Notes: generated by a model not told the origin, from the letters alone. A stretch of DNA of 64,000 bases from an uncultured Alphaproteobacteria bacterium (GCA_910576955.1 CAJTJB010000003.1:121750-185749), one strand, 5' to 3'; positions 1-64,000 are shown, counted from the first letter of the stretch. Translations and numbers: made by a program.

Positions 1-1079
1 AACGCGCCGATAACCTGCCAGCGGAAAACCTTAATCGAACCGGTCGTCGAGCCCGTGCACCCGCCGTGCATAAAGAGGATAAGAAACACCACAACCGTCC
101 AGCTGCCCCAAGAGATAAAGTCTGATGAGGCGAGCCCCGCGGTGGTGATGGCCGAGATAATGTTAAACGCCGCCCGCCGGAATGCGGTCAGAAAAGGTAT
201 CTCCGCGTCATAAGCATAAAAAATGCTGATAAACAAAATATACCCCGCTACCAGCTTGAGGAAGGCGTTAACCTGCGGGTTGGAGGTCACCGACGCCAGC
301 GTGCGCCTTTTTAAGATAAGCACAAAATAAGTAATCGGCAGCGCGCTTAACAGCAGGAAAACCGCGCATATTGCCTCAATTGTCGGGCTGTCAAAAAAGG
401 CAATCGAATTGTTTTTGGGGCTTAACCCGCCCGTGCCCATGGTTGAAAGCGCAAACGCCACCGCGTCAAACCAGTTCATCCCCGCGTTTTTGAACAAAAC
501 GGCGCATAAAACCGAGAGGAAGATATAAACGAAAATAATGTCTTTGGCAATGTAGCGGATTTTCGGCAAAAACTTTTCTTCGGTGTCAGAGTTTTCTTTG
601 CTGAACAGGTGCGTGCCGCCCGTCCCGAGAAACGGGGTTAAGGCTACTGCGAAAATGATAATTCCGATACCGCCGAGCCCGTTGAGCATCGCCCGCCAGA
701 GGAGCACGGATTTCGGCTGCGCCTCGATATTGCGCAAAATCGTCGAACCGGTGGAGGTAATTCCCGAGGTCGCCTCAAACACGGCGTCATACACAGTCTT
801 AATATCGCCGTTGCCGTAAAGGGGCAGGGCACACACGAGCGGCGCGATAAACCAGCACGTCACCGGAATAAGGTAACCCTGCAAAATCGTGATTTTCTTA
901 ACATCGCCGATATTGGCTAAAAACAGCGCTCCGCCGAGAAACATCGCCGTAAAGCTGCTCTGCAGAAAGATATAGTCAACCCGCCCGCTGTAATAATAAA
1001 GCGCGCCCGCCGGCAGCAGCATCATCAGCCCCAGCACAAACACAATAAACCCATCAATCATCAAAACCGGCCGCCACAT
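1..1079 (-). CDS. trkH: Trk/Ktr-type K+ uptake membrane subunit (TrkH family); N-terminal ~359 codons, C-terminus runs off the left window edge
   Basis: The reverse strand is open from ATG at 1079..1077 to position 1. It is absent from the ORF track because there is no in-window stop. Translation starts MWRPVLMIDGFIVFVLG and contains four pore-loop-like signatures (TSGITSTGST, MGTGGLSP, ITTAGL, GGCTGSTTGSIKVFR) typical of TrkH/KtrB. Confidence 0.85.
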   Translation of the reverse strand, partial: MWRPVLMIDGFIVFVLGLMMLLPAGALYYYSGRVDYIFLQSSFTAMFLGGALFLANIGDVKKITILQGYLIPVTCWFIAPLVCALPLYGNGDIKTVYDAVFEATSGITSTGSTILRNIEAQPKSVLLWRAMLNGLGGIGIIIFAVALTPFLGTGGTHLFSKENSDTEEKFLPKIRYIAKDIIFVYIFLSVLCAVLFKNAGMNWFDAVAFALSTMGTGGLSPKNNSIAFFDSPTIEAICAVFLLLSALPITYFVLILKRRTLASVTSNPQVNAFLKLVAGYILFISIFYAYDAEIPFLTAFRRAAFNIISAITTAGLASSDFISWGSWTVVVFLILFMHGGCTGSTTGSIKVFRWQVIGA

Positions 1080-1148
1080 ATCTTATCACCTTTCTTTTTT
1101 TCATTCATACCACTCCCTTTAGAGGGAAAGCTGTCTTTTTTATTTTTC

Positions 1149-1186
1149 TCCTCCCCCTTGAGGGGGGAGGTTGGGTGGGGGTGAAA
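1149..1186. repeat. Family B G/C-tract hairpin repeat (CCTCCCCCTTGAGGGGGGAGG + TGGGTGGGGGTGA)
   Basis: Perfect hairpin cctccccc-ttga-ggggggagg followed by a G-rich tail. The same module recurs at 2846, 18686 and elsewhere. Confidence 0.9.
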
Positions 1187-1197
1187 ATAATTCATCT

Positions 1198-2730
1198 TTA
1201 CGACACCACTGCCACATACCACCACACAACCGCCGCCATAACCGCAAAGCCATAAAGCAACACCGCCGTTCCTCTCTGCCATGCCGGGGAGAGCTTATCC
1301 GCCGCCAGCGCAAGAATCATTGCCATCGGCAGCGGCAAAAGCGCCACATACCGAAAGTCCTGATTGCACATATACGGGTGCATTAAGCCAAACACTATTT
1401 GTCCGCCGAGCAGTCCGAAGAGTAAAAACACCGCTGTCCACGCATAAACATTTTTTGCCTGCCTGCAAAGCAGATAAATCACCGCACCGGCAACCAGACA
1501 TAAAATCGCTTTATAAACCCATACGAGCACCGCAATCAGTCCCATAATCTCCGCGCCGCGGTAACTGAAGTCCCACTGCCCGAACAACGCCGTTTTCGTC
1601 ATTGTTTCCCACAGGTTAATGCCGAAGTCATTATAAAACATCCGCTCATAAACAAGCGCTCCGAGCGGGTTAAGGCGCTCCCACAGGCTATAAGGTTTGA
1701 GGGGCAGATGTTCCTGCGGTGGCACAAACCCCGCGCCGATGTCCAAAACAAAATGCTGGTATAAAGGCCAGAGCATAATTCCTATAAGCAAACACGCGCC
1801 GAATATCAGCAGCTCATACAGTGTCGCCTTGTCCCGCTTGTTCCACAGCCGAACTCCGAGCAAAAACGCCAAAGCCGGCAACACCAACACGCCCGAAAGC
1901 TTGGTCAGCGCCGCGGCGGTGGCAAATAAAAAGATGAAAAAGAGATTTTTCCGCCCGCCGTTTTGGTAATAGAGCAGAGCGTAATATACCGCTCCGGCTT
2001 GCAACGGCAGCAGCAGGCAGTCATTGTTAAAAAAGCCCGCAATCGCATTATACGTCGGGAAAAAGCACACTAACGCCAGCGCCACCCCGAAAACAAGCCC
2101 GCCAACGTTCAAAACCCGCAAAATCCGCGCCGCAATCAGATAATACCACAGCATATAGCAACAAAACAAGACTTGCGCCGTTTCCGCCGCAGCGGTGGTA
2201 TTGTCCGTAAACAGCTGCACGATGCGAATGCTCCCCGCCGCCAAGAAGAAATGCAAAATCGGGTGATACGCCGAATAGCTCGGACGCGTCAACAGCGGAT
2301 TTTCGTTCCAAAACAAAAAGTTATTTTCTAAAATATATTCAATGTAGTTATAGCACGAGGCAAAGTCATATTGCACATCCGTATGCGCGGTGTTGGTGAT
2401 AAACGCAAGGTTAAAAAACGCCGCCGTATAAATCATCCCGTCGGTCAGAGGCTTTTTCGAGAGCCCGTAAGCGGTGGCGATAAACCCGCCAAACAGCCAC
2501 ACGTTCCATACTTTTGCCGGTAAAATAAATGCAGATAAAGCCAAAACCAGTGCCGTTATTCCGGCAACGGCAAACTTTTTGCCCTGCAGTTCCGGCATGT
2601 TAAAGCCGAGCACAAACGCCATCGCCAGCCACAGGTTAAGGCGTGCCGCATCAAGCCCGTAGCAAACTGCCGCTGCCGTTGCCGCCATAAACGCCGCGCC
2701 CATCGCCGCAAATTTCAAAACCGAACGCAC
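1198..2730 (-). CDS. Polytopic membrane protein, possible GT-C-fold (ArnT/PMT_2-like) glycosyltransferase
   Basis: 510-aa ORF that is almost entirely hydrophobic, with more than 10 predicted TM helices and large loops. The overall look resembles 4-amino-4-deoxy-L-arabinose/mannosyl-transferase-like proteins. No catalytic motif verified. Confidence 0.55.
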   Translation of the reverse strand: MRSVLKFAAMGAAFMAATAAAVCYGLDAARLNLWLAMAFVLGFNMPELQGKKFAVAGITALVLALSAFILPAKVWNVWLFGGFIATAYGLSKKPLTDGMIYTAAFFNLAFITNTAHTDVQYDFASCYNYIEYILENNFLFWNENPLLTRPSYSAYHPILHFFLAAGSIRIVQLFTDNTTAAAETAQVLFCCYMLWYYLIAARILRVLNVGGLVFGVALALVCFFPTYNAIAGFFNNDCLLLPLQAGAVYYALLYYQNGGRKNLFFIFLFATAAALTKLSGVLVLPALAFLLGVRLWNKRDKATLYELLIFGACLLIGIMLWPLYQHFVLDIGAGFVPPQEHLPLKPYSLWERLNPLGALVYERMFYNDFGINLWETMTKTALFGQWDFSYRGAEIMGLIAVLVWVYKAILCLVAGAVIYLLCRQAKNVYAWTAVFLLFGLLGGQIVFGLMHPYMCNQDFRYVALLPLPMAMILALAADKLSPAWQRGTAVLLYGFAVMAAVVWWYVAVVS

Positions 2731-2845
2731 GGTTTAACCCTCCGCATAAAAAAATCATTTAAATTCAGCTAACAATTTTTAAACCTTAAAGTCAAGCTTA
2801 AGCAAAGCGTTATACTCATTAAACAACTCTGAACATACCTCGTTT

Positions 2846-2947
2846 CCTCCCCCTCTCCTATCCTCCCCCGCCTTGGGGGGAGGGACACCTTGCCGCACAA
2901 CCTCCCCTCCCCCTTGAGGGGGGAGGATGGGTGGGGGTGACAACAAT
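2846..2947. repeat. Composite family B repeat (two G/C-tract hairpins)
   Basis: cctcccccgccttggggggagg and cctcccctcccccttgaggggggaggatgggtgggggtgacaaca; near-identical to the 1149 and 18686 copies. Confidence 0.85.
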
Positions 2948-3054
2948 CTATCCTTTAACTTCCCCCTTTCTCTTAAACGTCATCCCTCCCTTGGTAATGG
3001 TGGTAAGGGGGGCGGCGGAACTTCCGGTTATACATAATCTTTTCAAAATATCGC

Positions 3055-3083
3055 TTGCCAGATTCCAAAACTTATGCTAAAAT
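3055..3083 (+). promoter_or_regulatory. Sigma70-like promoter of the vWA/AAA+ operon
   Basis: TTGCCA (3055-3060), 17-nt spacer, TAAAAT (3078-3083). It lies 34 nt upstream of ATG 3117, and a GGAGG RBS sits at 3108-3112. Confidence 0.6.
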
Positions 3084-3089
3084 AGCATA
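3073..3089. promoter_or_regulatory. Perfect 7-3-7 palindrome overlapping the -10 box (operator-like)
   Basis: TATGCTA-AAA-TAGCATA, read directly from the sequence. Confidence 0.45.
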
Positions 3090-3116
3090 AAGTTTAAAAA
3101 AAATATCGGAGGCGCA

Positions 3117-6100
3117 ATGCTGAACGGCTTAAAAAATATCTTAAAAGGGCAGCGCGAAAAAGCTGAAGAGATAATCGGCGATAAAGAAAAGTATCAGCAG
3201 GAAGCCAAAGTCCGCCATATTAAGGATATTGTCAAAAGCCCGTTAAACCGCTTGCGTATTGAGTTTTCTTCAAATTTTTTGACTGCCGATTGCAAAAACA
3301 AAATCACCGAAGAGTATATTCGTAAGCTGCATTCCAAAATAGAAACGGCGTTTGCAACCGATGAGGATAAAAAGGAAATTTTTGCCGCCCATCAGGAAAA
3401 TTTTGAGCATTTTCTCGCGACCGGCGATATTAAAACCCCGCTAAACCTCAAAGACGAAGAATCGCAACTGTTTTGGGGCGCAGCGTTGGCGCTGTATGCC
3501 GTCCATCCCGAAATGGCGAAAAAGTGGAATAACCGCAACCATAATCCGGACATCACCAAAAGCACGATTTGGCGGCGTATTGCCTCGTCTACCTATATGA
3601 AGCAGGAGCTGCAGAAACACGCGGCAATTTTGGAAAATTCTTTAAGCAATCCGGATGCCAAAATCGTCTGGAGTGCCCACGGTTACCCGAACATCAGCTA
3701 TTGCTTTATCCCCGATAAAAACCTGATTATCGATGATATGCTCTGGACACTGGTTGCCGGGGCGGATGCGGCAGCGCCGGCGATAAACCACGAAATTGCC
3801 CACTCGCAGGGAACGCAAATCACCAAATCCCCGCGGATGGAAGAAATTGACAAGCGCCAAAAAGAACTGATGGGTATAATGCGCACCGCTTCCCGCAGCA
3901 AAGACCGTGCGGCGTATAACAAAGCAGCCAAAGAGGCGACGCGTTTAAAGCTTGAGTTTCAATATCGGTTTTATTTTTTGGACGAGCTTGAAAATATGTA
4001 TGCAAACCGATTCGCGGTTAATTTCGGCGGCGAATATGACGCGGCGCATTTAAACGAGTTGGAAACGGATATTAACGTCGGCGCCAAATACCTTGCGCCG
4101 AAAAGCATTGAAGAAGCGGAAAAAGCATTTAAACAGTCGGCTAATCAGCGGATTATGCATATTAAAGCCATTGCCCGCAACAGCTTTTTTGCCAATAATG
4201 AACTGATTTCGCCGCTCAAATTTGAAGAATGGCACGCGTTGCATCTTTATCCGGAACTGTTAAGCGGCAAAGATGCGGACGGGCACCATTTGGGGGCAGC
4301 AGAGTGTTTTGAGCGTATTCGTGAAATTTGTGATAAGTTTGAAGCAAGCCAGCCGAGTCCGCGGCTTAAAAACTTAAATAAAAAGATGTATCAATCCCGT
4401 ATGACCGCCATGAGCAAACGCCGCGCGGCGATGGTGGATGAGTTTTTTGATACATTTGTCGCCCCGCATATGGAAGAATTGTATAAAGAGGCTGAAAAAA
4501 AGTTTGATGAGCAAGATAAGCAGTTACAAAGCCAAATGCAAAATCAGCAACAACAAAGCCAGCAGCAGGAGAACCAACAAGGTCAAGGCAGCGACCAAGA
4601 CCAGCAGCAGGAGAACCGGCAAGGTCAGGGTAACGACCAAGACCAGCAGCAGGAAAACCAGCAAGGACAGGGCAGCGACCAAGACCAGCAGCAGGAGAAC
4701 CAACAGGGTCAGGGCAAAGACCAAGACCAGCAGCAGGAGAACCGGCAAGGTCAGGGCAGCGACCAAGACCAGCAGCAGGAAAACCAACAGGGTCAAGGCG
4801 GTAACCAAGACCAGCAGCAGGAGAACCAGCAAGGACAGAGCAACGGTCAGCAGCAGGAGAACCTGCAAGGTCAGGGTAACGACCAGAACCAACAACAGGA
4901 GAACCAGCAAGGTCAGGGTAACGACCAGAACCAACAACAGGAGAACCAACAGGGGCAGGGTAACGACCAAGACCAGCAGCAGGAGAGCCAGCAAGGGCAG
5001 GGCAACGACCAGAACCAGCAGCAAGAGAACCGACAAGGTCAAGGCAACGACCAGAACCAGCAACAGGAGAACCAACAAGGTCAGGGTAACGACCAGAACC
5101 AGCAGCAGGAGAACCAGCAAGGGCAGAGCAACGGTCAGCAGCAAAACGAACAAAACAGCGATGCGCAAGAAGAAAACGCTTCAAACGATATGCCCGAGGG
5201 GTTTCCGCCGATGGAGCAGTTTGAACTGCCGGATACCGATAGCCAATACCGCCCGAAACTGACGGAAGAGGAAATAAAAGACCTGCTCGAAAAAGCCGAG
5301 AATTTGCAAGATTTGAAAAAGCTTCTTGAAAAAGCCGGCGATAAAGAAAACGGTGAAGAAAATAAAGACGGTCAAACCCCGCAAAAAACTCAAGGCTCAA
5401 ACCAAGACCTCAATGATAACGAACAAACAAACGACAACCTCGAAGATTACATTCCGCAAAACGACTATCCGACACTGATAGACATTGACAGTATGAAAAA
5501 GCTCAAAGGCGACGAAATGCAGGCTGCGCGTTTTTATCGCGAAGGCAATTGGGACGAATACCAAAAATACATAGCGCAATACGCCAACGAAATTGCGCAA
5601 GCCAAAAAGCTGATTGCCGAGATTATCAAACAAAACAAGCTGGACAGCGTCCGCCGCGGGCACGAAAAGATTAAAGAAAAAATGACTAAACTGCCGGTTC
5701 AGGGCGGGCGGACGATAGACCTGCAGCGTCACGTTGCGCTCGAGCAAAAGCTCCGCCGCGGCGATCCGAACATCACCCGCAAAGATTTGGAGCGTTTTCG
5801 CACCAAATATAAATATTCCGAAGACGAGATAATCAAAGAAATCCAAATTCCGCAGTCCAACTTCGGCATCCTGATTGACGGCTCGGGCTCGATGACCGGA
5901 CGCCCGTTTGAAAATGCGCTTGCCATCTCGTGCATTTTGTATGAAGCTGCCCGCAGTTTCAAAGAGATAAACGTTTATATTTATATGATGGGTCAGCCGA
6001 TACCGTTAACGGTAGCTCTTCCGGATGATGCCACCAAAAAAATTGCCGAAAGGCTGGAGAGCGTGCGCGATGGGCAGGGAGGTTGCAATGACTTTTTAAC

Positions 6101-6521
6101 CCCCGCCATTCGCCAGCTCTTAACCGATGTGTCCGAAAATATGCAGCAACATCCGCACGTTAAAAGCGGTTTTACGCACATTTTCTCCATCACCGATGGC
6201 GGCAATAACGATTATGGCAGCGTAGATGTAAATACCTGCATCGAAAAGCTGTTGGAGAAAAATGAACAAATCACGTTTGACAGTTTCTTCGTTGACGGCG
6301 GCTGGCGCAATTATACCAAACCGTTGATAGAAAAGCTCAAAAAACAGGGCTCAACACAAATTGATTGCGTGGATAATATCGATACGCCCGATAAAATCCC
6401 TGCGGCAATTACCGAAATGTTGAAAAAAAGAATGAAAAACAGCCAAATTAAAGCCCCGCAAACCAATAGTATTAAGCAAAAGTTAATAAATGATGCGCTA
6501 AAAAGCATTAAATGGCGTTAA
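3117..6521 (+). CDS. Large HExxH-motif / Gln-rich repeat / C-terminal von Willebrand A (MIDAS) protein
   Basis: 1134-aa ORF. HEIAH at nt 3789-3803. 14 Q/N/D-rich tandem units at 4560-5135. C-terminal vWA domain with DGSGSM (5877-5894), GGCND and SITDGG, together forming a full MIDAS-like set. Confidence 0.8.
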   Translation: MLNGLKNILKGQREKAEEIIGDKEKYQQEAKVRHIKDIVKSPLNRLRIEFSSNFLTADCKNKITEEYIRKLHSKIETAFATDEDKKEIFAAHQENFEHFLATGDIKTPLNLKDEESQLFWGAALALYAVHPEMAKKWNNRNHNPDITKSTIWRRIASSTYMKQELQKHAAILENSLSNPDAKIVWSAHGYPNISYCFIPDKNLIIDDMLWTLVAGADAAAPAINHEIAHSQGTQITKSPRMEEIDKRQKELMGIMRTASRSKDRAAYNKAAKEATRLKLEFQYRFYFLDELENMYANRFAVNFGGEYDAAHLNELETDINVGAKYLAPKSIEEAEKAFKQSANQRIMHIKAIARNSFFANNELISPLKFEEWHALHLYPELLSGKDADGHHLGAAECFERIREICDKFEASQPSPRLKNLNKKMYQSRMTAMSKRRAAMVDEFFDTFVAPHMEELYKEAEKKFDEQDKQLQSQMQNQQQQSQQQENQQGQGSDQDQQQENRQGQGNDQDQQQENQQGQGSDQDQQQENQQGQGKDQDQQQENRQGQGSDQDQQQENQQGQGGNQDQQQENQQGQSNGQQQENLQGQGNDQNQQQENQQGQGNDQNQQQENQQGQGNDQDQQQESQQGQGNDQNQQQENRQGQGNDQNQQQENQQGQGNDQNQQQENQQGQSNGQQQNEQNSDAQEENASNDMPEGFPPMEQFELPDTDSQYRPKLTEEEIKDLLEKAENLQDLKKLLEKAGDKENGEENKDGQTPQKTQGSNQDLNDNEQTNDNLEDYIPQNDYPTLIDIDSMKKLKGDEMQAARFYREGNWDEYQKYIAQYANEIAQAKKLIAEIIKQNKLDSVRRGHEKIKEKMTKLPVQGGRTIDLQRHVALEQKLRRGDPNITRKDLERFRTKYKYSEDEIIKEIQIPQSNFGILIDGSGSMTGRPFENALAISCILYEAARSFKEINVYIYMMGQPIPLTVALPDDATKKIAERLESVRDGQGGCNDFLTPAIRQLLTDVSENMQQHPHVKSGFTHIFSITDGGNNDYGSVDVNTCIEKLLEKNEQITFDSFFVDGGWRNYTKPLIEKLKKQGSTQIDCVDNIDTPDKIPAAITEMLKKRMKNSQIKAPQTNSIKQKLINDALKSIKWR
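4560..5135 (+). repeat. In-frame 42-bp tandem repeat, 14 units (QQQENQQGQG[S/N]DQ[D/N]), organised as 2 x 288-bp super-repeats
   Basis: 12 units of 42 bp plus 2 shortened 36-bp units (QQQENQQGQSNG) at positions 7 and 14. The halves are 4560-4847 and 4848-5135. Confidence 0.95.
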
Positions 6522-6597
6522 AAAGGCGGCAAAACCGGTTGCGCAAACGGATAAAAAATGATACAATAAAAGCAAAGGCATAAGAAGGAGAATAAAA

Positions 6598-9225
6598 ATG
6601 GCAAAAATATACAGACACAAATTCGGCACCCCTGCATATCCGATACCGATTGCCGACAAGCTCACCGGCGAAATCACTTGGCTTGCGGACGAAGAAAATG
6701 CCGTTTACATCCCCACCATGCGTAATGAAGATAAAGATCGCATATACGGGCGTTTCATCCGTCAGGTAGTGACCGATCCGACGATGATGAAAGATATGAC
6801 CGAAATGCTGTTAAGGCTTGATAAAAGCCGCACGCCAGCCGAGAGCAAAAGCTACGGTTACACCACCATGGGCGCCCCCGGTAACGGTAAAACCTTTTTA
6901 GCCAAATCCATCGGCGAACTGGTACACCCCAAAGGCGCAATTATCGTAGACTGCAATAATATCGATAACCCCGACGAGCTTTTTAAGGTAACAACTTTCA
7001 GCGTGGACCAGACCCGCAAGCAGCGCAAGGTGGATGCCGCCATCCGCATGGGAAATCACGACCCCGAAAATCCGTTTTCGCAAAATGCCGTGGCGTATAT
7101 GAAAAAGATGTTCGGCAATGAAATTGTAACTCAAGAAACCCGTGACGGCAGAAAGATTACCGCCGTGGATTGGAATGCGATAAAACAAGACCCTGCTTAT
7201 GTTGAAGCCGTGCTCGACCGCGTGATGGAAATTGCCGAGATTAAATATGAAAAAGAAGCAAGCTCTTTGGGCTTTGTCGTCAGCAACGGTCCTTTGCTGC
7301 AGGCGTTAATCGACCCCGAGTCGCCGGATTACGGACGTATGGTCATCCGCGATGAGTCAAACCGCGGACCGGCTGTGGACGCATGGCTGCGCATTCAGGC
7401 GTTTTTCTCCGAGCCGTCTGCCGAAGAATTGAAATTAAAAGGCGAAGACGATAAAGAAATGGTCATCCGCCGCTCCGAAATTCCCGACACGTTTATGTTT
7501 TTGGGCACGGCAAATAATGCCACCGAAGATATGGGCTTAAGCGCCAAAGAGCTGACCAAGCCGATGATTTCCCGTGAAGGTATGGGCATTGATATCCGCC
7601 AGATTTCAGACCCCGAAAAGGCAGACTTTATCTCGCGTACGTTAAAGCACTTAACCGGCGTTCCCGCCTATCATGTTTATATGATGGATCCCGAATATTT
7701 TGACCGCCGCCCCGACGAGCTGGCAAAAACCTTAATGCACCTGCGCACCGTCGGTTTAACGCCGGAAGAGAAAAAGAAAATCCCGCAGGAGGAAAAATTT
7801 AACATCGAGCATATCGACCGCACCATCGAGGTTGCTACCCAATACGGCAGCTTAATCGCCGAGGCGGAAAATATCGTCCGTCAGGCGATAAAAGATGACA
7901 GCCTGCCCACAGCCTATACCGATTATCTGCAAAATCAGGTTGTGCTTGATTTGCGTTATGTTTATAAGCTCTATCAGCATTCCAAAATCAGCCACCCGAC
8001 GGTGAAAGCCAAAGGCAAAGGCTTGTTTGCCGGATTAGGGAAGAAAGAAACCACGCAAACGCAGGAGGAAATCGCTTGGGAGATGAACAAGCGCATTGCC
8101 AAGCGCGAAAAAGACCAGTTGCTCGTGCGCGGCACAAGGCTTGAAAACGAAGTCGCAACCAAGCTGCATGATATGATAATCCCCGACAGTATCAATAATA
8201 TGCTCAAAGATTCGGAAGATGCAGCAGCCGATTACGGCAAAATCGAGGGCTTGTGGAAATCGCTCGTGCACACGGCGAAAGGCTTAAAGTTTGAATATGC
8301 CGGCTATGTTGGGGAAGATTCGGTTGCGCAGACCTATAATGCCCGTCCCGAAGACCTACCGAATGTTGCGCTCGACGAGATTAAGGAAGTTCTGATAAGT
8401 TCCATCAACCGCGAATACAAAGAGCAGCTGCAGCCCGAGGATGTGTTTGATGACGACACGCTGCTTGAAGCCGTGCAGCTGATGGCAAAAGAAGACGATA
8501 TGAAACACATTCTCGTGCCGAATCATGATATTGAAACCACCGTTGAAGAACCGGTGTTAAAAACCTATATCGCCTCCACGCAAAAGCAGCAGATTGCCCG
8601 CGAAGAGCTGATAACCGCCGCGCAGTTTGCCGACAGTCTGATATATAAAAATATGCGTAAATACAACATTCGCAAATATGCCGATGAAAAGCCCGACCTG
8701 TCGGAAACGGATGGTAATGCGGCAAGCCGCCGCATCGCCTTGGGAAAAGACGCTGATTTCTTCACCACCAGCGTGTTGGTAAATGACGAAGAGGGGCAGG
8801 ATTTTGGCTTTGCCTCGGTTATTTATAACAAAGGCAATCAAAATGCGATGATTTTGGCAACGTTTGACATTAACGCCGACAGTCGCGCCAAATTAAGCAA
8901 AGCCGGCGTTTTGTTCGTGAACTTAAAGCGCGAAAAAAGCGATGCCGAAGCCGAGCGCGATTATAAGCTGATAGCAAACTATCTTGAAGACCAAACTACG
9001 CAGTGTCTGGATAGCGAGGTCAAACCGTCGCATATTGTTTCGTCGTTAATGCTGCGCATTGAAAAAGACTTGGCAGAAGACGGCACGGTTGAAGATTATT
9101 GCCAATATCTGCAAGGCTTATCGGGCGAAGAACTGGCTGTATGCGATGCCGTGCAGCTGACCAACATCGGCTATGAAGAAAACCAAACCCTGCAACAAGC
9201 ATTAGCAGGAAGAAAGGGGAGATAA
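6598..9225 (+). CDS. AAA+ ATPase of the AAA_5 / MoxR-CbbQ-NorQ-like type with a long C-terminal extension
   Basis: 875 aa. Walker A GAPGNGKT (6871-6894). Walker B region MVIRDESNRGP (DExNR type, 7351-). FLGTANN sensor-like segment. AGGAG RBS upstream of the ATG. Confidence 0.8.
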   Translation: MAKIYRHKFGTPAYPIPIADKLTGEITWLADEENAVYIPTMRNEDKDRIYGRFIRQVVTDPTMMKDMTEMLLRLDKSRTPAESKSYGYTTMGAPGNGKTFLAKSIGELVHPKGAIIVDCNNIDNPDELFKVTTFSVDQTRKQRKVDAAIRMGNHDPENPFSQNAVAYMKKMFGNEIVTQETRDGRKITAVDWNAIKQDPAYVEAVLDRVMEIAEIKYEKEASSLGFVVSNGPLLQALIDPESPDYGRMVIRDESNRGPAVDAWLRIQAFFSEPSAEELKLKGEDDKEMVIRRSEIPDTFMFLGTANNATEDMGLSAKELTKPMISREGMGIDIRQISDPEKADFISRTLKHLTGVPAYHVYMMDPEYFDRRPDELAKTLMHLRTVGLTPEEKKKIPQEEKFNIEHIDRTIEVATQYGSLIAEAENIVRQAIKDDSLPTAYTDYLQNQVVLDLRYVYKLYQHSKISHPTVKAKGKGLFAGLGKKETTQTQEEIAWEMNKRIAKREKDQLLVRGTRLENEVATKLHDMIIPDSINNMLKDSEDAAADYGKIEGLWKSLVHTAKGLKFEYAGYVGEDSVAQTYNARPEDLPNVALDEIKEVLISSINREYKEQLQPEDVFDDDTLLEAVQLMAKEDDMKHILVPNHDIETTVEEPVLKTYIASTQKQQIAREELITAAQFADSLIYKNMRKYNIRKYADEKPDLSETDGNAASRRIALGKDADFFTTSVLVNDEEGQDFGFASVIYNKGNQNAMILATFDINADSRAKLSKAGVLFVNLKREKSDAEAERDYKLIANYLEDQTTQCLDSEVKPSHIVSSLMLRIEKDLAEDGTVEDYCQYLQGLSGEELAVCDAVQLTNIGYEENQTLQQALAGRKGR

Positions 9226-9227
9226 TT

Positions 9228-9542
9228 ATGGAAAAGCTTATGAATAAAAACGAGATTGAAAGCATTATCCTGCAAACGGTAATGGCGCGCCCGTATCAAG
9301 AGGTTGAGGGGTGTCGCGTCTATCCGCTTGAAGCTGCTGGCGAAGAAGAGGTGATAAAAAAACTTAAAGGCACGAGAGAAGTCGAAACGCTCACAGAGCT
9401 TGAAACCGCCATCAACGCCCCCGATGTTGCGCAGGTTTATATCGGCAAATACGCCTCCATCACCTCGAAAGGGTTGAAAAACGTTCTTTCCCGCACTTCG
9501 CTCACCAAAGAGATTTTCTGCGCTTTCTCGGTAAAACTCTAA
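9228..9542 (+). CDS. Small acidic protein, third gene of the vWA/AAA+ operon
   Basis: 104-aa ORF whose ATG lies 2 nt after the stop of the ATPase gene. GGGGAG RBS sits inside the upstream gene's 3' end. No recognisable domain. Confidence 0.6.
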   Translation: MEKLMNKNEIESIILQTVMARPYQEVEGCRVYPLEAAGEEEVIKKLKGTREVETLTELETAINAPDVAQVYIGKYASITSKGLKNVLSRTSLTKEIFCAFSVKL

Positions 9543-9563
9543 TTTCCCCCACAAAACCCTAAA

Positions 9564-9613
9564 CCTCCCCCCCTTCCCTGGAGGAAGGGGTAAGGGGGAT
9601 GGGGACAACAAAC
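9564..9613. repeat. Family B repeat (CCTCCCC..TTCCCTGGAGGAAGGGGTAAGGGGGATGGGGACAACAAAC)
   Basis: Near-identical copy at 9716-9762; related copy at 60776-60820. Confidence 0.9.
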
Positions 9614-9632
9614 CATCCATATCTCCCTCCTC

Positions 9633-9704
9633 TTTTTTTATCCCAACAAGTCGGGCGTCATCCCTCGAATCGTTGCAGGTGGCGCTGCCACTCAAGGGAT
9701 CTCC
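9633..9704. repeat. Family C repeat (..CCAACAAGTYGGGCGTCATCCCTCGAATCGTTGCAGGTGGCGCTGCCACTCAAGGGAWCTCC)
   Basis: Copies at 13346, 18745 and 49441; partial copies at 13648 and 16111. Contains the GTGGC-GCT-GCCAC hairpin. Confidence 0.9.
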
Positions 9705-9715
9705 CACCACAAACA

Positions 9716-9762
9716 CCTCCCCTTCCCTGGAGGAAGGGGTAAGGGGGATGGGGACAACAAAC
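9716..9762. repeat. Family B repeat, second copy flanking the family C unit
   Basis: Direct comparison with 9564-9613. Confidence 0.9.
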
Positions 9763-9772
9763 AATCTAATGC

Positions 9773-9815
9773 GTCATTGCGAGGCGCACCGTAAGGTAGC
9801 AGCCGTGGCAATCTC
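9773..9815 (+). repeat. Family A repeat (GTCATTGCGAGG - variable stem-loop - CGTGGCAATCTC)
   Basis: gtcattgcgaggcgcaccgtaaggtagcagccgtggcaatctc; one of at least 20 copies in the window. Confidence 0.9.
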
Positions 9816-9909
9816 AACCATCAAGAGCATATCTTCTTTTTTTGTGAAAATTCTTGACAAAAAAATCCTAGTCTGCTAATATCCCGTACAGAACAAAAAT
9901 TTTTAAGAT

Positions 9910-10641
9910 ATGGATTATATAGATGCACGAGTGCTGCTCTCAAAAGAAAAGCCGCTCGCCCCGCAAGAAGCGGTAGACATTCTCAACAGCTGGCGTTCAG
10001 ATCCGGAAAACTATTACCTCTTGTTAAAAACGCAAGGGGCGTCTGTTCCGTTGCTGGGCTATAGGTATTGCTCGGAAGAAGACAGTAGATACGTTTTTGA
10101 AAAAACAAAAAAGCGTATTCTCTCTCCGGCGTTTGCGCTCAAGTTTTTCGAATTTCGCTCGGACAGTATGAGCACTATTTTTATGGAAACGCTGGATATG
10201 CTGACCTTTTCGGAAGATGACGAAGATTCCGATGTGGCGTTTTATGCCTGGCCGTATTATAATGCGGTAATCGTTTCTCATCTCACGCCCGTTGCAATCA
10301 TTCACCTGTTGCTCAACTGGAATTATGTTTTTGATTGCGAGGCTGACCAATTCGGAATGGTCTATAACACGTTCTATGAAACGCTGAAAGCCGCCGAGGA
10401 ATGCACTGATATTTTAGCTGTCAACAGCTTTAATCTGCACGGTTGGGGTGAAAACACCAATCATCCGATTGAAGATGTCGCCAAACATTATCACTTTGCA
10501 AATTATTCGGTCGCATTGGAAGACGGTTCGGAAGACATACATTTCCGCAAGACTCTCGTCCATTACCTCTATGCCTATTGGCAAAATATGGAAGACATCA
10601 TCACAGCGGTATTGCACGAACGCATTATGCGGAGTAATTAA
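9910..10641 (+). CDS. Hypothetical protein
   Basis: 243-aa ORF followed by a strong intrinsic terminator. No recognisable motif. Confidence 0.6.
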   Translation: MDYIDARVLLSKEKPLAPQEAVDILNSWRSDPENYYLLLKTQGASVPLLGYRYCSEEDSRYVFEKTKKRILSPAFALKFFEFRSDSMSTIFMETLDMLTFSEDDEDSDVAFYAWPYYNAVIVSHLTPVAIIHLLLNWNYVFDCEADQFGMVYNTFYETLKAAEECTDILAVNSFNLHGWGENTNHPIEDVAKHYHFANYSVALEDGSEDIHFRKTLVHYLYAYWQNMEDIITAVLHERIMRSN

Positions 10642-10647
10642 AAAAAA

Positions 10648-10672
10648 GTCGGGGTTTTCCCCGATTTTTTTT
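10648..10672 (+). terminator. Rho-independent terminator
   Basis: gtcgggg-tttt-ccccgat hairpin followed by a T8 run. Confidence 0.8.
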
Positions 10673-10745
10673 ATGCTGTCTTTTTTGGTTGACAACGAAC
10701 GCCTGAATGCTATGCTCCAAACATATGTTTATAAGGAGAACTAAA

Positions 10746-11621
10746 ATGCCCTCATTGGCGGATAACTTAAAAGTCAAAATCCAATATTTCCTGCCCAAAA
10801 AACTGCTCTCTCGCGCTGTCGGCAAGCTTGCCGCGGCAGAGCTCGGCAAAGGCACAAACTGGGTCATTGAAAATTTTATCAAATATTATAATGTTGATAT
10901 GAAAGACGCCGAAATCCAAAATGTTGAAGATTTTAAAACCTTTAACGCGTTTTTCACCCGCGCGCTGAAAAAGGGGACGCGTCCGGTTGTGGCAGAGGCA
11001 AACGCGCTTGCATCTCCTGTGGATGGCACGGTCAGTGAGCTGGGCGAGATTTATAAAGACGCTGTCTTGCAGGCCAAAGGGCATTATTACAGCCTTGAAG
11101 CGTTGCTCGGAGGCGACCAGAAAGACGCGAAAGAGTTTGAATCCGGCGAATTTGCCACCATTTACCTTGCGCCGAAAGATTATCACCGCGTGCATATGCC
11201 GTTTGCGGGTAAATTAGAGAAAATGGTGTTTGTTCCCGGCGATTTGTTTTCGGTTAATCCGCTGACCGCCAAAAATGTCGATAACCTGTTTGCGCGTAAC
11301 GAGCGTGTGATATGCTTTTTCAAAAACGATAAAATCGGTCGTTTTGCCGTTGTGATGGTCGGCGCAACGATTGTCGCCAGCATAGAAACCGTTTTCGCAG
11401 GGCTTGTTGCCCCGTCGGTTGGCAAAGAGAAAACAATTTACGATTATAGCAAAGATAACATCAGTTTCAAAAAAGGCGAAGAACTCGGGCGGTTTTTGCT
11501 GGGCAGCACGGTCGTCTGCGTGTTCCCGAAAGGCAAGGTGGCGTTTGATAAAAAATTAAAGAACGGCACGCCCGTTAAGATGGGTGCTAAAATCGGCGAT
11601 GTTAAAGGAAAGCAAGCATAA
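10746..11621 (+). CDS. psd: Phosphatidylserine decarboxylase proenzyme
   Basis: DYHRVHMP motif and the LGST self-cleavage site (FLLGSTVVCVF). I prefer ATG 10746, which has an AGGAG RBS, over the ORF-track start at 10707. Confidence 0.9.
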   Translation: MPSLADNLKVKIQYFLPKKLLSRAVGKLAAAELGKGTNWVIENFIKYYNVDMKDAEIQNVEDFKTFNAFFTRALKKGTRPVVAEANALASPVDGTVSELGEIYKDAVLQAKGHYYSLEALLGGDQKDAKEFESGEFATIYLAPKDYHRVHMPFAGKLEKMVFVPGDLFSVNPLTAKNVDNLFARNERVICFFKNDKIGRFAVVMVGATIVASIETVFAGLVAPSVGKEKTIYDYSKDNISFKKGEELGRFLLGSTVVCVFPKGKVAFDKKLKNGTPVKMGAKIGDVKGKQA

Positions 11622-12244
11622 TGCTGGCGTTTTCTTCCGATATATATATGATAAAAACTGCCGAGCTGAAACAGCTGCCGCACCACGAGGGGATAATGCC
11701 CGAAAACGGCGAAATCACGCTTTATCTGGATGCTGAAAACGGCGACAGCCTGATAAGCGGGGCAGGGAAGGTTGCCGCGGCAGAGGAAGAATATCTGCCG
11801 GTGCGTTTGGCGTATCAGTCATTTCCGAAGTTAAAAAGCTTTTTTATCAATCTTAATAAAAAGATTAAGCGCAGGCATTATATTGAATCTCCCAGTGTTT
11901 ATACCGTGCCGCTCCGGTGCTTGTATGATAACCACGTTTTGCGTGGTGAGCGCAATGCGCAAAATGCCTATGAATGGACCAACAAGCGTTGGCAAATGAG
12001 TGCGGAAGAAAAACATAAGCGCTGGAATGATTTGTATAATTCGCTCAAAACAAAGGGCTATAATCCCAAAGACCCGATTTTGTTGGTCTTAAACCGCTGC
12101 TTGGGCGTTAAAGACCAGATTTTTCAAGGGCATCACCGTCTGGGGATTTGCAAGGAATTAGGCATAAAAGAAGTGAGCGTGTCATTTTGGGCGGGGCACC
12201 GCTCGTTTGATGTTTTTAAGCTGTTTGTGAGGAGAAAAAAATAA
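11621..12244 (+). CDS. ParB/sulfiredoxin-like N-terminal (ParBc) domain protein
   Basis: C-terminal DPILLVLNRCLGVKDQIFQGHHRLGICKELGIKEVSV matches the GHHR ParB-like nuclease-domain signature. TAATG overlap with the psd stop and ATAATG overlap into the next gene. The true start is uncertain because several in-frame ATGs exist. Confidence 0.6.
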   Translation: MLAFSSDIYMIKTAELKQLPHHEGIMPENGEITLYLDAENGDSLISGAGKVAAAEEEYLPVRLAYQSFPKLKSFFINLNKKIKRRHYIESPSVYTVPLRCLYDNHVLRGERNAQNAYEWTNKRWQMSAEEKHKRWNDLYNSLKTKGYNPKDPILLVLNRCLGVKDQIFQGHHRLGICKELGIKEVSVSFWAGHRSFDVFKLFVRRKK

Positions 12245-13251
12245 TGTCCGCCCCAAAAGTTTCGGTTGTTTTGCCTGTTTATAACGTCGCCGCCTACCTG
12301 CCCAAATGTCTGGATAGCCTGCTTAATCAGACCTTGCAAGAGATAGAAATAGTCTGCGTGAATGACTGCTCGCCGGATAATTCTTTGCAGATTTTGCAGC
12401 AATACGCCGCGAAAGACAGCCGCGTTAAAATCATAAACCAAGCAAACACCGGTCCCGGTATAGCACGCAATAACGGCATTAAAGCCGCCACCGGCGAGTA
12501 TGTCGGCTTTGTTGACCCCGACGATTGGGCAGACAAGGAAATGTATGAAAAAATGTATGCTGCCGCCGTTAAGCACAATGCCGATATTGTTGAATGCGGT
12601 GTGAGAACGCATAACGAAAAAAACGGTAAAACCAAAGAAAAAAAAGGCTTTGCCGCCATCGCCGACAATAAAGCAATTTCTGCGGCGGAATATCCCGAAT
12701 ATGTGTTTGACGGCATCACCTCGGGGTGGAACAAACTCTGCCGCCGTGCATTTTTGTTGGCAAACGATATTTATTATTCAGACGGGCGCGCCGCCGAAGA
12801 CCATTATTTCACTGTTGCGGCAAGATTGAAAGCTCAAACCGCCGTCTGCCTGCCGGAGCCGCTGTATAATTACCTTGTGCGCGCCTCGTCGCTCACCCAA
12901 TCCCCCTCAAAGGCAAACCTCAAAGTGCCGCTCTTTTTAGCAGAAATCGCCGAGCTGATAGGAAAATGGGAGGGGAGAGAACAGAACAGTAATCCGCTGC
13001 CGAGTCTTTTTGCCTGCGATGCAGCAGGGCTGGCGGCTATTCACTATCGCCGTGTGCCGGAGGAAAATCGCACCGAATATTTGGAGCTCTGCGCTCAAAA
13101 CCTCCCAGACGAAGCAAATCAACTTTTTACGGATTTTATCAAACCCTACACTTTAAAAGACAAAATTTTCTCCCTCCGCCACACGGTTAAAGGTATCCAA
13201 AAATACAAAGTATACAGCATATTAGGTTTAAAACTTCGCGTAAAAGCATAG
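12244..13251 (+). CDS. Family 2 glycosyltransferase
   Basis: VSVVLPVYNVAAYLPKCLDSLLNQT..CVNDCSPD..FVDPDDW; classic GT2 N-terminal fold and DxD motif. Confidence 0.88.
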   Translation: MSAPKVSVVLPVYNVAAYLPKCLDSLLNQTLQEIEIVCVNDCSPDNSLQILQQYAAKDSRVKIINQANTGPGIARNNGIKAATGEYVGFVDPDDWADKEMYEKMYAAAVKHNADIVECGVRTHNEKNGKTKEKKGFAAIADNKAISAAEYPEYVFDGITSGWNKLCRRAFLLANDIYYSDGRAAEDHYFTVAARLKAQTAVCLPEPLYNYLVRASSLTQSPSKANLKVPLFLAEIAELIGKWEGREQNSNPLPSLFACDAAGLAAIHYRRVPEENRTEYLELCAQNLPDEANQLFTDFIKPYTLKDKIFSLRHTVKGIQKYKVYSILGLKLRVKA

Positions 13252-13345
13252 GAAAAACAAACATTCTTTCTCCTCTATTTAAACGTCATTCCTCGGCTTG
13301 CGATGCAAGCCGTCAAGGAATCTCCCCGCGGTTTTCCCCTCCCTC

Positions 13346-13415
13346 TTTTTATTCCAACAAGTTGGGCGTCATCCCTCGAATCGTTGCAGGTGGCGCTGCC
13401 ACTCAAGGGAACTCC
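13346..13415. repeat. Family C repeat
   Basis: Same sequence as 9633-9704. Confidence 0.9.
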
Positions 13416-13427
13416 TATATTCTATAA

Positions 13428-13512
13428 GATTGCCGCGCTCATTACATTCGCTCGCAATGACTACTTAACTTTTTTTATAGTCATTACGAGGCGCTCCGTC
13501 GCCGTGGCAATC
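13428..13512. repeat. ~85-bp inverted-repeat (MITE-like) element built from two opposed family A units
   Basis: gattgccgcgctcattacattcgctcgcaatgac - tacttaacttttttta - tagtcattacgaggcgctccgtcgccgtggcaatc. Further copies at 13697-13783 and 16000-16087. Confidence 0.85.
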
Positions 13513-13526
13513 TCCCATTTAAATAG

Positions 13527-13609
13527 TCATTGCGAAGCGCCCCGTCGCCGTGGCAATCTCACGTTTAAATAGTCATTGCGAGGAGGACACCGTCCGACGT
13601 GGCAATCTC
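13527..13609 (+). repeat. Two further tandem family A units (~46-bp period)
   Basis: gtcattgcgaagcgccccgtcgccgtggcaatctc and gtcattgcgaggaggacaccgtccgacgtggcaatctc, each preceded by tttaaata. Confidence 0.9.
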
Positions 13610-13647
13610 GTTCGGCAAGAGTATCCTTTCCACCCGCCGCAGCTAAA

Positions 13648-13684
13648 ATCGTTGCAGGTGGCGCTGCCACTCAAGGGATCTCCT
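13648..13684. repeat. Family C repeat, 3' partial copy
   Basis: aatcgttgcaggtggcgctgccactcaagggatctcc. Confidence 0.85.
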
Positions 13685-13696
13685 ATACTTTCTAAA

Positions 13697-13783
13697 GATT
13701 GCCGCGCTCATTACATTCGCTCGCAATGACTACTTAACTTTTTTTTTATAGTCATTGCGAGGCGCTCCGTCGCCGTGGCAATC
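13697..13783. repeat. Inverted-repeat (MITE-like) element, copy 2
   Basis: Nearly identical to 13428-13512, including the upstream tcctatactttctaaa leader. Confidence 0.85.
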
Positions 13784-13806
13784 TTTGGAGAGTATGGATA
13801 AATAAT

Positions 13807-13908
13807 CCTCCCCATCCCCTATCCCCTTCCTCCAAGGGAAGGGGAAAACCCCGCAGCAAACCTCCTCCCCCTTTGGCGGGGGAGGTAAGGGAGAGGGGGA
13901 AAATAAAG
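13807..13908. repeat. Composite family B repeat, uninterrupted form
   Basis: cctccccatcccctatccccttcctccaagggaagggg...cctcctccccctttggcgggggaggtaagggagaggggga. The same composite occurs at 18836-19063, where it is split by a ~123-bp insertion. Confidence 0.85.
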
Positions 13909-13926
13909 AATCAAATATTATCCGGA

Positions 13927-14883
13927 TTAGCTTACTGCCACCTTAAGCTTCAATCCCAGAAAATAAATATACCAATGTTTCCGGTCGGCGGCTTTTTCAA
14001 CCCAGAGCAAACGCTTATAAAACGGCACTTTCGGCTTGCGCTCGCTGGCTTTTTTAACGCCAATTTTCTGCTGCAGGTCAGCATATTCCGGCACCATTGC
14101 CGCATAGCGCAAAAATTCCGCCGTGAATTTATTGCCGCAGTCAGGGCTGTTCGGCTTAACGCCCGTAAAATGCACAATCACCGGATTTTCCGCCGCATTT
14201 TCATATTCTTTCAAATAAGCATCATCGTAGTCCGGTGTATTCTTGCGCCACCAAACGTGCATATAGTCATATTTCGGCGAAAGGCGCAATTTGCGTTCGT
14301 CACACGCTTTGTTGAGGGCATCTTGGTCATTGCCGATACTGAAATCTTCCAACACCATCTCTTTAAGCGTGTGGAAAAAGTCCACCTGTCGCCAAAGGGA
14401 AAGATTGATATACATAACGCCCGAGTTAAAATAAAATCCGTCTTTTAAGCTGATGCGCGCTGCGTTTTTATGAGATTTGGATACATCTTCAATAACACCG
14501 GCGAAATGTACGCCCAAATCAATCGCAAACAACTCGGAAAGGGATGCGCGTACAATCGTGTCACAGTCGAGATAAAGCACTTTAGCGTGATTAGGCAGTA
14601 AATCCGCTAATAAACAGCGAAACCATGCTTCCGCCGTCACCCAGTTTGCATTCGGAAAACCTTCAAATACGGCGCAGTCAACCTTAATCGGCGTCAGTTG
14701 ATAGTTTTTAATTCCCCGAAGCTTTTCAAAGGCTTGCAGATGCTCGTCATCAAGCCCGCTATGCAAAATCACAAACTCAATGTCATCATCTTCCGCCGCA
14801 TTTTTAAGCACCGACGCCATCGAGGCCAACGTTAGCGGCACAAAGTTCAAATCCGGCGCATAGGCAATCGTAATTTTTGTCAT
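13927..14883 (-). CDS. Family 8 glycosyltransferase (LPS/LOS glycosyltransferase-like)
   Basis: ITIAYAPDLNFVP..VLYLDCDTIV (DxD)..YFNSGVMYINL; typical GT8 motifs. Confidence 0.85.
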   Translation of the reverse strand: MTKITIAYAPDLNFVPLTLASMASVLKNAAEDDDIEFVILHSGLDDEHLQAFEKLRGIKNYQLTPIKVDCAVFEGFPNANWVTAEAWFRCLLADLLPNHAKVLYLDCDTIVRASLSELFAIDLGVHFAGVIEDVSKSHKNAARISLKDGFYFNSGVMYINLSLWRQVDFFHTLKEMVLEDFSIGNDQDALNKACDERKLRLSPKYDYMHVWWRKNTPDYDDAYLKEYENAAENPVIVHFTGVKPNSPDCGNKFTAEFLRYAAMVPEYADLQQKIGVKKASERKPKVPFYKRLLWVEKAADRKHWYIYFLGLKLKVAVS

Positions 14884-15828
14884 CTAATTCTCTTTCAGTT
14901 TTTCAAGCAGAGCAGGGTAGTGCGCTATCACATCGGCCATTTGTTTGTCATTGCCGCCGCCCGCGATGTTGAGTTTCGTGAGTGTCAGTTCTTCGGTCTG
15001 GCGCATTTCCCGCTCGGGGTTAACGAGCAAAACTTTACGGTAGCGCCCTTTGAAAGTTTTGATTTTCGTGCCGTTTAAGACACTCATTTCCCAAAACCAT
15101 ATATCGTCAGCATATGGGGCAAGCTGTCGCACCAGAGCCATATCGCTGACATCTTTATGCAGAGCGTGCGGCGGATAAAGTATCCCCCCGCAGCCGGTTA
15201 AAAAGTTGCGGTAAGAAGGAAAAATCTGCGTCGTATTCTTTTTCCATTGTTTATAGGGCAGGGGCTTGCCGTCTGCTTTAAGGCGGATATAGTGCAGCCG
15301 GTGGCCGATAACGCATTTCGGGTCTTTCATGTGCTCGGCATAAAGCTTTTCGAGCCAGTCGGCAGGGGAATAAACATCGTCATCAACAATCACAATCACA
15401 TCGTCAGGGTGTTCCTGAAGTGTCGGCAACAGTTTTTTATACGAGCGCAAATCTTCACACCATCTAATTGTTAAACCGCAGTTCAGCAGTCTGCGCAAAA
15501 TCTCGGGCAAATCATCAAGTCCGTTCGGATATTGGCTTTTCGCCAGCCATAAAATAACCTCATCGGGCTTCACCGTTTGGGTTAAGAGTGAATAGATTGT
15601 AAAGTGAATTTCCGGTGTCCGTTCCGGAAACGAGGTCAGCGATACGATAAGTTTCGGCGTGCGTTTTTCCGTTGTCAGTCCATAGCCTTTAAAAGCCTCA
15701 ACCTGCGGCAAAATCAGCGCCTTATCAATATGCGGCGGCATTTTCGGTTTTTTGGTATATGTAAATTTAAAGCCGAAAAGCGTTATCTCGCGAATATTGC
15801 CGTTTTTTGTTCGTTGAAAAAGTTTCAT
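14884..15828 (-). CDS. Putative glycosyltransferase (capsule/LOS-locus type)
   Basis: LIVSLTSFPERTPEIHFTIYSLLTQTVKPDEVILWL..DLRSYKKLLPTL..VIVDDDVYSPADWL. I associate this motif pattern with uncharacterised polysaccharide-locus glycosyltransferases. The stop abuts the start of the GT8 gene. Confidence 0.6.
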   Translation of the reverse strand: MKLFQRTKNGNIREITLFGFKFTYTKKPKMPPHIDKALILPQVEAFKGYGLTTEKRTPKLIVSLTSFPERTPEIHFTIYSLLTQTVKPDEVILWLAKSQYPNGLDDLPEILRRLLNCGLTIRWCEDLRSYKKLLPTLQEHPDDVIVIVDDDVYSPADWLEKLYAEHMKDPKCVIGHRLHYIRLKADGKPLPYKQWKKNTTQIFPSYRNFLTGCGGILYPPHALHKDVSDMALVRQLAPYADDIWFWEMSVLNGTKIKTFKGRYRKVLLVNPEREMRQTEELTLTKLNIAGGGNDKQMADVIAHYPALLEKLKEN

Positions 15829-15999
15829 AAAATAAGTCTTTCAAATACATCAACCTTTTTATAAAACCATATCCAAATCCGCCATATCAAACAACCGCAT
15901 TCGCTCTATTATCCACACTTTATTTACAGCCTTTAAACTCCTTTTTTCCTCCTCCTCCCGAGGGTGATGGGGAAAACATACCATCCTATACTTTCTAAA

Positions 16000-16087
16000 G
16001 ATTGCCACGCTCGTTTCATTCGCTCGCAATGACTACTTAACCTTTTTTATAGTCATTGCGAGGAGAACGCAGTCCGACGAAGCAATC
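16000..16087. repeat. Inverted-repeat (MITE-like) element, copy 3
   Basis: gattgccacgctcgtttcattcgctcgcaatgac - tacttaacctttttta - tagtcattgcgaggagaacgcagtccgacgaagcaatc. Confidence 0.85.
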
Positions 16088-16110
16088 TCATCCTACAAGC
16101 ACATACTCTC

Positions 16111-16150
16111 CACCCGCCGCAGCTCAAATTGTTGCAGGTGACGCCGCCAC
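16111..16150. repeat. Family C partial copy abutting a stop codon
   Basis: ccacccgccgcagctcaaattgttgcaggtgacgccgccacc; compare 13631-13670. It ends 1 nt before the stop of the 16151 gene. Confidence 0.8.
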
Positions 16151-16885
16151 CTAAAACTTCGTCCTTTTAATCTCCGCCCCATCCTGATAGGTAATCAGAG
16201 TCACAAGCTCGCCGTGTTTGTTAAACACTTTCGCCGTCCCGTTAAGCTTGTCGTTTTTGCGTTGTGCCAAAATGTGCGGCGTTTCGTCGTCATAATAGCT
16301 GTATGCCGCGCCCTCGCGCAAACCCTCGGCGTATTCGGTATAGTTAATCAGATGATTGTCTTTGGTATACATCCGCGCCGGACCGTGCTGCACGCCGTTC
16401 TTGAATGTAATGGACGTCTTAACCGCCCCGTTGGGGTAAAACTCTTCAAACACGCCGTTTTTGAGCCCGTTTTTGTAGCTCCCCTTGCGTAACAAATCGC
16501 CGTTGTCATAATAAGCGAGCTGCCCGCCGACGAGTTTGCCTTTGCGATAGTATGAAATTTGTTTTTCTTTGCCGTTGGCATAATATTCGGTTGTTTTGCC
16601 GTGCGGCTCGCCTTTTTTGTATTGCGCTTTCAGGGCAACGTTTCCTTTGTTGTCATATGCCGTATATTTGCCGGAAATAACACCGTCCACATAGTGCGCT
16701 TCTTCCATCAGGCGCATCGACGGGCTGTATTTTTGGTAAACGCCCGTAATCGGCAGCCCCTCGGCGTCCACGCGCAAGCCGTCTTGTTCAATTGAGTTTT
16801 TATCGTTATAAAGCGTTGCCAGCTGCCCGACCTGACAAGCCGAAACAGCCAATGCCGCCATTAAGCAAAACAAAATCTTTTTCAT
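16151..16885 (-). CDS. MORN-variant repeat (YwqK-like) lipoprotein
   Basis: Signal peptide with lipobox MKKILFCLMAALAVSAC, then repeated Y(Y)xNGxxxxxxxYKxGxxxG units. Start chosen at ATG 16885 rather than 16954. Confidence 0.75.
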   Translation of the reverse strand: MKKILFCLMAALAVSACQVGQLATLYNDKNSIEQDGLRVDAEGLPITGVYQKYSPSMRLMEEAHYVDGVISGKYTAYDNKGNVALKAQYKKGEPHGKTTEYYANGKEKQISYYRKGKLVGGQLAYYDNGDLLRKGSYKNGLKNGVFEEFYPNGAVKTSITFKNGVQHGPARMYTKDNHLINYTEYAEGLREGAAYSYYDDETPHILAQRKNDKLNGTAKVFNKHGELVTLITYQDGAEIKRTKF

Positions 16886-17042
16886 CGTCAGTACTCCGTT
16901 AAACATACGTTTTTCTAACTTTAAAATGTTAATAATCGGTAAATCTGTTTTCAACTTGTGAAATAAATAAAAAAGAAGTTGTCAAACCGGATTTTCAGGC
17001 ATAAAATCTCACCCAATGTAGTTATGTTAATAGGAGAATGAA

Positions 17043-17471
17043 ATGAACAAAATGAAATTGATAGCCGCTGTTGCCGCCATTATAGCCATTGCCGCCGGCG
17101 CATATTTTACAACCGCAAAAAACGAGCCGGCACAAGCTCCGGCTGCGCCTGCGCCCGTTGCTGCTAAAGCTCCGGCAGAAGCTGCCGCCCAATTGGCAGA
17201 CAATCGCGTTTATGTGATGTATGTAGACACTTGCCCGATGTGCGCTAAAGCCATGGAATATATTAACGGCAAATACGCCGATAATGCCGCAGTTGTCAAA
17301 GTTGATTTGAACACCGCCGACGGCAAAACGCTGTTAAAAGCCTGCCGTGAAAAGTTCGGCTTTAAGGATGTTGTCATTCCGTTGGTATGCGCCAAAGGCG
17401 AATACACAATGGGCTGGTCCGATGCAATGAGCGCCAAGCTTGACGGTTTTATTGAAGCTGCCGCAAAATAA
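17043..17471 (+). CDS. Membrane-anchored glutaredoxin/thioredoxin-fold protein (CPMC active site)
   Basis: N-terminal TM helix, Ala/Pro linker, then VYVMYVDTCPMCAKAMEYI, a CxxC in a Grx-like context. Confidence 0.65.
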   Translation: MNKMKLIAAVAAIIAIAAGAYFTTAKNEPAQAPAAPAPVAAKAPAEAAAQLADNRVYVMYVDTCPMCAKAMEYINGKYADNAAVVKVDLNTADGKTLLKACREKFGFKDVVIPLVCAKGEYTMGWSDAMSAKLDGFIEAAAK

Positions 17472-17474
17472 GCC

Positions 17475-17774
17475 TTATCTTTTGCAGATAATCCTGCCGC
17501 TTACTTCTTCGCATTTTTCATCGTCATCGCTGTTATAATAGGCGTTGCCGGATTGTTGCCAACGGCTGCCATCACTGCCGCTGATCATATTGCCGGATTG
17601 GTAAAAGGCGGTTCCGTCGTTTCTGTATATAATGTTTCCGACGCGCCGGTAAGAGCGTGCCTGTGCGTCGTAAGCAACATAATCTTCATCGTCGTCGTCA
17701 TTCCAACTTGCCGTGGCAGCGCTTGCGGAAAAAAAGGTAATGCCTAAAATTAAACAAATCATATTTTTTTTCAT
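17475..17774 (-). CDS. Small secreted protein, hypothetical
   Basis: Signal peptide MKKNMICLILGITFFSASA. Start chosen at ATG 17774. Confidence 0.55.
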   Translation of the reverse strand: MKKNMICLILGITFFSASAATASWNDDDDEDYVAYDAQARSYRRVGNIIYRNDGTAFYQSGNMISGSDGSRWQQSGNAYYNSDDDEKCEEVSGRIICKR

Positions 17775-17991
17775 AGTCGTTCTCCTGAAATAAGTTTTAT
17801 ATAAGGTTACATATTTTTCAAAGAAAGTCAATTGCTAAACATATTTTTAAAATTGCACAACTTATAGTGTGATTATTATGTGCAAAAAACAAAGCAAAAC
17901 ATATAAAAAATTAAAATTATACATAAAAACAATCAAAATCTTGAAATGCGATTCGCCGCGGTTATATACTTTATGTCAAAAAGGAGTCGTT

Positions 17992-18633
17992 ATGATGCAG
18001 GAAGCTTTATATACCATCTCAAACGGTTTGTATGTCTTATCGTCCACGGCCGGCGGCAAGTTTTGCGGTTCGCTCGTGGATGCGGTGAGCCAGATTTCCG
18101 TGTTGCCGAATTTGATAATGGTGTCGTGTATGAACACGAGTCGCACAAAAGAGTGCATTGAGCAAAGCGGCGAGTTTGCGATTAGCGTATTGCCCCAAAA
18201 TACCGACCCGTATATTGTGGCAAATTTCGGTTTTCAATCAAGCCGAGATATTGATAAGTGGGCGAATGTGCCCTATGAGCTGAAAGAGGGGCTGCCGTAT
18301 ATTCCGACGGCGCTTGCCAAAATCCGTGCCAAAGTCATAGACAAATTAACTTACCCGAACAACACAGTGTTTATAGCCGAGGTTGAAAACGCGTTTGATG
18401 TGAGGGCAGGGGAGCCGTTGACCTATAAGCATTATCGCGATGAGCTGAAAGAAGAATGTTTAAAGTCTTTTGCCAACCGCAACGCGCCCAAACCTGAAAA
18501 GCCAAGCTTCAAACAATGGACGTGCACCCTGTGCGGTTATGTTTATGACGGCGACATTCCGTTTGAAGAGCTGCCGGATGATTGGCGCTGCCCCCTCTGC
18601 GGTGTCGGCAAAGACCTATTCGAACTCCGCTGA
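17992..18633 (+). CDS. Flavin reductase-like domain fused to C-terminal rubredoxin (Hrb-like)
   Basis: C-terminal [27 protein letters not shown] carries two CxxCG rubredoxin knuckles. The N-terminal part looks like a flavin reductase. AAGGAG RBS before ATG 17992. Confidence 0.8.
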
Positions 18634-18685
18634 CACCCCACCACCGAAAGTCATTCCCCAACAGCCCCGGTTTGCGATGCAATTT

Positions 18686-18725
18686 CCCCTCCCCCTTGAG
18701 GGGGGAGGACGGGTGGGGGTGACAA
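18686..18725. repeat. Family B hairpin repeat
   Basis: cccctcccccttgaggggggaggacgggtgggggtgaca. Confidence 0.9.
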
Positions 18726-18744
18726 TAAGACATCCTTTCTCCCT

Positions 18745-18815
18745 CTTTTTTATTCCAACAAGTTGGCGTCATCCATCGAATTGTTGCAGGTGGCGCTGCC
18801 ACTCAAGGGAACTCC
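18745..18815. repeat. Family C repeat
   Basis: ttattccaacaagttggcgtcatccatcgaattgttgcaggtggcgctgccactcaagggaactccc. Confidence 0.9.
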
Positions 18816-18835
18816 CGCAACAAGAGCATCCATAA

Positions 18836-19063
18836 CCTCCCCATCCCCTATCCCCTTCCTCCGCGGGAAGGGGAAACCCTTGCGGCACACATCTCCTCCC
18901 CCCAGCGCGGGGCTCGCAGAGCAAAAGCAGTGCTTGGTGAGCGACTTGGCGGAAACGCCAACAAAGCGAACTCTAGCACTGGCTTGACCGTAGCGCAGTT
19001 AGAGCGCGCAACATGCGCACCCTTACGAAGCAAGAAAGGTAAGGGAGAGGGGGACAACAAACA
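18836..19063 (+). repeat. Composite family B repeat interrupted by a ~123-bp structured insertion (family D, copy 1; insertion ~18912-19034)
   Basis: The flanks match 13807-13908. The insert ctcgcagagcaaaagcagtgcttgg...ggcttgaccgtagcgcagttagagcgcgc...cttacgaagcaag is shared with 32746-32896 and 35459-35613. Confidence 0.8.
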
Positions 19064-19259
19064 CATCCTTATCATCTCCTTCCCTCTTTTTTATCCCAAC
19101 AAGAGCATTCCATTGACCGAGCTCACACTCGGAGCGATGGTTTATACAAACAAAGCCTGTATAAAGCAGTACAAAAAAATAATATTTGTCAATATTTTTG
19201 TTGATTTTAAAAATAAGATATGCTACATTCCCCGTCTGTAAAAGGAATAAAGGCATAAA

Positions 19260-22200
19260 ATGACACGGCAGATTATAAATTTCCCCGAATTTTCAGAAGC
19301 TCTTGACGGGCTGTTTTCTGAAACATCGGTGTGCGACATTAAGGCGTTTGAGGCAGAGGCTGCCGCGTCCAAACAGCGCCGCAAAGAAAAGATTGCCGCC
19401 GTTTCCGCCCGCCTGCGCCGGATGAAAGCAGAGATAGAGAAATATAAAGCCCAAATCCGCACTGCCGCCGATAATGATAATAAAAAAGAATACGGCATTC
19501 GCCTCAACCGGCTGATTCTTGCCAAAACCGAGCTTTTAAAAGTATATAAAGAAGAGAAAAACCTCACGCCGTTTGCGGAGCTTTCCGAAGAGGCGAAAGT
19601 TTATGCCTGCACCGAGCGCCTCTTGAAAAAATATCTCCTTGCCGCGTTTGTCAAATCCTCTCCCGAAGCATACCGCATCAATGAAGACGGCACGGTCACG
19701 CTCAATGTGGAGCATTTTCGCAATTCGCTTTTATATCAGCAGGCAAACCACCTCAAAGACTATGTCGCCTCATACATCCGGCATTATCCGCACCGTGTCG
19801 GAGGCAGCCGTTATTTTACCGGCTTGCACAAGGAGCTGCAGGAGTTTGAAGACATCGTTCTTGCCGCCGATGAATATTTTGAAACCGTCAACCGGCAAAA
19901 CGAACAAAACAAAGAAAAATTGCACCAAAGCCGCGAGGGAATAGAGGTGGTCGAAATCTACCCCGAACATAACGCACAGGCGGTGCGCTTAACCACCGCA
20001 GACGCCCTTAAATATGAGGGAACGGAAATGTCGCATTGCGTCGCTACATACTGCGAAAAGGTGAAAAAAGGCGAAACCGAAATTTATTCCATCCGTGATT
20101 ACGGCGATGAGTACGTCGAGTTTGTGCCGCACGCCACCATAGAGTATAAAGCGGGCAAAGTCACCCAAATCAAAGGCTATAAAGACAGCCTTGTCGATAT
20201 GGCATATATCAATGACGCCCGCCGCCTTGTAATGAAACTGTTGCAGCTCAACAGCGCAGAAGAAATTATAACCCGTCCGGATATTCCGTTATCAGAAAAA
20301 AACAATATCGGCTATATGAAAGATACGCACGGCACATTGCGCGATATACTGGAGGTTATACCAGCAGATGCAGATGTTGTTTTTAGCGAAGTAAAACTTA
20401 AAGCCAACCGCATAAAATATATGGATTTCAATCGGCTGAAATTTGCACAGATAACCATAAGCGGTGACATAAACGATAAAACGCTGCAATATCTTTCCCG
20501 AGCCAGCAATTTATCGCTCCTTAATTTGAATTTTGATAACGAACAAAACTCTTCGGTGCTTGATTTATCAGCCCTGCGCTGTCAGAAGATTTTTTTGAAT
20601 TTTCGCAAAAACACCGCCGCACAAAAAATCATCCTCCCGCTGCCGGCTCAAGATGTCTGCATCCTCGGTACGGCATCAGAGCTGACGGCAATAGAGGGAA
20701 CGCATAGCCTGCAACGTCTGGTCATACAAGGAAACTATGCCAAGTTGGCGCAAATTCCCGCTGTCTCTGAAACATTGGAAATCCAAGCAACCACGGGGCT
20801 GCAGGAAATTACTTCCCATATAAGCCCGACCTTCAAAAATTTACTGCTGCATGGCGCTGCAGACCTGTCCGATACGTTGCTGCCAAATGTCGAATCCCTT
20901 TCTCTTAACGGTACATTTACGTTGCCACGCACGTTAATGCCACGGTTGGAAAAGCTGAAAATAATCGGCAATTATGAAACATTGGAAACGCTGGAGACGG
21001 CTCCCAACCTGAAAGATATAGAATTAGACGGAAACTTTGAAAACTTTACATCTTTTCCTGAAAAAGCGGAAATAATAAAACTGAAAGGGAAATTCCCGCG
21101 GTTGGAAACATTACCGCTGTTTTCAAAGTTGAAAAAAATAGAATTAAACGAGGGAACATTCGGCATCTCCGGAACGTTAGATTTTACCTCGTGCCCCGAT
21201 TTGGACGAGATTGACTTTATGCAAAGCGAATTTCCGCAGTTGCAAGAAATAATCGTTCCTGAAAATGTCAAAAATTTCAGCGGCTCGCATTGCGTCTATC
21301 CTGCGTTGGAACGGATTGATTTATCCGCATCGCCGCGTAAGGGGTTCGGCACATTGGAAAGCGACGGAAAATTAGTCATAAATTTGGGAGAGCATGAAAA
21401 CAACGCAGAACTCAACGATTATCAGATAACAATGCCAAAAATCGGCGGTTATCTAATGAACTTTAGCTTCCTGCCGGCGTTAAAGGAGTTGAAGCTTTGC
21501 AAAGGTGTCGAAGGGATACATCTTACCGGTATGAAGTTCGGCGTTTTACAGCCTCTGGATATGGCAAAATACCGGAATTTAAACGAATTAGATTTGCAAT
21601 TTGTTGACTTTCAGACAAGAATACCGATAGATTTGTCGCACTGCGAAAAGCTTAAGAAGTTAAATATGGATATCAGTCATTTGCCGGATGTTATCGTCGC
21701 CCCGAATGTCGAGGCACTCAATATTCGCAACGAAAAAAAGACCTCCGTGCCGCATTCGGTAAATCTTCGGCAATATCCTCATTTAAAAACGCTCAAATGC
21801 GATTTTATTCTCCAAAGAGAAGACATTCCGCCCACAACCGAAACACTATATATGTTTTTGATGGATAAGGCAAGTGCTGAATTCAGAGAGTTGGATGTTT
21901 CCGCCGTGCAAGAGGCAGCAATCCGCACCTCAACACATCTTGAGCTGCCGCAGTTGGAACGCATCGCTTTGCCGGAAAAATTTGAAAGTTTGTTCCTGTA
22001 TAACCCGATGCCGCACTTAACCGAAATTGACCTGCGCCAAGCCAAAGGCACTGTCGAATTTGTACAAATGAACCTTAACTGGGATGAGGTATCGTCAAGC
22101 ATAGGAAAAATTTACTTGAAATCTGAGCAATATCGTGTATTAAAAAAGATAAGAATAGGCAAAAAAACAGAGTTGCAACTGCCTGAAAGTGTGGCAGCTC

Positions 22201-22355
22201 TGCCGATAACAATTGAAGTGCCGAAGGATATGCCCGCGGATAAAGTGCAAGAAATAAAAACAAAATATCCGCGCTTAACCATCGTTCGCGAAGAGCAAAA
22301 GCTGCTGCCGCTTCCCCGCACAATACAACAACAAATCGGGGCAGGGCGTTTATAA
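19260..22355 (+). CDS. Large protein: N-terminal coiled-coil, PcfJ-like core (EGxxMxHCV) and ~650-aa leucine-rich-repeat region
   Basis: 1031-aa ORF. YEGTEMSHCVATYCEKVKKGETEIYSIRD at ~20013-20100. From ~aa 400 onward there are repeated ~22-residue LxxLxLxG/N units (e.g. LEKLKIIGNYETLETLETAPNLKDIELDGNFENF). Confidence 0.7.
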   Translation: MTRQIINFPEFSEALDGLFSETSVCDIKAFEAEAAASKQRRKEKIAAVSARLRRMKAEIEKYKAQIRTAADNDNKKEYGIRLNRLILAKTELLKVYKEEKNLTPFAELSEEAKVYACTERLLKKYLLAAFVKSSPEAYRINEDGTVTLNVEHFRNSLLYQQANHLKDYVASYIRHYPHRVGGSRYFTGLHKELQEFEDIVLAADEYFETVNRQNEQNKEKLHQSREGIEVVEIYPEHNAQAVRLTTADALKYEGTEMSHCVATYCEKVKKGETEIYSIRDYGDEYVEFVPHATIEYKAGKVTQIKGYKDSLVDMAYINDARRLVMKLLQLNSAEEIITRPDIPLSEKNNIGYMKDTHGTLRDILEVIPADADVVFSEVKLKANRIKYMDFNRLKFAQITISGDINDKTLQYLSRASNLSLLNLNFDNEQNSSVLDLSALRCQKIFLNFRKNTAAQKIILPLPAQDVCILGTASELTAIEGTHSLQRLVIQGNYAKLAQIPAVSETLEIQATTGLQEITSHISPTFKNLLLHGAADLSDTLLPNVESLSLNGTFTLPRTLMPRLEKLKIIGNYETLETLETAPNLKDIELDGNFENFTSFPEKAEIIKLKGKFPRLETLPLFSKLKKIELNEGTFGISGTLDFTSCPDLDEIDFMQSEFPQLQEIIVPENVKNFSGSHCVYPALERIDLSASPRKGFGTLESDGKLVINLGEHENNAELNDYQITMPKIGGYLMNFSFLPALKELKLCKGVEGIHLTGMKFGVLQPLDMAKYRNLNELDLQFVDFQTRIPIDLSHCEKLKKLNMDISHLPDVIVAPNVEALNIRNEKKTSVPHSVNLRQYPHLKTLKCDFILQREDIPPTTETLYMFLMDKASAEFRELDVSAVQEAAIRTSTHLELPQLERIALPEKFESLFLYNPMPHLTEIDLRQAKGTVEFVQMNLNWDEVSSSIGKIYLKSEQYRVLKKIRIGKKTELQLPESVAALPITIEVPKDMPADKVQEIKTKYPRLTIVREEQKLLPLPRTIQQQIGAGRL

Positions 22356-22451
22356 AAGGGTAATTGCCGCTGGCAATCATTGCGGTGTGTCTGCGCGTAG
22401 TGGGATAACCTTCAGCAGACCGCAGCTTATTCGTTGCAGCTGCCGCTGGCA

Positions 22452-22485
22452 GTCATTGCGAGGAGCGATAGCGACGCGGCAATCT
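22452..22485 (+). repeat. Family A repeat
   Basis: gtcattgcgaggagcgatagcgacgcggcaatct. Confidence 0.85.
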
Positions 22486-22542
22486 ATTAGAAAGTTTAAA
22501 AATACTATTATCCGAATTATTAACTCTCAAAACATAAGCATT

Positions 22543-23010
22543 ATGAACACAAATGTAAAAGCTGTAGTCAATCTGATGCAGACACTTGGTGTCACATTAG
22601 ACGATGTGAAAGCCGCGTTGCAGACAACTGCGCCATCGGCTGAAGAAATCGAGTACGGTAAAACCCAAAACGGAATGACCTACGCCAAGTATCAAGGCAA
22701 AACCCTGGGCGTGGTGTTTTATCAGGGAAACGATGCGTATGTCCTGTCATTGCGCAATAACGGGAAAGACATTGAATATGCCCGTGCGCAAAAGCTGGCA
22801 ACGGAACGCTCCGCACCCAAAGGCAAGTGTTGGATTGTTCCGTCCGATGAGCATTGGCGCGCAATAGCAAGTGCCATCAACAAGATAAACAGTGCCTTGT
22901 GTGAACTGGACGGCGATGAAATTGACCGGAGCATCGGTTATTTATCGTCTACCTCGCAGGCCAACCGCCCGCGTTACTGGAACGTCCGTTTCATCCTCCC
23001 GCTGGACTAG
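22543..23010 (+). CDS. Hypothetical protein
   Basis: The ORF-track start at 22387 lies inside repeat sequence, so I prefer ATG 22543 (MNTNVKAVVNLMQ...). Followed by a terminator. Confidence 0.55.
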   Translation: MNTNVKAVVNLMQTLGVTLDDVKAALQTTAPSAEEIEYGKTQNGMTYAKYQGKTLGVVFYQGNDAYVLSLRNNGKDIEYARAQKLATERSAPKGKCWIVPSDEHWRAIASAINKINSALCELDGDEIDRSIGYLSSTSQANRPRYWNVRFILPLD

Positions 23011-23018
23011 CAGAAAAA

Positions 23019-23052
23019 AGCAGAGTTGGTATCTCCAACCCTGCTTTTTTTG
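23019..23052 (+). terminator. Rho-independent terminator
   Basis: agcagagttgg-tatct-ccaaccctgct followed by T7. Confidence 0.75.
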
Positions 23053-23063
23053 TTGTTTCCGAC

Positions 23064-23289
23064 GTCATTGCGAGAAACAAAGCGACGCTGCAATCTCTCT
23101 CTTTTTAATGCGTCATTACGAGGAACAAAGCGACGTGGCAATCTCTCTCTTTTTAACGCGTCATTGCGAGGCTTGCAAATGCAAGCCGTGGCAATCTCAA
23201 GAGAGTAGGACATAATAAAGCGTGACTGTGTCACCTGTCTATGGATTGCCGCGGCAATATGTGTCTGACGACACACGCCTCGCAATGAC
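23064..23289. repeat. Cluster of family A units: three tandem forward copies (~48-bp period) plus one inverted copy
   Basis: Forward copies at 23064-23096, 23112-23145 and 23160-23196. Reverse copy at 23244-23289 (gattgccgcggcaat...cgcctcgcaatgac). Confidence 0.9.
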
Positions 23290-23299
23290 TCATTTGTAA

Positions 23300-23896
23300 T
23301 TACTTCCCATACCCAACAGCCTCTGTCATCACCACTTCTTTATCGCCCTCAAGCCCGAGCGCTGCTTTAATCTCCGCCCGGTCATAAAGCCCGCGCACCA
23401 CACATTTCAAACCCTCGGACGCGCAGTAAAGGCTGGTATTTTGATACATCGAGCCGGCGTGCATCTCGCCGTATTTCTTGTCTTTGGTCACAAACAGCAG
23501 GTGCACCGGCGCATCAAGCGCAAATTTTTGCTCTTTGCCGACAACTTCGCGCAAATCCTTATCCGATTTCTGCACAAGTACATTGCCTTTCGCGTCATAC
23601 ACATAAACGCCCGTCGGCAGCAACACATACAGTTCCATATCCTGCTGGTTGCGCGCCGTCGGAATAACACGTTTGCCGTCATCAGAGCTGATGCCCCACG
23701 TTGCCCACAACAAATTAGACAAGTGCTGCCCCGAAAGCATTTTCGTATCAAACATCCGCCCCGAGCGTCTGGCGCTGATAGCCTCCATTAGCGGCATCCC
23801 GCCGCTTGTTTCCGGCACATTAAGCTTAATATCCGCCGCATTCGCCGCCGCCGCACTCATCACCATCATAGCTCCCAAAATCAACTTTTTCATCAT
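23300..23896 (-). CDS. Secreted nitroreductase-family protein
   Basis: Signal peptide MMKKLILGAMMVMSAAAANA. ARRSGRMF..LSNLLWATWGIS is a typical nitroreductase-fold N-terminus. Confidence 0.7.
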   Translation of the reverse strand: MMKKLILGAMMVMSAAAANAADIKLNVPETSGGMPLMEAISARRSGRMFDTKMLSGQHLSNLLWATWGISSDDGKRVIPTARNQQDMELYVLLPTGVYVYDAKGNVLVQKSDKDLREVVGKEQKFALDAPVHLLFVTKDKKYGEMHAGSMYQNTSLYCASEGLKCVVRGLYDRAEIKAALGLEGDKEVVMTEAVGYGK

Positions 23897-23951
23897 AACC
23901 TCCTAAATAATGTTATTATCCCAAAATATAAGCCTTTAAATTAAAAAAAAC

Positions 23952-26267
23952 TTAATTTATATGTAAAATCTTTTTGCCGGTGATGGAAACCGTTGCCACC
24001 CGCCCCAGATTATCCACGGCGCGAATGGCAGCTTTCCCGTTCGGCAAGTCTGTTTCAAGGCTGTCAAAGCGTCCGCTTTTGCCGACAAATACATCGTTGA
24101 CAAACCAAAAAACTTCCGTTGCGTCAGCGTCTGTTTCCGCCTTGAGGGAAATTTTTGCGTTGGCGGTGTGAGAAATAAGCCTGCTGCCGTTAACCGGCGA
24201 TTTAATCACCGGCGCCTTGCCCGAAACAATATCGCTGACAACCGCGCAGTTTTCCGCAAATTCGGGCGGGCGGTTGAGGCGGATTCCGGCTTGTTCATAA
24301 ATTTTGTATATATCCGAATCCCAAAATTGATAAGCTTTCAGCTCGGTCAGAGGCGGCATATGGCGGCAGGCGCGTTTGCCCGTGGCTTTGTCAATCGGAA
24401 TTTTGCGCGTAATGTGCCGATACGGCGTTTTCGTGATGTTGGGAATAAAATAAGTGCTGCTGGTAATCTCGCAGTCTTCGTCTGCCAATTCGCCGGTTGC
24501 AAGGCAAATGTCAACTTTAGTGAGCTCCGGCATATCCGCCGCGAAAACGGGGGCTTTAATCAGCCCCTCTGCAGCCATCTGCCGGATAAGGGTAAACATC
24601 AGCGGCGCCGCCATCTCCCGGCCCACCAGCGCATTGTTTGGCGTGTTGTCAAAATTGCCGAGCCACGCCACAAAAACATAATCTCCGGCAATTCCGGCGC
24701 TCCATGCATCGCGAAAACCGAAAGATGTTCCCGTCTTCCAGGCAACAAAATAGCCGTCGCGTTTGGCAAGATAGGGCAGGGCGTGCCTGTCAGTGGCCGG
24801 ATTGTTTTTTAGCATCTCAACGGTCAAAAAAGCGCTTTCCGGCATAAGCAGCGACACAGCCGGACTCTCTGTTTCTTCCGTAAAATAGCGCAGCTGGCGA
24901 AATGCACCCAGATTGCCAAGCATGGCGTAAAGTTCCGCAAGATTTTGCATCGTCACCTCCGCCCCGCCGAGCGCCAGCGCCAGACCGTAATGCATTGCCG
25001 GCTTGAGTTTCGGAACGCCTGCTTTTTGCAGCAAATCGTAAAAAGAGTTGCCTTTCAGGGCTTGCAGCAGTTCAACAGCGGGAATATTGCGGCTCTGCAC
25101 CAAAGCGTCCGTGGCGTTAATCAACCCGCTGAAGCCGTGGTCAAAATTCTCCGGCGTATACAGCCCGTAGTTTTCGGGAACATCGCGCAACAGCGAGAGC
25201 GGATGGATAATTCCTTGTTCTAATGCCAGCGCATAGATAAAGGGTTTTAAGACCGAGCCCGGCGAGCGCAGCGCCGTCAAGCCGTCCACTTGCCCAGAAA
25301 TCTCCGCATCAAAAAAGTCCGCCGAACCGGCTTCGGCAATCACTTCCATCGTCTTACGGTTAACAATGATTGCCGCAGCGTTCTTCACCCCGAGCGTGCG
25401 CTGCTTGTCAATATAGGTCTTGAGAGTTTGTTCAAGTTTTTGCTGCCAAATGCCGTCCAGCGTGGTGCGAATATTGCCGGTTGTCGTTAGTTTTTTGACG
25501 CGGCGGACGGTGTGCATTGCCGTTTTCGGCAGATGTTTTTCAAACAATACCGGCAGGTCAAATGCCGCCGTTTCGCTTTCCCCGTAAGCCTCGCCCCATA
25601 GCGCCTTAAGCCGCTGAACAGCCGCTGCAATGTGTTGCTGCCCGCCTTTTTTGAGCGGATGCCGCTTTTCCGGATTTTGCGGAATAACCGCCAGTGCCGC
25701 CGCCTGCGGCAGATTAAGCCTGTCCGCCTCGGTGTTGAAATAAATGAGCGCCGCCGCGCCGATACCCTCCACATTTCCGCCCATCGGGCACAGATTGTAA
25801 TAGGCTTCAGCTATTTCCTCTTTGCTGTAATGACGTTCCAGCTGCAGCGCCCGCAGAATTTGTATGATTTTGCCGCTAAAAGAAGATGTGTCAAGCCGCC
25901 ACCGCAGCCGCGCCACCTGCATCGTAAGGGTGGAAGCGCCTTGCCTGCGCCCGCCCGCCATCATCGCCGCTGCCGCCCGCGCAAGGCTGATAACGTCCAC
26001 GCCGAAGTGGCTGAAAAATCGTTTATCTTCATAGGTTAAAAGTGCTTTTTTCGTATATTCGTTAATCTTTTCATACGGCACAAACAGGCGGTATTTTTCA
26101 TCTGAAGAAAGCGATAAATTGAGCAAATTGCCCTGCCGGTCAAACACCGCGCGTGAAAAAGCGTAGGGCTCGAGAAGAGCTGGTTTCGGGCAAAAGGCAT
26201 AGGCGAAGAATAGCAAAAGCACCCCGCCCGCCGCAAACAGTCCCAATCTTTTTGTCCGCCATCTCAT
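23952..26267 (-). CDS. pbpC: Penicillin-binding protein 1C (transglycosylase/transpeptidase)
   Basis: 771 aa. GT51 motifs (TYEDKRFFSHFGVD, RQGASTLTMQ), transpeptidase SxxK context (PGSVLKPF) and a C-terminal PBP1C-type domain. Adjacent to alpha-2-macroglobulin, as in the known yfhM-pbpC pairs. Confidence 0.9.
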   Translation of the reverse strand: MRWRTKRLGLFAAGGVLLLFFAYAFCPKPALLEPYAFSRAVFDRQGNLLNLSLSSDEKYRLFVPYEKINEYTKKALLTYEDKRFFSHFGVDVISLARAAAAMMAGGRRQGASTLTMQVARLRWRLDTSSFSGKIIQILRALQLERHYSKEEIAEAYYNLCPMGGNVEGIGAAALIYFNTEADRLNLPQAAALAVIPQNPEKRHPLKKGGQQHIAAAVQRLKALWGEAYGESETAAFDLPVLFEKHLPKTAMHTVRRVKKLTTTGNIRTTLDGIWQQKLEQTLKTYIDKQRTLGVKNAAAIIVNRKTMEVIAEAGSADFFDAEISGQVDGLTALRSPGSVLKPFIYALALEQGIIHPLSLLRDVPENYGLYTPENFDHGFSGLINATDALVQSRNIPAVELLQALKGNSFYDLLQKAGVPKLKPAMHYGLALALGGAEVTMQNLAELYAMLGNLGAFRQLRYFTEETESPAVSLLMPESAFLTVEMLKNNPATDRHALPYLAKRDGYFVAWKTGTSFGFRDAWSAGIAGDYVFVAWLGNFDNTPNNALVGREMAAPLMFTLIRQMAAEGLIKAPVFAADMPELTKVDICLATGELADEDCEITSSTYFIPNITKTPYRHITRKIPIDKATGKRACRHMPPLTELKAYQFWDSDIYKIYEQAGIRLNRPPEFAENCAVVSDIVSGKAPVIKSPVNGSRLISHTANAKISLKAETDADATEVFWFVNDVFVGKSGRFDSLETDLPNGKAAIRAVDNLGRVATVSITGKKILHIN

Positions 26268-29200
26268 CAGTGAATCTGTATCAATTCCGGCAGGTTATGG
26301 GCATAAATTTTCGGGTCATACATCGCAGACGCATATGCCGCAGGAAACATAAAACGCCCTTCTGCCGTTAGTTTGGCTGTATAGCTGATGGTCACCGTAT
26401 CATTTTCTGCCATATCAAAATAAGCCAGCATCCGGTCTTCGCGAGCCTCGCTATGTGAAAGATATCCTGTGCTGCTGATCGACCCGCGCACAATCTCGAA
26501 CCCGCCTGCGAGCAAATCAACCACAGCCACATTGCTGATATATTTCTTGCTCGTATTTTTAACCGTTATTTCCACCATAACCTCATTGCCGAGTTGCAAA
26601 TAATTCGGGGAATGCAAATATGTGCCATCTGTATTTTTCAGCGTTTTTGCAATCTGCAGCCCGTTTGCGACGGCTTTATCGGGGAGAGTGCGGAGAAAAC
26701 CCTCTTGCTCAATGGTATAGAAAAACGGTTTATCGGCAGAAAGTTTCAGTTCTTTAAGGTACGGAGCGGTTTCCGCTACGCTGTAAAGCCCGTTTTGGGT
26801 TGCGCGTGCCCCGTCAAAGCGGATAGCATTCGCCCCGTTTTCCTGTCCGGCCTCGCTTAATGCCAAAATAGCAAATGCCGAAAAGACAGTGTTAAAATTC
26901 TGTTGTTCCAACGGTTGCAGCAGCTTTTCAATATCTTCAACGCTGTTTTTAACATTCTGTCCGGCAAAAACTTTATTGGCGATATATAAATAGCGGGCAT
27001 TGTCAAGGTCAGAGGTACCGAATTGATAGAGTGCCATCAGCGGCAGAGCTTTTTTCGGGTTATGCAAAAGCTGGTAGCCGGCGGCAATATACGCACCGTT
27101 AAGGGTAGATTTCCACTTGTCGCCGAAATCGCGCTCCAGCACGTCTTCAAGGTTTAAGAGATAGTTTGTCGTCACCTCTCCGGCTTCGGTCAAAACATAA
27201 GCCGCATATGCCGCGAGCGTGTCGTTTTCGTCCGCCGGATTTTCCGCCGCCACGGTTTTGGCAAAACGGATTGCCCCGTCATACACGCCTTTGGGCACAT
27301 TAAAGCCGTATTTTTTGGCTGCGGTTAAAAATTCCAGCGCATAAACCGACACAAACTTGTCGCTTTGCAAATCAGGTCCGCCCCACATTGCAAAGCTGCC
27401 GTCTGCCTTTTGCCGGTCAATAAGCTTGGCAAGCACGTCATCGTATGTGTCATAAACAAATTTGCTGTCCACATACGCCGCCGCGTCTGCAGCCGGCAGT
27501 TTAAACAGCAACACCATCGCCGGAAAGATTTTGCTGACAGACTGCTCGGTGCACGAGTGCGGATATTTCCCGAGGTATTGCAGCAGTCCTTTGGTTAATA
27601 TCAGCGGGGAGGTCGAGGCATAAACCTTTTGCGACCGCTGATAAGGGTAAAACTCTTTGACAAAGTTTTTCAGCGTAATCTGCCGGTTGGCTTTTCCCGC
27701 GGTAACCTCGGTAGTAAACGGCACGGCGGGGCGAACAGCCAGCTCGTGAGACATAACGGCGCGTTTTTCGGGGTCGCTGACCGCCTCTGCCGTAAAGGTA
27801 ATTGTTTGCGCTCCGAGTGCGTCAGAACCCGCCGCAAAATTGAATGAAACAGAATCTTCTCCGTCTTCATCAATTTCAAGCACTGTGCTGCTGTCGCCCA
27901 AAAGATAAATCCCTTTCGTTGCCGAAACCGACAGGCGGACTTTATAGCCCTTGCCGCTTCCCTTAACCAGATTGCTGACCGCAGCGCCCACCTTGAAATC
28001 TTTATCATCAGGAGATACATAGAGCGGACCGGTCAGTGTCAGTGCAAAGTCGCCGCGCACAAACACGCTTTTTTCCGCCGCGCCCGATTTTTCGGCGTTC
28101 ATGCCTGCAGCCATAATTTTCATCTCGCCGTTAAATGTTTCCGGAACGGTATAGGTGAAAAACTTCTCTTCGGGTCCAGCTTTAAGCACGCCGCTCCAAA
28201 ATGCCGCGGGCTTGTTTTGTTTGCGGGCAAACGGGTTCAGCATTTTCAAAAGTTCCTTGTCTTCTTCAGCGTCTGCGCCGCCGCCCGGTGCCGCAAGCAG
28301 CAAAGCAAGTTTTGTATCCGGCAGCACCAAATCAAGAATTTGTTTGGTAACGACTTGCAGCGCCTTTTTCGGAATAAAAAACCGGATAGGGGAGGGGAGC
28401 TTATAGTCCGAAACCTGCAAAATTCCCGTATTCACGCCCCATAAAAAGATGTTTGCGTCTTCGGGCGTTTTATAGCCGATAGCCAGCTCTTCTCCGGGCT
28501 TGACACTTTCGGGAACGGAAAGCTCAATCGGCAGGTCAAACGCTTTCTTGTTAATGTCAAACGGCGCAATGCCATAGCTTAACGGCTTGTCAAAAATCTC
28601 TTCGGCGGTAATGTCGCGGGCAATCGCCGCATTCAGATAAGCATTGCCGACAATTCCTTCGGGCAGGTCGATTTCCTGCACGCTGGCTTTGCTGTCGGTT
28701 TTAAACCATTTGTAAGCATAAACTTTGTCTTGCTCAATGCTCAACAGCCCCAGCCCTTTAAAGGGCGCGCGGATTTGAACCCTGATCGTGTCGCCGGCGG
28801 CATATTCCTTTTTATCAAGTGTCAGGGAAAGGTTTTGCTGTTTGTCTTCTTTAAAGTTTTCATTAGCCGCACCGGCAACGCTGTATTTCAGGTTCAGGAT
28901 TTCTTTGCCGCTCTTATCTGAAATTTCGAGCACAAAATCGCCGGCTGTTGCCGTATCAAGTTCAACATCGCTTCCCTCGGACCCGATTTTGCAAAAATCG
29001 GTCTTGATAAGTTTGTTTTTATAGGTAGTTGCGTAATGGTAAGTCCCGTTTTCGGCAAGCTCAAGCACGCGGCTTTCCTGCTTGGCAAAAATATGAAGTA
29101 TTAAATCATCCGCAGCAATTTGTTTTAAATTGTTGTCAATCGCAATAACGTGAATTTTATGCGCGCTGTTTTGCGGCAGAAAAGAGAGGTCATTGTCTTC

Positions 29201-31780
29201 CGTATCGGTTTTATACCCGAGAAGATAGCTGTTTGGCGAGAAAAGCCCCGAAATAGTTTTTTCAACGCCTCTGCCTCCCTCAAGCTCCAATCCGGTCAAA
29301 ACGGCAACAATGCGATAAGTACCGCGGTAGTGGAGGTTAATGTCAAAACTTGTCGAGCCGTTTTCATTGGTTTCCTGCATAGAAAGGTCTTCTTTATACG
29401 ACCGGAGGTTAACCCCCTTTGATGCCGGATCATAAAACACATAGTCCTTATATTCATCAAACTGAAAACGGGCGGGAAACACCGTGTAATAGCCTTTAAT
29501 GCCATGTGCGGCAGCGGGCGTGCCGTAAAGGTTTGCCAAATCGGCTTTAATTGTGGCAACATCAGCAGTGTTCCATCCTTTGCCGCTGGCAGGGTCAAAC
29601 GCCAACTTGAGTTTCAGCGTGTCGGGCAGAAATTCCTCCGCATCAAAATCCACGCTGTCAACAAATTCTTCATAGTTTCCGGTGTTTTTGTAAAGCGAGA
29701 GCGTATATCTCCCCAAAGGCGCGGTTGCGGGCAGGGTGTAAGACATCGTATCAAGTCCGCTGGCAGCGGAAACAAAGCTCTTTTGACTCACAACTTTCCA
29801 ATCTGCCGTCCTGATTTTGGCAACCAACGGTATTCCCGCTGCCGGTTTCAGGTTTTCGAGCCGTGTCATAATGCCGAAATGCGCCGTTTCATTCGGGCGG
29901 TAAATGCCGCGGTCGGAAAATAAAAAGGCTTTCAGTTTATCTTGTTTGCTTTCGGTATATTCCCCGCCGACATCATAGCGCGAATAATCCAAAACCCGAT
30001 CGTTTTTCCACACCGGAATAAAGCTCATATCGCCGTTAAGGGAGATTTTATAAGCCACGGCGCGTTTGTCGTTTTTAAGCTCCTCAAACGAGGGCAGTTC
30101 CGCCATTCCCTGATTATTTGTTTCCGCAGATAACACCGGCTGCCCGTTCACGCCGAGCACCTCGACTTTTGCGCCTGCCGCCGGTTCGCCGTCGGAGATA
30201 TTCGCCACAAAAAGGGTATGGCTGCCGTCGGCATTGTCTTTAACAATCACTCCGAGATCTGTCGCCATAATCAGCCGCCTGTCTGCCGGCGTCACCGTGT
30301 TGTTGCCGTCTTTTCCCCGCAGCGTAATCAAAAATACGCCGGTTTTGCCCTTAAGGTAAGGGGTTAAATCCAGCGAGGAATAATTAAGCTTTCTCGGGTC
30401 TTGATTATTAATTGCCAGCTCTTTTTCATAAACAGTGGCAATATTGTCTTCATTAAAATAATAGTTTTGAAAATACGGAGAGGCAAAATTTCCGCCGGTC
30501 TGCGTCACAAGATGGTTCAGGTCTTCTTCAAATATTTTTGCAATTTTGACCTGCAGGGCAGAAACGCCGCGGGAAGAAAAAGACACGCTTTTTTGCGTTT
30601 GCAGCGGAATAATAGCGCCGTCAAAGCGAATAGCCGCCTCTTGCGGATAATTTTCCGAGCGGATGACCTGCTCTACCGAACCAAGCGAATATCCCTCTTT
30701 AGAGGTTACATCGCTGCTGACTATCACCCGCAGTGCAGCGTCCCTTTTGGGCAGGTGATAGCTGAAAAAGCGGCTGTTTACGCCCTCGGGAGCGGGCAGC
30801 TGTTCAGTTTCAAGCTTCACCCAGCGGGCATCTTTAGAGAAGTTTCCGCCCCATACGTTATTGCAGTTTTCTTGGCAAGAGGCAAGGGAAACCCGTCCCT
30901 CCAAGCTTTCATTGTCAACCGCGGAAGAAAAATCTATCCGGATTACTTGCGAGGGTTCGTTGTCGTCGTTGCGGACAATGCTGCTTGTGATATTGTTGAC
31001 TTTAAAATAAGTGCTGACAGAGGGAATGGTCACTTTGGCTTCAGCGTCTTTTCGGACATCGGCATTGGCAATCGGCGTGTTGTCATAGATATTTCTGACA
31101 CCACTGACAGTAACCGTCGCAAAATCGTCAACCTTGCCCAGTTGCACCGGATCAGAGATAATATGCAGCATCCGCCCGTTATCTTTAAGCGTATATGTAA
31201 AATCGTAGCTGTTGCCGCCGGCGGTTGTAATCTTCACGCCTTTTTTTATACTGTCTTCCCTGATAGGATAGGAAAACTCAAACGATGCCGTAACGGATTT
31301 TTTGCGAATATCCAGCGGGTTTTCATAAAAATCTTGCGCCCTGCGGTGTGCCAAAAATTTGGGGACGCGAAAATCAAATGTCCGTTCTTTCAGTTTTATC
31401 CCCGCGGCAAAAATCTCTTCGGGCAGCGTTACCTTATATTTTTGTCCCGGAATCCAGTGTTTCTGTATGCGGAAAGTCAAAAGGTCACCGGCAGAAAAAT
31501 GCCAAATTCCGTCGGCATGGGGCTTAATGTCTATACCGCTCAAAGAAAGGCGCTGCAAAGCCTCGGGCGCCGCCACGTTAGTATCAAAAAAGACATCCAG
31601 ATAATTTCCGAGCGGCTTGCCGCCATAAGCTCTGGGCGGAGAAACCATGCTGATTTGGGCTTCCGTTATTTTGGTCGCCTGAAACAGCCAGTTGCTGAAA
31701 TAGGTTTTATAAGCCCATATTCCGCCGCCGATAATAACGGCTGCCGCGGCAATCACTGCCGCCAGAGTTGATTTTTTCAT
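26267..31780 (-). CDS. yfhM: Bacterial alpha-2-macroglobulin (thioester-containing, YfhM-like)
   Basis: 1837 aa. Thioester motif CTEQ within KYPHSCTEQSVSK (nt 27542-27553). N-terminal TM anchor MKKSTLAAVIAAAAVIIGGGIW. Start/stop overlap with pbpC at 26267. Confidence 0.9.
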   Translation of the reverse strand: MKKSTLAAVIAAAAVIIGGGIWAYKTYFSNWLFQATKITEAQISMVSPPRAYGGKPLGNYLDVFFDTNVAAPEALQRLSLSGIDIKPHADGIWHFSAGDLLTFRIQKHWIPGQKYKVTLPEEIFAAGIKLKERTFDFRVPKFLAHRRAQDFYENPLDIRKKSVTASFEFSYPIREDSIKKGVKITTAGGNSYDFTYTLKDNGRMLHIISDPVQLGKVDDFATVTVSGVRNIYDNTPIANADVRKDAEAKVTIPSVSTYFKVNNITSSIVRNDDNEPSQVIRIDFSSAVDNESLEGRVSLASCQENCNNVWGGNFSKDARWVKLETEQLPAPEGVNSRFFSYHLPKRDAALRVIVSSDVTSKEGYSLGSVEQVIRSENYPQEAAIRFDGAIIPLQTQKSVSFSSRGVSALQVKIAKIFEEDLNHLVTQTGGNFASPYFQNYYFNEDNIATVYEKELAINNQDPRKLNYSSLDLTPYLKGKTGVFLITLRGKDGNNTVTPADRRLIMATDLGVIVKDNADGSHTLFVANISDGEPAAGAKVEVLGVNGQPVLSAETNNQGMAELPSFEELKNDKRAVAYKISLNGDMSFIPVWKNDRVLDYSRYDVGGEYTESKQDKLKAFLFSDRGIYRPNETAHFGIMTRLENLKPAAGIPLVAKIRTADWKVVSQKSFVSAASGLDTMSYTLPATAPLGRYTLSLYKNTGNYEEFVDSVDFDAEEFLPDTLKLKLAFDPASGKGWNTADVATIKADLANLYGTPAAAHGIKGYYTVFPARFQFDEYKDYVFYDPASKGVNLRSYKEDLSMQETNENGSTSFDINLHYRGTYRIVAVLTGLELEGGRGVEKTISGLFSPNSYLLGYKTDTEDNDLSFLPQNSAHKIHVIAIDNNLKQIAADDLILHIFAKQESRVLELAENGTYHYATTYKNKLIKTDFCKIGSEGSDVELDTATAGDFVLEISDKSGKEILNLKYSVAGAANENFKEDKQQNLSLTLDKKEYAAGDTIRVQIRAPFKGLGLLSIEQDKVYAYKWFKTDSKASVQEIDLPEGIVGNAYLNAAIARDITAEEIFDKPLSYGIAPFDINKKAFDLPIELSVPESVKPGEELAIGYKTPEDANIFLWGVNTGILQVSDYKLPSPIRFFIPKKALQVVTKQILDLVLPDTKLALLLAAPGGGADAEEDKELLKMLNPFARKQNKPAAFWSGVLKAGPEEKFFTYTVPETFNGEMKIMAAGMNAEKSGAAEKSVFVRGDFALTLTGPLYVSPDDKDFKVGAAVSNLVKGSGKGYKVRLSVSATKGIYLLGDSSTVLEIDEDGEDSVSFNFAAGSDALGAQTITFTAEAVSDPEKRAVMSHELAVRPAVPFTTEVTAGKANRQITLKNFVKEFYPYQRSQKVYASTSPLILTKGLLQYLGKYPHSCTEQSVSKIFPAMVLLFKLPAADAAAYVDSKFVYDTYDDVLAKLIDRQKADGSFAMWGGPDLQSDKFVSVYALEFLTAAKKYGFNVPKGVYDGAIRFAKTVAAENPADENDTLAAYAAYVLTEAGEVTTNYLLNLEDVLERDFGDKWKSTLNGAYIAAGYQLLHNPKKALPLMALYQFGTSDLDNARYLYIANKVFAGQNVKNSVEDIEKLLQPLEQQNFNTVFSAFAILALSEAGQENGANAIRFDGARATQNGLYSVAETAPYLKELKLSADKPFFYTIEQEGFLRTLPDKAVANGLQIAKTLKNTDGTYLHSPNYLQLGNEVMVEITVKNTSKKYISNVAVVDLLAGGFEIVRGSISSTGYLSHSEAREDRMLAYFDMAENDTVTISYTAKLTAEGRFMFPAAYASAMYDPKIYAHNLPELIQIH

Positions 31781-31967
31781 TTATGCCCCCATATCCGCAA
31801 AATTAAGATTCTTTTAAACAGAGTGCATTTTTTTGCTCTAACAGTCAATTTTATATCCATACTGTAAACAATTTTTTATTGCAAAACTTTTGAGATAGCA
31901 GTTGACAAAGCATAAAAAATCAGGCACTATATCAACATTGTTTAATTCCTTAAAAAAGGAGGGGAAT

Positions 31968-32672
31968 ATGGCAGAAGTCAAGGTATGTTTGGTAACGGGC
32001 GCGGCAAGCTTAATCGGGCAGCATATCGTTGCCGAGCTGGTGGCTGCCAAACACAAGGTTATCGCGCTGGGCGACCCGAATGATACCTTTATGCCGGATG
32101 TCTTAACCAAACGGCGGATAAAAATCAACACCGCCCTGCCGGTCACGGCTGCCTCTTTTAAGAAACACGATGTCCAGTTTTGTTTCGGAGATGTCGGTGA
32201 TATTTCGTTTCTCGCCTCGGTTTTTTCGGGCGCGGTGCAAAATGAAATCAAGCTCGAATATGTGTTTCACCTTGCCGCGAATAAAGCGATTCAAAAGAGC
32301 GCGCCAGCCGCATATCACCCCGAGTTTATCGCCACGGCAAACGTTTTGGAAGTCGTGCGCGCCTATTGGCAGGAGCATAAAGAAACGTTTAAGGGCTTTT
32401 TCTACGCTGCGGAAAACAATGCCAAATCCGACAAAGTCGAGGCTATGTTGAAGAAGCTGCACGAAAAAGACGGCTTTCCGGCAGAGGTTTTCAAAGACGA
32501 GAATGTTCCGGTGGGGGCAGGGTATAAGGGGCGCACGTCGCTTGCCTCGCTTTACCGCGTTTTAACACCGTTTGCCGTTTCAAACAAATGGGAAAGCGCC
32601 GACACGGAAGATTGCTATATCAGCCGCATCACCCGCGCCGTCACCCGCTTGATAGAAACATCTGAAAACTAG
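31968..32672 (+). CDS. NAD(P)-binding Rossmann-fold protein (atypical short SDR/epimerase-like)
   Basis: CLVTGAASLIGQHIV glycine-rich motif. GGAGGGG RBS before ATG 31968. No clear YxxxK seen. Confidence 0.6.
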   Translation: MAEVKVCLVTGAASLIGQHIVAELVAAKHKVIALGDPNDTFMPDVLTKRRIKINTALPVTAASFKKHDVQFCFGDVGDISFLASVFSGAVQNEIKLEYVFHLAANKAIQKSAPAAYHPEFIATANVLEVVRAYWQEHKETFKGFFYAAENNAKSDKVEAMLKKLHEKDGFPAEVFKDENVPVGAGYKGRTSLASLYRVLTPFAVSNKWESADTEDCYISRITRAVTRLIETSEN

Positions 32673-32724
32673 CTTCATATTTTTAGCACTATCTCTCATT
32701 TATCTCCGCCTCTCTCTCTTTAAG

Positions 32725-32921
32725 CCTCCTCCCCCTTTGGCGGGGCTCGCAGGATAAAACAATACAGTGTATTGTTTTTGCCGAGAGCTATAGCAGCTGT
32801 TAGTTTGCGAACGCCGGAAACGTCGTGTTAGCAAACGTTACAGCTGGCTTGACCGTAGCGCAGTTGGCAAGCCGCAGGCGAGCCCTACGAAGCAAGTGAG
32901 GTAAGGGAGAGGGTGATACAA
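32725..32921 (+). repeat. Family B hairpin split by a ~151-bp structured insertion (family D, copy 2; insertion ~32746-32896)
   Basis: cctcctccccctttggcgggg | ctcgcaggataaaacaatacagtgtattgtttttgccgagagc...gcttgaccgtagcgcagttgg...ctacgaagcaag | tgaggtaagggagaggg. Confidence 0.8.
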
Positions 32922-33034
32922 TTAAGCTATTTAAACCACCGCTTGACTCCAAAAATATCTTGACAAAAATTTCCGTCCATAATATACTGATAGCCTAAAA
33001 TCAATATTTATGTCTCACTAAAAATCATATCATT

Positions 33035-33553
33035 ATGGCACACAAAAAAAGTCCGTCACGTTCTTATATGGAGATATGTGACGAAATAAGGGCACGCCTT
33101 GCCGAGCAGGAAAAAATGCCCAAAAAGGAGATTATGGCTTATGCGCATAAAATCCGCCCGCTTGTCCGCGGCACCGAAAAAGACGCTCTGCTTGCCCCGT
33201 ATAATCAAACGAAACCGTTGTACTGGGCAAAACCGGCAAGAATCAGCACCCAAAGTTTTACATTCAGGGCAGACAGCGCCTTGATGCGAGCCGAGGGGCT
33301 GACGGAAATCGGCAGAATTACAACGTATCACCGTTACGGCGGTTTTTATGGCTGCCTGCGCCCGAGTGTCGACGAAGCGATAGTTCAGTGTCCGAAAGAG
33401 TGGCTGGATAAAGTCTGTGCGTTTGAAATTCAAACAGATTCGTTGAACTTCAACGAAGTATACAGCCCCGCACTCGACCGCCACGTCTTGCGCACCATCT
33501 ACTACACCGGCACACTGCCCGAGGAAATCGCCAATCTCCCCGTGAAGTGGTAA
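33035..33553 (+). CDS. Hypothetical protein
   Basis: 172-aa ORF with no recognisable motif. Confidence 0.5.
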   Translation: MAHKKSPSRSYMEICDEIRARLAEQEKMPKKEIMAYAHKIRPLVRGTEKDALLAPYNQTKPLYWAKPARISTQSFTFRADSALMRAEGLTEIGRITTYHRYGGFYGCLRPSVDEAIVQCPKEWLDKVCAFEIQTDSLNFNEVYSPALDRHVLRTIYYTGTLPEEIANLPVKW

Positions 33554-33604
33554 GGTAAGTTAACATCTGCTATTTTCTCCCACCAAAAAACTAGCTCCCC
33601 AATA

Positions 33605-33651
33605 CTCCTCCCCCCTTGGCGGGGGAGGTAAGGGAGAGGGGGACAACAAAC
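33605..33651. repeat. Family B repeat, uninterrupted reference form
   Basis: ctcctccccccttggcgggggaggtaagggagagggggacaacaaac. Confidence 0.9.
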
Positions 33652-33675
33652 ATCCATCTATATATACTCTTCAAA

Positions 33676-33708
33676 GATTGCCGCGCTCATTTCATTCGCT
33701 CGCAATAA
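33676..33708 (-). repeat. Family A repeat (reverse orientation)
   Basis: gattgccgcgctcatttcattcgctcgcaataa. Confidence 0.8.
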
Positions 33709-33753
33709 CTATTGAATGCTACATAGACCAAATCATTGCCTGCGCGGCTCACA

Positions 33754-34818
33754 CTACAAATAATTCCCCGCGCGCTTGAAAGCCATAACCGCAGACATTT
33801 CCATCTCCGCTTTTTGTGCGCGAATAAGCTTGGCAATGTTTGCAACGGCGGTTTTAGCCATATCCACCTCGCTGCGGCAGGGCGCATAAATCCCGTTTTC
33901 GTAGCGATATTTCATATTTTGATGGATTTTATGAATTTGCATATTCAAAAGCATAATTTCTTCTTTTTTGAGCGGACGGTTTTCTTCCGCGGCAATCACC
34001 TCGCGCACGTTGTCAAGGTGTGGGCGCCGCGTGTCATATAGCAATTCGTTCGCGCGGTTAACGACCAACAAATCAACCGTATCGGCATTTGCTTTTTGAT
34101 AATTGCTGATTTTTTCAACCACTTGCGGCAGCGAATTAACCTCGCTGTTGAAAAAGAGCCGCGGGTAAACCTCGTTTTGTTGAAAGATAATCTGGTCATA
34201 AAGCGTTGCACAGCGGTAAACATTGCTCAAATAGGCAATATCCGGATTAACCGACATATATACCGCACAAGGCTTATAGCCGTATTCCATGGCTTTTTTC
34301 GCATTGTCGGCAAATTCCACGCCGGCTCCCATCACCCCCACGGAAAGAATCGAGCGCTTGCCGGATTGCAACGACAAATCCAACACCTGCCGCACCGTTT
34401 TTGTCGCAATGCCGGAAAATCGGTCGCATTCGCTGATATGCCCGCCTTTAAGGTGGTTAAACAGGTTCGGGAAAAGGTCGCGGTATTCGTCTTTGTCAAT
34501 AATGCGGAAAGGCAGGCAGTCCTCGTCTTGGGCAAAGCGGCGGATTAATTTTTGCGTCATTACTGACTTTCCCGCTCCCGGATATCCCATATAAACCACA
34601 AAGCGTTTCGATTTGGCTTCCTTGCCTTGCCAATCATTTTCCCAAAAGCTGGCAACCGTTTTTTCATAGTTGGCTTGTGCGCCGTCCTCTTCTTTTTGCA
34701 AAATAGCCCGAACCTCTTCTTCCGTAAAAGGCGTATGTTCGCCGCACTTCATTGAGTCCAGATAAGTATATAAGCCGTCAATTTGTTGTAATAAATCTCT
34801 TTTTGTTTCGTTTTTCAT
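33754..34818 (-). CDS. Zeta-toxin-like P-loop kinase domain protein
   Basis: 354 aa. Walker A GYPGAGKSV followed by RIIDKDEYRDLFPNLF, the zeta/PezT-type D-x-D-x-x-R..P signature. The start overlaps the upstream stop (TAATG). Confidence 0.7.
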   Translation of the reverse strand: MKNETKRDLLQQIDGLYTYLDSMKCGEHTPFTEEEVRAILQKEEDGAQANYEKTVASFWENDWQGKEAKSKRFVVYMGYPGAGKSVMTQKLIRRFAQDEDCLPFRIIDKDEYRDLFPNLFNHLKGGHISECDRFSGIATKTVRQVLDLSLQSGKRSILSVGVMGAGVEFADNAKKAMEYGYKPCAVYMSVNPDIAYLSNVYRCATLYDQIIFQQNEVYPRLFFNSEVNSLPQVVEKISNYQKANADTVDLLVVNRANELLYDTRRPHLDNVREVIAAEENRPLKKEEIMLLNMQIHKIHQNMKYRYENGIYAPCRSEVDMAKTAVANIAKLIRAQKAEMEMSAVMAFKRAGNYL

Positions 34819-35276
34819 TATTTATAATCCAATTCTTTCAGTTTGCGGATGGTTTCTTCCGCCGAGGTGTGCAAAATGCCGATACCGCCCATTTCTTCCC
34901 AGCGTTCGATATTGGGCGCGCGGTCATCAATCAGGATATCTTTCGGTTTGCCGAAGTTTTGCTTGTCTTTGGAGAGGCAGCAGATAACGCCGTCTTCTTT
35001 GCCGTAGTATTTTTTCATCCACAAGCGTTTTTCTTTTTCCGCCTTGTCATAGCCGTAGGCAGGCAGTCCGGTCAAAATCTGAAAGCCGTGTTTATTCAGG
35101 TGTTGCACCAGCTTGTCCGCATCTTTAAGTTTCGGCAGGTTCAGCCAATAGTTTTCGGTATCCAGCACAATCTGCCACAGTTTCTCGCGTGGCATCTGAT
35201 AGGGCAAGACTCCGTGATTACGTTCAAATTCTTTATCAAAATCGACGAGTACGCCGTCCATATCGCAAAATATCAT
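34818..35276 (-). CDS. HAD-superfamily 5'(3')-deoxyribonucleotidase-like (NT5C-type) phosphatase
   Basis: MIFCDMDGVLVDF (DxDGV motif I), ILTG (motif II), ILIDDR (motif IV). Confidence 0.75.
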   Translation of the reverse strand: MIFCDMDGVLVDFDKEFERNHGVLPYQMPREKLWQIVLDTENYWLNLPKLKDADKLVQHLNKHGFQILTGLPAYGYDKAEKEKRLWMKKYYGKEDGVICCLSKDKQNFGKPKDILIDDRAPNIERWEEMGGIGILHTSAEETIRKLKELDYK

Positions 35277-35374
35277 AAAACCTCCATAATTTCAATACAC
35301 CGCCATCATAGAGGAAAAAAAACGCTTTTAAATGAAAATATTATTACATAATGTTACAGCTTTTCGCCTTTCCA

Positions 35375-35411
35375 GTCATTGCGAGGCTTGTTTACAAGCC
35401 GTGGCAATCTC
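35375..35411 (+). repeat. Family A repeat
   Basis: gtcattgcgaggcttgtttacaagccgtggcaatctc, with internal hairpin cttgt-tta-caag. Confidence 0.9.
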
Positions 35412-35441
35412 CCGCAACAAGAGCAATCTCAACTCAAGCGT

Positions 35442-35640
35442 CCCCCTCCCTTGGGGGGCTCGCAGGATAAAACAACACGGTGTGTTGTTTTTGCCGAGAG
35501 CAATAGCAGTGCTTGGCGAGTGACTTGGCAGTGATGCCAATAAAGCGAACCCTAGCACTGGCTTGACCGAAGCGCAGTTAGGGCGCGCAATAAGCGCACC
35601 CTTACGAAGCAAGTGGGGATAGGGGGTGGGGACAACATCC
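35442..35640 (+). repeat. Family B hairpin split by a ~155-bp structured insertion (family D, copy 3; insertion ~35459-35613)
   Basis: ccccctcccttgggggg | ctcgcaggataaaacaacacggtgtgttgtttttgccgagagc...gcttgaccgaagcgcagttagggcgcgc...cttacgaagcaag | tggggataggggg. Confidence 0.8.
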
Positions 35641-35745
35641 AACCTTAAAACTTCCCCCTCCTCGGCGGAAGGGAGGGGATGGGGACAACATCCAACCTTA
35701 AAACTTCCCCTTCCCTGGCGGAAGGGGGTAGGGGATGGGGACAAC
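35637..35745. repeat. Two tandem ~53-56-bp family B-like units ending 1 nt before a stop codon
   Basis: atccaaccttaaaacttcccc..ggcggaaggg..ggggatggggacaac occurs twice (35637-35689 and 35690-35745). Confidence 0.9.
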
Positions 35746-35746
35746 C

Positions 35747-36550
35747 TTATTTCCTATTTTCCAGCCATTCCAACACCGCCGGATGCGCCTTATCGCCAAA
35801 AAACAACGCATTGTGGCTTAACTCGGGCATCAGAATAAACTCTTTATCGCGCGCGGGGGAAAGCGCAAACAATTCTTTGCCGTGCGTGGGGGCAATCAGC
35901 GTATCGCCCGCCCCATGGATAATCAACAACGGGCCTTTATATGCCCGAACAAACCGATACGACGGCAGTTCATATTTAAGAGCGCGCGTTGCAAGCGGAA
36001 TGTGCTGGTCGCCGGCAACTTTTTTTAAGGAATAAAACGGCGCAGCCAATATTAAACCGCGGGCAGGGCGTTCTGCCGCTGTTGCCGAGGCTGCTGCCGT
36101 TCCCATCGAATAGCCGAAAACGATAATATCGCCGTGCCCGAGCACATTGTGCAAAAAGTCAAACGCCGCTCTTGCATCGCCGTAAAGCGTATCTTGCGTA
36201 AATTCGCCCGCCGTTCCGCCAAACCCGCGATATTCGCTCATATAAACAGTATAGCCATTGTCAAGATAAGGTTTCAGAGAGGGGGCAAATTTGGCAATCT
36301 GTCCGCTGTTGCCGTGGAAAAAGAGCAGGGCGGGCTTGTCCGCATCGCCTTTGGCATACCATCCCATAATTTTGAGCCCGTCTGTTGCTGTAAACGGCTT
36401 TTCAATAAATTGCGGCAGCCCTTTTTCGGCAGGGGAAACATACCCCTTGTCCGGAAACAGATACAAATGCTGCTGCCCGCAATAAAGCACAATCGGATAA
36501 CTCAAAGCCGCTGCCGCTAAAAACGCCATACATTTTTGCCGAAACTTCAT
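35747..36550 (-). CDS. Alpha/beta hydrolase (serine hydrolase) with signal peptide
   Basis: GYSMGTAAA nucleophile elbow (GxSxG), HG oxyanion motif (LLFFHGNSG) and an N-terminal hydrophobic signal. Confidence 0.75.
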   Translation of the reverse strand: MKFRQKCMAFLAAAALSYPIVLYCGQQHLYLFPDKGYVSPAEKGLPQFIEKPFTATDGLKIMGWYAKGDADKPALLFFHGNSGQIAKFAPSLKPYLDNGYTVYMSEYRGFGGTAGEFTQDTLYGDARAAFDFLHNVLGHGDIIVFGYSMGTAAASATAAERPARGLILAAPFYSLKKVAGDQHIPLATRALKYELPSYRFVRAYKGPLLIIHGAGDTLIAPTHGKELFALSPARDKEFILMPELSHNALFFGDKAHPAVLEWLENRK

Positions 36551-36748
36551 CTTAACCTCATCAAACCGACAAACCCAAAAAACAATAAAAATATAGAGAA
36601 TTTAATAAAATAATCAAATGAAAAAAAACTTAATAACCGCCCGTCCATACTGAAAAATAAAATCATTATACAAGGGGAGCGCTTTTAAATTGACTTTGGC
36701 GCAAAACAAAGATATAAGCGGTTATATATATAAACCGGACGGCGGTTT

Positions 36749-39094
36749 ATGCAGAGGGAAGTAAAGATTATGAACATAAATGAACTAAATCCGGAGAAAT
36801 GCACGGGGTGCGGCGCTTGTTATAACATCTGTCCGCAAAAAGCTATAACAATGCAGTTAAATGAAGAGGGGTTTTGGTCGCCGCATATTGATATGTCAAA
36901 GTGTGTGGATTGCGGGTTATGTTATAATAGATGTCCGGCAGAGCATCCGGTTTATAATAACGGCAAACATCCGGAATGTCTGGCAGTCGCGGCAGAAGAT
37001 GACCTGCGGGGGCAAAGTTCCTCGGGCGCGGTTTTCCCGCTTTTGGCGGAATATGTCTTGGAAAATGGCGGATACGTCTGCGGTGCCGCGTGGAATGAAG
37101 ATAACCTCGTTGAGCATATTATCATTTCGGATAAAGCGGACTTGTCCAAATTGAAAAGTTCCAAATATCTTCAGAGCAACACTAAAGATGTGTATTCAAA
37201 AATCAAATTGCTGCTGAAAGAAAATAAGCTGGTGCTTTTTTCGGGAACGCCGTGTCAGGTTGCCGGTTTAAATGCCTTTCTGGGAAAAGCATATAACACG
37301 TTATTAACCGTAGATATCGTATGCCACGGAACACCCTCTCCCAAAGTTTATAAAAAGTATTTGGAAGAACTTGTGCCGGATAAAGAAGAAAAGGTGGTTT
37401 CCACAAATTTCAGGGATAAAGCAGACGGTTGGTCACCTTATCTTATCACCACGAAAACAACTTCTTCGGTTTATTCGTTTCCGGCTGCACAAGATACGTT
37501 TATGCAGGCGTTTCTCAAAAATTTATGTTTAAACAAGTCGTGCGCGGCGTGTCCGTTTGCCAAGCTGCCCCGTCAGGGAGACATCACACTCGGAGACTTC
37601 TGGGGAATAGATAAATATTCCAAAAAATTAAATGATAGTAAGGGAACATCCCTTGTGTTGGTAAATTCGCCCCAAGGCAGAAAATACATGGAGTATATCA
37701 AAAAAAGAAGCAAGATATGCAAACCCGTCCCCATAAAATATGGAATAAAAGGCAATCCGTGTTTAATAAAGCCCTCCGTTGCCCATAAAAACAGAAACTC
37801 GTTTATGGCAGATATAAAAAACTCATCCCTGCGCGACAGCTTAAATGCGGCATTGGGGGAAAAGTATGATTGCGGCATCTTAAATTTTTGGTTTTGCAGC
37901 AATTACGGCGCAATGCTGACGTGTTACGCCCTGCAGGAAACGATTAAATCTTTAGGGAAAAAGCCGCGCGTCATCAATTATATTCCGCTGAAAAGGCAAA
38001 AGGATTTTAAATCTTCAAAAGCTTATAGCTTCGCCTCCGAATATCTGTCCTTAACGGAGCAATGTTCTGATAAAGCCGAACTGCAGAAACTTAATGCCCA
38101 AACGGATATTTTTATTGCCGGTTCGGACCAGATATGGCGGTATCCGTATTTCTGGCCGATAGGCAAAAATATTTTTCAATTAAATTTTGCCGATAGCCGC
38201 AAGAAAAAGATTGCTTATGCCGCAAGTTTCGGAACAGATTATTTTGAGGGCAATGAAGAAGAAACAATGCAGACCAAATATTATTTGCAGCAGTTTGACA
38301 ATATATCGGTGCGTGAAGAAGACGGGGTGGATATTTGCCGGAATACGTTCGGCGTTTCCGCCGAGCAGGTGCTTGACCCCGTGTTTTTAGCGGATACAAA
38401 GCTGTGGGAAAATATGGCGGCAGCGTCTGCACGGCGCGAAGAAAATTTTGTGGCGTCGTATGTGTTAGACCGGAGCAAAGCGGCAGATAACGTTACCAGC
38501 CGGATAAAAAAGCACTTTTCCGGAACCCCGTGTATAGATATGACAGACGGGGCAAGAGGGGAAAACGCCGATGTCAAAGACTGGATACGGGCGATACAAA
38601 AATGCAGATTTTTCGTAACCGACAGTTTTCACGGCGCCTGTTTTGCGATTATCTTTAATAAGCCCTTTGTTTGTCTGGCAAATAAATCCCGAGGGGAAAG
38701 CCGTTTCAAAACCTTGTTTAAAACATTTGGGCTGGAGAGCCGGTGCATCTCGGAAACAAATATGGATATATCCGATATTTTAGTTCAGGAGATTGATTAT
38801 AATCAGGTCAATAAAATTATCGAGCGGGAAGCAAAGCGTTCTAAAGAGTGGCTGTTGCAGGCAATTAACTCTGAAAAAACGGTACAGGATAATGTTGCCG
38901 CCGATATGATTGAACACTTGAATACCGAAATAGACTCCTTAAAGCGCGATATTGCCCGCATCACATATCCGCAACTCAAAAAAAGATATATGCTGTATCG
39001 GTTATTATCAGCTGTATGTTTCGGCAAAAAACGGCGCAAATATAAAGAAAAGAGAAAAAAGCTGAAATCAGAGTTAAAAAAGGCTCAATTTTAA
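36749..39094 (+). CDS. Fusion protein: 2x[4Fe-4S] ferredoxin + FrhB/FdhB-like (F420 hydrogenase beta-like) domain + polysaccharide pyruvyl transferase domain
   Basis: CTGCGACYNICP and CVDCGLCYNRCP. FSGTPCQVAGL (FrhB-like). From ~aa 370, YDCGILNFWFCSNYGAMLTCYAL..FIAGSDQIW..FFVTDSFHG looks like a pyruvyl transferase. The alternative start ATG 36770 is equally possible. Confidence 0.75.
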   Translation: MQREVKIMNINELNPEKCTGCGACYNICPQKAITMQLNEEGFWSPHIDMSKCVDCGLCYNRCPAEHPVYNNGKHPECLAVAAEDDLRGQSSSGAVFPLLAEYVLENGGYVCGAAWNEDNLVEHIIISDKADLSKLKSSKYLQSNTKDVYSKIKLLLKENKLVLFSGTPCQVAGLNAFLGKAYNTLLTVDIVCHGTPSPKVYKKYLEELVPDKEEKVVSTNFRDKADGWSPYLITTKTTSSVYSFPAAQDTFMQAFLKNLCLNKSCAACPFAKLPRQGDITLGDFWGIDKYSKKLNDSKGTSLVLVNSPQGRKYMEYIKKRSKICKPVPIKYGIKGNPCLIKPSVAHKNRNSFMADIKNSSLRDSLNAALGEKYDCGILNFWFCSNYGAMLTCYALQETIKSLGKKPRVINYIPLKRQKDFKSSKAYSFASEYLSLTEQCSDKAELQKLNAQTDIFIAGSDQIWRYPYFWPIGKNIFQLNFADSRKKKIAYAASFGTDYFEGNEEETMQTKYYLQQFDNISVREEDGVDICRNTFGVSAEQVLDPVFLADTKLWENMAAASARREENFVASYVLDRSKAADNVTSRIKKHFSGTPCIDMTDGARGENADVKDWIRAIQKCRFFVTDSFHGACFAIIFNKPFVCLANKSRGESRFKTLFKTFGLESRCISETNMDISDILVQEIDYNQVNKIIEREAKRSKEWLLQAINSEKTVQDNVAADMIEHLNTEIDSLKRDIARITYPQLKKRYMLYRLLSAVCFGKKRRKYKEKRKKLKSELKKAQF

Positions 39095-39136
39095 ATCATA
39101 ACCGCGCCGATTTCAGATACCTCTGAAGAGAAACGC

Positions 39137-39170
39137 AAACAAAAACCCCGTCGCAACATCTGCGGCGGGG
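39137..39170 (-). terminator. Rho-independent terminator for the 39182-39739 gene
   Basis: On the minus strand: ccccgccgcagatgttgcgacgggg followed by tttttgtttg. Confidence 0.65.
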
Positions 39171-39181
39171 ATTATAAAAAG

Positions 39182-39739
39182 CTACTTGCGGGCAAATTTG
39201 CCTGCGCGCTGTTTCTTTTTGGGCTTTGAGCGCATCTCGCCATCAAACGGCGGCAGCCACGGCACGAGCTCGTTGTCAAATTTCATATTGACGCGCCAGC
39301 CGTGCTTGTCTTGCGGGTTCACCTCGCCGTTGTGGCGTTCTTCGCGCTTTGCCATAAACTCGGCGATGGGCGCGTAATCTTCCATATCCGAGCTCATCCC
39401 GACCAGCGTTTGGCGAATGTATGTCATACGGGGCATCAGCGATTGTGTCAAAAGCGCGTTCACCGGACCGTTAAATGTCACATTCGCGCCATCGCCTTTT
39501 TTGTCTTCCACCAGATACACATAGCCGCGCACGGTGGTAAAGTGCAACGCACTGGGCAGCGCCTTAATCTGCACAAAGTTCTCGGGGTTGCCGATTTCTC
39601 GCAACAGAACCGGCTTTCCGCCCTCGTCATATTCCACATTCCAGCGTCTGCCGTCGCCCTTGCTGATTTTATACAGCAACACCTTCGTCGTTTGCGAAAT
39701 TTCAAACTTGAAGAAACTTTCAATCTTTTTCATAAACAA
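39182..39739 (-). CDS. Hypothetical protein with basic C-terminal tail
   Basis: 185-aa ORF ending KPKKKQRAGKFARK. No recognisable domain. Confidence 0.55.
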   Translation of the reverse strand: MFMKKIESFFKFEISQTTKVLLYKISKGDGRRWNVEYDEGGKPVLLREIGNPENFVQIKALPSALHFTTVRGYVYLVEDKKGDGANVTFNGPVNALLTQSLMPRMTYIRQTLVGMSSDMEDYAPIAEFMAKREERHNGEVNPQDKHGWRVNMKFDNELVPWLPPFDGEMRSKPKKKQRAGKFARK

Positions 39740-39924
39740 AAAAATTTAATGATAATACTAATTCTGCCTCAAATCATATAGAAGATAAATAAAAGAATCA
39801 AGCTTATTTTTAAAAATAAACAAAAAAATATTATTTTTTATATTTTGTCTATTGACAATCCAATCAAAAAGCATTATAACCAAAACCGTAAACTTTATTA
39901 TTCTAACCCTAAAACACTACTATT

Positions 39925-40638
39925 ATGAAAAAATTTATGTTATTTACGGCAACTGTTATTGTAATATTCGTAACATCTTGCACAAACATTAAGGAAACCC
40001 CGTTGTCAGACACGCTGGTAAAAGAAACCGGAACCGTAGAGGGCAGAGTTGTCTCCGGCGTTAAAACAACCGATGGCAAAGAGATTATTCCGATGGAATA
40101 TGACAATGTCGACCTTTTTGAGAAATATATCGCCGTTCAGCGCGATCTTGACCATTATCTTTATACGGCAGAGGGCGAAAAAATCTTATCAGCCCCCGCA
40201 TCATCAATTATTCCGTATGATGAGTATATCAAATTTAATGTCGAGGAGGGAACGGTGCTGTATTTCAAGGAAAATGCCCGCATAACCAAACCTTATGCTG
40301 CCGTTGGCGATAATAATGACGATTTTCTCTTTTGCCAGGGCGACAGCATAGAAGTTATTTCTAAAAAAGGAAAAACGCTCGTTGCCGGAAAAAAGGTGAT
40401 TTGCCTTTTTTCAAAAGCCGATAAACAGAGCTATTTTATAGTTGTGAGCGGCAAATCCGGCAAAGCGTTCGGCATGGACGGCACGGAACTGTTTCCGGTT
40501 AATGTCGAGTTGTTGGAAAAACTTCCTCGCGCCAGCTGGAAATTAAATGAAAATGCGTGCCACGTCAGCACCAGAAACGAAGTAGCCGCCCTCAAGGCCG
40601 CAACCTCCGTCAAAAGAGCCCCTAAAAAAAGAAAGTAA
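39925..40638 (+). CDS. Lipoprotein with WG-repeat-like units
   Basis: Lipobox VIFVTSC. TDGKEIIPMEYDNVDLFEKYIAVQRD resembles KWG/WG repeats. Confidence 0.6.
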   Translation: MKKFMLFTATVIVIFVTSCTNIKETPLSDTLVKETGTVEGRVVSGVKTTDGKEIIPMEYDNVDLFEKYIAVQRDLDHYLYTAEGEKILSAPASSIIPYDEYIKFNVEEGTVLYFKENARITKPYAAVGDNNDDFLFCQGDSIEVISKKGKTLVAGKKVICLFSKADKQSYFIVVSGKSGKAFGMDGTELFPVNVELLEKLPRASWKLNENACHVSTRNEVAALKAATSVKRAPKKRK

Positions 40639-40669
40639 TATTGAAATTGAAAATTTGCTTTGTATTTTT

Positions 40670-40707
40670 AATCCCTTTCGCTGCGAAGCGCGGGGGATTT
40701 TTTTTTA
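40670..40707 (+). terminator. Rho-independent terminator; left edge of the AT-rich island
   Basis: aatccc...cgctgcgaagcg...gggatt hairpin followed by T9. Confidence 0.7.
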
Positions 40708-40747
40708 TACCTGTTAAAAAGTATAACAAATAAAATATAACTTGGCA

Positions 40748-40805
40748 TAAATAGAATAATCTCTTGCAAATCATAAAAAATAAGCAGACGCTACAACTAA
40801 AGTAT
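40748..40805 (+). promoter_or_regulatory. 58-bp conserved leader, copy 1
   Basis: 57/58 identical to 42518-42575: taaatagaataatctcttgcaaatcataaaaaata[a/g]gcagacgctacaactaaagtat. Confidence 0.7.
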
Positions 40806-40823
40806 CAGAAGCGGAGAAAAAAC

Positions 40824-41822
40824 ATGAGAATATTTTTTGCAATAGTTGCGTTTCTATTAGCAAACACAACACCTGTTAAATGCGAGAATTTAGATTCTGG
40901 TTTTGACTGTTCGGAGAATGAGAGAAATGAACTAACATCAATAGAGGAAATGTATTGCTTCAATGGAAAAATACAAAAACTAATTCCAGAAATGAAACGG
41001 GCATATAATTCTTTTTATAACACATTATCATCTAAAGAGCAGAAGATTTTACAAGAAAGTCAAAAAAATTGGTTTAATAATATTAAACATCAAAGTTTTG
41101 TAACACGAAATTCTTATGAAACTCGAGAATTTTATTTGTGCGAGCATATCCAAGAAAGGATTGATTTGCTAAAAGAATCCACAAAAAACAAAAATAAATG
41201 GACAGAATATTTAAATAATAGAGATAAAAACGCCCTTAATAAAATGCGATATTTAGAAAAGATAAAAAGTGATTATTCAGATATCTGTATTGAAGTAGAG
41301 AATTTTTTAAAAAATCAACCGACAAAGATAGAATTTGTACCATTTCAATTTGAAAAAGAAGATAAAGATGTGCTCGGAAACTTTGAAAGAGGAGGGATAA
41401 GTTCTACATTATATTTTGATATTGACAATGATGGAAAAAAAGAAAAAATAGAGCGTTATTCATCCATAATTGCTGGTACATTTTCCAGCAATGTGGAAGT
41501 ATGGACATCATTTTATAAAACAGATGATACATCCAAAGGGCAACGTACAGTCATTAGCTCATATGGATGCGGCGCTGTGGAAATTTTTAAATATAAAAAT
41601 CAAAATTATGTATTTTATATAGATGATATAATTAAAAATAATGATAAGATTTCTCAATATTATAATGAAAACAACCTAAAAAATGATAGTATGGAATATC
41701 TAAAACAGGCTTGTACAGAAGAAATATATGAAGAAAGAAATGTTTGTAATCCGCCATATGTTACAATAATAAAATATGAAACAAATAACAAAGAGGAAAT
41801 TTGCTTTTTTGCGCTAAAGTAA
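40824..41822 (+). CDS. Secreted protein with N-terminal DUF1311/LprI-like region (AT-rich island)
   Basis: Signal peptide MRIFFAIVAFLLANTTPVKC. MKRAYNSFYNTLSSKEQKILQESQKNWFNNIKHQ resembles the LprI (DUF1311) helix pair. DIDNDGKKE motif. Start chosen at ATG 40824. Confidence 0.6.
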   Translation: MRIFFAIVAFLLANTTPVKCENLDSGFDCSENERNELTSIEEMYCFNGKIQKLIPEMKRAYNSFYNTLSSKEQKILQESQKNWFNNIKHQSFVTRNSYETREFYLCEHIQERIDLLKESTKNKNKWTEYLNNRDKNALNKMRYLEKIKSDYSDICIEVENFLKNQPTKIEFVPFQFEKEDKDVLGNFERGGISSTLYFDIDNDGKKEKIERYSSIIAGTFSSNVEVWTSFYKTDDTSKGQRTVISSYGCGAVEIFKYKNQNYVFYIDDIIKNNDKISQYYNENNLKNDSMEYLKQACTEEIYEERNVCNPPYVTIIKYETNNKEEICFFALK

Positions 41823-41856
41823 TTTGTTTATCATATCTATATAAGGGAAAAATATT

Positions 41857-42387
41857 ATGAACGAAAAAGGTAATTCCAATAAAATCATAAATTGTACAGT
41901 TTTTCTATTTATTAGTATTATAAATTTACTGATTTTATATATGATACCGAAATATACCCCGGAATGGGATAAACATTCTATACAATTTGTGGAATTTATA
42001 TATTTTCTTATAATTTCTTTATTTGTTTTCTTATTTTTTAATTATAAATTTTATCATAAATATGGTTCTGGTGCTGTAATAGAAGTATGTTATAGTACAC
42101 TATTTTATGTTCTTCTTTTAGGTTTGGTTCCAAGTGTTTTTTGGTGGCTACAATATAATGTTGAAAGCAATATATATTCATTAGAACGCAAATTTGCTCT
42201 TGTGTTCGTATTAGCTTCTTACTCTTTATGTTTCAGTACAGCTTTTATTGGTTTGAGTGCTGTATGGTTAAATGATTACAAAAATAAAAAGATTGCCTTT
42301 CGCGTAAAAATGTTCTTTTTTCTTCTATTGTTTTTTTCTTCATTATTTTTGAGCGTTATTTATGTAACTCATATGTTTCGTGGGTGA
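41857..42387 (+). CDS. Multi-pass membrane protein, hypothetical (AT-rich island)
   Basis: 176 aa with ~5 hydrophobic helices and very AT-rich codon usage. Confidence 0.6.
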   Translation: MNEKGNSNKIINCTVFLFISIINLLILYMIPKYTPEWDKHSIQFVEFIYFLIISLFVFLFFNYKFYHKYGSGAVIEVCYSTLFYVLLLGLVPSVFWWLQYNVESNIYSLERKFALVFVLASYSLCFSTAFIGLSAVWLNDYKNKKIAFRVKMFFFLLLFFSSLFLSVIYVTHMFRG

Positions 42388-42517
42388 AAAAATAATTTTG
42401 CACAAAAATCTTCAGCAAACTAAAGTAGTATAATCAACTTATATCTCTGCGAAAAAAACACAGCGATACATTCGTTATTGCAAGGAGAATGTCAAAGATT
42501 TATCAAAAATAAGTGCT

Positions 42518-42575
42518 TAAATAGAATAATCTCTTGCAAATCATAAAAAATAGGCAGACGCTACAACTAAAGTAT
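42518..42575 (+). promoter_or_regulatory. 58-bp conserved leader, copy 2
   Basis: See 40748-40805. Here the leader reading frame ends in a TGA that overlaps the TTG start at 42608. Confidence 0.7.
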
Positions 42576-42607
42576 AACACAAGAATCGGAGAGGATGGAG
42601 AGAAAAG

Positions 42608-43618
42608 TTGAGATTTTTAAAGTATTTTAGAGTATTTTTTGCAGTAGTGGCGATACTGTTTATTGTCAATTTAGCGGCTTGTCAAGTTTTAACTAAAGTG
42701 GATAAAAGGCAAGAAAAAATCGTTGATTGCGATGCTGATTTGCCTTTGGATGAGTTACATAAATGTATTGAAAAAGAAGCTGAAAAATATGCCCCTGAAG
42801 ATATAGATACATATGTTCCATGTGAAACTGTTGTTTTAAAAGATACTTCCGCCAAAAAAATAGATTATTTTAAGAGTATTAAACATTGTTATAAAAAAGA
42901 TAAATGTGCATATACCACTCCATTAGAAAAAAAGGGGGATTTAATAGTTTCCTATCCTCAACCTCGTAGATATGATGACTTCAATTATGATATTAATTTA
43001 CTCATAGCTAGAACACATCGTAATCATAGTAATGAAATATTCTTATGTGCAAATGCTACTTATGGGCATTGTAATACTACTATATTTCAAAATGGCGCGC
43101 GCCATTATTGCTACATTGAAAAAGGAATTAGAGGAAATGATTTTATTATTGCTAAAGAAAATGGAAAAGAAAATATATATGTCGTTGCTCTTAATGCTGT
43201 AGCCTTAGCTAACAAAAAATATCTGATTATAACCAATGTTTTGCATCTTTCCAAGTTAGATGTAGAAGAAATATTGAAATTAAAAGGTTTTACATATCCA
43301 TATAAAATTGAAAGATTTCGAAGTGTTGCAGAAAAAACAACCTGGGAAGATATAACTGTAGCTGAATTAAAAGATATGTTAGCTCGCGAAGGATACACCC
43401 CGACAATACGAGATAAAAGAGAACCATTATCTAAAAATAGGGAATTATTCTTTTTATTAAATGACCAATATACTGTAGTTAATGGTTATCGTTTTTATGA
43501 AATAAAAGATAGTAAAGATATTAAAGAGGTTTCAATCAGTTTAGATAAGCGGAAAAATCCGAGCAAAATATATATTAAACAAGATGCTGATGTATATGAA
43601 ATAGATATGAAACACTAA
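42608..43618 (+). CDS. Putative lipoprotein, hypothetical (AT-rich island)
   Basis: 336 aa with a TTG start preceded by GGAGAGGATGGAGAG. Lipobox-like LAAC. Confidence 0.6.
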   Translation: MRFLKYFRVFFAVVAILFIVNLAACQVLTKVDKRQEKIVDCDADLPLDELHKCIEKEAEKYAPEDIDTYVPCETVVLKDTSAKKIDYFKSIKHCYKKDKCAYTTPLEKKGDLIVSYPQPRRYDDFNYDINLLIARTHRNHSNEIFLCANATYGHCNTTIFQNGARHYCYIEKGIRGNDFIIAKENGKENIYVVALNAVALANKKYLIITNVLHLSKLDVEEILKLKGFTYPYKIERFRSVAEKTTWEDITVAELKDMLAREGYTPTIRDKREPLSKNRELFFLLNDQYTVVNGYRFYEIKDSKDIKEVSISLDKRKNPSKIYIKQDADVYEIDMKH

Positions 43619-43681
43619 TTTTAACACTTTTCCCAAAACCAACATTTCTAAGGAGAATTCTAATGACCATTACTTATAAAT

Positions 43682-43981
43682 GTGCAAAATTATACTGGAG
43701 GTTATGATATCAATACTTTGTTTACCGAGTGGAATCTGTATTCCGATTTACAAATAAACACCTCTACGGGGACAACCAATTACGGCAAAATAACAGGAAG
43801 CGATAAGAAAGATTTAATATTCATTACAGGAGATAGTGCAGAAATAGAAGTGAAAGCCGGAACAGGAGTGGATTATGTTAGTGCCGGCGGCGGTATAAAT
43901 TATATACATTTAGGTAAAGATGATACCAGAGATGTTATAGCAAATGACAATGATTTCTACACAATTAAAAAGAGTGCATAA
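43682..43981 (+). pseudogene. RTX-like (GGxGxD nonapeptide) fragment, possibly frameshifted
   Basis: AGTGVDYVSAGGGINYIHLGKDD resembles hemolysin-type Ca-binding repeats. A good RBS (AAGGAG) and ATG at 43663 is in a different frame and stops after 14 codons. The 43682 frame starts with GTG. Confidence 0.4.
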
Positions 43982-44124
43982 AGATATTTAGTACTTGTAA
44001 ATCAATGAAAAAGTAAGAAAATATATAAAACAAAAAGAGAGGGAATGTGCTTTATAAAAAGAGATTAACAATATCTTTGTTAATAAATTCAGTTGTTGAA
44101 TGAAATAAAAAAATTGAAGGGGTT

Positions 44125-44520
44125 ATGAAACAGAAAATATTTTGGCTTGCAATCAGTGCTGTAATTGTATCTATATTGGAAATAGGTTCATATATAATAA
44201 TCTATACAGAAGGATTTTGGGAGAATATCCCCAAAAAAATCGGGTTATTTATTCCACAACTCATCTACTTTGCCGGACTGCTTTATACCTGTTATTTTTT
44301 TATATCAATCTGGCAAATCATACAACGGCAAAAAAATAATGTCATTTTAAAAATCATATTTTTCTTTTATTATCTGATGTTTGTTTGGTGCATATCATAC
44401 CATCAATATACTTCGCCAATATCCTATACGGGAAGTATATTATATAATGGTGTCGTAAAAGGCGAATGGATAGATACAAAAAGTTTAATCCGAAAAACAA
44501 TAGGAGCGGTGAATGCATAA
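44125..44520 (+). CDS. Multi-pass membrane protein, hypothetical (AT-rich island)
   Basis: 131 aa with ~4 TM helices. GAAGGGG RBS. Confidence 0.6.
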   Translation: MKQKIFWLAISAVIVSILEIGSYIIIYTEGFWENIPKKIGLFIPQLIYFAGLLYTCYFFISIWQIIQRQKNNVILKIIFFFYYLMFVWCISYHQYTSPISYTGSILYNGVVKGEWIDTKSLIRKTIGAVNA

Positions 44521-44914
44521 ATGGGTTGGAGCATATTACGAAGATAAAAAAATAAACTTTTACACAACTGTATGTGTTTTTTTTATTCTTGTGCAAATAA
44601 TATACGGCTATATTGTCACACTAACCGAGATAACACAGCGGTATAATTTCAGTATGAATTTTATTTTTTTAAGTTATGTAGTCTATCTGTGTAACCTGAT
44701 ATTAAATAAAGCAAAAGTTCTAGGGGATAAAACATATGAAAATGCAAGATTAATTATAAAAATATATACAATTATCAGCATATTTATAACTTCTTTTTTA
44801 TCAATGCAGGTTACAACCCTTTTTTCATATATTGGAATATTGATTGGTAATATATTCATACACAACTATGTGTGTGATTTTTTATGTATGCCATTTAAAC
44901 AATTATTAACTTAA
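44513..44914 (+). CDS. Multi-pass membrane protein, hypothetical (AT-rich island)
   Basis: 133 aa with ~4 TM helices. 8-nt overlap with the preceding gene. Confidence 0.55.
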   Translation: MHKWVGAYYEDKKINFYTTVCVFFILVQIIYGYIVTLTEITQRYNFSMNFIFLSYVVYLCNLILNKAKVLGDKTYENARLIIKIYTIISIFITSFLSMQVTTLFSYIGILIGNIFIHNYVCDFLCMPFKQLLT

Positions 44915-45108
44915 ATCCGCCGCACGGGCGCTCATTCGCTACGCTCACCGGCGTTCTTCCGCCCGCCTTTTGCTTGTAGTGAACCAACTTTCTCGTTGGT
45001 TCAACTCCTTGCAACACATATAAAACAAAAAAAGGTACCTTTAAGATACCTTTATTAATCAAACCAACTTTAACACACATACAAAAGTTATGCAGGTGCC
45101 GCTGGCAC

Positions 45109-45185
<77 letters not shown>

Positions 45186-45323
45186 ATATATAACGTTATC
45201 GCAACAACGAATGCATATATAACCTCAAAAAAAATAGTTGTCAATAATATTTTTATATCTTTTGCATATTTTTTTTTGCGTGCTAAAATCTGCGGCATAC
45301 GGAAACAATGTAAAGGGAATGAA

Positions 45324-46205
45324 ATGGCGTCTGCAACCCCTGATAACACAACGGGTCTAACCCGAAATCCCGACCGCAAGCTAGGTATTATTGCCGGCGG
45401 CGGCGAGCTGCCGCAAAAGCTCTTGGAGTGGTGCAAAAAAAACAATCGCGCGTATCACGCTTTGGCGATTAAAGGCAATGCCTGCGAGGAATATTTCACC
45501 AAAGATACCCCGCACGATTGGATAAGGATTGGGCAGGCAGGAACAGGTTTTAAGCGTTTTAAGGAAGAGGGTGTAAAAGAGATTGTTTTAATCGGCACGA
45601 TTAAGCGCCCGACGCTTGCCGAGTTAGTGCCTGATTTGCGCACGGCGGCGTTTTTTGCCAAACTCGGCGCGAAATCTCTGGGCGATGACGGCATTCTCCG
45701 CGCGTTGGTGAAAGAAATTGAGGGCGAGGGGATGAAAGTTATCGGCATACAGGAGGTTGTGCCGGATTTGCTGGCGCGCGCGGGCACGCTGACCAAAAAG
45801 AACCCCGATAAAGAAGACGAAGAGGATATCCGCCGCGGCATAGAAGTTGCTTCGGCATTAGGGCGTTTGGATGTCGGGCAGTCGGTGGTGGTGCAGCAGG
45901 GCTTGGTGCTGGGCGTCGAGGGCATCGAGGGCACGGATAAGCTGATAACCCGTTGTGCAGACTATCAGCGCAAGGGTAAAGCCCCCGTGCTGGTAAAATT
46001 AAGAAAGCCGCAGCAGGATATGCGCATAGACCTGCCGACCATCGGCACCCGAACGGTGGAAAACGCGCATAACAGCGGTTTTAAAGGCATCGCCGTACAC
46101 GCGGGTAATACGCTGATTGTCAACGAGGCGGAAGTGATAAAGCTGGCAAATAAATACGGAATGTTTATAAAAGGGATAATTCCGGCGGAGGAGGGGCAAT
46201 GTTAA
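45324..46205 (+). CDS. lpxI: UDP-2,3-diacylglucosamine pyrophosphatase LpxI (DUF1009)
   Basis: LGIIAGGGELP..GVKEIVLIG..DVGQSVVV..GIEGTD..DLPTIG; typical LpxI. It sits directly upstream of lpxB and overlaps it. Start chosen at ATG 45324. Confidence 0.85.
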   Translation: MASATPDNTTGLTRNPDRKLGIIAGGGELPQKLLEWCKKNNRAYHALAIKGNACEEYFTKDTPHDWIRIGQAGTGFKRFKEEGVKEIVLIGTIKRPTLAELVPDLRTAAFFAKLGAKSLGDDGILRALVKEIEGEGMKVIGIQEVVPDLLARAGTLTKKNPDKEDEEDIRRGIEVASALGRLDVGQSVVVQQGLVLGVEGIEGTDKLITRCADYQRKGKAPVLVKLRKPQQDMRIDLPTIGTRTVENAHNSGFKGIAVHAGNTLIVNEAEVIKLANKYGMFIKGIIPAEEGQC

Positions 46206-47353
46206 TTTATTTGATAGCGGGCGAACCCTCGGGCGATATGCTGGGCGTGCGTTTAATGCGCGCCTTGAAAGCGGAGGCACCGGACGTGCGGTTTGCCGGT
46301 GTTGGCGGTGAAAATATGGAAAAAGCCGGCTTGAAATCGCTGTTTGACATCACAGACCTTGCCATAATGGGGCTGGCAGAGGTGATTCCGAGCATCCCGA
46401 AAGTTTTGCGCCGCATCCGCGAAACCGTTGCCGATATTGAGGCAAAAAAGCCTGATGTTGTGGTAACGATAGATAGCTGGAGCTTTTCCGCCCGCGTGCA
46501 TAAAGCGTTGCGCAAAAAAGGCATAAAGACGTTGCAAATGCATTATGTCGCGCCGCAGGTTTGGGCGTGGAAAAAGGGCAGGGCGAAAACAATGCACAAA
46601 TATATCGACCGCCTGCTGACCCTGTTTCCGAACGAACCGGCATATTTCACGCCGCACGGGCTCAAAACCGATTTTGTCGGTCATCCGGTCATTGAAAGCT
46701 CGATGATAAATGCCAACCCGCAGGATTTTTTGCATAAATACAACGTTCCGACAGATAAAAAAATCGCGCTCATTCTCCCCGGCTCGCGCCATAACGAAGT
46801 CGCAAATCTTTTGCCGGTGTTTCTTGAAACCGCCGCGGCGCTGAAGCAAAATCATCCCGAGCTTTATTTTGTGCTCCCGACCGTCAAAACCGTTGAAAAC
46901 CGCGTTAAAAACATCTTGGCGGAAAAAGGCGCGGAGGTGTTGGTTGTCAACACGCAGGAAGACCGTTACGCCGCTGCCCGCGCTGCTAAAATGGCGATTG
47001 CCGCCTCGGGAACGGTAGCATTAGAACTGGCAATAGTCAACGTGCCGCACCTGATAGCCTATAAAGCGCCGAAAATCACCGCTTGGCTGGTGCGCCATAT
47101 CTCAAACATCAAATATGTCAATCTGACAAATATTCTGCTTGATAAGCCGATTGTGCCGGAGTTGCTGCAAGAGGACTGTACCAAAGAAAAGCTGCTCGCC
47201 GCGGCAGAAGATTTGCTCAATGAGCGTTCGGAGCTGCACAAGCGCGAATTAAACGGTTTTGAAGACTTGCGCGCCGCATTGGGCTTCGGACAGGAGTATC
47301 CCAGCCAAAAAGCCGCAGAAATCATCCTGCAGGCGATAAAAGAAAGGGCATAA
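46199..47353 (+). CDS. lpxB: Lipid-A-disaccharide synthase
   Basis: MLIYLIAGEPSGDMLG N-terminus, length 384 aa, synteny with lpxI. Confidence 0.92.
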   Translation: MLIYLIAGEPSGDMLGVRLMRALKAEAPDVRFAGVGGENMEKAGLKSLFDITDLAIMGLAEVIPSIPKVLRRIRETVADIEAKKPDVVVTIDSWSFSARVHKALRKKGIKTLQMHYVAPQVWAWKKGRAKTMHKYIDRLLTLFPNEPAYFTPHGLKTDFVGHPVIESSMINANPQDFLHKYNVPTDKKIALILPGSRHNEVANLLPVFLETAAALKQNHPELYFVLPTVKTVENRVKNILAEKGAEVLVVNTQEDRYAAARAAKMAIAASGTVALELAIVNVPHLIAYKAPKITAWLVRHISNIKYVNLTNILLDKPIVPELLQEDCTKEKLLAAAEDLLNERSELHKRELNGFEDLRAALGFGQEYPSQKAAEIILQAIKERA

Positions 47354-47358
47354 GATAA

Positions 47359-49323
47359 ATGAGATGGTGGCTGCGCAAACAGTTTCTGCGCCTGAAACTT
47401 TACGCCTCCGAGAATTATTATAACGAGGCGGAGAGCCTGATTGTCTGGTACGCCGTCTGTTTTGCGCTCGGAGCGGCATTTTATTTTGCGCTGCCGCTGG
47501 AGCTGCCGGTGTGGACGGTTGCTGTTTTTCCGGAGCTCATTCTGCTGTTGCTGTATTTAACGCGTGCCGAGCGGGAGAAATTTAAGCTCTGGACATACGT
47601 TTTGCTGTTTGCGCTGGGCTTGAGCATCGCCAAGGTCGACAGTATGTACCGTGCTGCACATCTTGAAAATAATTTGCCGGAAATCACATATTTAAGAGGG
47701 AAAGTTAAAGAATTAGATTACAATTCAAACAATCGCCCGCGCATTTTACTAACTGCCGCGGATGATTTTGAACGCCGACTCAAAGGGGATTACCGCATCA
47801 GCCTGATATATGCTGAAAAGTGGCTGAAACCGGGCATTTGCGTTGAGACGGTCGCCAAACTGCCGAAACGCTACACGCCCAATCCGTTAAGCAATTATAA
47901 TTTTGAACGGGCGAATTTCTATAAAGGCATCAGCGCCGGCGGATACAGCATTGCGCCGCTGTTTGAAGTCGAATGTGACGAACCCGCGCCCGCCGTTTCG
48001 GAAACCATCGGCAATATCCGCAGTTATATCAAAGATACAGTCACGAAAAACACGACGCCCGAACAAGGCGGAATAATCAAAGCCTTAACCATCGGCGATA
48101 AAAGCGGCATAGCCGAAGAGCAGACGGAAAATTATCGCACGGCGGGTTTGGCGCATTTTCTCGCCATATCCGGTATGCATATGGGAATGATTGCGCTGTT
48201 GGTGTTTTTTCTGTTTCGCGCGCTGCTGTTTTCGTTCGGAGCAGGGCGGTATGACTTGCGTAAACCGGCAGCAATCACCGCGCTGGCGTTCACGTTTGCA
48301 TATTTTCTGATATCAGGGCAGAGCGTATCATGCATAAGGGCGTTTGTGATGACCTCGCTGGTGCTGTTGGGCGTGTTGTTGAACCGCCGTGCGATTACGC
48401 TGCGCCTGTGGGCGTTTGCGGTGTTGGTTGTCACGGTCATCACGCCGTCTGCGGTTGTGTCGCCGGGGTTTATGATGTCATTTGCCGCGGTGCTGGGCTT
48501 GGTGGCTTTTTATGAGCAACACGGCAACCGCCTGCGCAGCTGGTTTTCCGCACAAAGCCTGATGGGCAAAATCGGCGCATATCTCGCCGGTGTCCTCATA
48601 ACCGACCTTGTCGCAAGCTTAATGACACTGCCGTACAGTATGTATTATTTTCATCAGGTTTCGGTTTATACGAGCCTCGGCAATTTGCTTGCCGCACCAG
48701 TGATTGCGTTTTGGATAATGCCGGCGCTGCTGCTGTTTTTAATCAGCCTGCCGCTGGGGCTGGGGGAATATGCGGTTAAGCCGCTTGCCGCCGGTGTGGA
48801 TGTTATCAATCATATCACGGCGTGGGTATCATCATTGCCTGCTGCCAAAAGCGGCGAAGGGGTAGGGGCAATGCCCGACTGGGGCATTTTCGTTTTAACG
48901 CTTGGTTTATTGTGGCTCTGTATCTGGCAGTCACGCTGGCGCCGCTGGGGCTGGCTTGGTATAGTCGCCGGCTTGATAGGATTATACTTCACACCCGCAC
49001 CGGATTTTGTGTTTGATGAAAGCGGCACAACCTACGCCTATAAAAACACCTCTGGCAAATTAAGTTTAAGCCCATACCATAAAAACCGCTTTTTATCCAA
49101 AATGTGGACCGGCACGAACAAACCTGCAGAAGACGAAAGCTTAATATGTGACAAAAAGAGTTGCGTTTATAAAGAAAGAATAGAGTTCGGCAAAGGCTGG
49201 CTTAAGCTCGACGGCAAAAACATCCCCCTCAAATCCGGCGGTTATATCAACTTAAAAAGCGGCATCCGCTATCATCACCCCGAGCATTCCCGCCCGTGGA
49301 ATAGGCGCTTTATCTCATCGTGA
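47359..49323 (+). CDS. comEC: ComEC/Rec2-family membrane protein (no metallo-beta-lactamase domain seen)
   Basis: 654 aa and polytopic. Contains the ComEC competence-domain signature region TAGLAHFLAISGMHMG. Confidence 0.8.
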   Translation: MRWWLRKQFLRLKLYASENYYNEAESLIVWYAVCFALGAAFYFALPLELPVWTVAVFPELILLLLYLTRAEREKFKLWTYVLLFALGLSIAKVDSMYRAAHLENNLPEITYLRGKVKELDYNSNNRPRILLTAADDFERRLKGDYRISLIYAEKWLKPGICVETVAKLPKRYTPNPLSNYNFERANFYKGISAGGYSIAPLFEVECDEPAPAVSETIGNIRSYIKDTVTKNTTPEQGGIIKALTIGDKSGIAEEQTENYRTAGLAHFLAISGMHMGMIALLVFFLFRALLFSFGAGRYDLRKPAAITALAFTFAYFLISGQSVSCIRAFVMTSLVLLGVLLNRRAITLRLWAFAVLVVTVITPSAVVSPGFMMSFAAVLGLVAFYEQHGNRLRSWFSAQSLMGKIGAYLAGVLITDLVASLMTLPYSMYYFHQVSVYTSLGNLLAAPVIAFWIMPALLLFLISLPLGLGEYAVKPLAAGVDVINHITAWVSSLPAAKSGEGVGAMPDWGIFVLTLGLLWLCIWQSRWRRWGWLGIVAGLIGLYFTPAPDFVFDESGTTYAYKNTSGKLSLSPYHKNRFLSKMWTGTNKPAEDESLICDKKSCVYKERIEFGKGWLKLDGKNIPLKSGGYINLKSGIRYHHPEHSRPWNRRFISS

Positions 49324-49369
49324 GGCATTGCAAGAGCTTTAGCCCGTGACAATATCCCTCTTTTTAGTA

Positions 49370-49406
49370 GTCATTGCGAGGCTTGCTTGCAAGCCGTGGC
49401 AATCTC
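49370..49406 (+). repeat. Family A repeat
   Basis: gtcattgcgaggcttgcttgcaagccgtggcaatctc. Confidence 0.9.
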
Positions 49407-49440
49407 CCTCTTTTACCCTCCTCCCCCCTCATTCTTACCC

Positions 49441-49489
49441 GTCATCCCTCGAATCGTTGCAGGTGGCGCTGCCACTCAAGGGATCTCCC
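49441..49489. repeat. Family C repeat
   Basis: gtcatccctcgaatcgttgcaggtggcgctgccactcaagggatctccc. Confidence 0.9.
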
Positions 49490-49563
49490 GCTCCAAGAGC
49501 ATACTCACACAGCCCGCGCATAGCTTTTTACCTCCCCCCCAGCGAGGGGCTTGCTCTTTGAAT

Positions 49564-49608
49564 CTCCTCCCCCTTGGCGGGGGAGGTAAGGGAGAGGGGG
49601 AAATAAAG
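49564..49608. repeat. Family B repeat
   Basis: ctcctcccccttggcgggggaggtaagggagagggggaaataaag. Confidence 0.9.
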
Positions 49609-49745
49609 CAACAAAAAAAACACAGCCCGCGCGTAGCGACACCCCCTCTCACCCCGCCGCAGCCCAAAGTAAACCCCAACAAGTTGGGCGCTGCCACTGC
49701 CACAAAAAAACGGCACTGTATAATACAGTACCGCTTAAATAGCTA

Positions 49746-50255
49746 TTATCCTTCAACGGAATGAACAAGGCTATAAACCAGAAAATCTTCGGGAATTCCC
49801 TCTCTCTGAAAGACTTTATAAGCCTTTGGCGTCAGTTTGCATTTGCAAATGTAACGGCGTAAAGCGCGATGGTCACCCATCCGGATCAGGGCAACCTGCA
49901 GAGGTGTCATAACCTCATCAAATTTCTGGATGTCAGTGTGAGCCAAAAGCATATCGGCATAAGCATTGGCAATACCTCGCCCGAATGGAATAAGTTTCTC
50001 CACATCGTGATAACTTATAAAAGCATTGGGCGATGTTACTAACATAAATCTGATTTCATTCAGATTACCTCTTTCTACCAGAGCATCTAATGCATCGGGC
50101 CACAAAAGGGTACGGGCAATTGCCATCATGATTTCTTCGTGGTTTCCCCGTTGAACAAGTGCGACATCTTCACCGCCCATCAACGTTTCAGAATTGGTCA
50201 GATACTCAATAATTGCAGTGTGTTTTCCTGCCTTAATCAACTCAAATAATTTCAT
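49746..50255 (-). CDS. Hypothetical protein (helical-repeat-like)
   Basis: 169-aa ORF with no recognisable motif. Confidence 0.5.
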   Translation of the reverse strand: MKLFELIKAGKHTAIIEYLTNSETLMGGEDVALVQRGNHEEIMMAIARTLLWPDALDALVERGNLNEIRFMLVTSPNAFISYHDVEKLIPFGRGIANAYADMLLAHTDIQKFDEVMTPLQVALIRMGDHRALRRYICKCKLTPKAYKVFQREGIPEDFLVYSLVHSVEG

Positions 50256-50337
50256 AAGATAAAAGTTTTAAAGATAAATAATAGATAATATAAAAATATG
50301 TAAGCAGCCAAAAGACTAACATTAAACTGCTTTTTTG

Positions 50338-51417
50338 TCAAGATTTATTTTTCTTCACATCTTCAATAATCCGCTTAAACTTCTCCGCCGTCTGCTCGGT
50401 AGTGAAGTTCTTGAGCGTAATCTCCTGCGCGCGTCTGGCTTTTTCAAGACGTTCCGCCTCGTTTGCCGGGTCAAGGTAATACTTAATCAGCGCCACCAAC
50501 TCCTCTTCCGTCTTCCACATCGGCACGGAATCACCGTAAACAGCTTCAATCTCGGGCATATAGTCAGAGATAAGCATCGTCCCACACGCCGTCACATCGT
50601 ATGTACGGTTGTTGATAAACCCGTTATCGCGCATATCCCCGCGATGGTCATTCAAGACAATCTTTGCCGAGCTGTAATACCGGTGCAATTCTTTATTGTC
50701 AATAAAACCGCCTTTTGCCACATCTCCCCAGTTCGGACCATAAATCGTAATCGGCAACCCATATTTTAAGGCAATAACCGGCGCGCCGCTTTTCCGAATA
50801 GCTCCCACAAAGAGAACATCGCTTTTTACAGTTTCATCATATTCATAATAAAATTTCTGCGTATTTGTAAATTGCGGAACATAATAGGCATTAAATCCCG
50901 CTTTTTTAAGCTTTTCGGAATAAGGAAATGACGCAACCGCCAACGCGTCATAAAACTGTAATTCATCATACGCAAGCTGCTGTCCGCCAAATACATTAAG
51001 CTTAATCTTATCACGCTTACCAATAAATTCTTTTTGCGGTTTTGTATAGCGCAACGGGTAGAGCATATAAGCAATATTGATATGCCTGTGGTCAGGAAAC
51101 GGCGGTTTGAATTTATAATATCCCCTCAAATAAACCTGAATACCGAAATAGTCATGATAAGATTTTCTTTCTTCCATAAAAACCATATCCGGCAAAGAAT
51201 GCGAAATTTTAAAAGCCTCCACCAAGTCATATCCCAGCCAGACTTCTCCGGGATAAGTATCCCGATACGCACAGTTATTAACCAAAACAGCGTCATAGTC
51301 AATATCGGGTTTAGTTTGCTTTTCTGCTGTCCAAAAGCGCTGTTGAAAAGCCTGTTCAACGGCAAAACATAAAAACACCCCGATAATAAATGAAAAAACA
51401 ATCTTATATCTCGTCAT
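50338..51417 (-). CDS. CgeB-like glycosyltransferase-domain protein (Glyco_trans_1_2/DUF3880-like), short paralog
   Basis: The C-terminal ~190 aa are about 85-90% identical to those of the 52241-54064 product (..YYSSAKIVLNDHRGDM..ISDYMPEIEAVYGDSVPMWKTEEELV..ANEAERLEKARRAQEITLKNFT). N-terminal TM helix. Confidence 0.7.
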   Translation of the reverse strand: MTRYKIVFSFIIGVFLCFAVEQAFQQRFWTAEKQTKPDIDYDAVLVNNCAYRDTYPGEVWLGYDLVEAFKISHSLPDMVFMEERKSYHDYFGIQVYLRGYYKFKPPFPDHRHINIAYMLYPLRYTKPQKEFIGKRDKIKLNVFGGQQLAYDELQFYDALAVASFPYSEKLKKAGFNAYYVPQFTNTQKFYYEYDETVKSDVLFVGAIRKSGAPVIALKYGLPITIYGPNWGDVAKGGFIDNKELHRYYSSAKIVLNDHRGDMRDNGFINNRTYDVTACGTMLISDYMPEIEAVYGDSVPMWKTEEELVALIKYYLDPANEAERLEKARRAQEITLKNFTTEQTAEKFKRIIEDVKKNKS

Positions 51418-51937
51418 TTTTCAGTCCTTGTATAATAGAATGCAGCCAAACGGCAAATGAACGAACATCAATATCGCTATCAAAAAAGTCGGTCTGGCAA
51501 AGATTTTTCTCCAAACAATTATGAATGGCAAAAAAAGCGGTTTTGTAATTAAATTGGCTTAAATAACCGTGATGGTATTCATTAATCGGCAATACCAGCT
51601 GATATGCGTCAAAAGCCTGTAAATCAAAATCATTAAAACAATCCCCGACAATAGCAATGTTTGTTCTGTTGCTGTCCGGGGGCGGAATGGGTATCGGGTC
51701 ATAATCTTTGCGGGTATGGACAAATTGTAAGTTAGTGCGCGGCAAAAAATCCGGACAGGAAAAAGAATATCCCAATTTTAACAATTCAAATTTTAATTTT
51801 TGGGCAAACGGACCGTAAAACAGGGCATGGGGAGCATGAATTTCCGCGCAATAATGCCATTTATGCCATAAAAAATGCCCGAAGGATATACCCAAAGCAA
51901 TAAAAAACACACAAAATATAAGTTGAACTTTGTTCAT
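51404..51937 (-). CDS. Membrane-anchored hypothetical protein, overlaps the downstream CgeB-like gene by 14 nt
   Basis: 177 aa with an N-terminal TM helix. Positioned like the N-terminal half of the long paralog. Confidence 0.55.
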   Translation of the reverse strand: MNKVQLIFCVFFIALGISFGHFLWHKWHYCAEIHAPHALFYGPFAQKLKFELLKLGYSFSCPDFLPRTNLQFVHTRKDYDPIPIPPPDSNRTNIAIVGDCFNDFDLQAFDAYQLVLPINEYHHGYLSQFNYKTAFFAIHNCLEKNLCQTDFFDSDIDVRSFAVWLHSIIQGLKNDEI

Positions 51938-51961
51938 CGTCTTGTATCTTTCGTTCTAATT

Positions 51962-51991
51962 AAAAGAAAAAGACCGCAAAGTTAGGCGGTC
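51962..51991 (-). terminator. Intrinsic terminator/attenuator hairpin about 25 nt upstream of the 51937 start codon
   Basis: Minus strand: gaccgcctaactttgcggtc followed by tttttctttt. Confidence 0.65.
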
Positions 51992-52110
51992 GGGAGTTAG
52001 AACAGTCAGATACAAATGACCTCGTTGCCTTACGAACAACGACATCCCGACCTTTAGGTGTCGGGACACTTGGTAGCAAATGTTGCATCTTGGTGTTCTA
52101 AGCCAATCTA
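51962..52110 (-). ncRNA. Candidate structured leader RNA / sRNA ending in the terminator
   Basis: Nested complementarities: uuagaaca (52094-52101) with uguucuaa (51997-52004); ucccgac/gucggga hairpin (52045-52066); ucguug/caacga hairpin. A second ucccgacc overlaps the 5' arm of the terminator, giving an alternative pairing. Confidence 0.35.
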
Positions 52111-52240
52111 CTAACTATGTGTCACTTTTCAAAATAGAAAAGTAAGCACAGTATAAGAAATATAAGATAAAAGACAATAAAAAAAAGCACCTATTCACAT
52201 TGCAAAAATATGAATAAAATAAAAAAGATAAAACAATAAG

Positions 52241-54064
52241 CTATTTTTTCTTTACATCTTCAATAATCCGCTCAAACTTCTCCGCTGTTTGTTCGGCAGT
52301 AAAGTTTTTGAGTGTGATTTCCTGTGCCCGTTTGGCTTTTTCAAGACGTTCCGCCTCGTTTGCGGGATCAAGGTAATATTTAATCAATTCGACAAGTTCT
52401 TTTTCCGTCTTCCACATTGGCACGGAATCGCCGTAAACAGCCTCAATCTCGGGCATATAGTCAGAAATAACGAGGGTTCCGCACGCTGTACCGTCAAAAA
52501 TCCGGTTGCTGATAACGCCGTGAACCAACATCTCGGGTCGGGAATCGTTTAAGACAATCTTTGCCGAGCTGTAATAGCGGTGTAAATCGCGGTTGTCGAT
52601 AAATTCGCCTTTGGCATCGCCGCCCCAATACGGACCATAAATCGTAATCGGCAGTTTGTGCTCAAGGGCAATCTGTGCCGCCCGCCGATAGGGCGCATTC
52701 CGCCCCACAAACAACACCTCGGACTTAACGCTCTCGTCATAGTCAGGATAAAACCGCTTGGTATTGGTAAATTGCGGAATATAATACGTCCGGACGCCGC
52801 GTTCGTTCAAAACCTGAGCCAAACGCTCCGAAGCAGTCGCCACGGCATCGTATTGCGCCAACGCTTCCGCACTTTCCTGATAATACGCCTCAACATCGTT
52901 AATTGCCTTTGTGCCGGCTTCGTCGCCAAGCTGCGGATACGCCAGATAAAAAATGTTTATATCGCCGCTTTTGCGATGCAAAACATTCAGAAAACCCCGC
53001 ACTGAAATATTGACAGCCGTCCGATACTCAAATAAAGAATTAAAATAACTTAAAGCCGTGTTCCAGCCGTCTTTGCTGAAATATGACGCCAAATCCTGCG
53101 CCAGCCAAAAATCGCCGCTTGCCGTATGCCCCACGGCGACGGGAATGTCAATATTAAGGCTGTTTTGCGCCGGCTTAAGCGTAAGGTTTTTGCCGTTGTG
53201 AATGATGGAAACAAACTCGTCTGCCGCCCGTTTGAGGGAATATTCGTTTTTAACGAGCCTGCGCGCGCTTTGTGCCCGCCGGGAAATTGCCTCGGGCAGG
53301 GGAGATGCCGCCATCTCGTTAATCAGCCGTTCCGCGTCTTTTTCATCTATATAAAAATTAATATTGTCGTTAAAGAGGTTAATAGCCTCGCTCTCATCCG
53401 GCCAAGCCCAAAAAGCCGCCAGCGGAACTTTTTGCGCCGCAAGGGCAAAAAATATCGGGTGCAGATCTAGCGGACCGTTGGAAAAAGCCGTGTTTTCGGC
53501 AAATACCGCCTGAAATTTCCCCATATCCCGCAAAATATTATCTTCTTGCGTCAACTGATATTTGCGATACGGCAGGTTCAGACGTTTCAAAGTTTCTTCG
53601 GCAAAGCGCGGCTCGCCGATAAGGGCAATAAACTTTTTCTCCCGCGGCTCAATGTCAATATGCGAGGTAAATAACGGCAGATAAAAAGACTTATCGCCGC
53701 TCTCCTGCAAAAAACCGTTTAACAGCCTCGTGGAAGCAAAAACAAAATCAAACGGACGCACATCCGGCGTAATTGCAGGGCGGCTTCCCATCCACAAAAT
53801 GCTGTTTTCCTCGGGCTGAAATAACGGCGGCAAGGTATCGCCGTCTTCAAAATTGGTTGTATAAAGCGTATAAGTTTTACCGAACTCGCCGGAAATCCTG
53901 CGGTTGACTTCAGCCGCCAGCTGTTCGGCATACGGGCGGATTTTCCCTTGCACGCTGTCGGCAATCACCACTTTGGCGCGCATCATATAAACCGCCGCCG
54001 CTGCGAATGCGATAAGCAAAACGCCGCCGATAATGAGGGCTTTTTTTAATGCCGTCCGTCTCAT
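52241..54064 (-). CDS. CgeB-like glycosyltransferase-domain protein, long paralog
   Basis: 607 aa with an N-terminal TM anchor. The C-terminal domain is shared with 50338-51417. Confidence 0.7.
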   Translation of the reverse strand: MRRTALKKALIIGGVLLIAFAAAAVYMMRAKVVIADSVQGKIRPYAEQLAAEVNRRISGEFGKTYTLYTTNFEDGDTLPPLFQPEENSILWMGSRPAITPDVRPFDFVFASTRLLNGFLQESGDKSFYLPLFTSHIDIEPREKKFIALIGEPRFAEETLKRLNLPYRKYQLTQEDNILRDMGKFQAVFAENTAFSNGPLDLHPIFFALAAQKVPLAAFWAWPDESEAINLFNDNINFYIDEKDAERLINEMAASPLPEAISRRAQSARRLVKNEYSLKRAADEFVSIIHNGKNLTLKPAQNSLNIDIPVAVGHTASGDFWLAQDLASYFSKDGWNTALSYFNSLFEYRTAVNISVRGFLNVLHRKSGDINIFYLAYPQLGDEAGTKAINDVEAYYQESAEALAQYDAVATASERLAQVLNERGVRTYYIPQFTNTKRFYPDYDESVKSEVLFVGRNAPYRRAAQIALEHKLPITIYGPYWGGDAKGEFIDNRDLHRYYSSAKIVLNDSRPEMLVHGVISNRIFDGTACGTLVISDYMPEIEAVYGDSVPMWKTEKELVELIKYYLDPANEAERLEKAKRAQEITLKNFTAEQTAEKFERIIEDVKKK

Positions 54065-54078
54065 CGAGCCGCCGCCGG

Positions 54079-54933
54079 TTATTCGCCGTTTCCGGACGTT
54101 GCCGCGTTTTTAACGCTCTGCACGGCTTGCATAATCAGTTCCTGCTTTTTCTTTTCGGAAATAGCCTGTCCTTGAAGTTGCCTTAAAATCTGTTTCATTG
54201 CCGTTTGCGCTTTAAGAATCTCATCGGCAGAAAGATTTTCTTTTTGCGCCAAAGCTTCCACTTCTTCATAAATCAGCTCAATCGTTCCTTTCTGCTCGGC
54301 CTCTCTGCTCCAGTTATCAAACAAAACGCCGGTAGCAATAATCCATATTGCCGACATCACCAGCGCCAAAAAGCGGAATTTGGCAATAATCGGTTCATTG
54401 TCCGAACCGTAAATTTCATCGTCTTTGTTTTTCTCGCCATACAACCCGTCTTCATCGTCCGTCGGCTTAGAGAGAAGCTTAATCATCACCACTGCCCACG
54501 CCAGCGCCGGAACAGATGCATATGTCGGGTTAATAAACATAAAAGCCATCAAAACCGCGGTAACTGCCAAATACAGCGCCGAACGCTTGTTTGTATCGTG
54601 CAGGCGGCGCGCCGTAACCGCAAAAGAGGGAATGAGCGTTGCCAACGCATAATAATACGGCAAAAGCGGCATATCAATATAATCGCCCAAAAGGTAAAGC
54701 GGCAGATATAACAGCGAAGAAACGACCGCAAAGCCCCAAAATTCCAACCGTGTTGCCCGCCCGCGAAATTGCAGGTATTTTGCAGTAATGCCGCGCAGAT
54801 AATAATCAAACGCGTCGCCCCATGCCTCGTGCATATGCTCTTTGTCAATGCCTTTCGGGGCAGGGCGTAGCTTATCTTCCGCAGCGATATTGTCTTCGTT
54901 TTGAACTAATATGTCTTTATCTTTAATCAGCAT
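54079..54933 (-). CDS. DUF805-family inner-membrane protein with C-terminal helical extension
   Basis: GRATRLEFWGF...AVTARRLHDTNKRSALYL matches the DUF805 (YhaH/YhaI-like) signature. Confidence 0.7.
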   Translation of the reverse strand: MLIKDKDILVQNEDNIAAEDKLRPAPKGIDKEHMHEAWGDAFDYYLRGITAKYLQFRGRATRLEFWGFAVVSSLLYLPLYLLGDYIDMPLLPYYYALATLIPSFAVTARRLHDTNKRSALYLAVTAVLMAFMFINPTYASVPALAWAVVMIKLLSKPTDDEDGLYGEKNKDDEIYGSDNEPIIAKFRFLALVMSAIWIIATGVLFDNWSREAEQKGTIELIYEEVEALAQKENLSADEILKAQTAMKQILRQLQGQAISEKKKQELIMQAVQSVKNAATSGNGE

Positions 54934-55708
54934 TTTTTTCTCCCTCTGTTTCTGTGCTCGTTAGATTCTCTGCCGCGGCGGCTTTGTCATCTTTTTTGCG
55001 CAGACGTTTGTTTTGCGGCAGCCCGTAGAAAAAGTCATACATTTTGAAATAAATGATACTGATATAAACCAACACAGCGGCACGGACAAGCGTCGCCACC
55101 AAAAAATGCGCATGCACAAGCATAATCATCGCCGCCATCAAAAGCACAAACGCGCCAAACGCCACAGCGCCGATTTTGATAAGGTTGCCTTTGGTCTTGG
55201 CATATGTGGTCAACAGCGAGCGGTTTTTGCCCGTAATCTCGGAAACAAACGCAAACGACGGCACAATAAAGAAAATCGTAAACAAAACGAAAATAAACGC
55301 ATATTTGCCGATAAGCCACAAAGCGCTGCCGAGCACGGCATCCAAAACCTCGCCTCCCGCCGTCGGAAAGCTGATGCGGAAAAAGTAAATCCCCGTATTG
55401 ATAACGAGCGTCGCCATCACAATCGAGGTCAAAAACAGCCCGACCGCAGCCAAAAAGCGCACGCCCGCAGCCATAAAAATCCCCTTATCCCACACAATCT
55501 GCTGCTTATAATAGCATCCTGCCGCAAAATAGAAGAAAAGGTAAGTGTAAACGAGCGATACGACTTTAAAAGAAGCAGCGCCGATAAGCATCGGAGCCAA
55601 ACTTCCCAAAAAATAAAAAACTGTCAGAAACAAAAAGGCAAACCAATGGCTTAAGACATACCTGTAAGCGTTGCGGTAAACCTTTCGGACTGACAGTTTT
55701 TCTTTCAT
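54923..55708 (-). CDS. Polytopic membrane protein, hypothetical
   Basis: 261 aa with ~6 TM helices. 11-nt overlap with the downstream gene. Confidence 0.6.
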   Translation of the reverse strand: MKEKLSVRKVYRNAYRYVLSHWFAFLFLTVFYFLGSLAPMLIGAASFKVVSLVYTYLFFYFAAGCYYKQQIVWDKGIFMAAGVRFLAAVGLFLTSIVMATLVINTGIYFFRISFPTAGGEVLDAVLGSALWLIGKYAFIFVLFTIFFIVPSFAFVSEITGKNRSLLTTYAKTKGNLIKIGAVAFGAFVLLMAAMIMLVHAHFLVATLVRAAVLVYISIIYFKMYDFFYGLPQNKRLRKKDDKAAAAENLTSTETEGEKNAD

Positions 55709-55715
55709 ATCGCCT

Positions 55716-57059
<1,344 letters not shown>

Positions 57060-57093
57060 TAGACTTAATTCCTATTTATTTATCTTAAAAAGC

Positions 57094-57576
57094 TTATTCA
57101 ATCACAACCAACGGTTCGCCGTATTCAACCGGATCGCCGCTTTCCACCAAAATTTTGGCAACTTTGCCGCCTTTGTGGGCTTTCACGGGGTTAAACGTCT
57201 TCATAGCTTCCACGAGGCAAACCGTATCGCCCTCGGCAACCGTATCGCCAACCTTAACGTAGTTCGGCGTTTTCGGGTCAGCAGACAGGTAAACCACGCC
57301 GACCATCGGAGATTTCACGGCGTTCGGGCTGTTGGTGTAGTCTTCTTCGGCAGCAGCAACAGGGGCTGTGGCAGCCGGAGTGGCAGGTTGCGGCGCTGCA
57401 ACAGGTGCGGCAACGGGAGCAGCCGGAGCATAAGCGGCGGTTGCGGCAACGCCTGCGGGGTTTCTTACCAATGATATTCTGCAGCTTTCATCTTCGTATT
57501 CAAGTTCTGTTAAATTTGTTTTATCCAAGATTTCAGCCAGTCTGCTTATTATTTTTGTATCCAAGGGATTAGACAT
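57094..57576 (-). CDS. accB: Acetyl-CoA carboxylase, biotin carboxyl carrier protein
   Basis: Ala/Pro linker and biotinylation motif CLVEAMKTFNPV. Start chosen at ATG 57576 with a GAGAGGA RBS. Confidence 0.93.
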   Translation of the reverse strand: MSNPLDTKIISRLAEILDKTNLTELEYEDESCRISLVRNPAGVAATAAYAPAAPVAAPVAAPQPATPAATAPVAAAEEDYTNSPNAVKSPMVGVVYLSADPKTPNYVKVGDTVAEGDTVCLVEAMKTFNPVKAHKGGKVAKILVESGDPVEYGEPLVVIE

Positions 57577-57739
57577 AGTTATCCTCTCATAAAAAATTAA
57601 ATTCTCCCCATTCATAAGCCGATTATCCGAAAATTACAAGCATTTTCTTCCACATCTCCCCAAACAATACACAAAAAAACCGCTAAAAAGTGTAAAAACA
57701 GAAAGTTAAATTATCATATTTAACGGCTTTCTCCGTATA

Positions 57740-57775
57740 GTCATTGCGAGGAGGCGTAGCCGACGTGGCAATCTC
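57740..57775 (+). repeat. Family A repeat
   Basis: gtcattgcgaggaggcgtagccgacgtggcaatctc. Confidence 0.9.
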
Positions 57776-57822
57776 GTAAAGGGGTGTCGTCTGAAACCAC
57801 AACACAAAAGAAATAAAAAAAC

Positions 57823-58302
57823 TTAATAAGAAATGCTGACGGTATAAGTGCCGGTGTATTGTCCGGCAGGCTGATTCGGATTAACATCTAGGCTGCCGCC
57901 GACTTTGATTTGCCCCGTGCCGTAGTAATCGAGTCTGGTCAAAGAGGCGTCGCTGAACAAAGCCGCCGTCATAGTCCGGCTGGTTTCATTGGCAACAACC
58001 GCCGAATTGTCCAGCTTAATGTTCACCGCCGCATTAGGCGCGCCGTAAATGGAAAAGAGCCCCGCGGAAGTGTTGCTGATGCTGTTGGCAAAATTTCCGC
58101 CGCTTACTCTGCCGTCCGTATCAATGCGGATAGTCTGCGCCGTCGGCATGGAAACAATCGTACCGAAGTTAAGGTTTTGCTCTTCTTTGATTGATAACGA
58201 ACTCTTAATCGTAAAAGTCACCGGCACGATAATCGTCTGCTGCCGTTTCTGGCAGCTGTTGTTATAGCTGTAGCAATGTCCGGTTTGGTTAACATCGCAC
58301 AA
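57823..58302 (-). CDS. DUF4402-like beta-sandwich domain ORF (no signal peptide; may be the 3' part of a frameshifted gene)
   Basis: ..EQNLNFGTIV...GLFSIYGAPNAAVNIKL...IKVGGSLDVNPNQPAGQYTGTYTVSISY. The pattern resembles DUF4402 proteins. The only starts are non-ATG (TTG 58302 or GTG overlapping the upstream TGA). Confidence 0.5.
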   Translation of the reverse strand: MCDVNQTGHCYSYNNSCQKRQQTIIVPVTFTIKSSLSIKEEQNLNFGTIVSMPTAQTIRIDTDGRVSGGNFANSISNTSAGLFSIYGAPNAAVNIKLDNSAVVANETSRTMTAALFSDASLTRLDYYGTGQIKVGGSLDVNPNQPAGQYTGTYTVSISY

Positions 58303-58790
58303 TAATTATCGAAAATATACGTCGCCTGATTGAGCGTATACGTTCCCTCGCGGCAATAGCCTTTAAGCGTAAGCGTCGCCTTAACCGGCAGCGATTGCGA
58401 AGTCGGGATGTTGGAACAAGACCGGTTAGTGCCAGCGGCAATGGAAAACTTTGAAAATTTGTCTTCAGATAACGAGGCACTGGTCACTTGCGCCGTGCAG
58501 CCCTCGCTGATGGTTTCGGCAGATCCACCCGAGGCAGTCACGCCGTCGATACGGTCATAATAATTGCTCTGCGTGGTCGTGGAGGTATAGGAAATATATC
58601 CTAAAGAGTGAGTTCCGTCTGCTGTTCCGCCGCTGACGGAAACGCCTCCGCCGGCGCTCATCTGGGCAATTGTTGTTGTCGAACTTTGGATAATATCCCC
58701 GAAATTGATGTTTCCGGTAACCGATGACGCTTCGGTTTTTGCAGCAAAAGCGCACCCGAAAAAGAGCGTACCCCGATTATTTTTGCACAT
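58218..58790 (-). CDS. Secreted DUF4402-like protein (5' ORF of the pair)
   Basis: Signal-like N-terminus MCKNNRGTLFFGCAFAAKTEA, then GNINFGDII...LKGYCREGTYTLNQATYIF. It overlaps the downstream ORF by 85 nt in another frame. Confidence 0.55.
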   Translation of the reverse strand: MCKNNRGTLFFGCAFAAKTEASSVTGNINFGDIIQSSTTTIAQMSAGGGVSVSGGTADGTHSLGYISYTSTTTQSNYYDRIDGVTASGGSAETISEGCTAQVTSASLSEDKFSKFSIAAGTNRSCSNIPTSQSLPVKATLTLKGYCREGTYTLNQATYIFDNYCAMLTKPDIATAITTAARNGSRRLSCR

Positions 58791-58996
58791 TTACCCAATT
58801 TATTTATACTCCGCCGGACAACCGCTTAAGAAAAAGGAACGTTATTTATATACAAAATCCGACACGAAAAATCAACCGCAAATCAATATTTTTGCACACG
58901 GCAAAACAACGCAAAAATTCTCCGTTTGCTGACTGTTTTTTAACTTATTGCGCTTATATTAGCTGCAAATAACAGAGTAACAGTTTGGAGAGTACA

Positions 58997-60241
58997 ATGC
59001 GCAATTTGCTGGAAGTATTAAACAATTATAACATAAACGGCGAGATTTTGGGGCAAACTCGCGGACCTTTGTTGGAAATTATCGAATTTCAGCCCGCCGC
59101 CGGCACAAAGCTTAAAAACATTGCCGCCGTCACTGATGACATCCGCCGCGAACTGGGCGTTTCTTCGCTTTTTATCAATCCCGCGCCCGCAGGCAACGCG
59201 CTTTTGTTCCAAGTTCCCGCGGAAAGTTTTGAAACGGTGGATTTCAAAGCGCTGCTGGATAGTCCGGAATTTGCCGCCGCCAAAGAAAAATATGCCTTGC
59301 CGCTTTTAATGGGCGCAGATATCAAAGGCGCTCCCGTCATTGCCGATTTGGCAAAAATGCCGCATTTGCTGATTGGCGGCACGACAGGCTCGGGCAAATC
59401 CGTGGGCTTAAACACCTTTATCCTCTCGCTCATCGCCGCCAAGAAACCCTCCGAAGTCAAATTTGTGCTCATTGACCCCAAAAAAATCGAATTCAGCGGA
59501 TATAATAACCAGAAATACCTCTATGCGCCGGTCATCACTGAAACTGCCGAGGCAGTTGCCGTTTTGGCATATCTTGCAGAAGAGATGGATAAGCGCTACG
59601 GGCTGTTTGCCGAAAATATGAGCAAAAATCTCGCCGACTATAACCGCACCGCCGATGAAAAACTGCCGTATATCGTCTGCGTGATAGACGAATTTGCCGA
59701 CCTGATGGCGCTCGATAAAAACGTTGAAAAAGACGTAATGCGTCTGGCGCAAAAGGCACGAGCCGCCGGCATCCATCTGATATTGGCAACACAGCGCCCG
59801 TCTGTGGATGTCGTCACCGGCGTTTTAAAAGCCAATTTTCCGACTAGACTAGCCTATAAAGTCGCCTCAACGGCAGATTCGCGAACAATTTTGGATGCGA
59901 CCGGCGCGGAAGATTTAATCGGGCGCGGCGATTCGCTGTTTTTGGCAGCTGACGGCAATTTAATCCGCCTGCACGGCGCATATGTGCCGGATTCGGAAAT
60001 AGCGGCAAGGCTGGAGCCGTATCGTGCTGCAGTCAAACCGCTGAAACTGGCATACGGGGCAGGGAGCAGCGTTGCGCTTGCCGAGAAGCCGGCAGAGCCG
60101 TTTCACAAACGGGCGTGGCGGTTTTGGAGCGGCTTGCGGCAAAAGGATAAAGAGCTGATAATCCGCGGCGTAAAATATCTGATTGCCTTTATAGCCGGAC
60201 GTTTAAGCGCAAAGAAAAGCAACCGTAAAACAAAGCATTAG
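58997..60241 (+). CDS. FtsK/SpoIIIE-family ATPase core only (no N-terminal TM domain, no gamma/winged-helix domain)
   Basis: LAKMPHLLIGGTTGSGKSVGLNTFILSL (Walker A), VCVIDEFADLM (Walker B), LILATQRPSVDVVTGVLKANFPTRLAYKVAS..DSRTILD. GGAGAG RBS before ATG 58997. Confidence 0.85.
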   Translation: MRNLLEVLNNYNINGEILGQTRGPLLEIIEFQPAAGTKLKNIAAVTDDIRRELGVSSLFINPAPAGNALLFQVPAESFETVDFKALLDSPEFAAAKEKYALPLLMGADIKGAPVIADLAKMPHLLIGGTTGSGKSVGLNTFILSLIAAKKPSEVKFVLIDPKKIEFSGYNNQKYLYAPVITETAEAVAVLAYLAEEMDKRYGLFAENMSKNLADYNRTADEKLPYIVCVIDEFADLMALDKNVEKDVMRLAQKARAAGIHLILATQRPSVDVVTGVLKANFPTRLAYKVASTADSRTILDATGAEDLIGRGDSLFLAADGNLIRLHGAYVPDSEIAARLEPYRAAVKPLKLAYGAGSSVALAEKPAEPFHKRAWRFWSGLRQKDKELIIRGVKYLIAFIAGRLSAKKSNRKTKH

Positions 60242-60324
60242 ATAAATACGCACAAAAAAGTGCAAAAAATCAAAAAAAACGCTTGCCAACTAAAAAAAAC
60301 TCATATATAAACCTATCTCGTGGC

Positions 60325-60401
<77 letters not shown>

Positions 60402-60416
60402 GTTAAAATAAAAAAT

Positions 60417-60438
60417 CAGGGCTTGTCCCTGTTTTTTT
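60417..60438 (+). terminator. Rho-independent terminator after tRNA-Phe
   Basis: cagggc-ttg-tccctg followed by T7. Confidence 0.75.
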
Positions 60439-60580
60439 ATTTTAAATCGTCGTTCAACGATAGGGGGATCGAACCCCCAGAAGGGGGTTTGACTACAAAC
60501 GAAAGCGAGACGGAAGTATCGCGGTCGGCTGAAAGCCGATGAGTGCCCGTGCGGCCGAGGCTTTGAAAAAGCCGAAGGTC

Positions 60581-60599
60581 ATCCCCTCTCTGGCCACCA
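60581..60599 (+). repeat. 19-bp direct repeat of the tRNA-Phe 3' end (att-like)
   Basis: atcccctctctggccacca is identical to 60383-60401. Confidence 0.9.
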
Positions 60600-60627
60600 A
60601 ACATTTCATACTCTCATCTAAACGCAA

Positions 60628-60663
60628 GTCATTGCGAGGAGCTTTAGCGACGCGGCAATCTCA
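60628..60663 (+). repeat. Family A repeat
   Basis: gtcattgcgaggagctttagcgacgcggcaatctc. Confidence 0.9.
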
Positions 60664-60775
60664 TTCGCCAAGAGCATTCTTCCTTTATCATACCTTTTTC
60701 AAGCGGTCTGTCACCAGCCGAAGGTCACCCCCTCTCACCCCGCTCCACACAAAAAAACAACCAATCATCCAAACA

Positions 60776-60820
60776 CCTCCCCTTCCCACGGAGGAAGGGG
60801 CTGGGGGATGGGGACAACAT
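60776..60820. repeat. Family B repeat
   Basis: cctccccttcccacggaggaaggggctgggggatggggacaacat. Confidence 0.85.
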
Positions 60821-60928
60821 ATAATCTAATCCCTCTCTCCGCCTTTTAAACTTGACAACCCCGCATATGCCCGCTATATTCCCCCCGAATAAGATAAATA
60901 TATGTTTAATTACTAAATCGCAATTTTT

Positions 60929-61645
60929 ATGGAACAGTTAAAGAGCGACACCATTAGCCGCATGTACCAAGATTACGTCAGCAAAGGGCTTCCCGTCATC
61001 AAACGAGGCAAAATCCGTTTCATACCCTGTATGCGTGACGGGGCAAAAAAATACTTCGTTATGGCATTGCCGAACCAACAGTTCAAAGCCGACCCGATAA
61101 GCATTAAAATCGGCTGGGGCGAGTTCGGGAAATATGTCTTTACCTATGCCGTCAAAACGCTGAAAGAGGAAACGCTGCTGAATTTCTCGACGCTGGCGTT
61201 CTATAATACCGAAACCGGCGAGCAACTGGAAAGCACTGACGCCGCATACGGCAAAGTGAGCCTCGGCAAGGTGATTATCCTCAATGGGCAAATCCTCGCG
61301 GTTTGCGGCGAAAAGAACGATCCCCCGCGCTTTTATGCCATTATCGGCAAAAAGTTAAAGGAAGTGCCGGCAACAGTGGCGGAGAGTGCGCTGCGTTTCT
61401 CGCATTTAAGCGACCAACACAAGCAGGTGCTGATGGAATATTACAGCCGCGAGGGCTGGGAACAGCACAACGGCATCATCATCAATCCCGAGACAAACAG
61501 CGTCCCGAACGAAATGTTGTTTCAGTTCTGGAAACGCGGGCGGCGCTATAAAGCCGAGCTGTTAAAGCTGGATATGGAGTTTCTGGCAAAACTGCTGACC
61601 CGCACCGACAACGAAAAGCCCGTCATCAAGTACATCAAGCTCTGA
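60929..61645 (+). CDS. Hypothetical protein
   Basis: 238-aa ORF followed by a terminator. No recognisable motif. Confidence 0.55.
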   Translation: MEQLKSDTISRMYQDYVSKGLPVIKRGKIRFIPCMRDGAKKYFVMALPNQQFKADPISIKIGWGEFGKYVFTYAVKTLKEETLLNFSTLAFYNTETGEQLESTDAAYGKVSLGKVIILNGQILAVCGEKNDPPRFYAIIGKKLKEVPATVAESALRFSHLSDQHKQVLMEYYSREGWEQHNGIIINPETNSVPNEMLFQFWKRGRRYKAELLKLDMEFLAKLLTRTDNEKPVIKYIKL

Positions 61646-61656
61646 CACGTGCAAAA

Positions 61657-61692
61657 AACGCCCTCCCAACCATACGGGACGGCGTTTTTTTT
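61657..61692 (+). terminator. Rho-independent terminator
   Basis: aacgccctccc...gggacggcgtt followed by T8. Confidence 0.75.
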
Positions 61693-61743
61693 ATGTACTG
61701 ACGTATCATCACGCAAACAGTGGCAAACCTTTCTCTTTTCTTG

Positions 61744-61782
61744 CGTCATTGCGAGGTTTGCAAAACAAACCGTGGCAATCTC
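61744..61782 (+). repeat. Family A repeat
   Basis: gtcattgcgaggtttgcaaaacaaaccgtggcaatctc. Confidence 0.9.
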
Positions 61783-61798
61783 AAGAGAGTATGGCATC

Positions 61799-63643
61799 TC
61801 AACCATTGCACGCTTTCAAAATAAACTCGCTCAATTTCTCGTTAAACAGGCTCGGGTTGGAAACCGCCTCGCCCTCGGCAATTTTCGCCTGTTCCAAAAC
61901 GAGCATTGAGGCGTCTTTGACAGTTTGCTCGCACCCGCCCGCGGCAAGCATTTCGGAAAGTTTGATAATCAGCGGATGGTAGGGGTTGATTTGCAAAATG
62001 CGCTCGCTGTCAAACGCCGTCTTTTGCTGATGGTTGCGCATTAAGCGCTCCAAGTGAATGCTCATTTGCCCGTTTTCCACCGTCAGGCTCGCCGGGCTTT
62101 TAGTCAGATTTTCCGTGATTTCAACCTTGCCTGCCTCGCCTTTGAACCAATCGCCCATTTTGTCGGTCAGCGCTTTGAGCTTTGCCTCGTCGGCTTTGGG
62201 CATTTCACGCTTGCTGTCAAGTTTGAGGTCTGCCTGCGAGATGTGCTTGAGGTCGTGCCCTTTGTAAACCGGCAAAGTCTGTGTCCAAAACTCATCAATC
62301 GGGTCGGTTAAGAGCAAAACTTCAATCCCTTTCTCGGCAAAAGCCTCCAGCTGCGGGTTGCAGGCAAGCGTTTTGGCGTCATCGCCGGTGATGTAATAAA
62401 TCGCTTTTTGGTCTTTGCCCATCCGCTCGACATATGCATCAAGAGAGGTCAGCTTGTCGCCGGATTGAGTGGTATAAAAGCGGGAAAGCTCCGCCACTTC
62501 TTCGCGGTTGGTAAAGTCTTCGTAAATTCCCTCTTTAAACGCAATGCCAAACGCTTTCCAAAATTTCTCGTAAGATTCCTCATCTTTAGCTTTGTTCTTC
62601 AGCTCTTTGAACAAGCGGGAAACCACGCCTTGGCGGATTTTTGCAATCAAAGCGCTTTGCTGCAGCATCTCGCGGGAGATATTAAGCGGCAAATCGGCAC
62701 TGTCAATCACGCCTTTGACAAAGCGCAGATACATCGGCATCAGCCCCTCGACTTTATCGGAGATAAACACTTTGTTGACATAAAGCTTAATGCCGGTCAT
62801 CCGGTCAGGCTGGAACAAATCGTACGGCGCTTTGGAGGGGATAAACAACAGCCCCGTATATTCCAAACTGCCCTCCGCCTTAAAATGCAGCGTCATCCAT
62901 GGCTCATCAAAGTTTTTGGTAACGTGCTGATAAAAATCTTTATACTGCTTTTCGGTAATTTCCGCTTTGTTGCGCGTCCACAGCGCCGCCGCGGTGTTCA
63001 CGGTTTCTTCGCCCGCCTCGCCGAGGTTTAAGACAATCGGGTAGTCGATATGCTCGGAATAAGTATGGATAATATTGCGCAGATAAATCGTATCCGTAAA
63101 GTCTTTGGCGTCTTCTTTAAGAAAGAGCTTGATGTCGGTGCCGTTGCCGTCTTTTTCGGCTTCCGAGATTTCAAAACCGCCCACGCCGTCAGACACCCAT
63201 TTATAAGCGTTGTCGGAATCAGCGCGGCGGGTAATGATTTCCACCTTTTCCGCCACCATAAATGCCGAATAAAACCCGACGCCGAACTGCCCGATAAGCT
63301 CAATCGGTGAAGCATTTTCTTTTGCGTTTTGCAAAAACTCCGCCGTGCCGGATTTGGCAATCGTGCCGATATGGTTAATCAGGTCATCGCGGTTCATACC
63401 GATACCGTTGTCGGAAATAATAAGCGTCCGATTGTCTTTGTCAGGCGTAATCACAATGCGGTACGGGGCAGGGCTTCTTTTCAAATCCGGATTAGCCAGC
63501 GTCCAATATTTCAGCTTGTCCAGCGCGTCCGACGCGTTTGAGATAAGCTCGCGCAAAAAGATATATTTTTCCGAATAAAGCGAGTTAATCACAATGTTCA
63601 GAAGTTTGTTCACTTCGGTTTTAAATTCGATTTTTTCAGCCAT
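61799..63643 (-). CDS. htpG: Molecular chaperone HtpG (Hsp90)
   Basis: MAEKIEFKTEVNKLLNIVINSLYSEKYIFLRELISNASDALDKL..GQFGVGFYSAF; 614 aa. Confidence 0.96.
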   Translation of the reverse strand: MAEKIEFKTEVNKLLNIVINSLYSEKYIFLRELISNASDALDKLKYWTLANPDLKRSPAPYRIVITPDKDNRTLIISDNGIGMNRDDLINHIGTIAKSGTAEFLQNAKENASPIELIGQFGVGFYSAFMVAEKVEIITRRADSDNAYKWVSDGVGGFEISEAEKDGNGTDIKLFLKEDAKDFTDTIYLRNIIHTYSEHIDYPIVLNLGEAGEETVNTAAALWTRNKAEITEKQYKDFYQHVTKNFDEPWMTLHFKAEGSLEYTGLLFIPSKAPYDLFQPDRMTGIKLYVNKVFISDKVEGLMPMYLRFVKGVIDSADLPLNISREMLQQSALIAKIRQGVVSRLFKELKNKAKDEESYEKFWKAFGIAFKEGIYEDFTNREEVAELSRFYTTQSGDKLTSLDAYVERMGKDQKAIYYITGDDAKTLACNPQLEAFAEKGIEVLLLTDPIDEFWTQTLPVYKGHDLKHISQADLKLDSKREMPKADEAKLKALTDKMGDWFKGEAGKVEITENLTKSPASLTVENGQMSIHLERLMRNHQQKTAFDSERILQINPYHPLIIKLSEMLAAGGCEQTVKDASMLVLEQAKIAEGEAVSNPSLFNEKLSEFILKACNG

Positions 63644-63761
63644 CTCAATAAGCTCCCCAAATAAGTTGATTCATAATCTGAAACTTATATAGGAAACCGC
63701 ACTTCCAAACGCAAGAGTAAAACCGATTTTTTCTCAATTATCTTCTTTTTTATATAGCGAA

Positions 63762-63791
63762 GCATTGCAAGGCAGCCGACGTGGCAATCTC
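63762..63791 (+). repeat. Degenerate family A repeat
   Basis: gcattgcaaggcagccgacgtggcaatctc. Confidence 0.7.
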
Positions 63792-63811
63792 AAGAGGCAC
63801 GCGCGCAAAAA

Positions 63812-64000
63812 TTAATATGAAGCGCCTTGTTCCCGCAAATAAGCGCTGATTTCATAATATTTCTTCTGGTCGGAAATCTTAAGCGCCGATTCGCCTGCAG
63901 CATTGCGGAAGTTCAGGTTTGCGCCGCGCTTAACCAAAAACTCTATGCAAAAGCGCTGTTTTGCCCGCACAGCCACCATCAACGGCGTAACGCCGGATAT
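63812..64000 (-). CDS. Ankyrin-repeat protein, C-terminal fragment (N-terminus beyond the right window edge)
   Basis: The reverse strand is open from the window edge to stop TAA (63814-63812): ..SGVTPLMVAVRAKQRFCIEFLVKRGANLNFRNAAGESALKIS.. This fits the ANK consensus (TPLxxA...G..N). Absent from the ORF track because it has no in-window start. Confidence 0.65.
   Translation of the reverse strand: MSGVTPLMVAVRAKQRFCIEFLVKRGANLNFRNAAGESALKISDQKKYYEISAYLREQGASY

What the first reader, a model, noticed from the sequence alone, without database searches (positions are those of the whole stretch)
3055..9542. Oversized HExxH-vWA / AAA_5-like ATPase / small-protein operon with no obvious client: candidate undescribed MoxR-vWA-type system
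Seen directly: three co-directional genes sit behind one sigma70-like promoter (gaps of 76 nt and 2 nt, each with an RBS). Gene 1 (1134 aa) combines an N-terminal HExxH (HEIAH, 3789-3803), a ~190-aa Gln/Asn/Asp repeat spacer and a C-terminal vWA domain with a complete MIDAS (DGSGSM at 5877-5894, GGCND, SITDGG). Gene 2 (875 aa) has a single AAA+ module: Walker A GAPGNGKT and a DExNR-type Walker B (VIRDESNRG), with ~150 aa inserted between them. It is followed by ~550 aa with no motif I recognise. Gene 3 encodes a 104-aa acidic protein. Established knowledge: AAA_5 ATPase + vWA pairs act as remodelling or metal-insertion machines (CbbQ-CbbO, NorQ-NorD, CoxD-CoxE, RavA-ViaA), and vWA-MoxR ternary modules have been proposed as conflict systems. 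The HExxH-then-vWA order recalls DUF2201_N/DUF2201 proteins that pair with MoxR-like ATPases. Inference: several features are atypical for the characterised pairs, and together they suggest a distinct, possibly effector- or defence-like variant. The vWA gene comes first. Both proteins are 2-3 times the usual size. There is a eukaryote-like low-complexity spacer. No rubisco, NOR, CODH or other client gene is nearby. The locus is bracketed by repeat mosaics at 2846-3030 and 9543-9830.
Basis: partly seen in the sequence, partly recalled or inferred. Interest (0 to 1): 0.8.

Follow-up and report, generated by a model that had tools for sequence, protein, structure and literature searches.

The report
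Uncharacterised CobS/CobT-like motor–adaptor gene trio
Three conserved genes of uncultured gut Alphaproteobacteria encode an ATP-driven ring motor, a partner built like the cobalt-chelatase adaptor CobT but still carrying an intact zinc-protease motif, and a small third protein; no curated family covers them and their target is unknown.

Summary
Three co-directional genes (1134, 875 and 104 aa) carry the stated HEIAH, MIDAS, Walker A and Walker B motifs at the stated coordinates.

The defence or effector reading is not supported. There are no PADLOC hits and no phage or plasmid relatives. The trio sits in a conserved chromosomal neighbourhood and evolves only slightly faster than the adjacent housekeeping genes.

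The window proteins give no significant hit in Pfam, NCBIfam, PHROGs or PDB sequence searches. Structure models and family-wide scans place them among AAA+ motor / vWA adaptor pairs:
- Gene 2 is a MoxR/CobS-like AAA+ ATPase with an enlarged insert and about 500 extra C-terminal residues.
- Gene 1 has the architecture described for CobT: a zincin-like N-domain, a disordered linker, then a helical extension plus a vWA domain.
- Unlike what is described for CobT, the gene 1 N-domain keeps HExxH plus a downstream Glu. This holds in all close relatives and in 86 of 102 superfamily members.

The gene 1–gene 2 pair recurs in about 160 protein clusters, all from MAGs and, where named, Alphaproteobacteria or Pseudomonadota. 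In the three distant loci that keep the small protein, an ankyrin-repeat protein or a relative of one lies next to the trio.

Best reading: a new variant of a known kind, probably an ATP-gated remodelling or proteolytic machine. Its client is unknown.

The parts
3055..3083 (+). Sigma-70-like promoter candidate (TTGCCA, 17 nt, TAAAAT, with TG)
   Evidence: One search matches 10 of 12 positions. The number of such hits in the region is at chance level, so this is plausible only.
3117..6521 (+). Gene 1: adaptor-like protein, 1134 aa (zincin-like N-domain, disordered linker, vWA)
   Evidence: ORF. Orthologues precede the ATPase gene in all 17 genome-contig loci checked (a few are truncated) and in the other loci examined.
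3204..4568 (+). Gene 1 N-terminal domain (residues ~30-484), mostly helical with a three-stranded sheet before the HExxH helix
   Evidence: AF2 block pLDDT is mostly ~70-93 (lowest ~56). Strands are at 182-186, 196-198 and 203-207; helix 216-232 follows. No Pfam family matches in 56 members scanned. No PDB sequence relative.
3789..3803 (+). HEIAH (His225, Glu226, His229): zincin metal-binding and catalytic motif
   Evidence: Invariant in alignments A2, A4 and A5. Retained in 86 of 102 superfamily members.
3984..4010 (+). ELENMYANR (Glu290-Arg298): candidate third zinc ligand Glu292, 63 residues after His229
   Evidence: Glu292 is invariant in A2, A4, A5 and A7. The spacing is M48-like (own knowledge).
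4569..5534 (+). Low-complexity linker (residues ~485-806), largely disordered, including a 42-nt x 14.1 tandem repeat at 4547-5133
   Evidence: pLDDT is below 50 at 485-690 and 741-806; a short helical stretch at ~699-743 is modelled with moderate confidence. Tandem repeat. Length is hypervariable: orthologues range from 938 to 1344 aa.
5535..6518 (+). Helical pre-vWA extension (residues ~807-900) plus vWA domain (913-1110) with MIDAS residues Asp921, Ser923, Ser925, Asn991/Asp992, Thr1026/Asp1027
   Evidence: AF2 model. Foldseek hits: Rea1-MIDAS 6qtb E 1.6e-4, vWF-A1, NorD 9qhe_G E 8e-4. VWA_2 matches 9 of 11 and 26 of 45 relatives.
6598..9225 (+). Gene 2: AAA+ ATPase, 875 aa
   Evidence: ORF. 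AF2 mean pLDDT is 84. 44 homologue clusters, all ~880 aa.
6835..7617 (+). AAA+ module (residues ~80-340): Walker A 6871-6894, enlarged insert between strand 2 and strand 3, Walker B 7342-7368, sensor-1 Asn306, Arg finger Arg326
   Evidence: Invariant Gly97, Lys98, Thr99, Asp252, Glu253, Asn255, Arg256, Asn306 and Arg326. AAA_5 matches 22 of 27 relatives, best E 6.5e-8. Best compact fold hits are NorQ and CbbQ2. The assignment of these residues to sensor-1 and Arg-finger roles is my reading of the model and alignment.
7618..9222 (+). Gene 2 lid, long helical region and C-terminal alpha/beta domain (residues ~341-875), no known family
   Evidence: Confident in AF2. No Pfam or PDB sequence match. 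Only low-probability fold hits.
9228..9542 (+). Gene 3: 104-aa protein, start 2 nt after the gene 2 stop
   Evidence: Conserved in all close loci; 16 invariant columns in A3. Weakly recognisable in distant loci L033, L035 and L037. Absent in L041.
9910..10641 (+). Neighbouring 243-aa acidic protein; membership doubtful
   Evidence: Adjacent in 8 lineages but on either strand, and only 25-29% identical where the trio is 43-63%. Replaced by an unrelated 527-1096-aa family in other lineages.

Best explanation
The three genes encode a motor-adaptor machine of the MoxR/CobS-CobT type.

Proposed mechanism:
- Gene 2 assembles into an ATP-hydrolysing AAA+ ring. Its active-site residues are all present. 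Its helix-2 insert region is enlarged, and about 500 extra C-terminal residues probably bind partners.
- Gene 1 is the adaptor. Its C-terminal helical extension plus vWA domain docks on or into the ring, as the CobT 'shaft' does in CobS. Its MIDAS site grips an acidic residue of a partner.
- A long flexible Gln/Asn/Asp/Glu linker tethers an N-terminal M48-like zincin domain that keeps HExxH plus a downstream Glu.
- I propose that ATP-driven movement of the adaptor positions or switches on this zincin domain so that it cleaves or remodels a client protein.
- Gene 3 is a small obligate partner: adaptor, inhibitor or substrate.

Status of each step:
- Shown: the gene structure, the motifs and their conservation, the fold assignments (AAA+, vWA, disordered linker), the synteny and the lineage distribution.
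- Inferred: ring formation, shaft docking, peptidase activity, the role of gene 3 and the identity of the client.
For: ATPase (gene 2):
- The AF2 model is confident, with mean pLDDT 84.
- The best compact Foldseek hits are NorQ in NorQD complexes (TM to target 0.43-0.47, probability 1.0) and CbbQ2.
- AAA_5 matches 22 of 27 family members, best E 6.5e-8.
- Walker A, Walker B (DExNR), Asn306 and Arg326 are invariant.

Adaptor (gene 1):
- The vWA domain has invariant MIDAS residues.
- Foldseek hits include Rea1-MIDAS, vWF-A1 and NorD.
- The best match in the viral structure library is a phage 'CobT subunit', E 5e-11 over 1027 alignment columns. That span runs from the N-terminal region to the vWA domain. 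vWA-only hits score about 1e-5.
- Gordonia phage GMA7 gp71, called CobT-like in UniProt, has HEIGH plus DASGS and matches Pfam CobT_C. It lies next to an AAA_5 ATPase.
- The CobSTN preprint describes CobT as an M48C-like N-domain, a ~90-residue disordered linker, and a shaft plus vWA that inserts into the CobS ring. It generalises this to a motor-adaptor-effector model.

Catalytic site:
- His225, Glu226, His229 and Glu292 are invariant in close relatives.
- HExxH is kept in 86 of 102 superfamily members.

Unit character:
- The trio is present in 17 of 17 species-representative loci checked.
- It is also present in three distant MAG loci, L033, L035 and L037.
- No transmembrane segment or signal-like N-terminus was found.
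Against: - No window protein reaches a curated threshold: AAA_5 scores 15.3 bits against a cut-off of 22, and CobT_C scores 13 against 21.
- NCBIfam CobS, CobT, MoxR and NorQ models do not match.
- The N-domain's zincin fold rests on an AF2 model built from 15 sequences and on a whole-chain Foldseek alignment that I could not inspect residue by residue. No solved zincin was retrieved by sequence.
- 16 of 102 superfamily members have lost HExxH. The domain can therefore work without catalysis, as described for CobT.
- Characterised MoxR/vWA pairs mostly insert metals or remodel enzymes rather than cleave proteins.
- No client was identified.
- Gene 3 is missing at the far edge of the family.
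- Oligomerisation and the gene 1-gene 2 contact were not modelled.
Confidence: 0.55

Rival explanations
1. Non-proteolytic metallochaperone or remodelling chaperone. Like NorQD, CoxDE, CbbQO or CobST, the pair inserts a metal into an unidentified enzyme or releases an inhibitor from it. The HExxH+Glu site would serve as a metal-binding or scaffold element, not a peptidase.
For: - All characterised MoxR/CobS-vWA pairs act this way (preprint discussion).
- The CobT N-domain is an M48C-like fold used for binding, not catalysis.
- 16 of 102 relatives lack HExxH.
- The site offers two metal-binding positions, HExxH+Glu and MIDAS.
Against: - The catalytic Glu of HExxH is kept wherever the two His residues are kept. 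That is expected for hydrolysis rather than for mere metal binding.
- No metalloenzyme client is conserved next to the trio.
Confidence: 0.25
2. Anti-phage defence or another conflict system of the vWA-MoxR ternary type. The ATPase-vWA pair would keep an effector (the zincin) inactive until it senses an invader.
For: - The vWA-MoxR ternary systems described by Kaur et al. use peptidase effectors.
- Accessory genes vary between lineages: ankyrin-repeat proteins, a nucleotide cyclase, an unrelated 527-1096-aa family.
- The linker is hypervariable.
- Phages carry analogous pairs.
Against: - No PADLOC hit. No phage or plasmid relative.
- The chromosomal context is conserved across 43-52% identical orthologues.
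- The trio is 43-63% identical where TrkH and PSD are 63-70%. That indicates purifying selection, not an arms race.
- The gene 1 architecture is fixed, without effector swapping.
- The vWA domain is C-terminal, whereas the ternary systems have an N-terminal vWA domain followed by variable C-terminal effectors.
- The third protein is a ~105-aa protein, not a VMAP or iSTAND component.
Confidence: 0.1
3. A divergent but genuine aerobic cobaltochelatase CobS/CobT working with a CobN encoded elsewhere.
For: - The overall architecture matches CobT.
- The only Pfam hit of gene 1 is a sub-threshold CobT_C match.
Against: - NCBIfam and Pfam CobS and CobT models fail in all members.
- Both proteins are 2-3 times larger than CobS and CobT.
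- There is a conserved third small subunit.
- No CobN or other cobalamin gene lies in any of the neighbourhoods seen.
Confidence: 0.04

Closest known systems
CobS-CobT, motor and adaptor of aerobic cobaltochelatase CobNST (preprint 10.64898/2026.07.21.739949)
   Same: - The motor is an AAA+ protein with helix-2 and pre-sensor-1 inserts.
- The adaptor is a zincin-like (M48C-like) N-domain, a disordered linker, then a helical extension plus vWA with DxSxS...N...D MIDAS residues.
- The best structural match of gene 1 in the viral library is a protein annotated CobT.
   Different: - No CobS or CobT HMM matches.
- Gene 1 is 1134 aa against 637 for CobT, and gene 2 is 875 aa against about 330.
- The gene 1 N-domain is twice as long and keeps HExxH+Glu.
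- The linker is 200-900 aa rather than ~90.
- There is an extra ~90-aa insertion between Walker A and Walker B.
- There is a conserved 104-aa third protein.
- No CobN is present.
- Gene order is adaptor first.
Phage 'CobT-like' vWA protein plus AAA_5 ATPase pairs (for example Gordonia phage GMA7 gp71/gp72)
   Same: - HExxH near the N-terminus and a C-terminal vWA with DxSGS and TDG.
- The adjacent ATPase has a DExN Walker B.
- The function of these phage pairs is also unknown.
- Foldseek links gene 1 to these proteins.
   Different: - The phage proteins are half the size.
- They do match Pfam CobT_C and AAA_5 above threshold.
- The ATPase gene comes first.
- No small third gene was noted.
- No sequence-level similarity to the trio beyond the motifs.
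NorQ-NorD and CbbQ-CbbO (MoxR AAA+ / vWA chaperone pairs)
   Same: - They are the best compact structural matches for the gene 2 AAA+ module (9qhg, 9qh8, 6l1q), and NorD matches the gene 1 vWA domain (9qhe_G).
- The vWA domain sits at the C-terminus of a larger adaptor.
   Different: - Their clients (cNOR, Rubisco) are encoded nearby.
- No HExxH domain is known in NorD or CbbO (own knowledge).
- The ATPases are about 260-270 aa without the N- and C-terminal extensions.
Midasin/Rea1 (eukaryotic AAA_5 ring, Asp/Glu-rich linker, C-terminal MIDAS domain)
   Same: - A long acidic low-complexity linker precedes a MIDAS domain that works with an AAA_5-type ring.
- Rea1-MIDAS is the top PDB fold hit for gene 1 (6qtb, E 1.6e-4).
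   Different: - Midasin is a single polypeptide with six AAA modules.
- It has no zincin domain.
- Its ligands are UBL domains. Gene 3's fold was not predicted, so a UBL-like fold is untested.
vWA-MoxR ternary conflict systems (VMAP, iSTAND; Kaur et al. 2020, PMC7159879)
   Same: - Three components, including a MoxR-like ATPase and a vWA protein.
- Peptidase domains occur among their effectors.
   Different: - Those systems have an N-terminal vWA domain with highly variable C-terminal effectors, and a large VMAP or iSTAND third protein.
- They are sporadically distributed, mostly in multicellular prokaryotes.
- Here the architecture is fixed, the third protein is tiny and inheritance is vertical.
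FtsH (AAA+ ring fused to an M41 zincin): functional analogy only
   Same: Couples an AAA+ motor to an HExxH metallopeptidase.
   Different: - FtsH has a classical-clade AAA domain fused in cis and is membrane-anchored.
- Here the peptidase-like domain sits on a separate vWA adaptor tethered by a disordered linker.

Membership tests
AAA_5 / MoxR-class AAA+ ATPases | Match to Pfam AAA_5 (PF07728) at or above the gathering score | tested here: inconclusive
   The window protein scores 15.3 bits against a cut-off of 22. 22 of 27 family members match, with best E 6.5e-8. The distant relative in L037 scores 22.8 bits.
AAA_5 / MoxR-class AAA+ ATPases | Walker A GxxGxGKT, Walker B hhhhDExNR, sensor-1 Asn and Arg finger | tested here: met
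   GAPGNGKT, VIRDESNR, Asn306 and Arg326 are invariant in 27 sequences. They are also conserved in distant homologues.
AAA_5 / MoxR-class AAA+ ATPases | AAA+ fold with a helix-2 insert and a pre-sensor-1 beta-hairpin; closest to MoxR structures | tested here: inconclusive
   The AF2 model has strands 277-281 and 287-291 before strand 4, and hairpin 177-190 inside a ~125-aa insert. Best compact hits are NorQ and CbbQ2, but ClpB/ClpC NBD2 and NtrC score similarly, with E-values of 1e-3 to 1e-1.
CobS (cobaltochelatase motor) | Match to curated CobS models, size of about 330 aa, and partnership with CobN | tested here: not met
   No CobS family appears among the NCBIfam hits of 27 members. The protein is 875 aa. 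No CobN-like gene lies in any neighbourhood.
CobT (cobaltochelatase adaptor) | C-terminal vWA domain with MIDAS residues, preceded by a helical extension | tested here: met
   Asp921, Ser923, Ser925, Asn991/Asp992 and Thr1026/Asp1027 are invariant. Helices 812-894 precede vWA 913-1110.
CobT (cobaltochelatase adaptor) | Match to Pfam CobT_C (PF11775) or CobT (PF06213) above threshold | tested here: not met
   CobT_C scores 13 bits against a cut-off of 21. Only 4 of 11 and 1 of 45 relatives match it weakly. PF06213 never matches. No NCBIfam CobT match.
CobT (cobaltochelatase adaptor) | M48C-like zincin-fold N-domain joined to the vWA domain by a disordered linker | tested here: inconclusive
   The AF2 model shows a three-stranded sheet, an HExxH helix and a helical bundle, and the linker has pLDDT of about 25. 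A whole-chain Foldseek hit to a phage 'CobT subunit' gives E 5e-11 over 1027 columns. The N-domain could not be searched on its own.
DUF2201_N / DUF2201 (putative metallopeptidase plus VWA-like, partners of MoxR) | Match to PF13203 and PF09967 | tested here: not met
   Neither family appears for gene 1 or for any of 56 relatives scanned, at E up to 0.1-1.
Gluzincin metallopeptidases (clan MA) | HExxH on a helix after an edge strand, with a third ligand Glu on a downstream helix | tested here: met
   His225, Glu226, His229 and Glu292 are invariant in close relatives. They lie on helices 216-232 and 264-326, after strands 182-207. HExxH is lost in 16 of 102 distant members.
Gluzincin metallopeptidases (clan MA) | Zinc binding and peptidase activity | not testable with these tools
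   This needs metal analysis and protease assays.
vWA-MoxR ternary conflict systems (Kaur et al. 2020) | N-terminal vWA with variable C-terminal effectors; a VMAP, iSTAND, FtsH or beta-propeller third component; sporadic distribution | tested here: not met
   The vWA domain is C-terminal. The architecture is fixed across about 100 full-length relatives. The third gene encodes about 105 aa. Synteny is conserved. VMAP-C HMMs were not available.
Known anti-phage defence systems (PADLOC-DB 2.0) | Any component matching a PADLOC model | tested here: not met
   Zero hits for genes 1-3 and the downstream gene at E up to 1.

The most novel reading that the evidence does not exclude
The trio is a previously unrecognised 'split' ATP-dependent metalloprotease. 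A CobS/MoxR-like ring controls an M48-like zincin that is tethered to it through a vWA 'shaft' and a long disordered linker. The 104-aa protein would act as a dedicated regulator or substrate adaptor. Ankyrin-repeat or alpha-solenoid proteins, encoded next to it in some lineages, would be the clients. On this reading it would also be the catalytically intact relative of the inactive M48C-like domain of the chelatase adaptor CobT. That would show how chelatase and MoxR adaptors arose from a peptidase.
Probability: 0.3. Interest if true: 0.7.

Novelty: new variant of a known kind. Interest (0 to 1): 0.55.

Why it matters
AAA+ motor / vWA adaptor pairs mature key metalloenzymes (B12, chlorophyll, NO reductase, CO dehydrogenase, Rubisco), yet most such pairs have no known client.

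This family adds about 1,500 conserved residues per locus that no curated model covers: the 450-aa N-domain of gene 1, the 500-aa C-terminal region of gene 2, and gene 3.

It is fixed in a lineage of uncultured Alphaproteobacteria found in human, mouse and ruminant gut metagenomes.

It also keeps an apparently intact peptidase site in the position where CobT has only an M48C-like scaffold. If that site is active, it would link the chelatase/MoxR adaptor class to regulated proteolysis and give an evolutionary origin for the CobT N-domain.

If it is not active, the family is still a well-delimited new target for finding the client of a motor-adaptor machine.

Tried and rejected
- **Direct library scans.** Pfam, NCBIfam, PADLOC and PHROGs scans of the four proteins gave nothing significant.
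- **PDB by sequence.** Searches with single proteins and with family profiles (A1, A3, A5, A7) gave only chance-level hits. A short ELENxxxNR-like match to an aminotransferase (E 1e-3) was judged a motif coincidence.
- **Phage and plasmid origin.** tblastn of gene 2 found nothing. The gene 1 vWA region hit only Ro-like vWA proteins at E of about 1.
- **Mobile element bounded by the flanking repeats.** Rejected. The repeats are a dispersed genome-wide family, and the upstream and downstream copies share no specific inverted or direct pair.
- **The 243-aa downstream protein as a fourth subunit.** Doubtful. It lies on either strand, evolves fast, and is replaced in other lineages by an unrelated family. 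hhalign between the two families gave probability 0.5%.
- **A Ulp1/CE-clan cysteine-protease domain at the gene 2 C-terminus.** Suggested by low-probability hits to SseL, SENP8 and RavZ. Rejected as an active enzyme, because no Cys or His is conserved there.
- **Gene 3 as a ubiquitin-like MIDAS ligand, by analogy with Rea1.** Not supported. I have no structure model. By eye, from its sequence pattern, it looks like alternating helices and strands rather than a beta-grasp.
- **HMM link from the trio to phage GMA7 gp71/gp72.** Only the HExxH and DxSGS motifs align.
- **IDs of unlisted homologues.** Not retrievable.

Full report
**1. What is in the sequence**

Three co-directional ORFs occupy 3117-6521 (gene 1, 1134 aa), 6598-9225 (gene 2, 875 aa) and 9228-9542 (gene 3, 104 aa). 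The gaps are 76 nt and 2 nt, and each start follows a Shine-Dalgarno-like sequence. A promoter-like site lies at 3055-3083, although such hits occur at chance frequency in this region.

The Gln/Asn-rich spacer is a 42-nt tandem repeat of 14 copies.

Three details needed correction:
- Gene 3 is not really acidic (pI 5.6).
- None of the proteins has a hydrophobic segment.
- The flanking G/C-rich repeats belong to a family scattered through intergenic regions of the whole window. They do not delimit the locus.

**2. Library searches**

None of the three proteins reaches significance in Pfam, NCBIfam, PADLOC or PHROGs. The same holds for PDB sequences, whether searched with single sequences or with family profiles. 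The only hints were sub-threshold: AAA_5 and AAA_22 at the P-loop of gene 2, and CobT_C at the MIDAS motif of gene 1.

**3. Relatives and distribution**

The word-indexed search found 44 gene 2 clusters. All are about 880 aa, 37-91% identical, and the few that carry a name are called Alphaproteobacteria bacterium or Acetobacter sp. MAGs.

The window sequence is identical to contigs of NCBI MAG assemblies such as GCA_949058685.1. A scan of 185,579 species-representative genomes found relatives in only 19. All are uncultured Alphaproteobacteria from human, mouse, ruminant or other animal guts. From my own knowledge, the 'Acetobacter sp. CAG' genomes are placed in GTDB order RF32; I did not test this.

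An ORF orthologous to each of genes 1, 2 and 3 is present, in that order, in all 17 of those loci with enough sequence; a few gene 1 copies are truncated at contig ends or within the repeat. The same order is seen in the other close loci fetched.

In four lineages whose gene 2 is 43-52% identical, the neighbourhood is also conserved: TrkH, a PMT_2-like membrane protein, then the trio, with phosphatidylserine decarboxylase a few genes downstream. Between these genomes the trio is 43-63% identical. TrkH and PSD are 63-70% identical, and the adjacent 243-aa protein only 25-29%. This is the signature of vertical inheritance under purifying selection. It is not the signature of a mobile defence island.

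**4. Gene 2**

The 27-sequence alignment shows invariant Walker A (Gly97, Lys98, Thr99), Walker B (Asp252, Glu253, x, Asn255, Arg256), Asn306 and Arg326. I read Asn306 as sensor 1 and Arg326 as the arginine finger.

AF2 gives a confident model with mean pLDDT 84. It contains:
- a small N-terminal beta domain;
- an AAA+ core with a ~125-aa insert between strands 2 and 3, including a beta-hairpin;
- a hairpin before strand 4;
- a lid;
- a long helical region;
- a C-terminal alpha/beta domain.

The best compact Foldseek matches are NorQ in the new NorQD complexes and CbbQ2. ClpB/ClpC NBD2 and NtrC-type activators score close behind.

Scanned individually, 22 of 27 family members match AAA_5, with best E 6.5e-8. 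None matches curated CobS, MoxR or NorQ models in NCBIfam.

Gene 2 is therefore an active-looking AAA+ ATPase of the MoxR/CobS neighbourhood, but not a member of any curated subfamily. Its C-terminal 500 residues have no recognisable relative. Low-probability hits to CE-clan proteases are not backed by any conserved Cys or His.

**5. Gene 1**

Alignments of diverse orthologues show three parts:
- a strongly conserved ~450-aa N-domain with invariant INHEIAHSxGT and ELENMYANR;
- a spacer that varies in length and composition, giving proteins of 938-1344 aa;
- a conserved ~330-aa C-terminal region with invariant Asp921, Ser923, Gly924, Ser925, Asp992, Thr1026, Asp1027 and Gly1028.

The AF2 model has mean pLDDT 66.7 because about 300 residues are disordered. 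It gives:
- a confident helical N-domain, in which a three-stranded sheet (182-207) precedes the HExxH helix (216-232) and Glu292 lies on the next long helix;
- a linker with pLDDT of about 25;
- helices 812-894;
- a vWA fold at 913-1110.

Against the PDB, the hits are Rea1-MIDAS, vWF-A1, integrin I domains and NorD. Against the viral library, the best hit is a phage 'cobalt chelatase CobT subunit' at E 5e-11, aligned over 1027 columns. It is followed by other phage CobT-like proteins, while vWA-only hits reach only about 1e-5. I take this to mean that the N-domain contributes to the match, but I could not view the alignment.

**6. The CobT connection**

A July 2026 preprint on CobSTN reports the CobT architecture:
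- an N-domain resembling the M48C peptidase domain (a three-stranded sheet followed by helices);
- a ~90-residue disordered linker;
- a C-terminal vWA domain preceded by a beta0-alpha0'-alpha0 extension.

The 'shaft' of that extension inserts into the nucleotide-bound CobS ring, where it is surrounded by the helix-2 inserts. The CobT N-domain binds the CobS lid, and CobN sits on the MIDAS side. The authors generalise this to a motor-adaptor-effector scheme shared with NorQD, CoxDE, CbbQO and RavA-ViaA.

Gene 1 has the same tripartite layout. I fetched one of the phage proteins, Gordonia phage GMA7 gp71. It has HEIGH near its N-terminus, DASGS and YYTDG in a CobT_C-matching vWA domain, and an adjacent AAA_5 ATPase with a DExN Walker B. 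HExxH-vWA adaptors paired with MoxR/CobS-like motors are therefore a wider class, to which this trio belongs by architecture. Sequence profiles of the trio do not detect the phage pair beyond the motifs.

**7. The wider family**

An exhaustive profile search with the gene 1 N-domain found 164 clusters at 50% identity, 126 of them at E of 1e-10 or better. Most are 850-1300 aa with the domain at the N-terminus. Those checked have a low-complexity acidic or polar linker and a C-terminal vWA domain (VWA_2 up to E 2.8e-10). Where named, they are MAGs of Alphaproteobacteria or Pseudomonadota.

No Pfam family matches the N-domain in any of 56 members scanned.

HExxH is retained in 86 of 102 full-length members and lost in 16. 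The downstream Glu (the AEN/AED motif) is nearly universal. In the subfamily that contains the window, the site is invariant.

Three distant loci keep the whole trio. An ankyrin-repeat protein (Ank_2 up to 60 bits in L033) or, in L035, a weak relative of one lies next to it, and a nucleotide cyclase follows it in L037. The most distant locus keeps the gene 1-gene 2 pair only. It has no small protein, and its Walker A to Walker B spacing is canonical.

Within the gut lineages, gene 3 is followed either by the 243-aa family or by an unrelated, mostly helical 527-1096-aa family.

**8. Interpretation**

The well-supported part is that genes 1 and 2 form a motor-adaptor pair of the MoxR/CobS-CobT kind, and that gene 3 is a lineage-wide third subunit.

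The mechanism I favour is as follows. The gene 2 ring engages the helical extension and vWA domain of gene 1. The MIDAS site holds a partner. The tethered zincin domain then cleaves or remodels a client in an ATP-dependent way. This rests on analogy with the CobST structures and on the conservation of the full catalytic HExxH+Glu set.

The main rival is a non-proteolytic metallochaperone or remodelling role, as in all characterised pairs. It is favoured by the 16% of relatives that lost HExxH. The defence or conflict reading and the true-cobaltochelatase reading are each contradicted by several tests.

**9. Novelty and limits**

The kind of system (AAA+ motor plus vWA adaptor) is known, and the adaptor architecture now has a structural precedent in CobT. 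What is new:
- a well-delimited family without any curated model;
- an intact peptidase site;
- greatly enlarged subunits;
- a conserved small third protein;
- no client.

I rate it a new variant of a known kind, of moderate interest.

Limits:
- The N-domain and the gene 2 C-terminal domain could not be searched separately.
- AFDB was not available.
- The species scan used two peptide patterns specific to the gut subfamily, so the phyletic range is a lower bound.

Noticed in passing
window 1147-1199, 2839-2940, 9562-9617, 9711-9766, 13337-13415, 13647-13683, 13809-13900, 18685-18874, 19038-19103, 33597-33657, 35397-35745, 49440-49489, 60770-60847: A dispersed family of G/C-rich, partly palindromic intergenic repeats (core CCCTTCCCTGGAGGAAGGGGTAAGGGGGATGGGG and relatives). 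It resembles REP or MITE elements and occurs in many intergenic regions of the window.
   Followed up: partly
window 39900-44000, next to tRNA-Met at 45109-45185: A low-GC island (30-33% GC against ~48% elsewhere). It encodes several proteins with lipoprotein-like or membrane-like N-termini and no obvious relatives. It lies beside a tRNA-Met gene and upstream of lpxB-like genes, so it may be horizontally acquired.
   Followed up: no
window 9910-10641: A 243-aa acidic protein (pI 4.7) always adjacent to the trio in eight lineages but on either strand. It evolves much faster (25-29% identity) than its neighbours and has no family match.
   Followed up: partly
L012 10992-15131, L014 10979-14407, L031 12952-16242, L007 8731-11883 (related loci): In other gut and rumen lineages, gene 3 is followed directly by one or two co-directional proteins of an unannotated, mostly helical family (527-1096 aa, sometimes duplicated in tandem). 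They may be lineage-specific partners or clients.
   Followed up: partly
L033 13273-17377; L037 8678-9982 and 16498-17916; L035 16183-17721: In distant Pseudomonadota and Alphaproteobacteria MAGs, the trio is flanked by true ankyrin-repeat proteins (Ank_2 up to 60 bits) that are homologous to one another across loci. In one locus a guanylate/adenylate cyclase gene is also adjacent.
   Followed up: partly
window 4547-5133 and orthologues: The 14-aa Gln-rich repeat array varies greatly in copy number between near-identical strains: gene 1 ranges from 938 to 1036 aa among the ~84-89% identical clusters and from 939 to 1162 aa among the ~62-67% identical clusters. This inflates the number of 90%-identity clusters and probably breaks some assemblies (truncated gene 1 in L011 and L030).
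   Followed up: partly
L029 1849-3291, L030 6145-7587, L001 3040-4482 and others: TrkH stays next to the trio even where the local arrangement differs: upstream and divergent in most loci, downstream and convergent in L030. This may be plain synteny or a functional link.
   Followed up: no
L040 5949-9429 (Gordonia phage GMA7 gp71/gp72): The phage 'CobT-like' protein carries an intact HEIGH motif in front of its CobT_C vWA domain. It sits next to a 540-aa AAA_5 ATPase with a ~270-aa N-terminal extension. The GenBank record calls gp71 hypothetical.
   Followed up: partly
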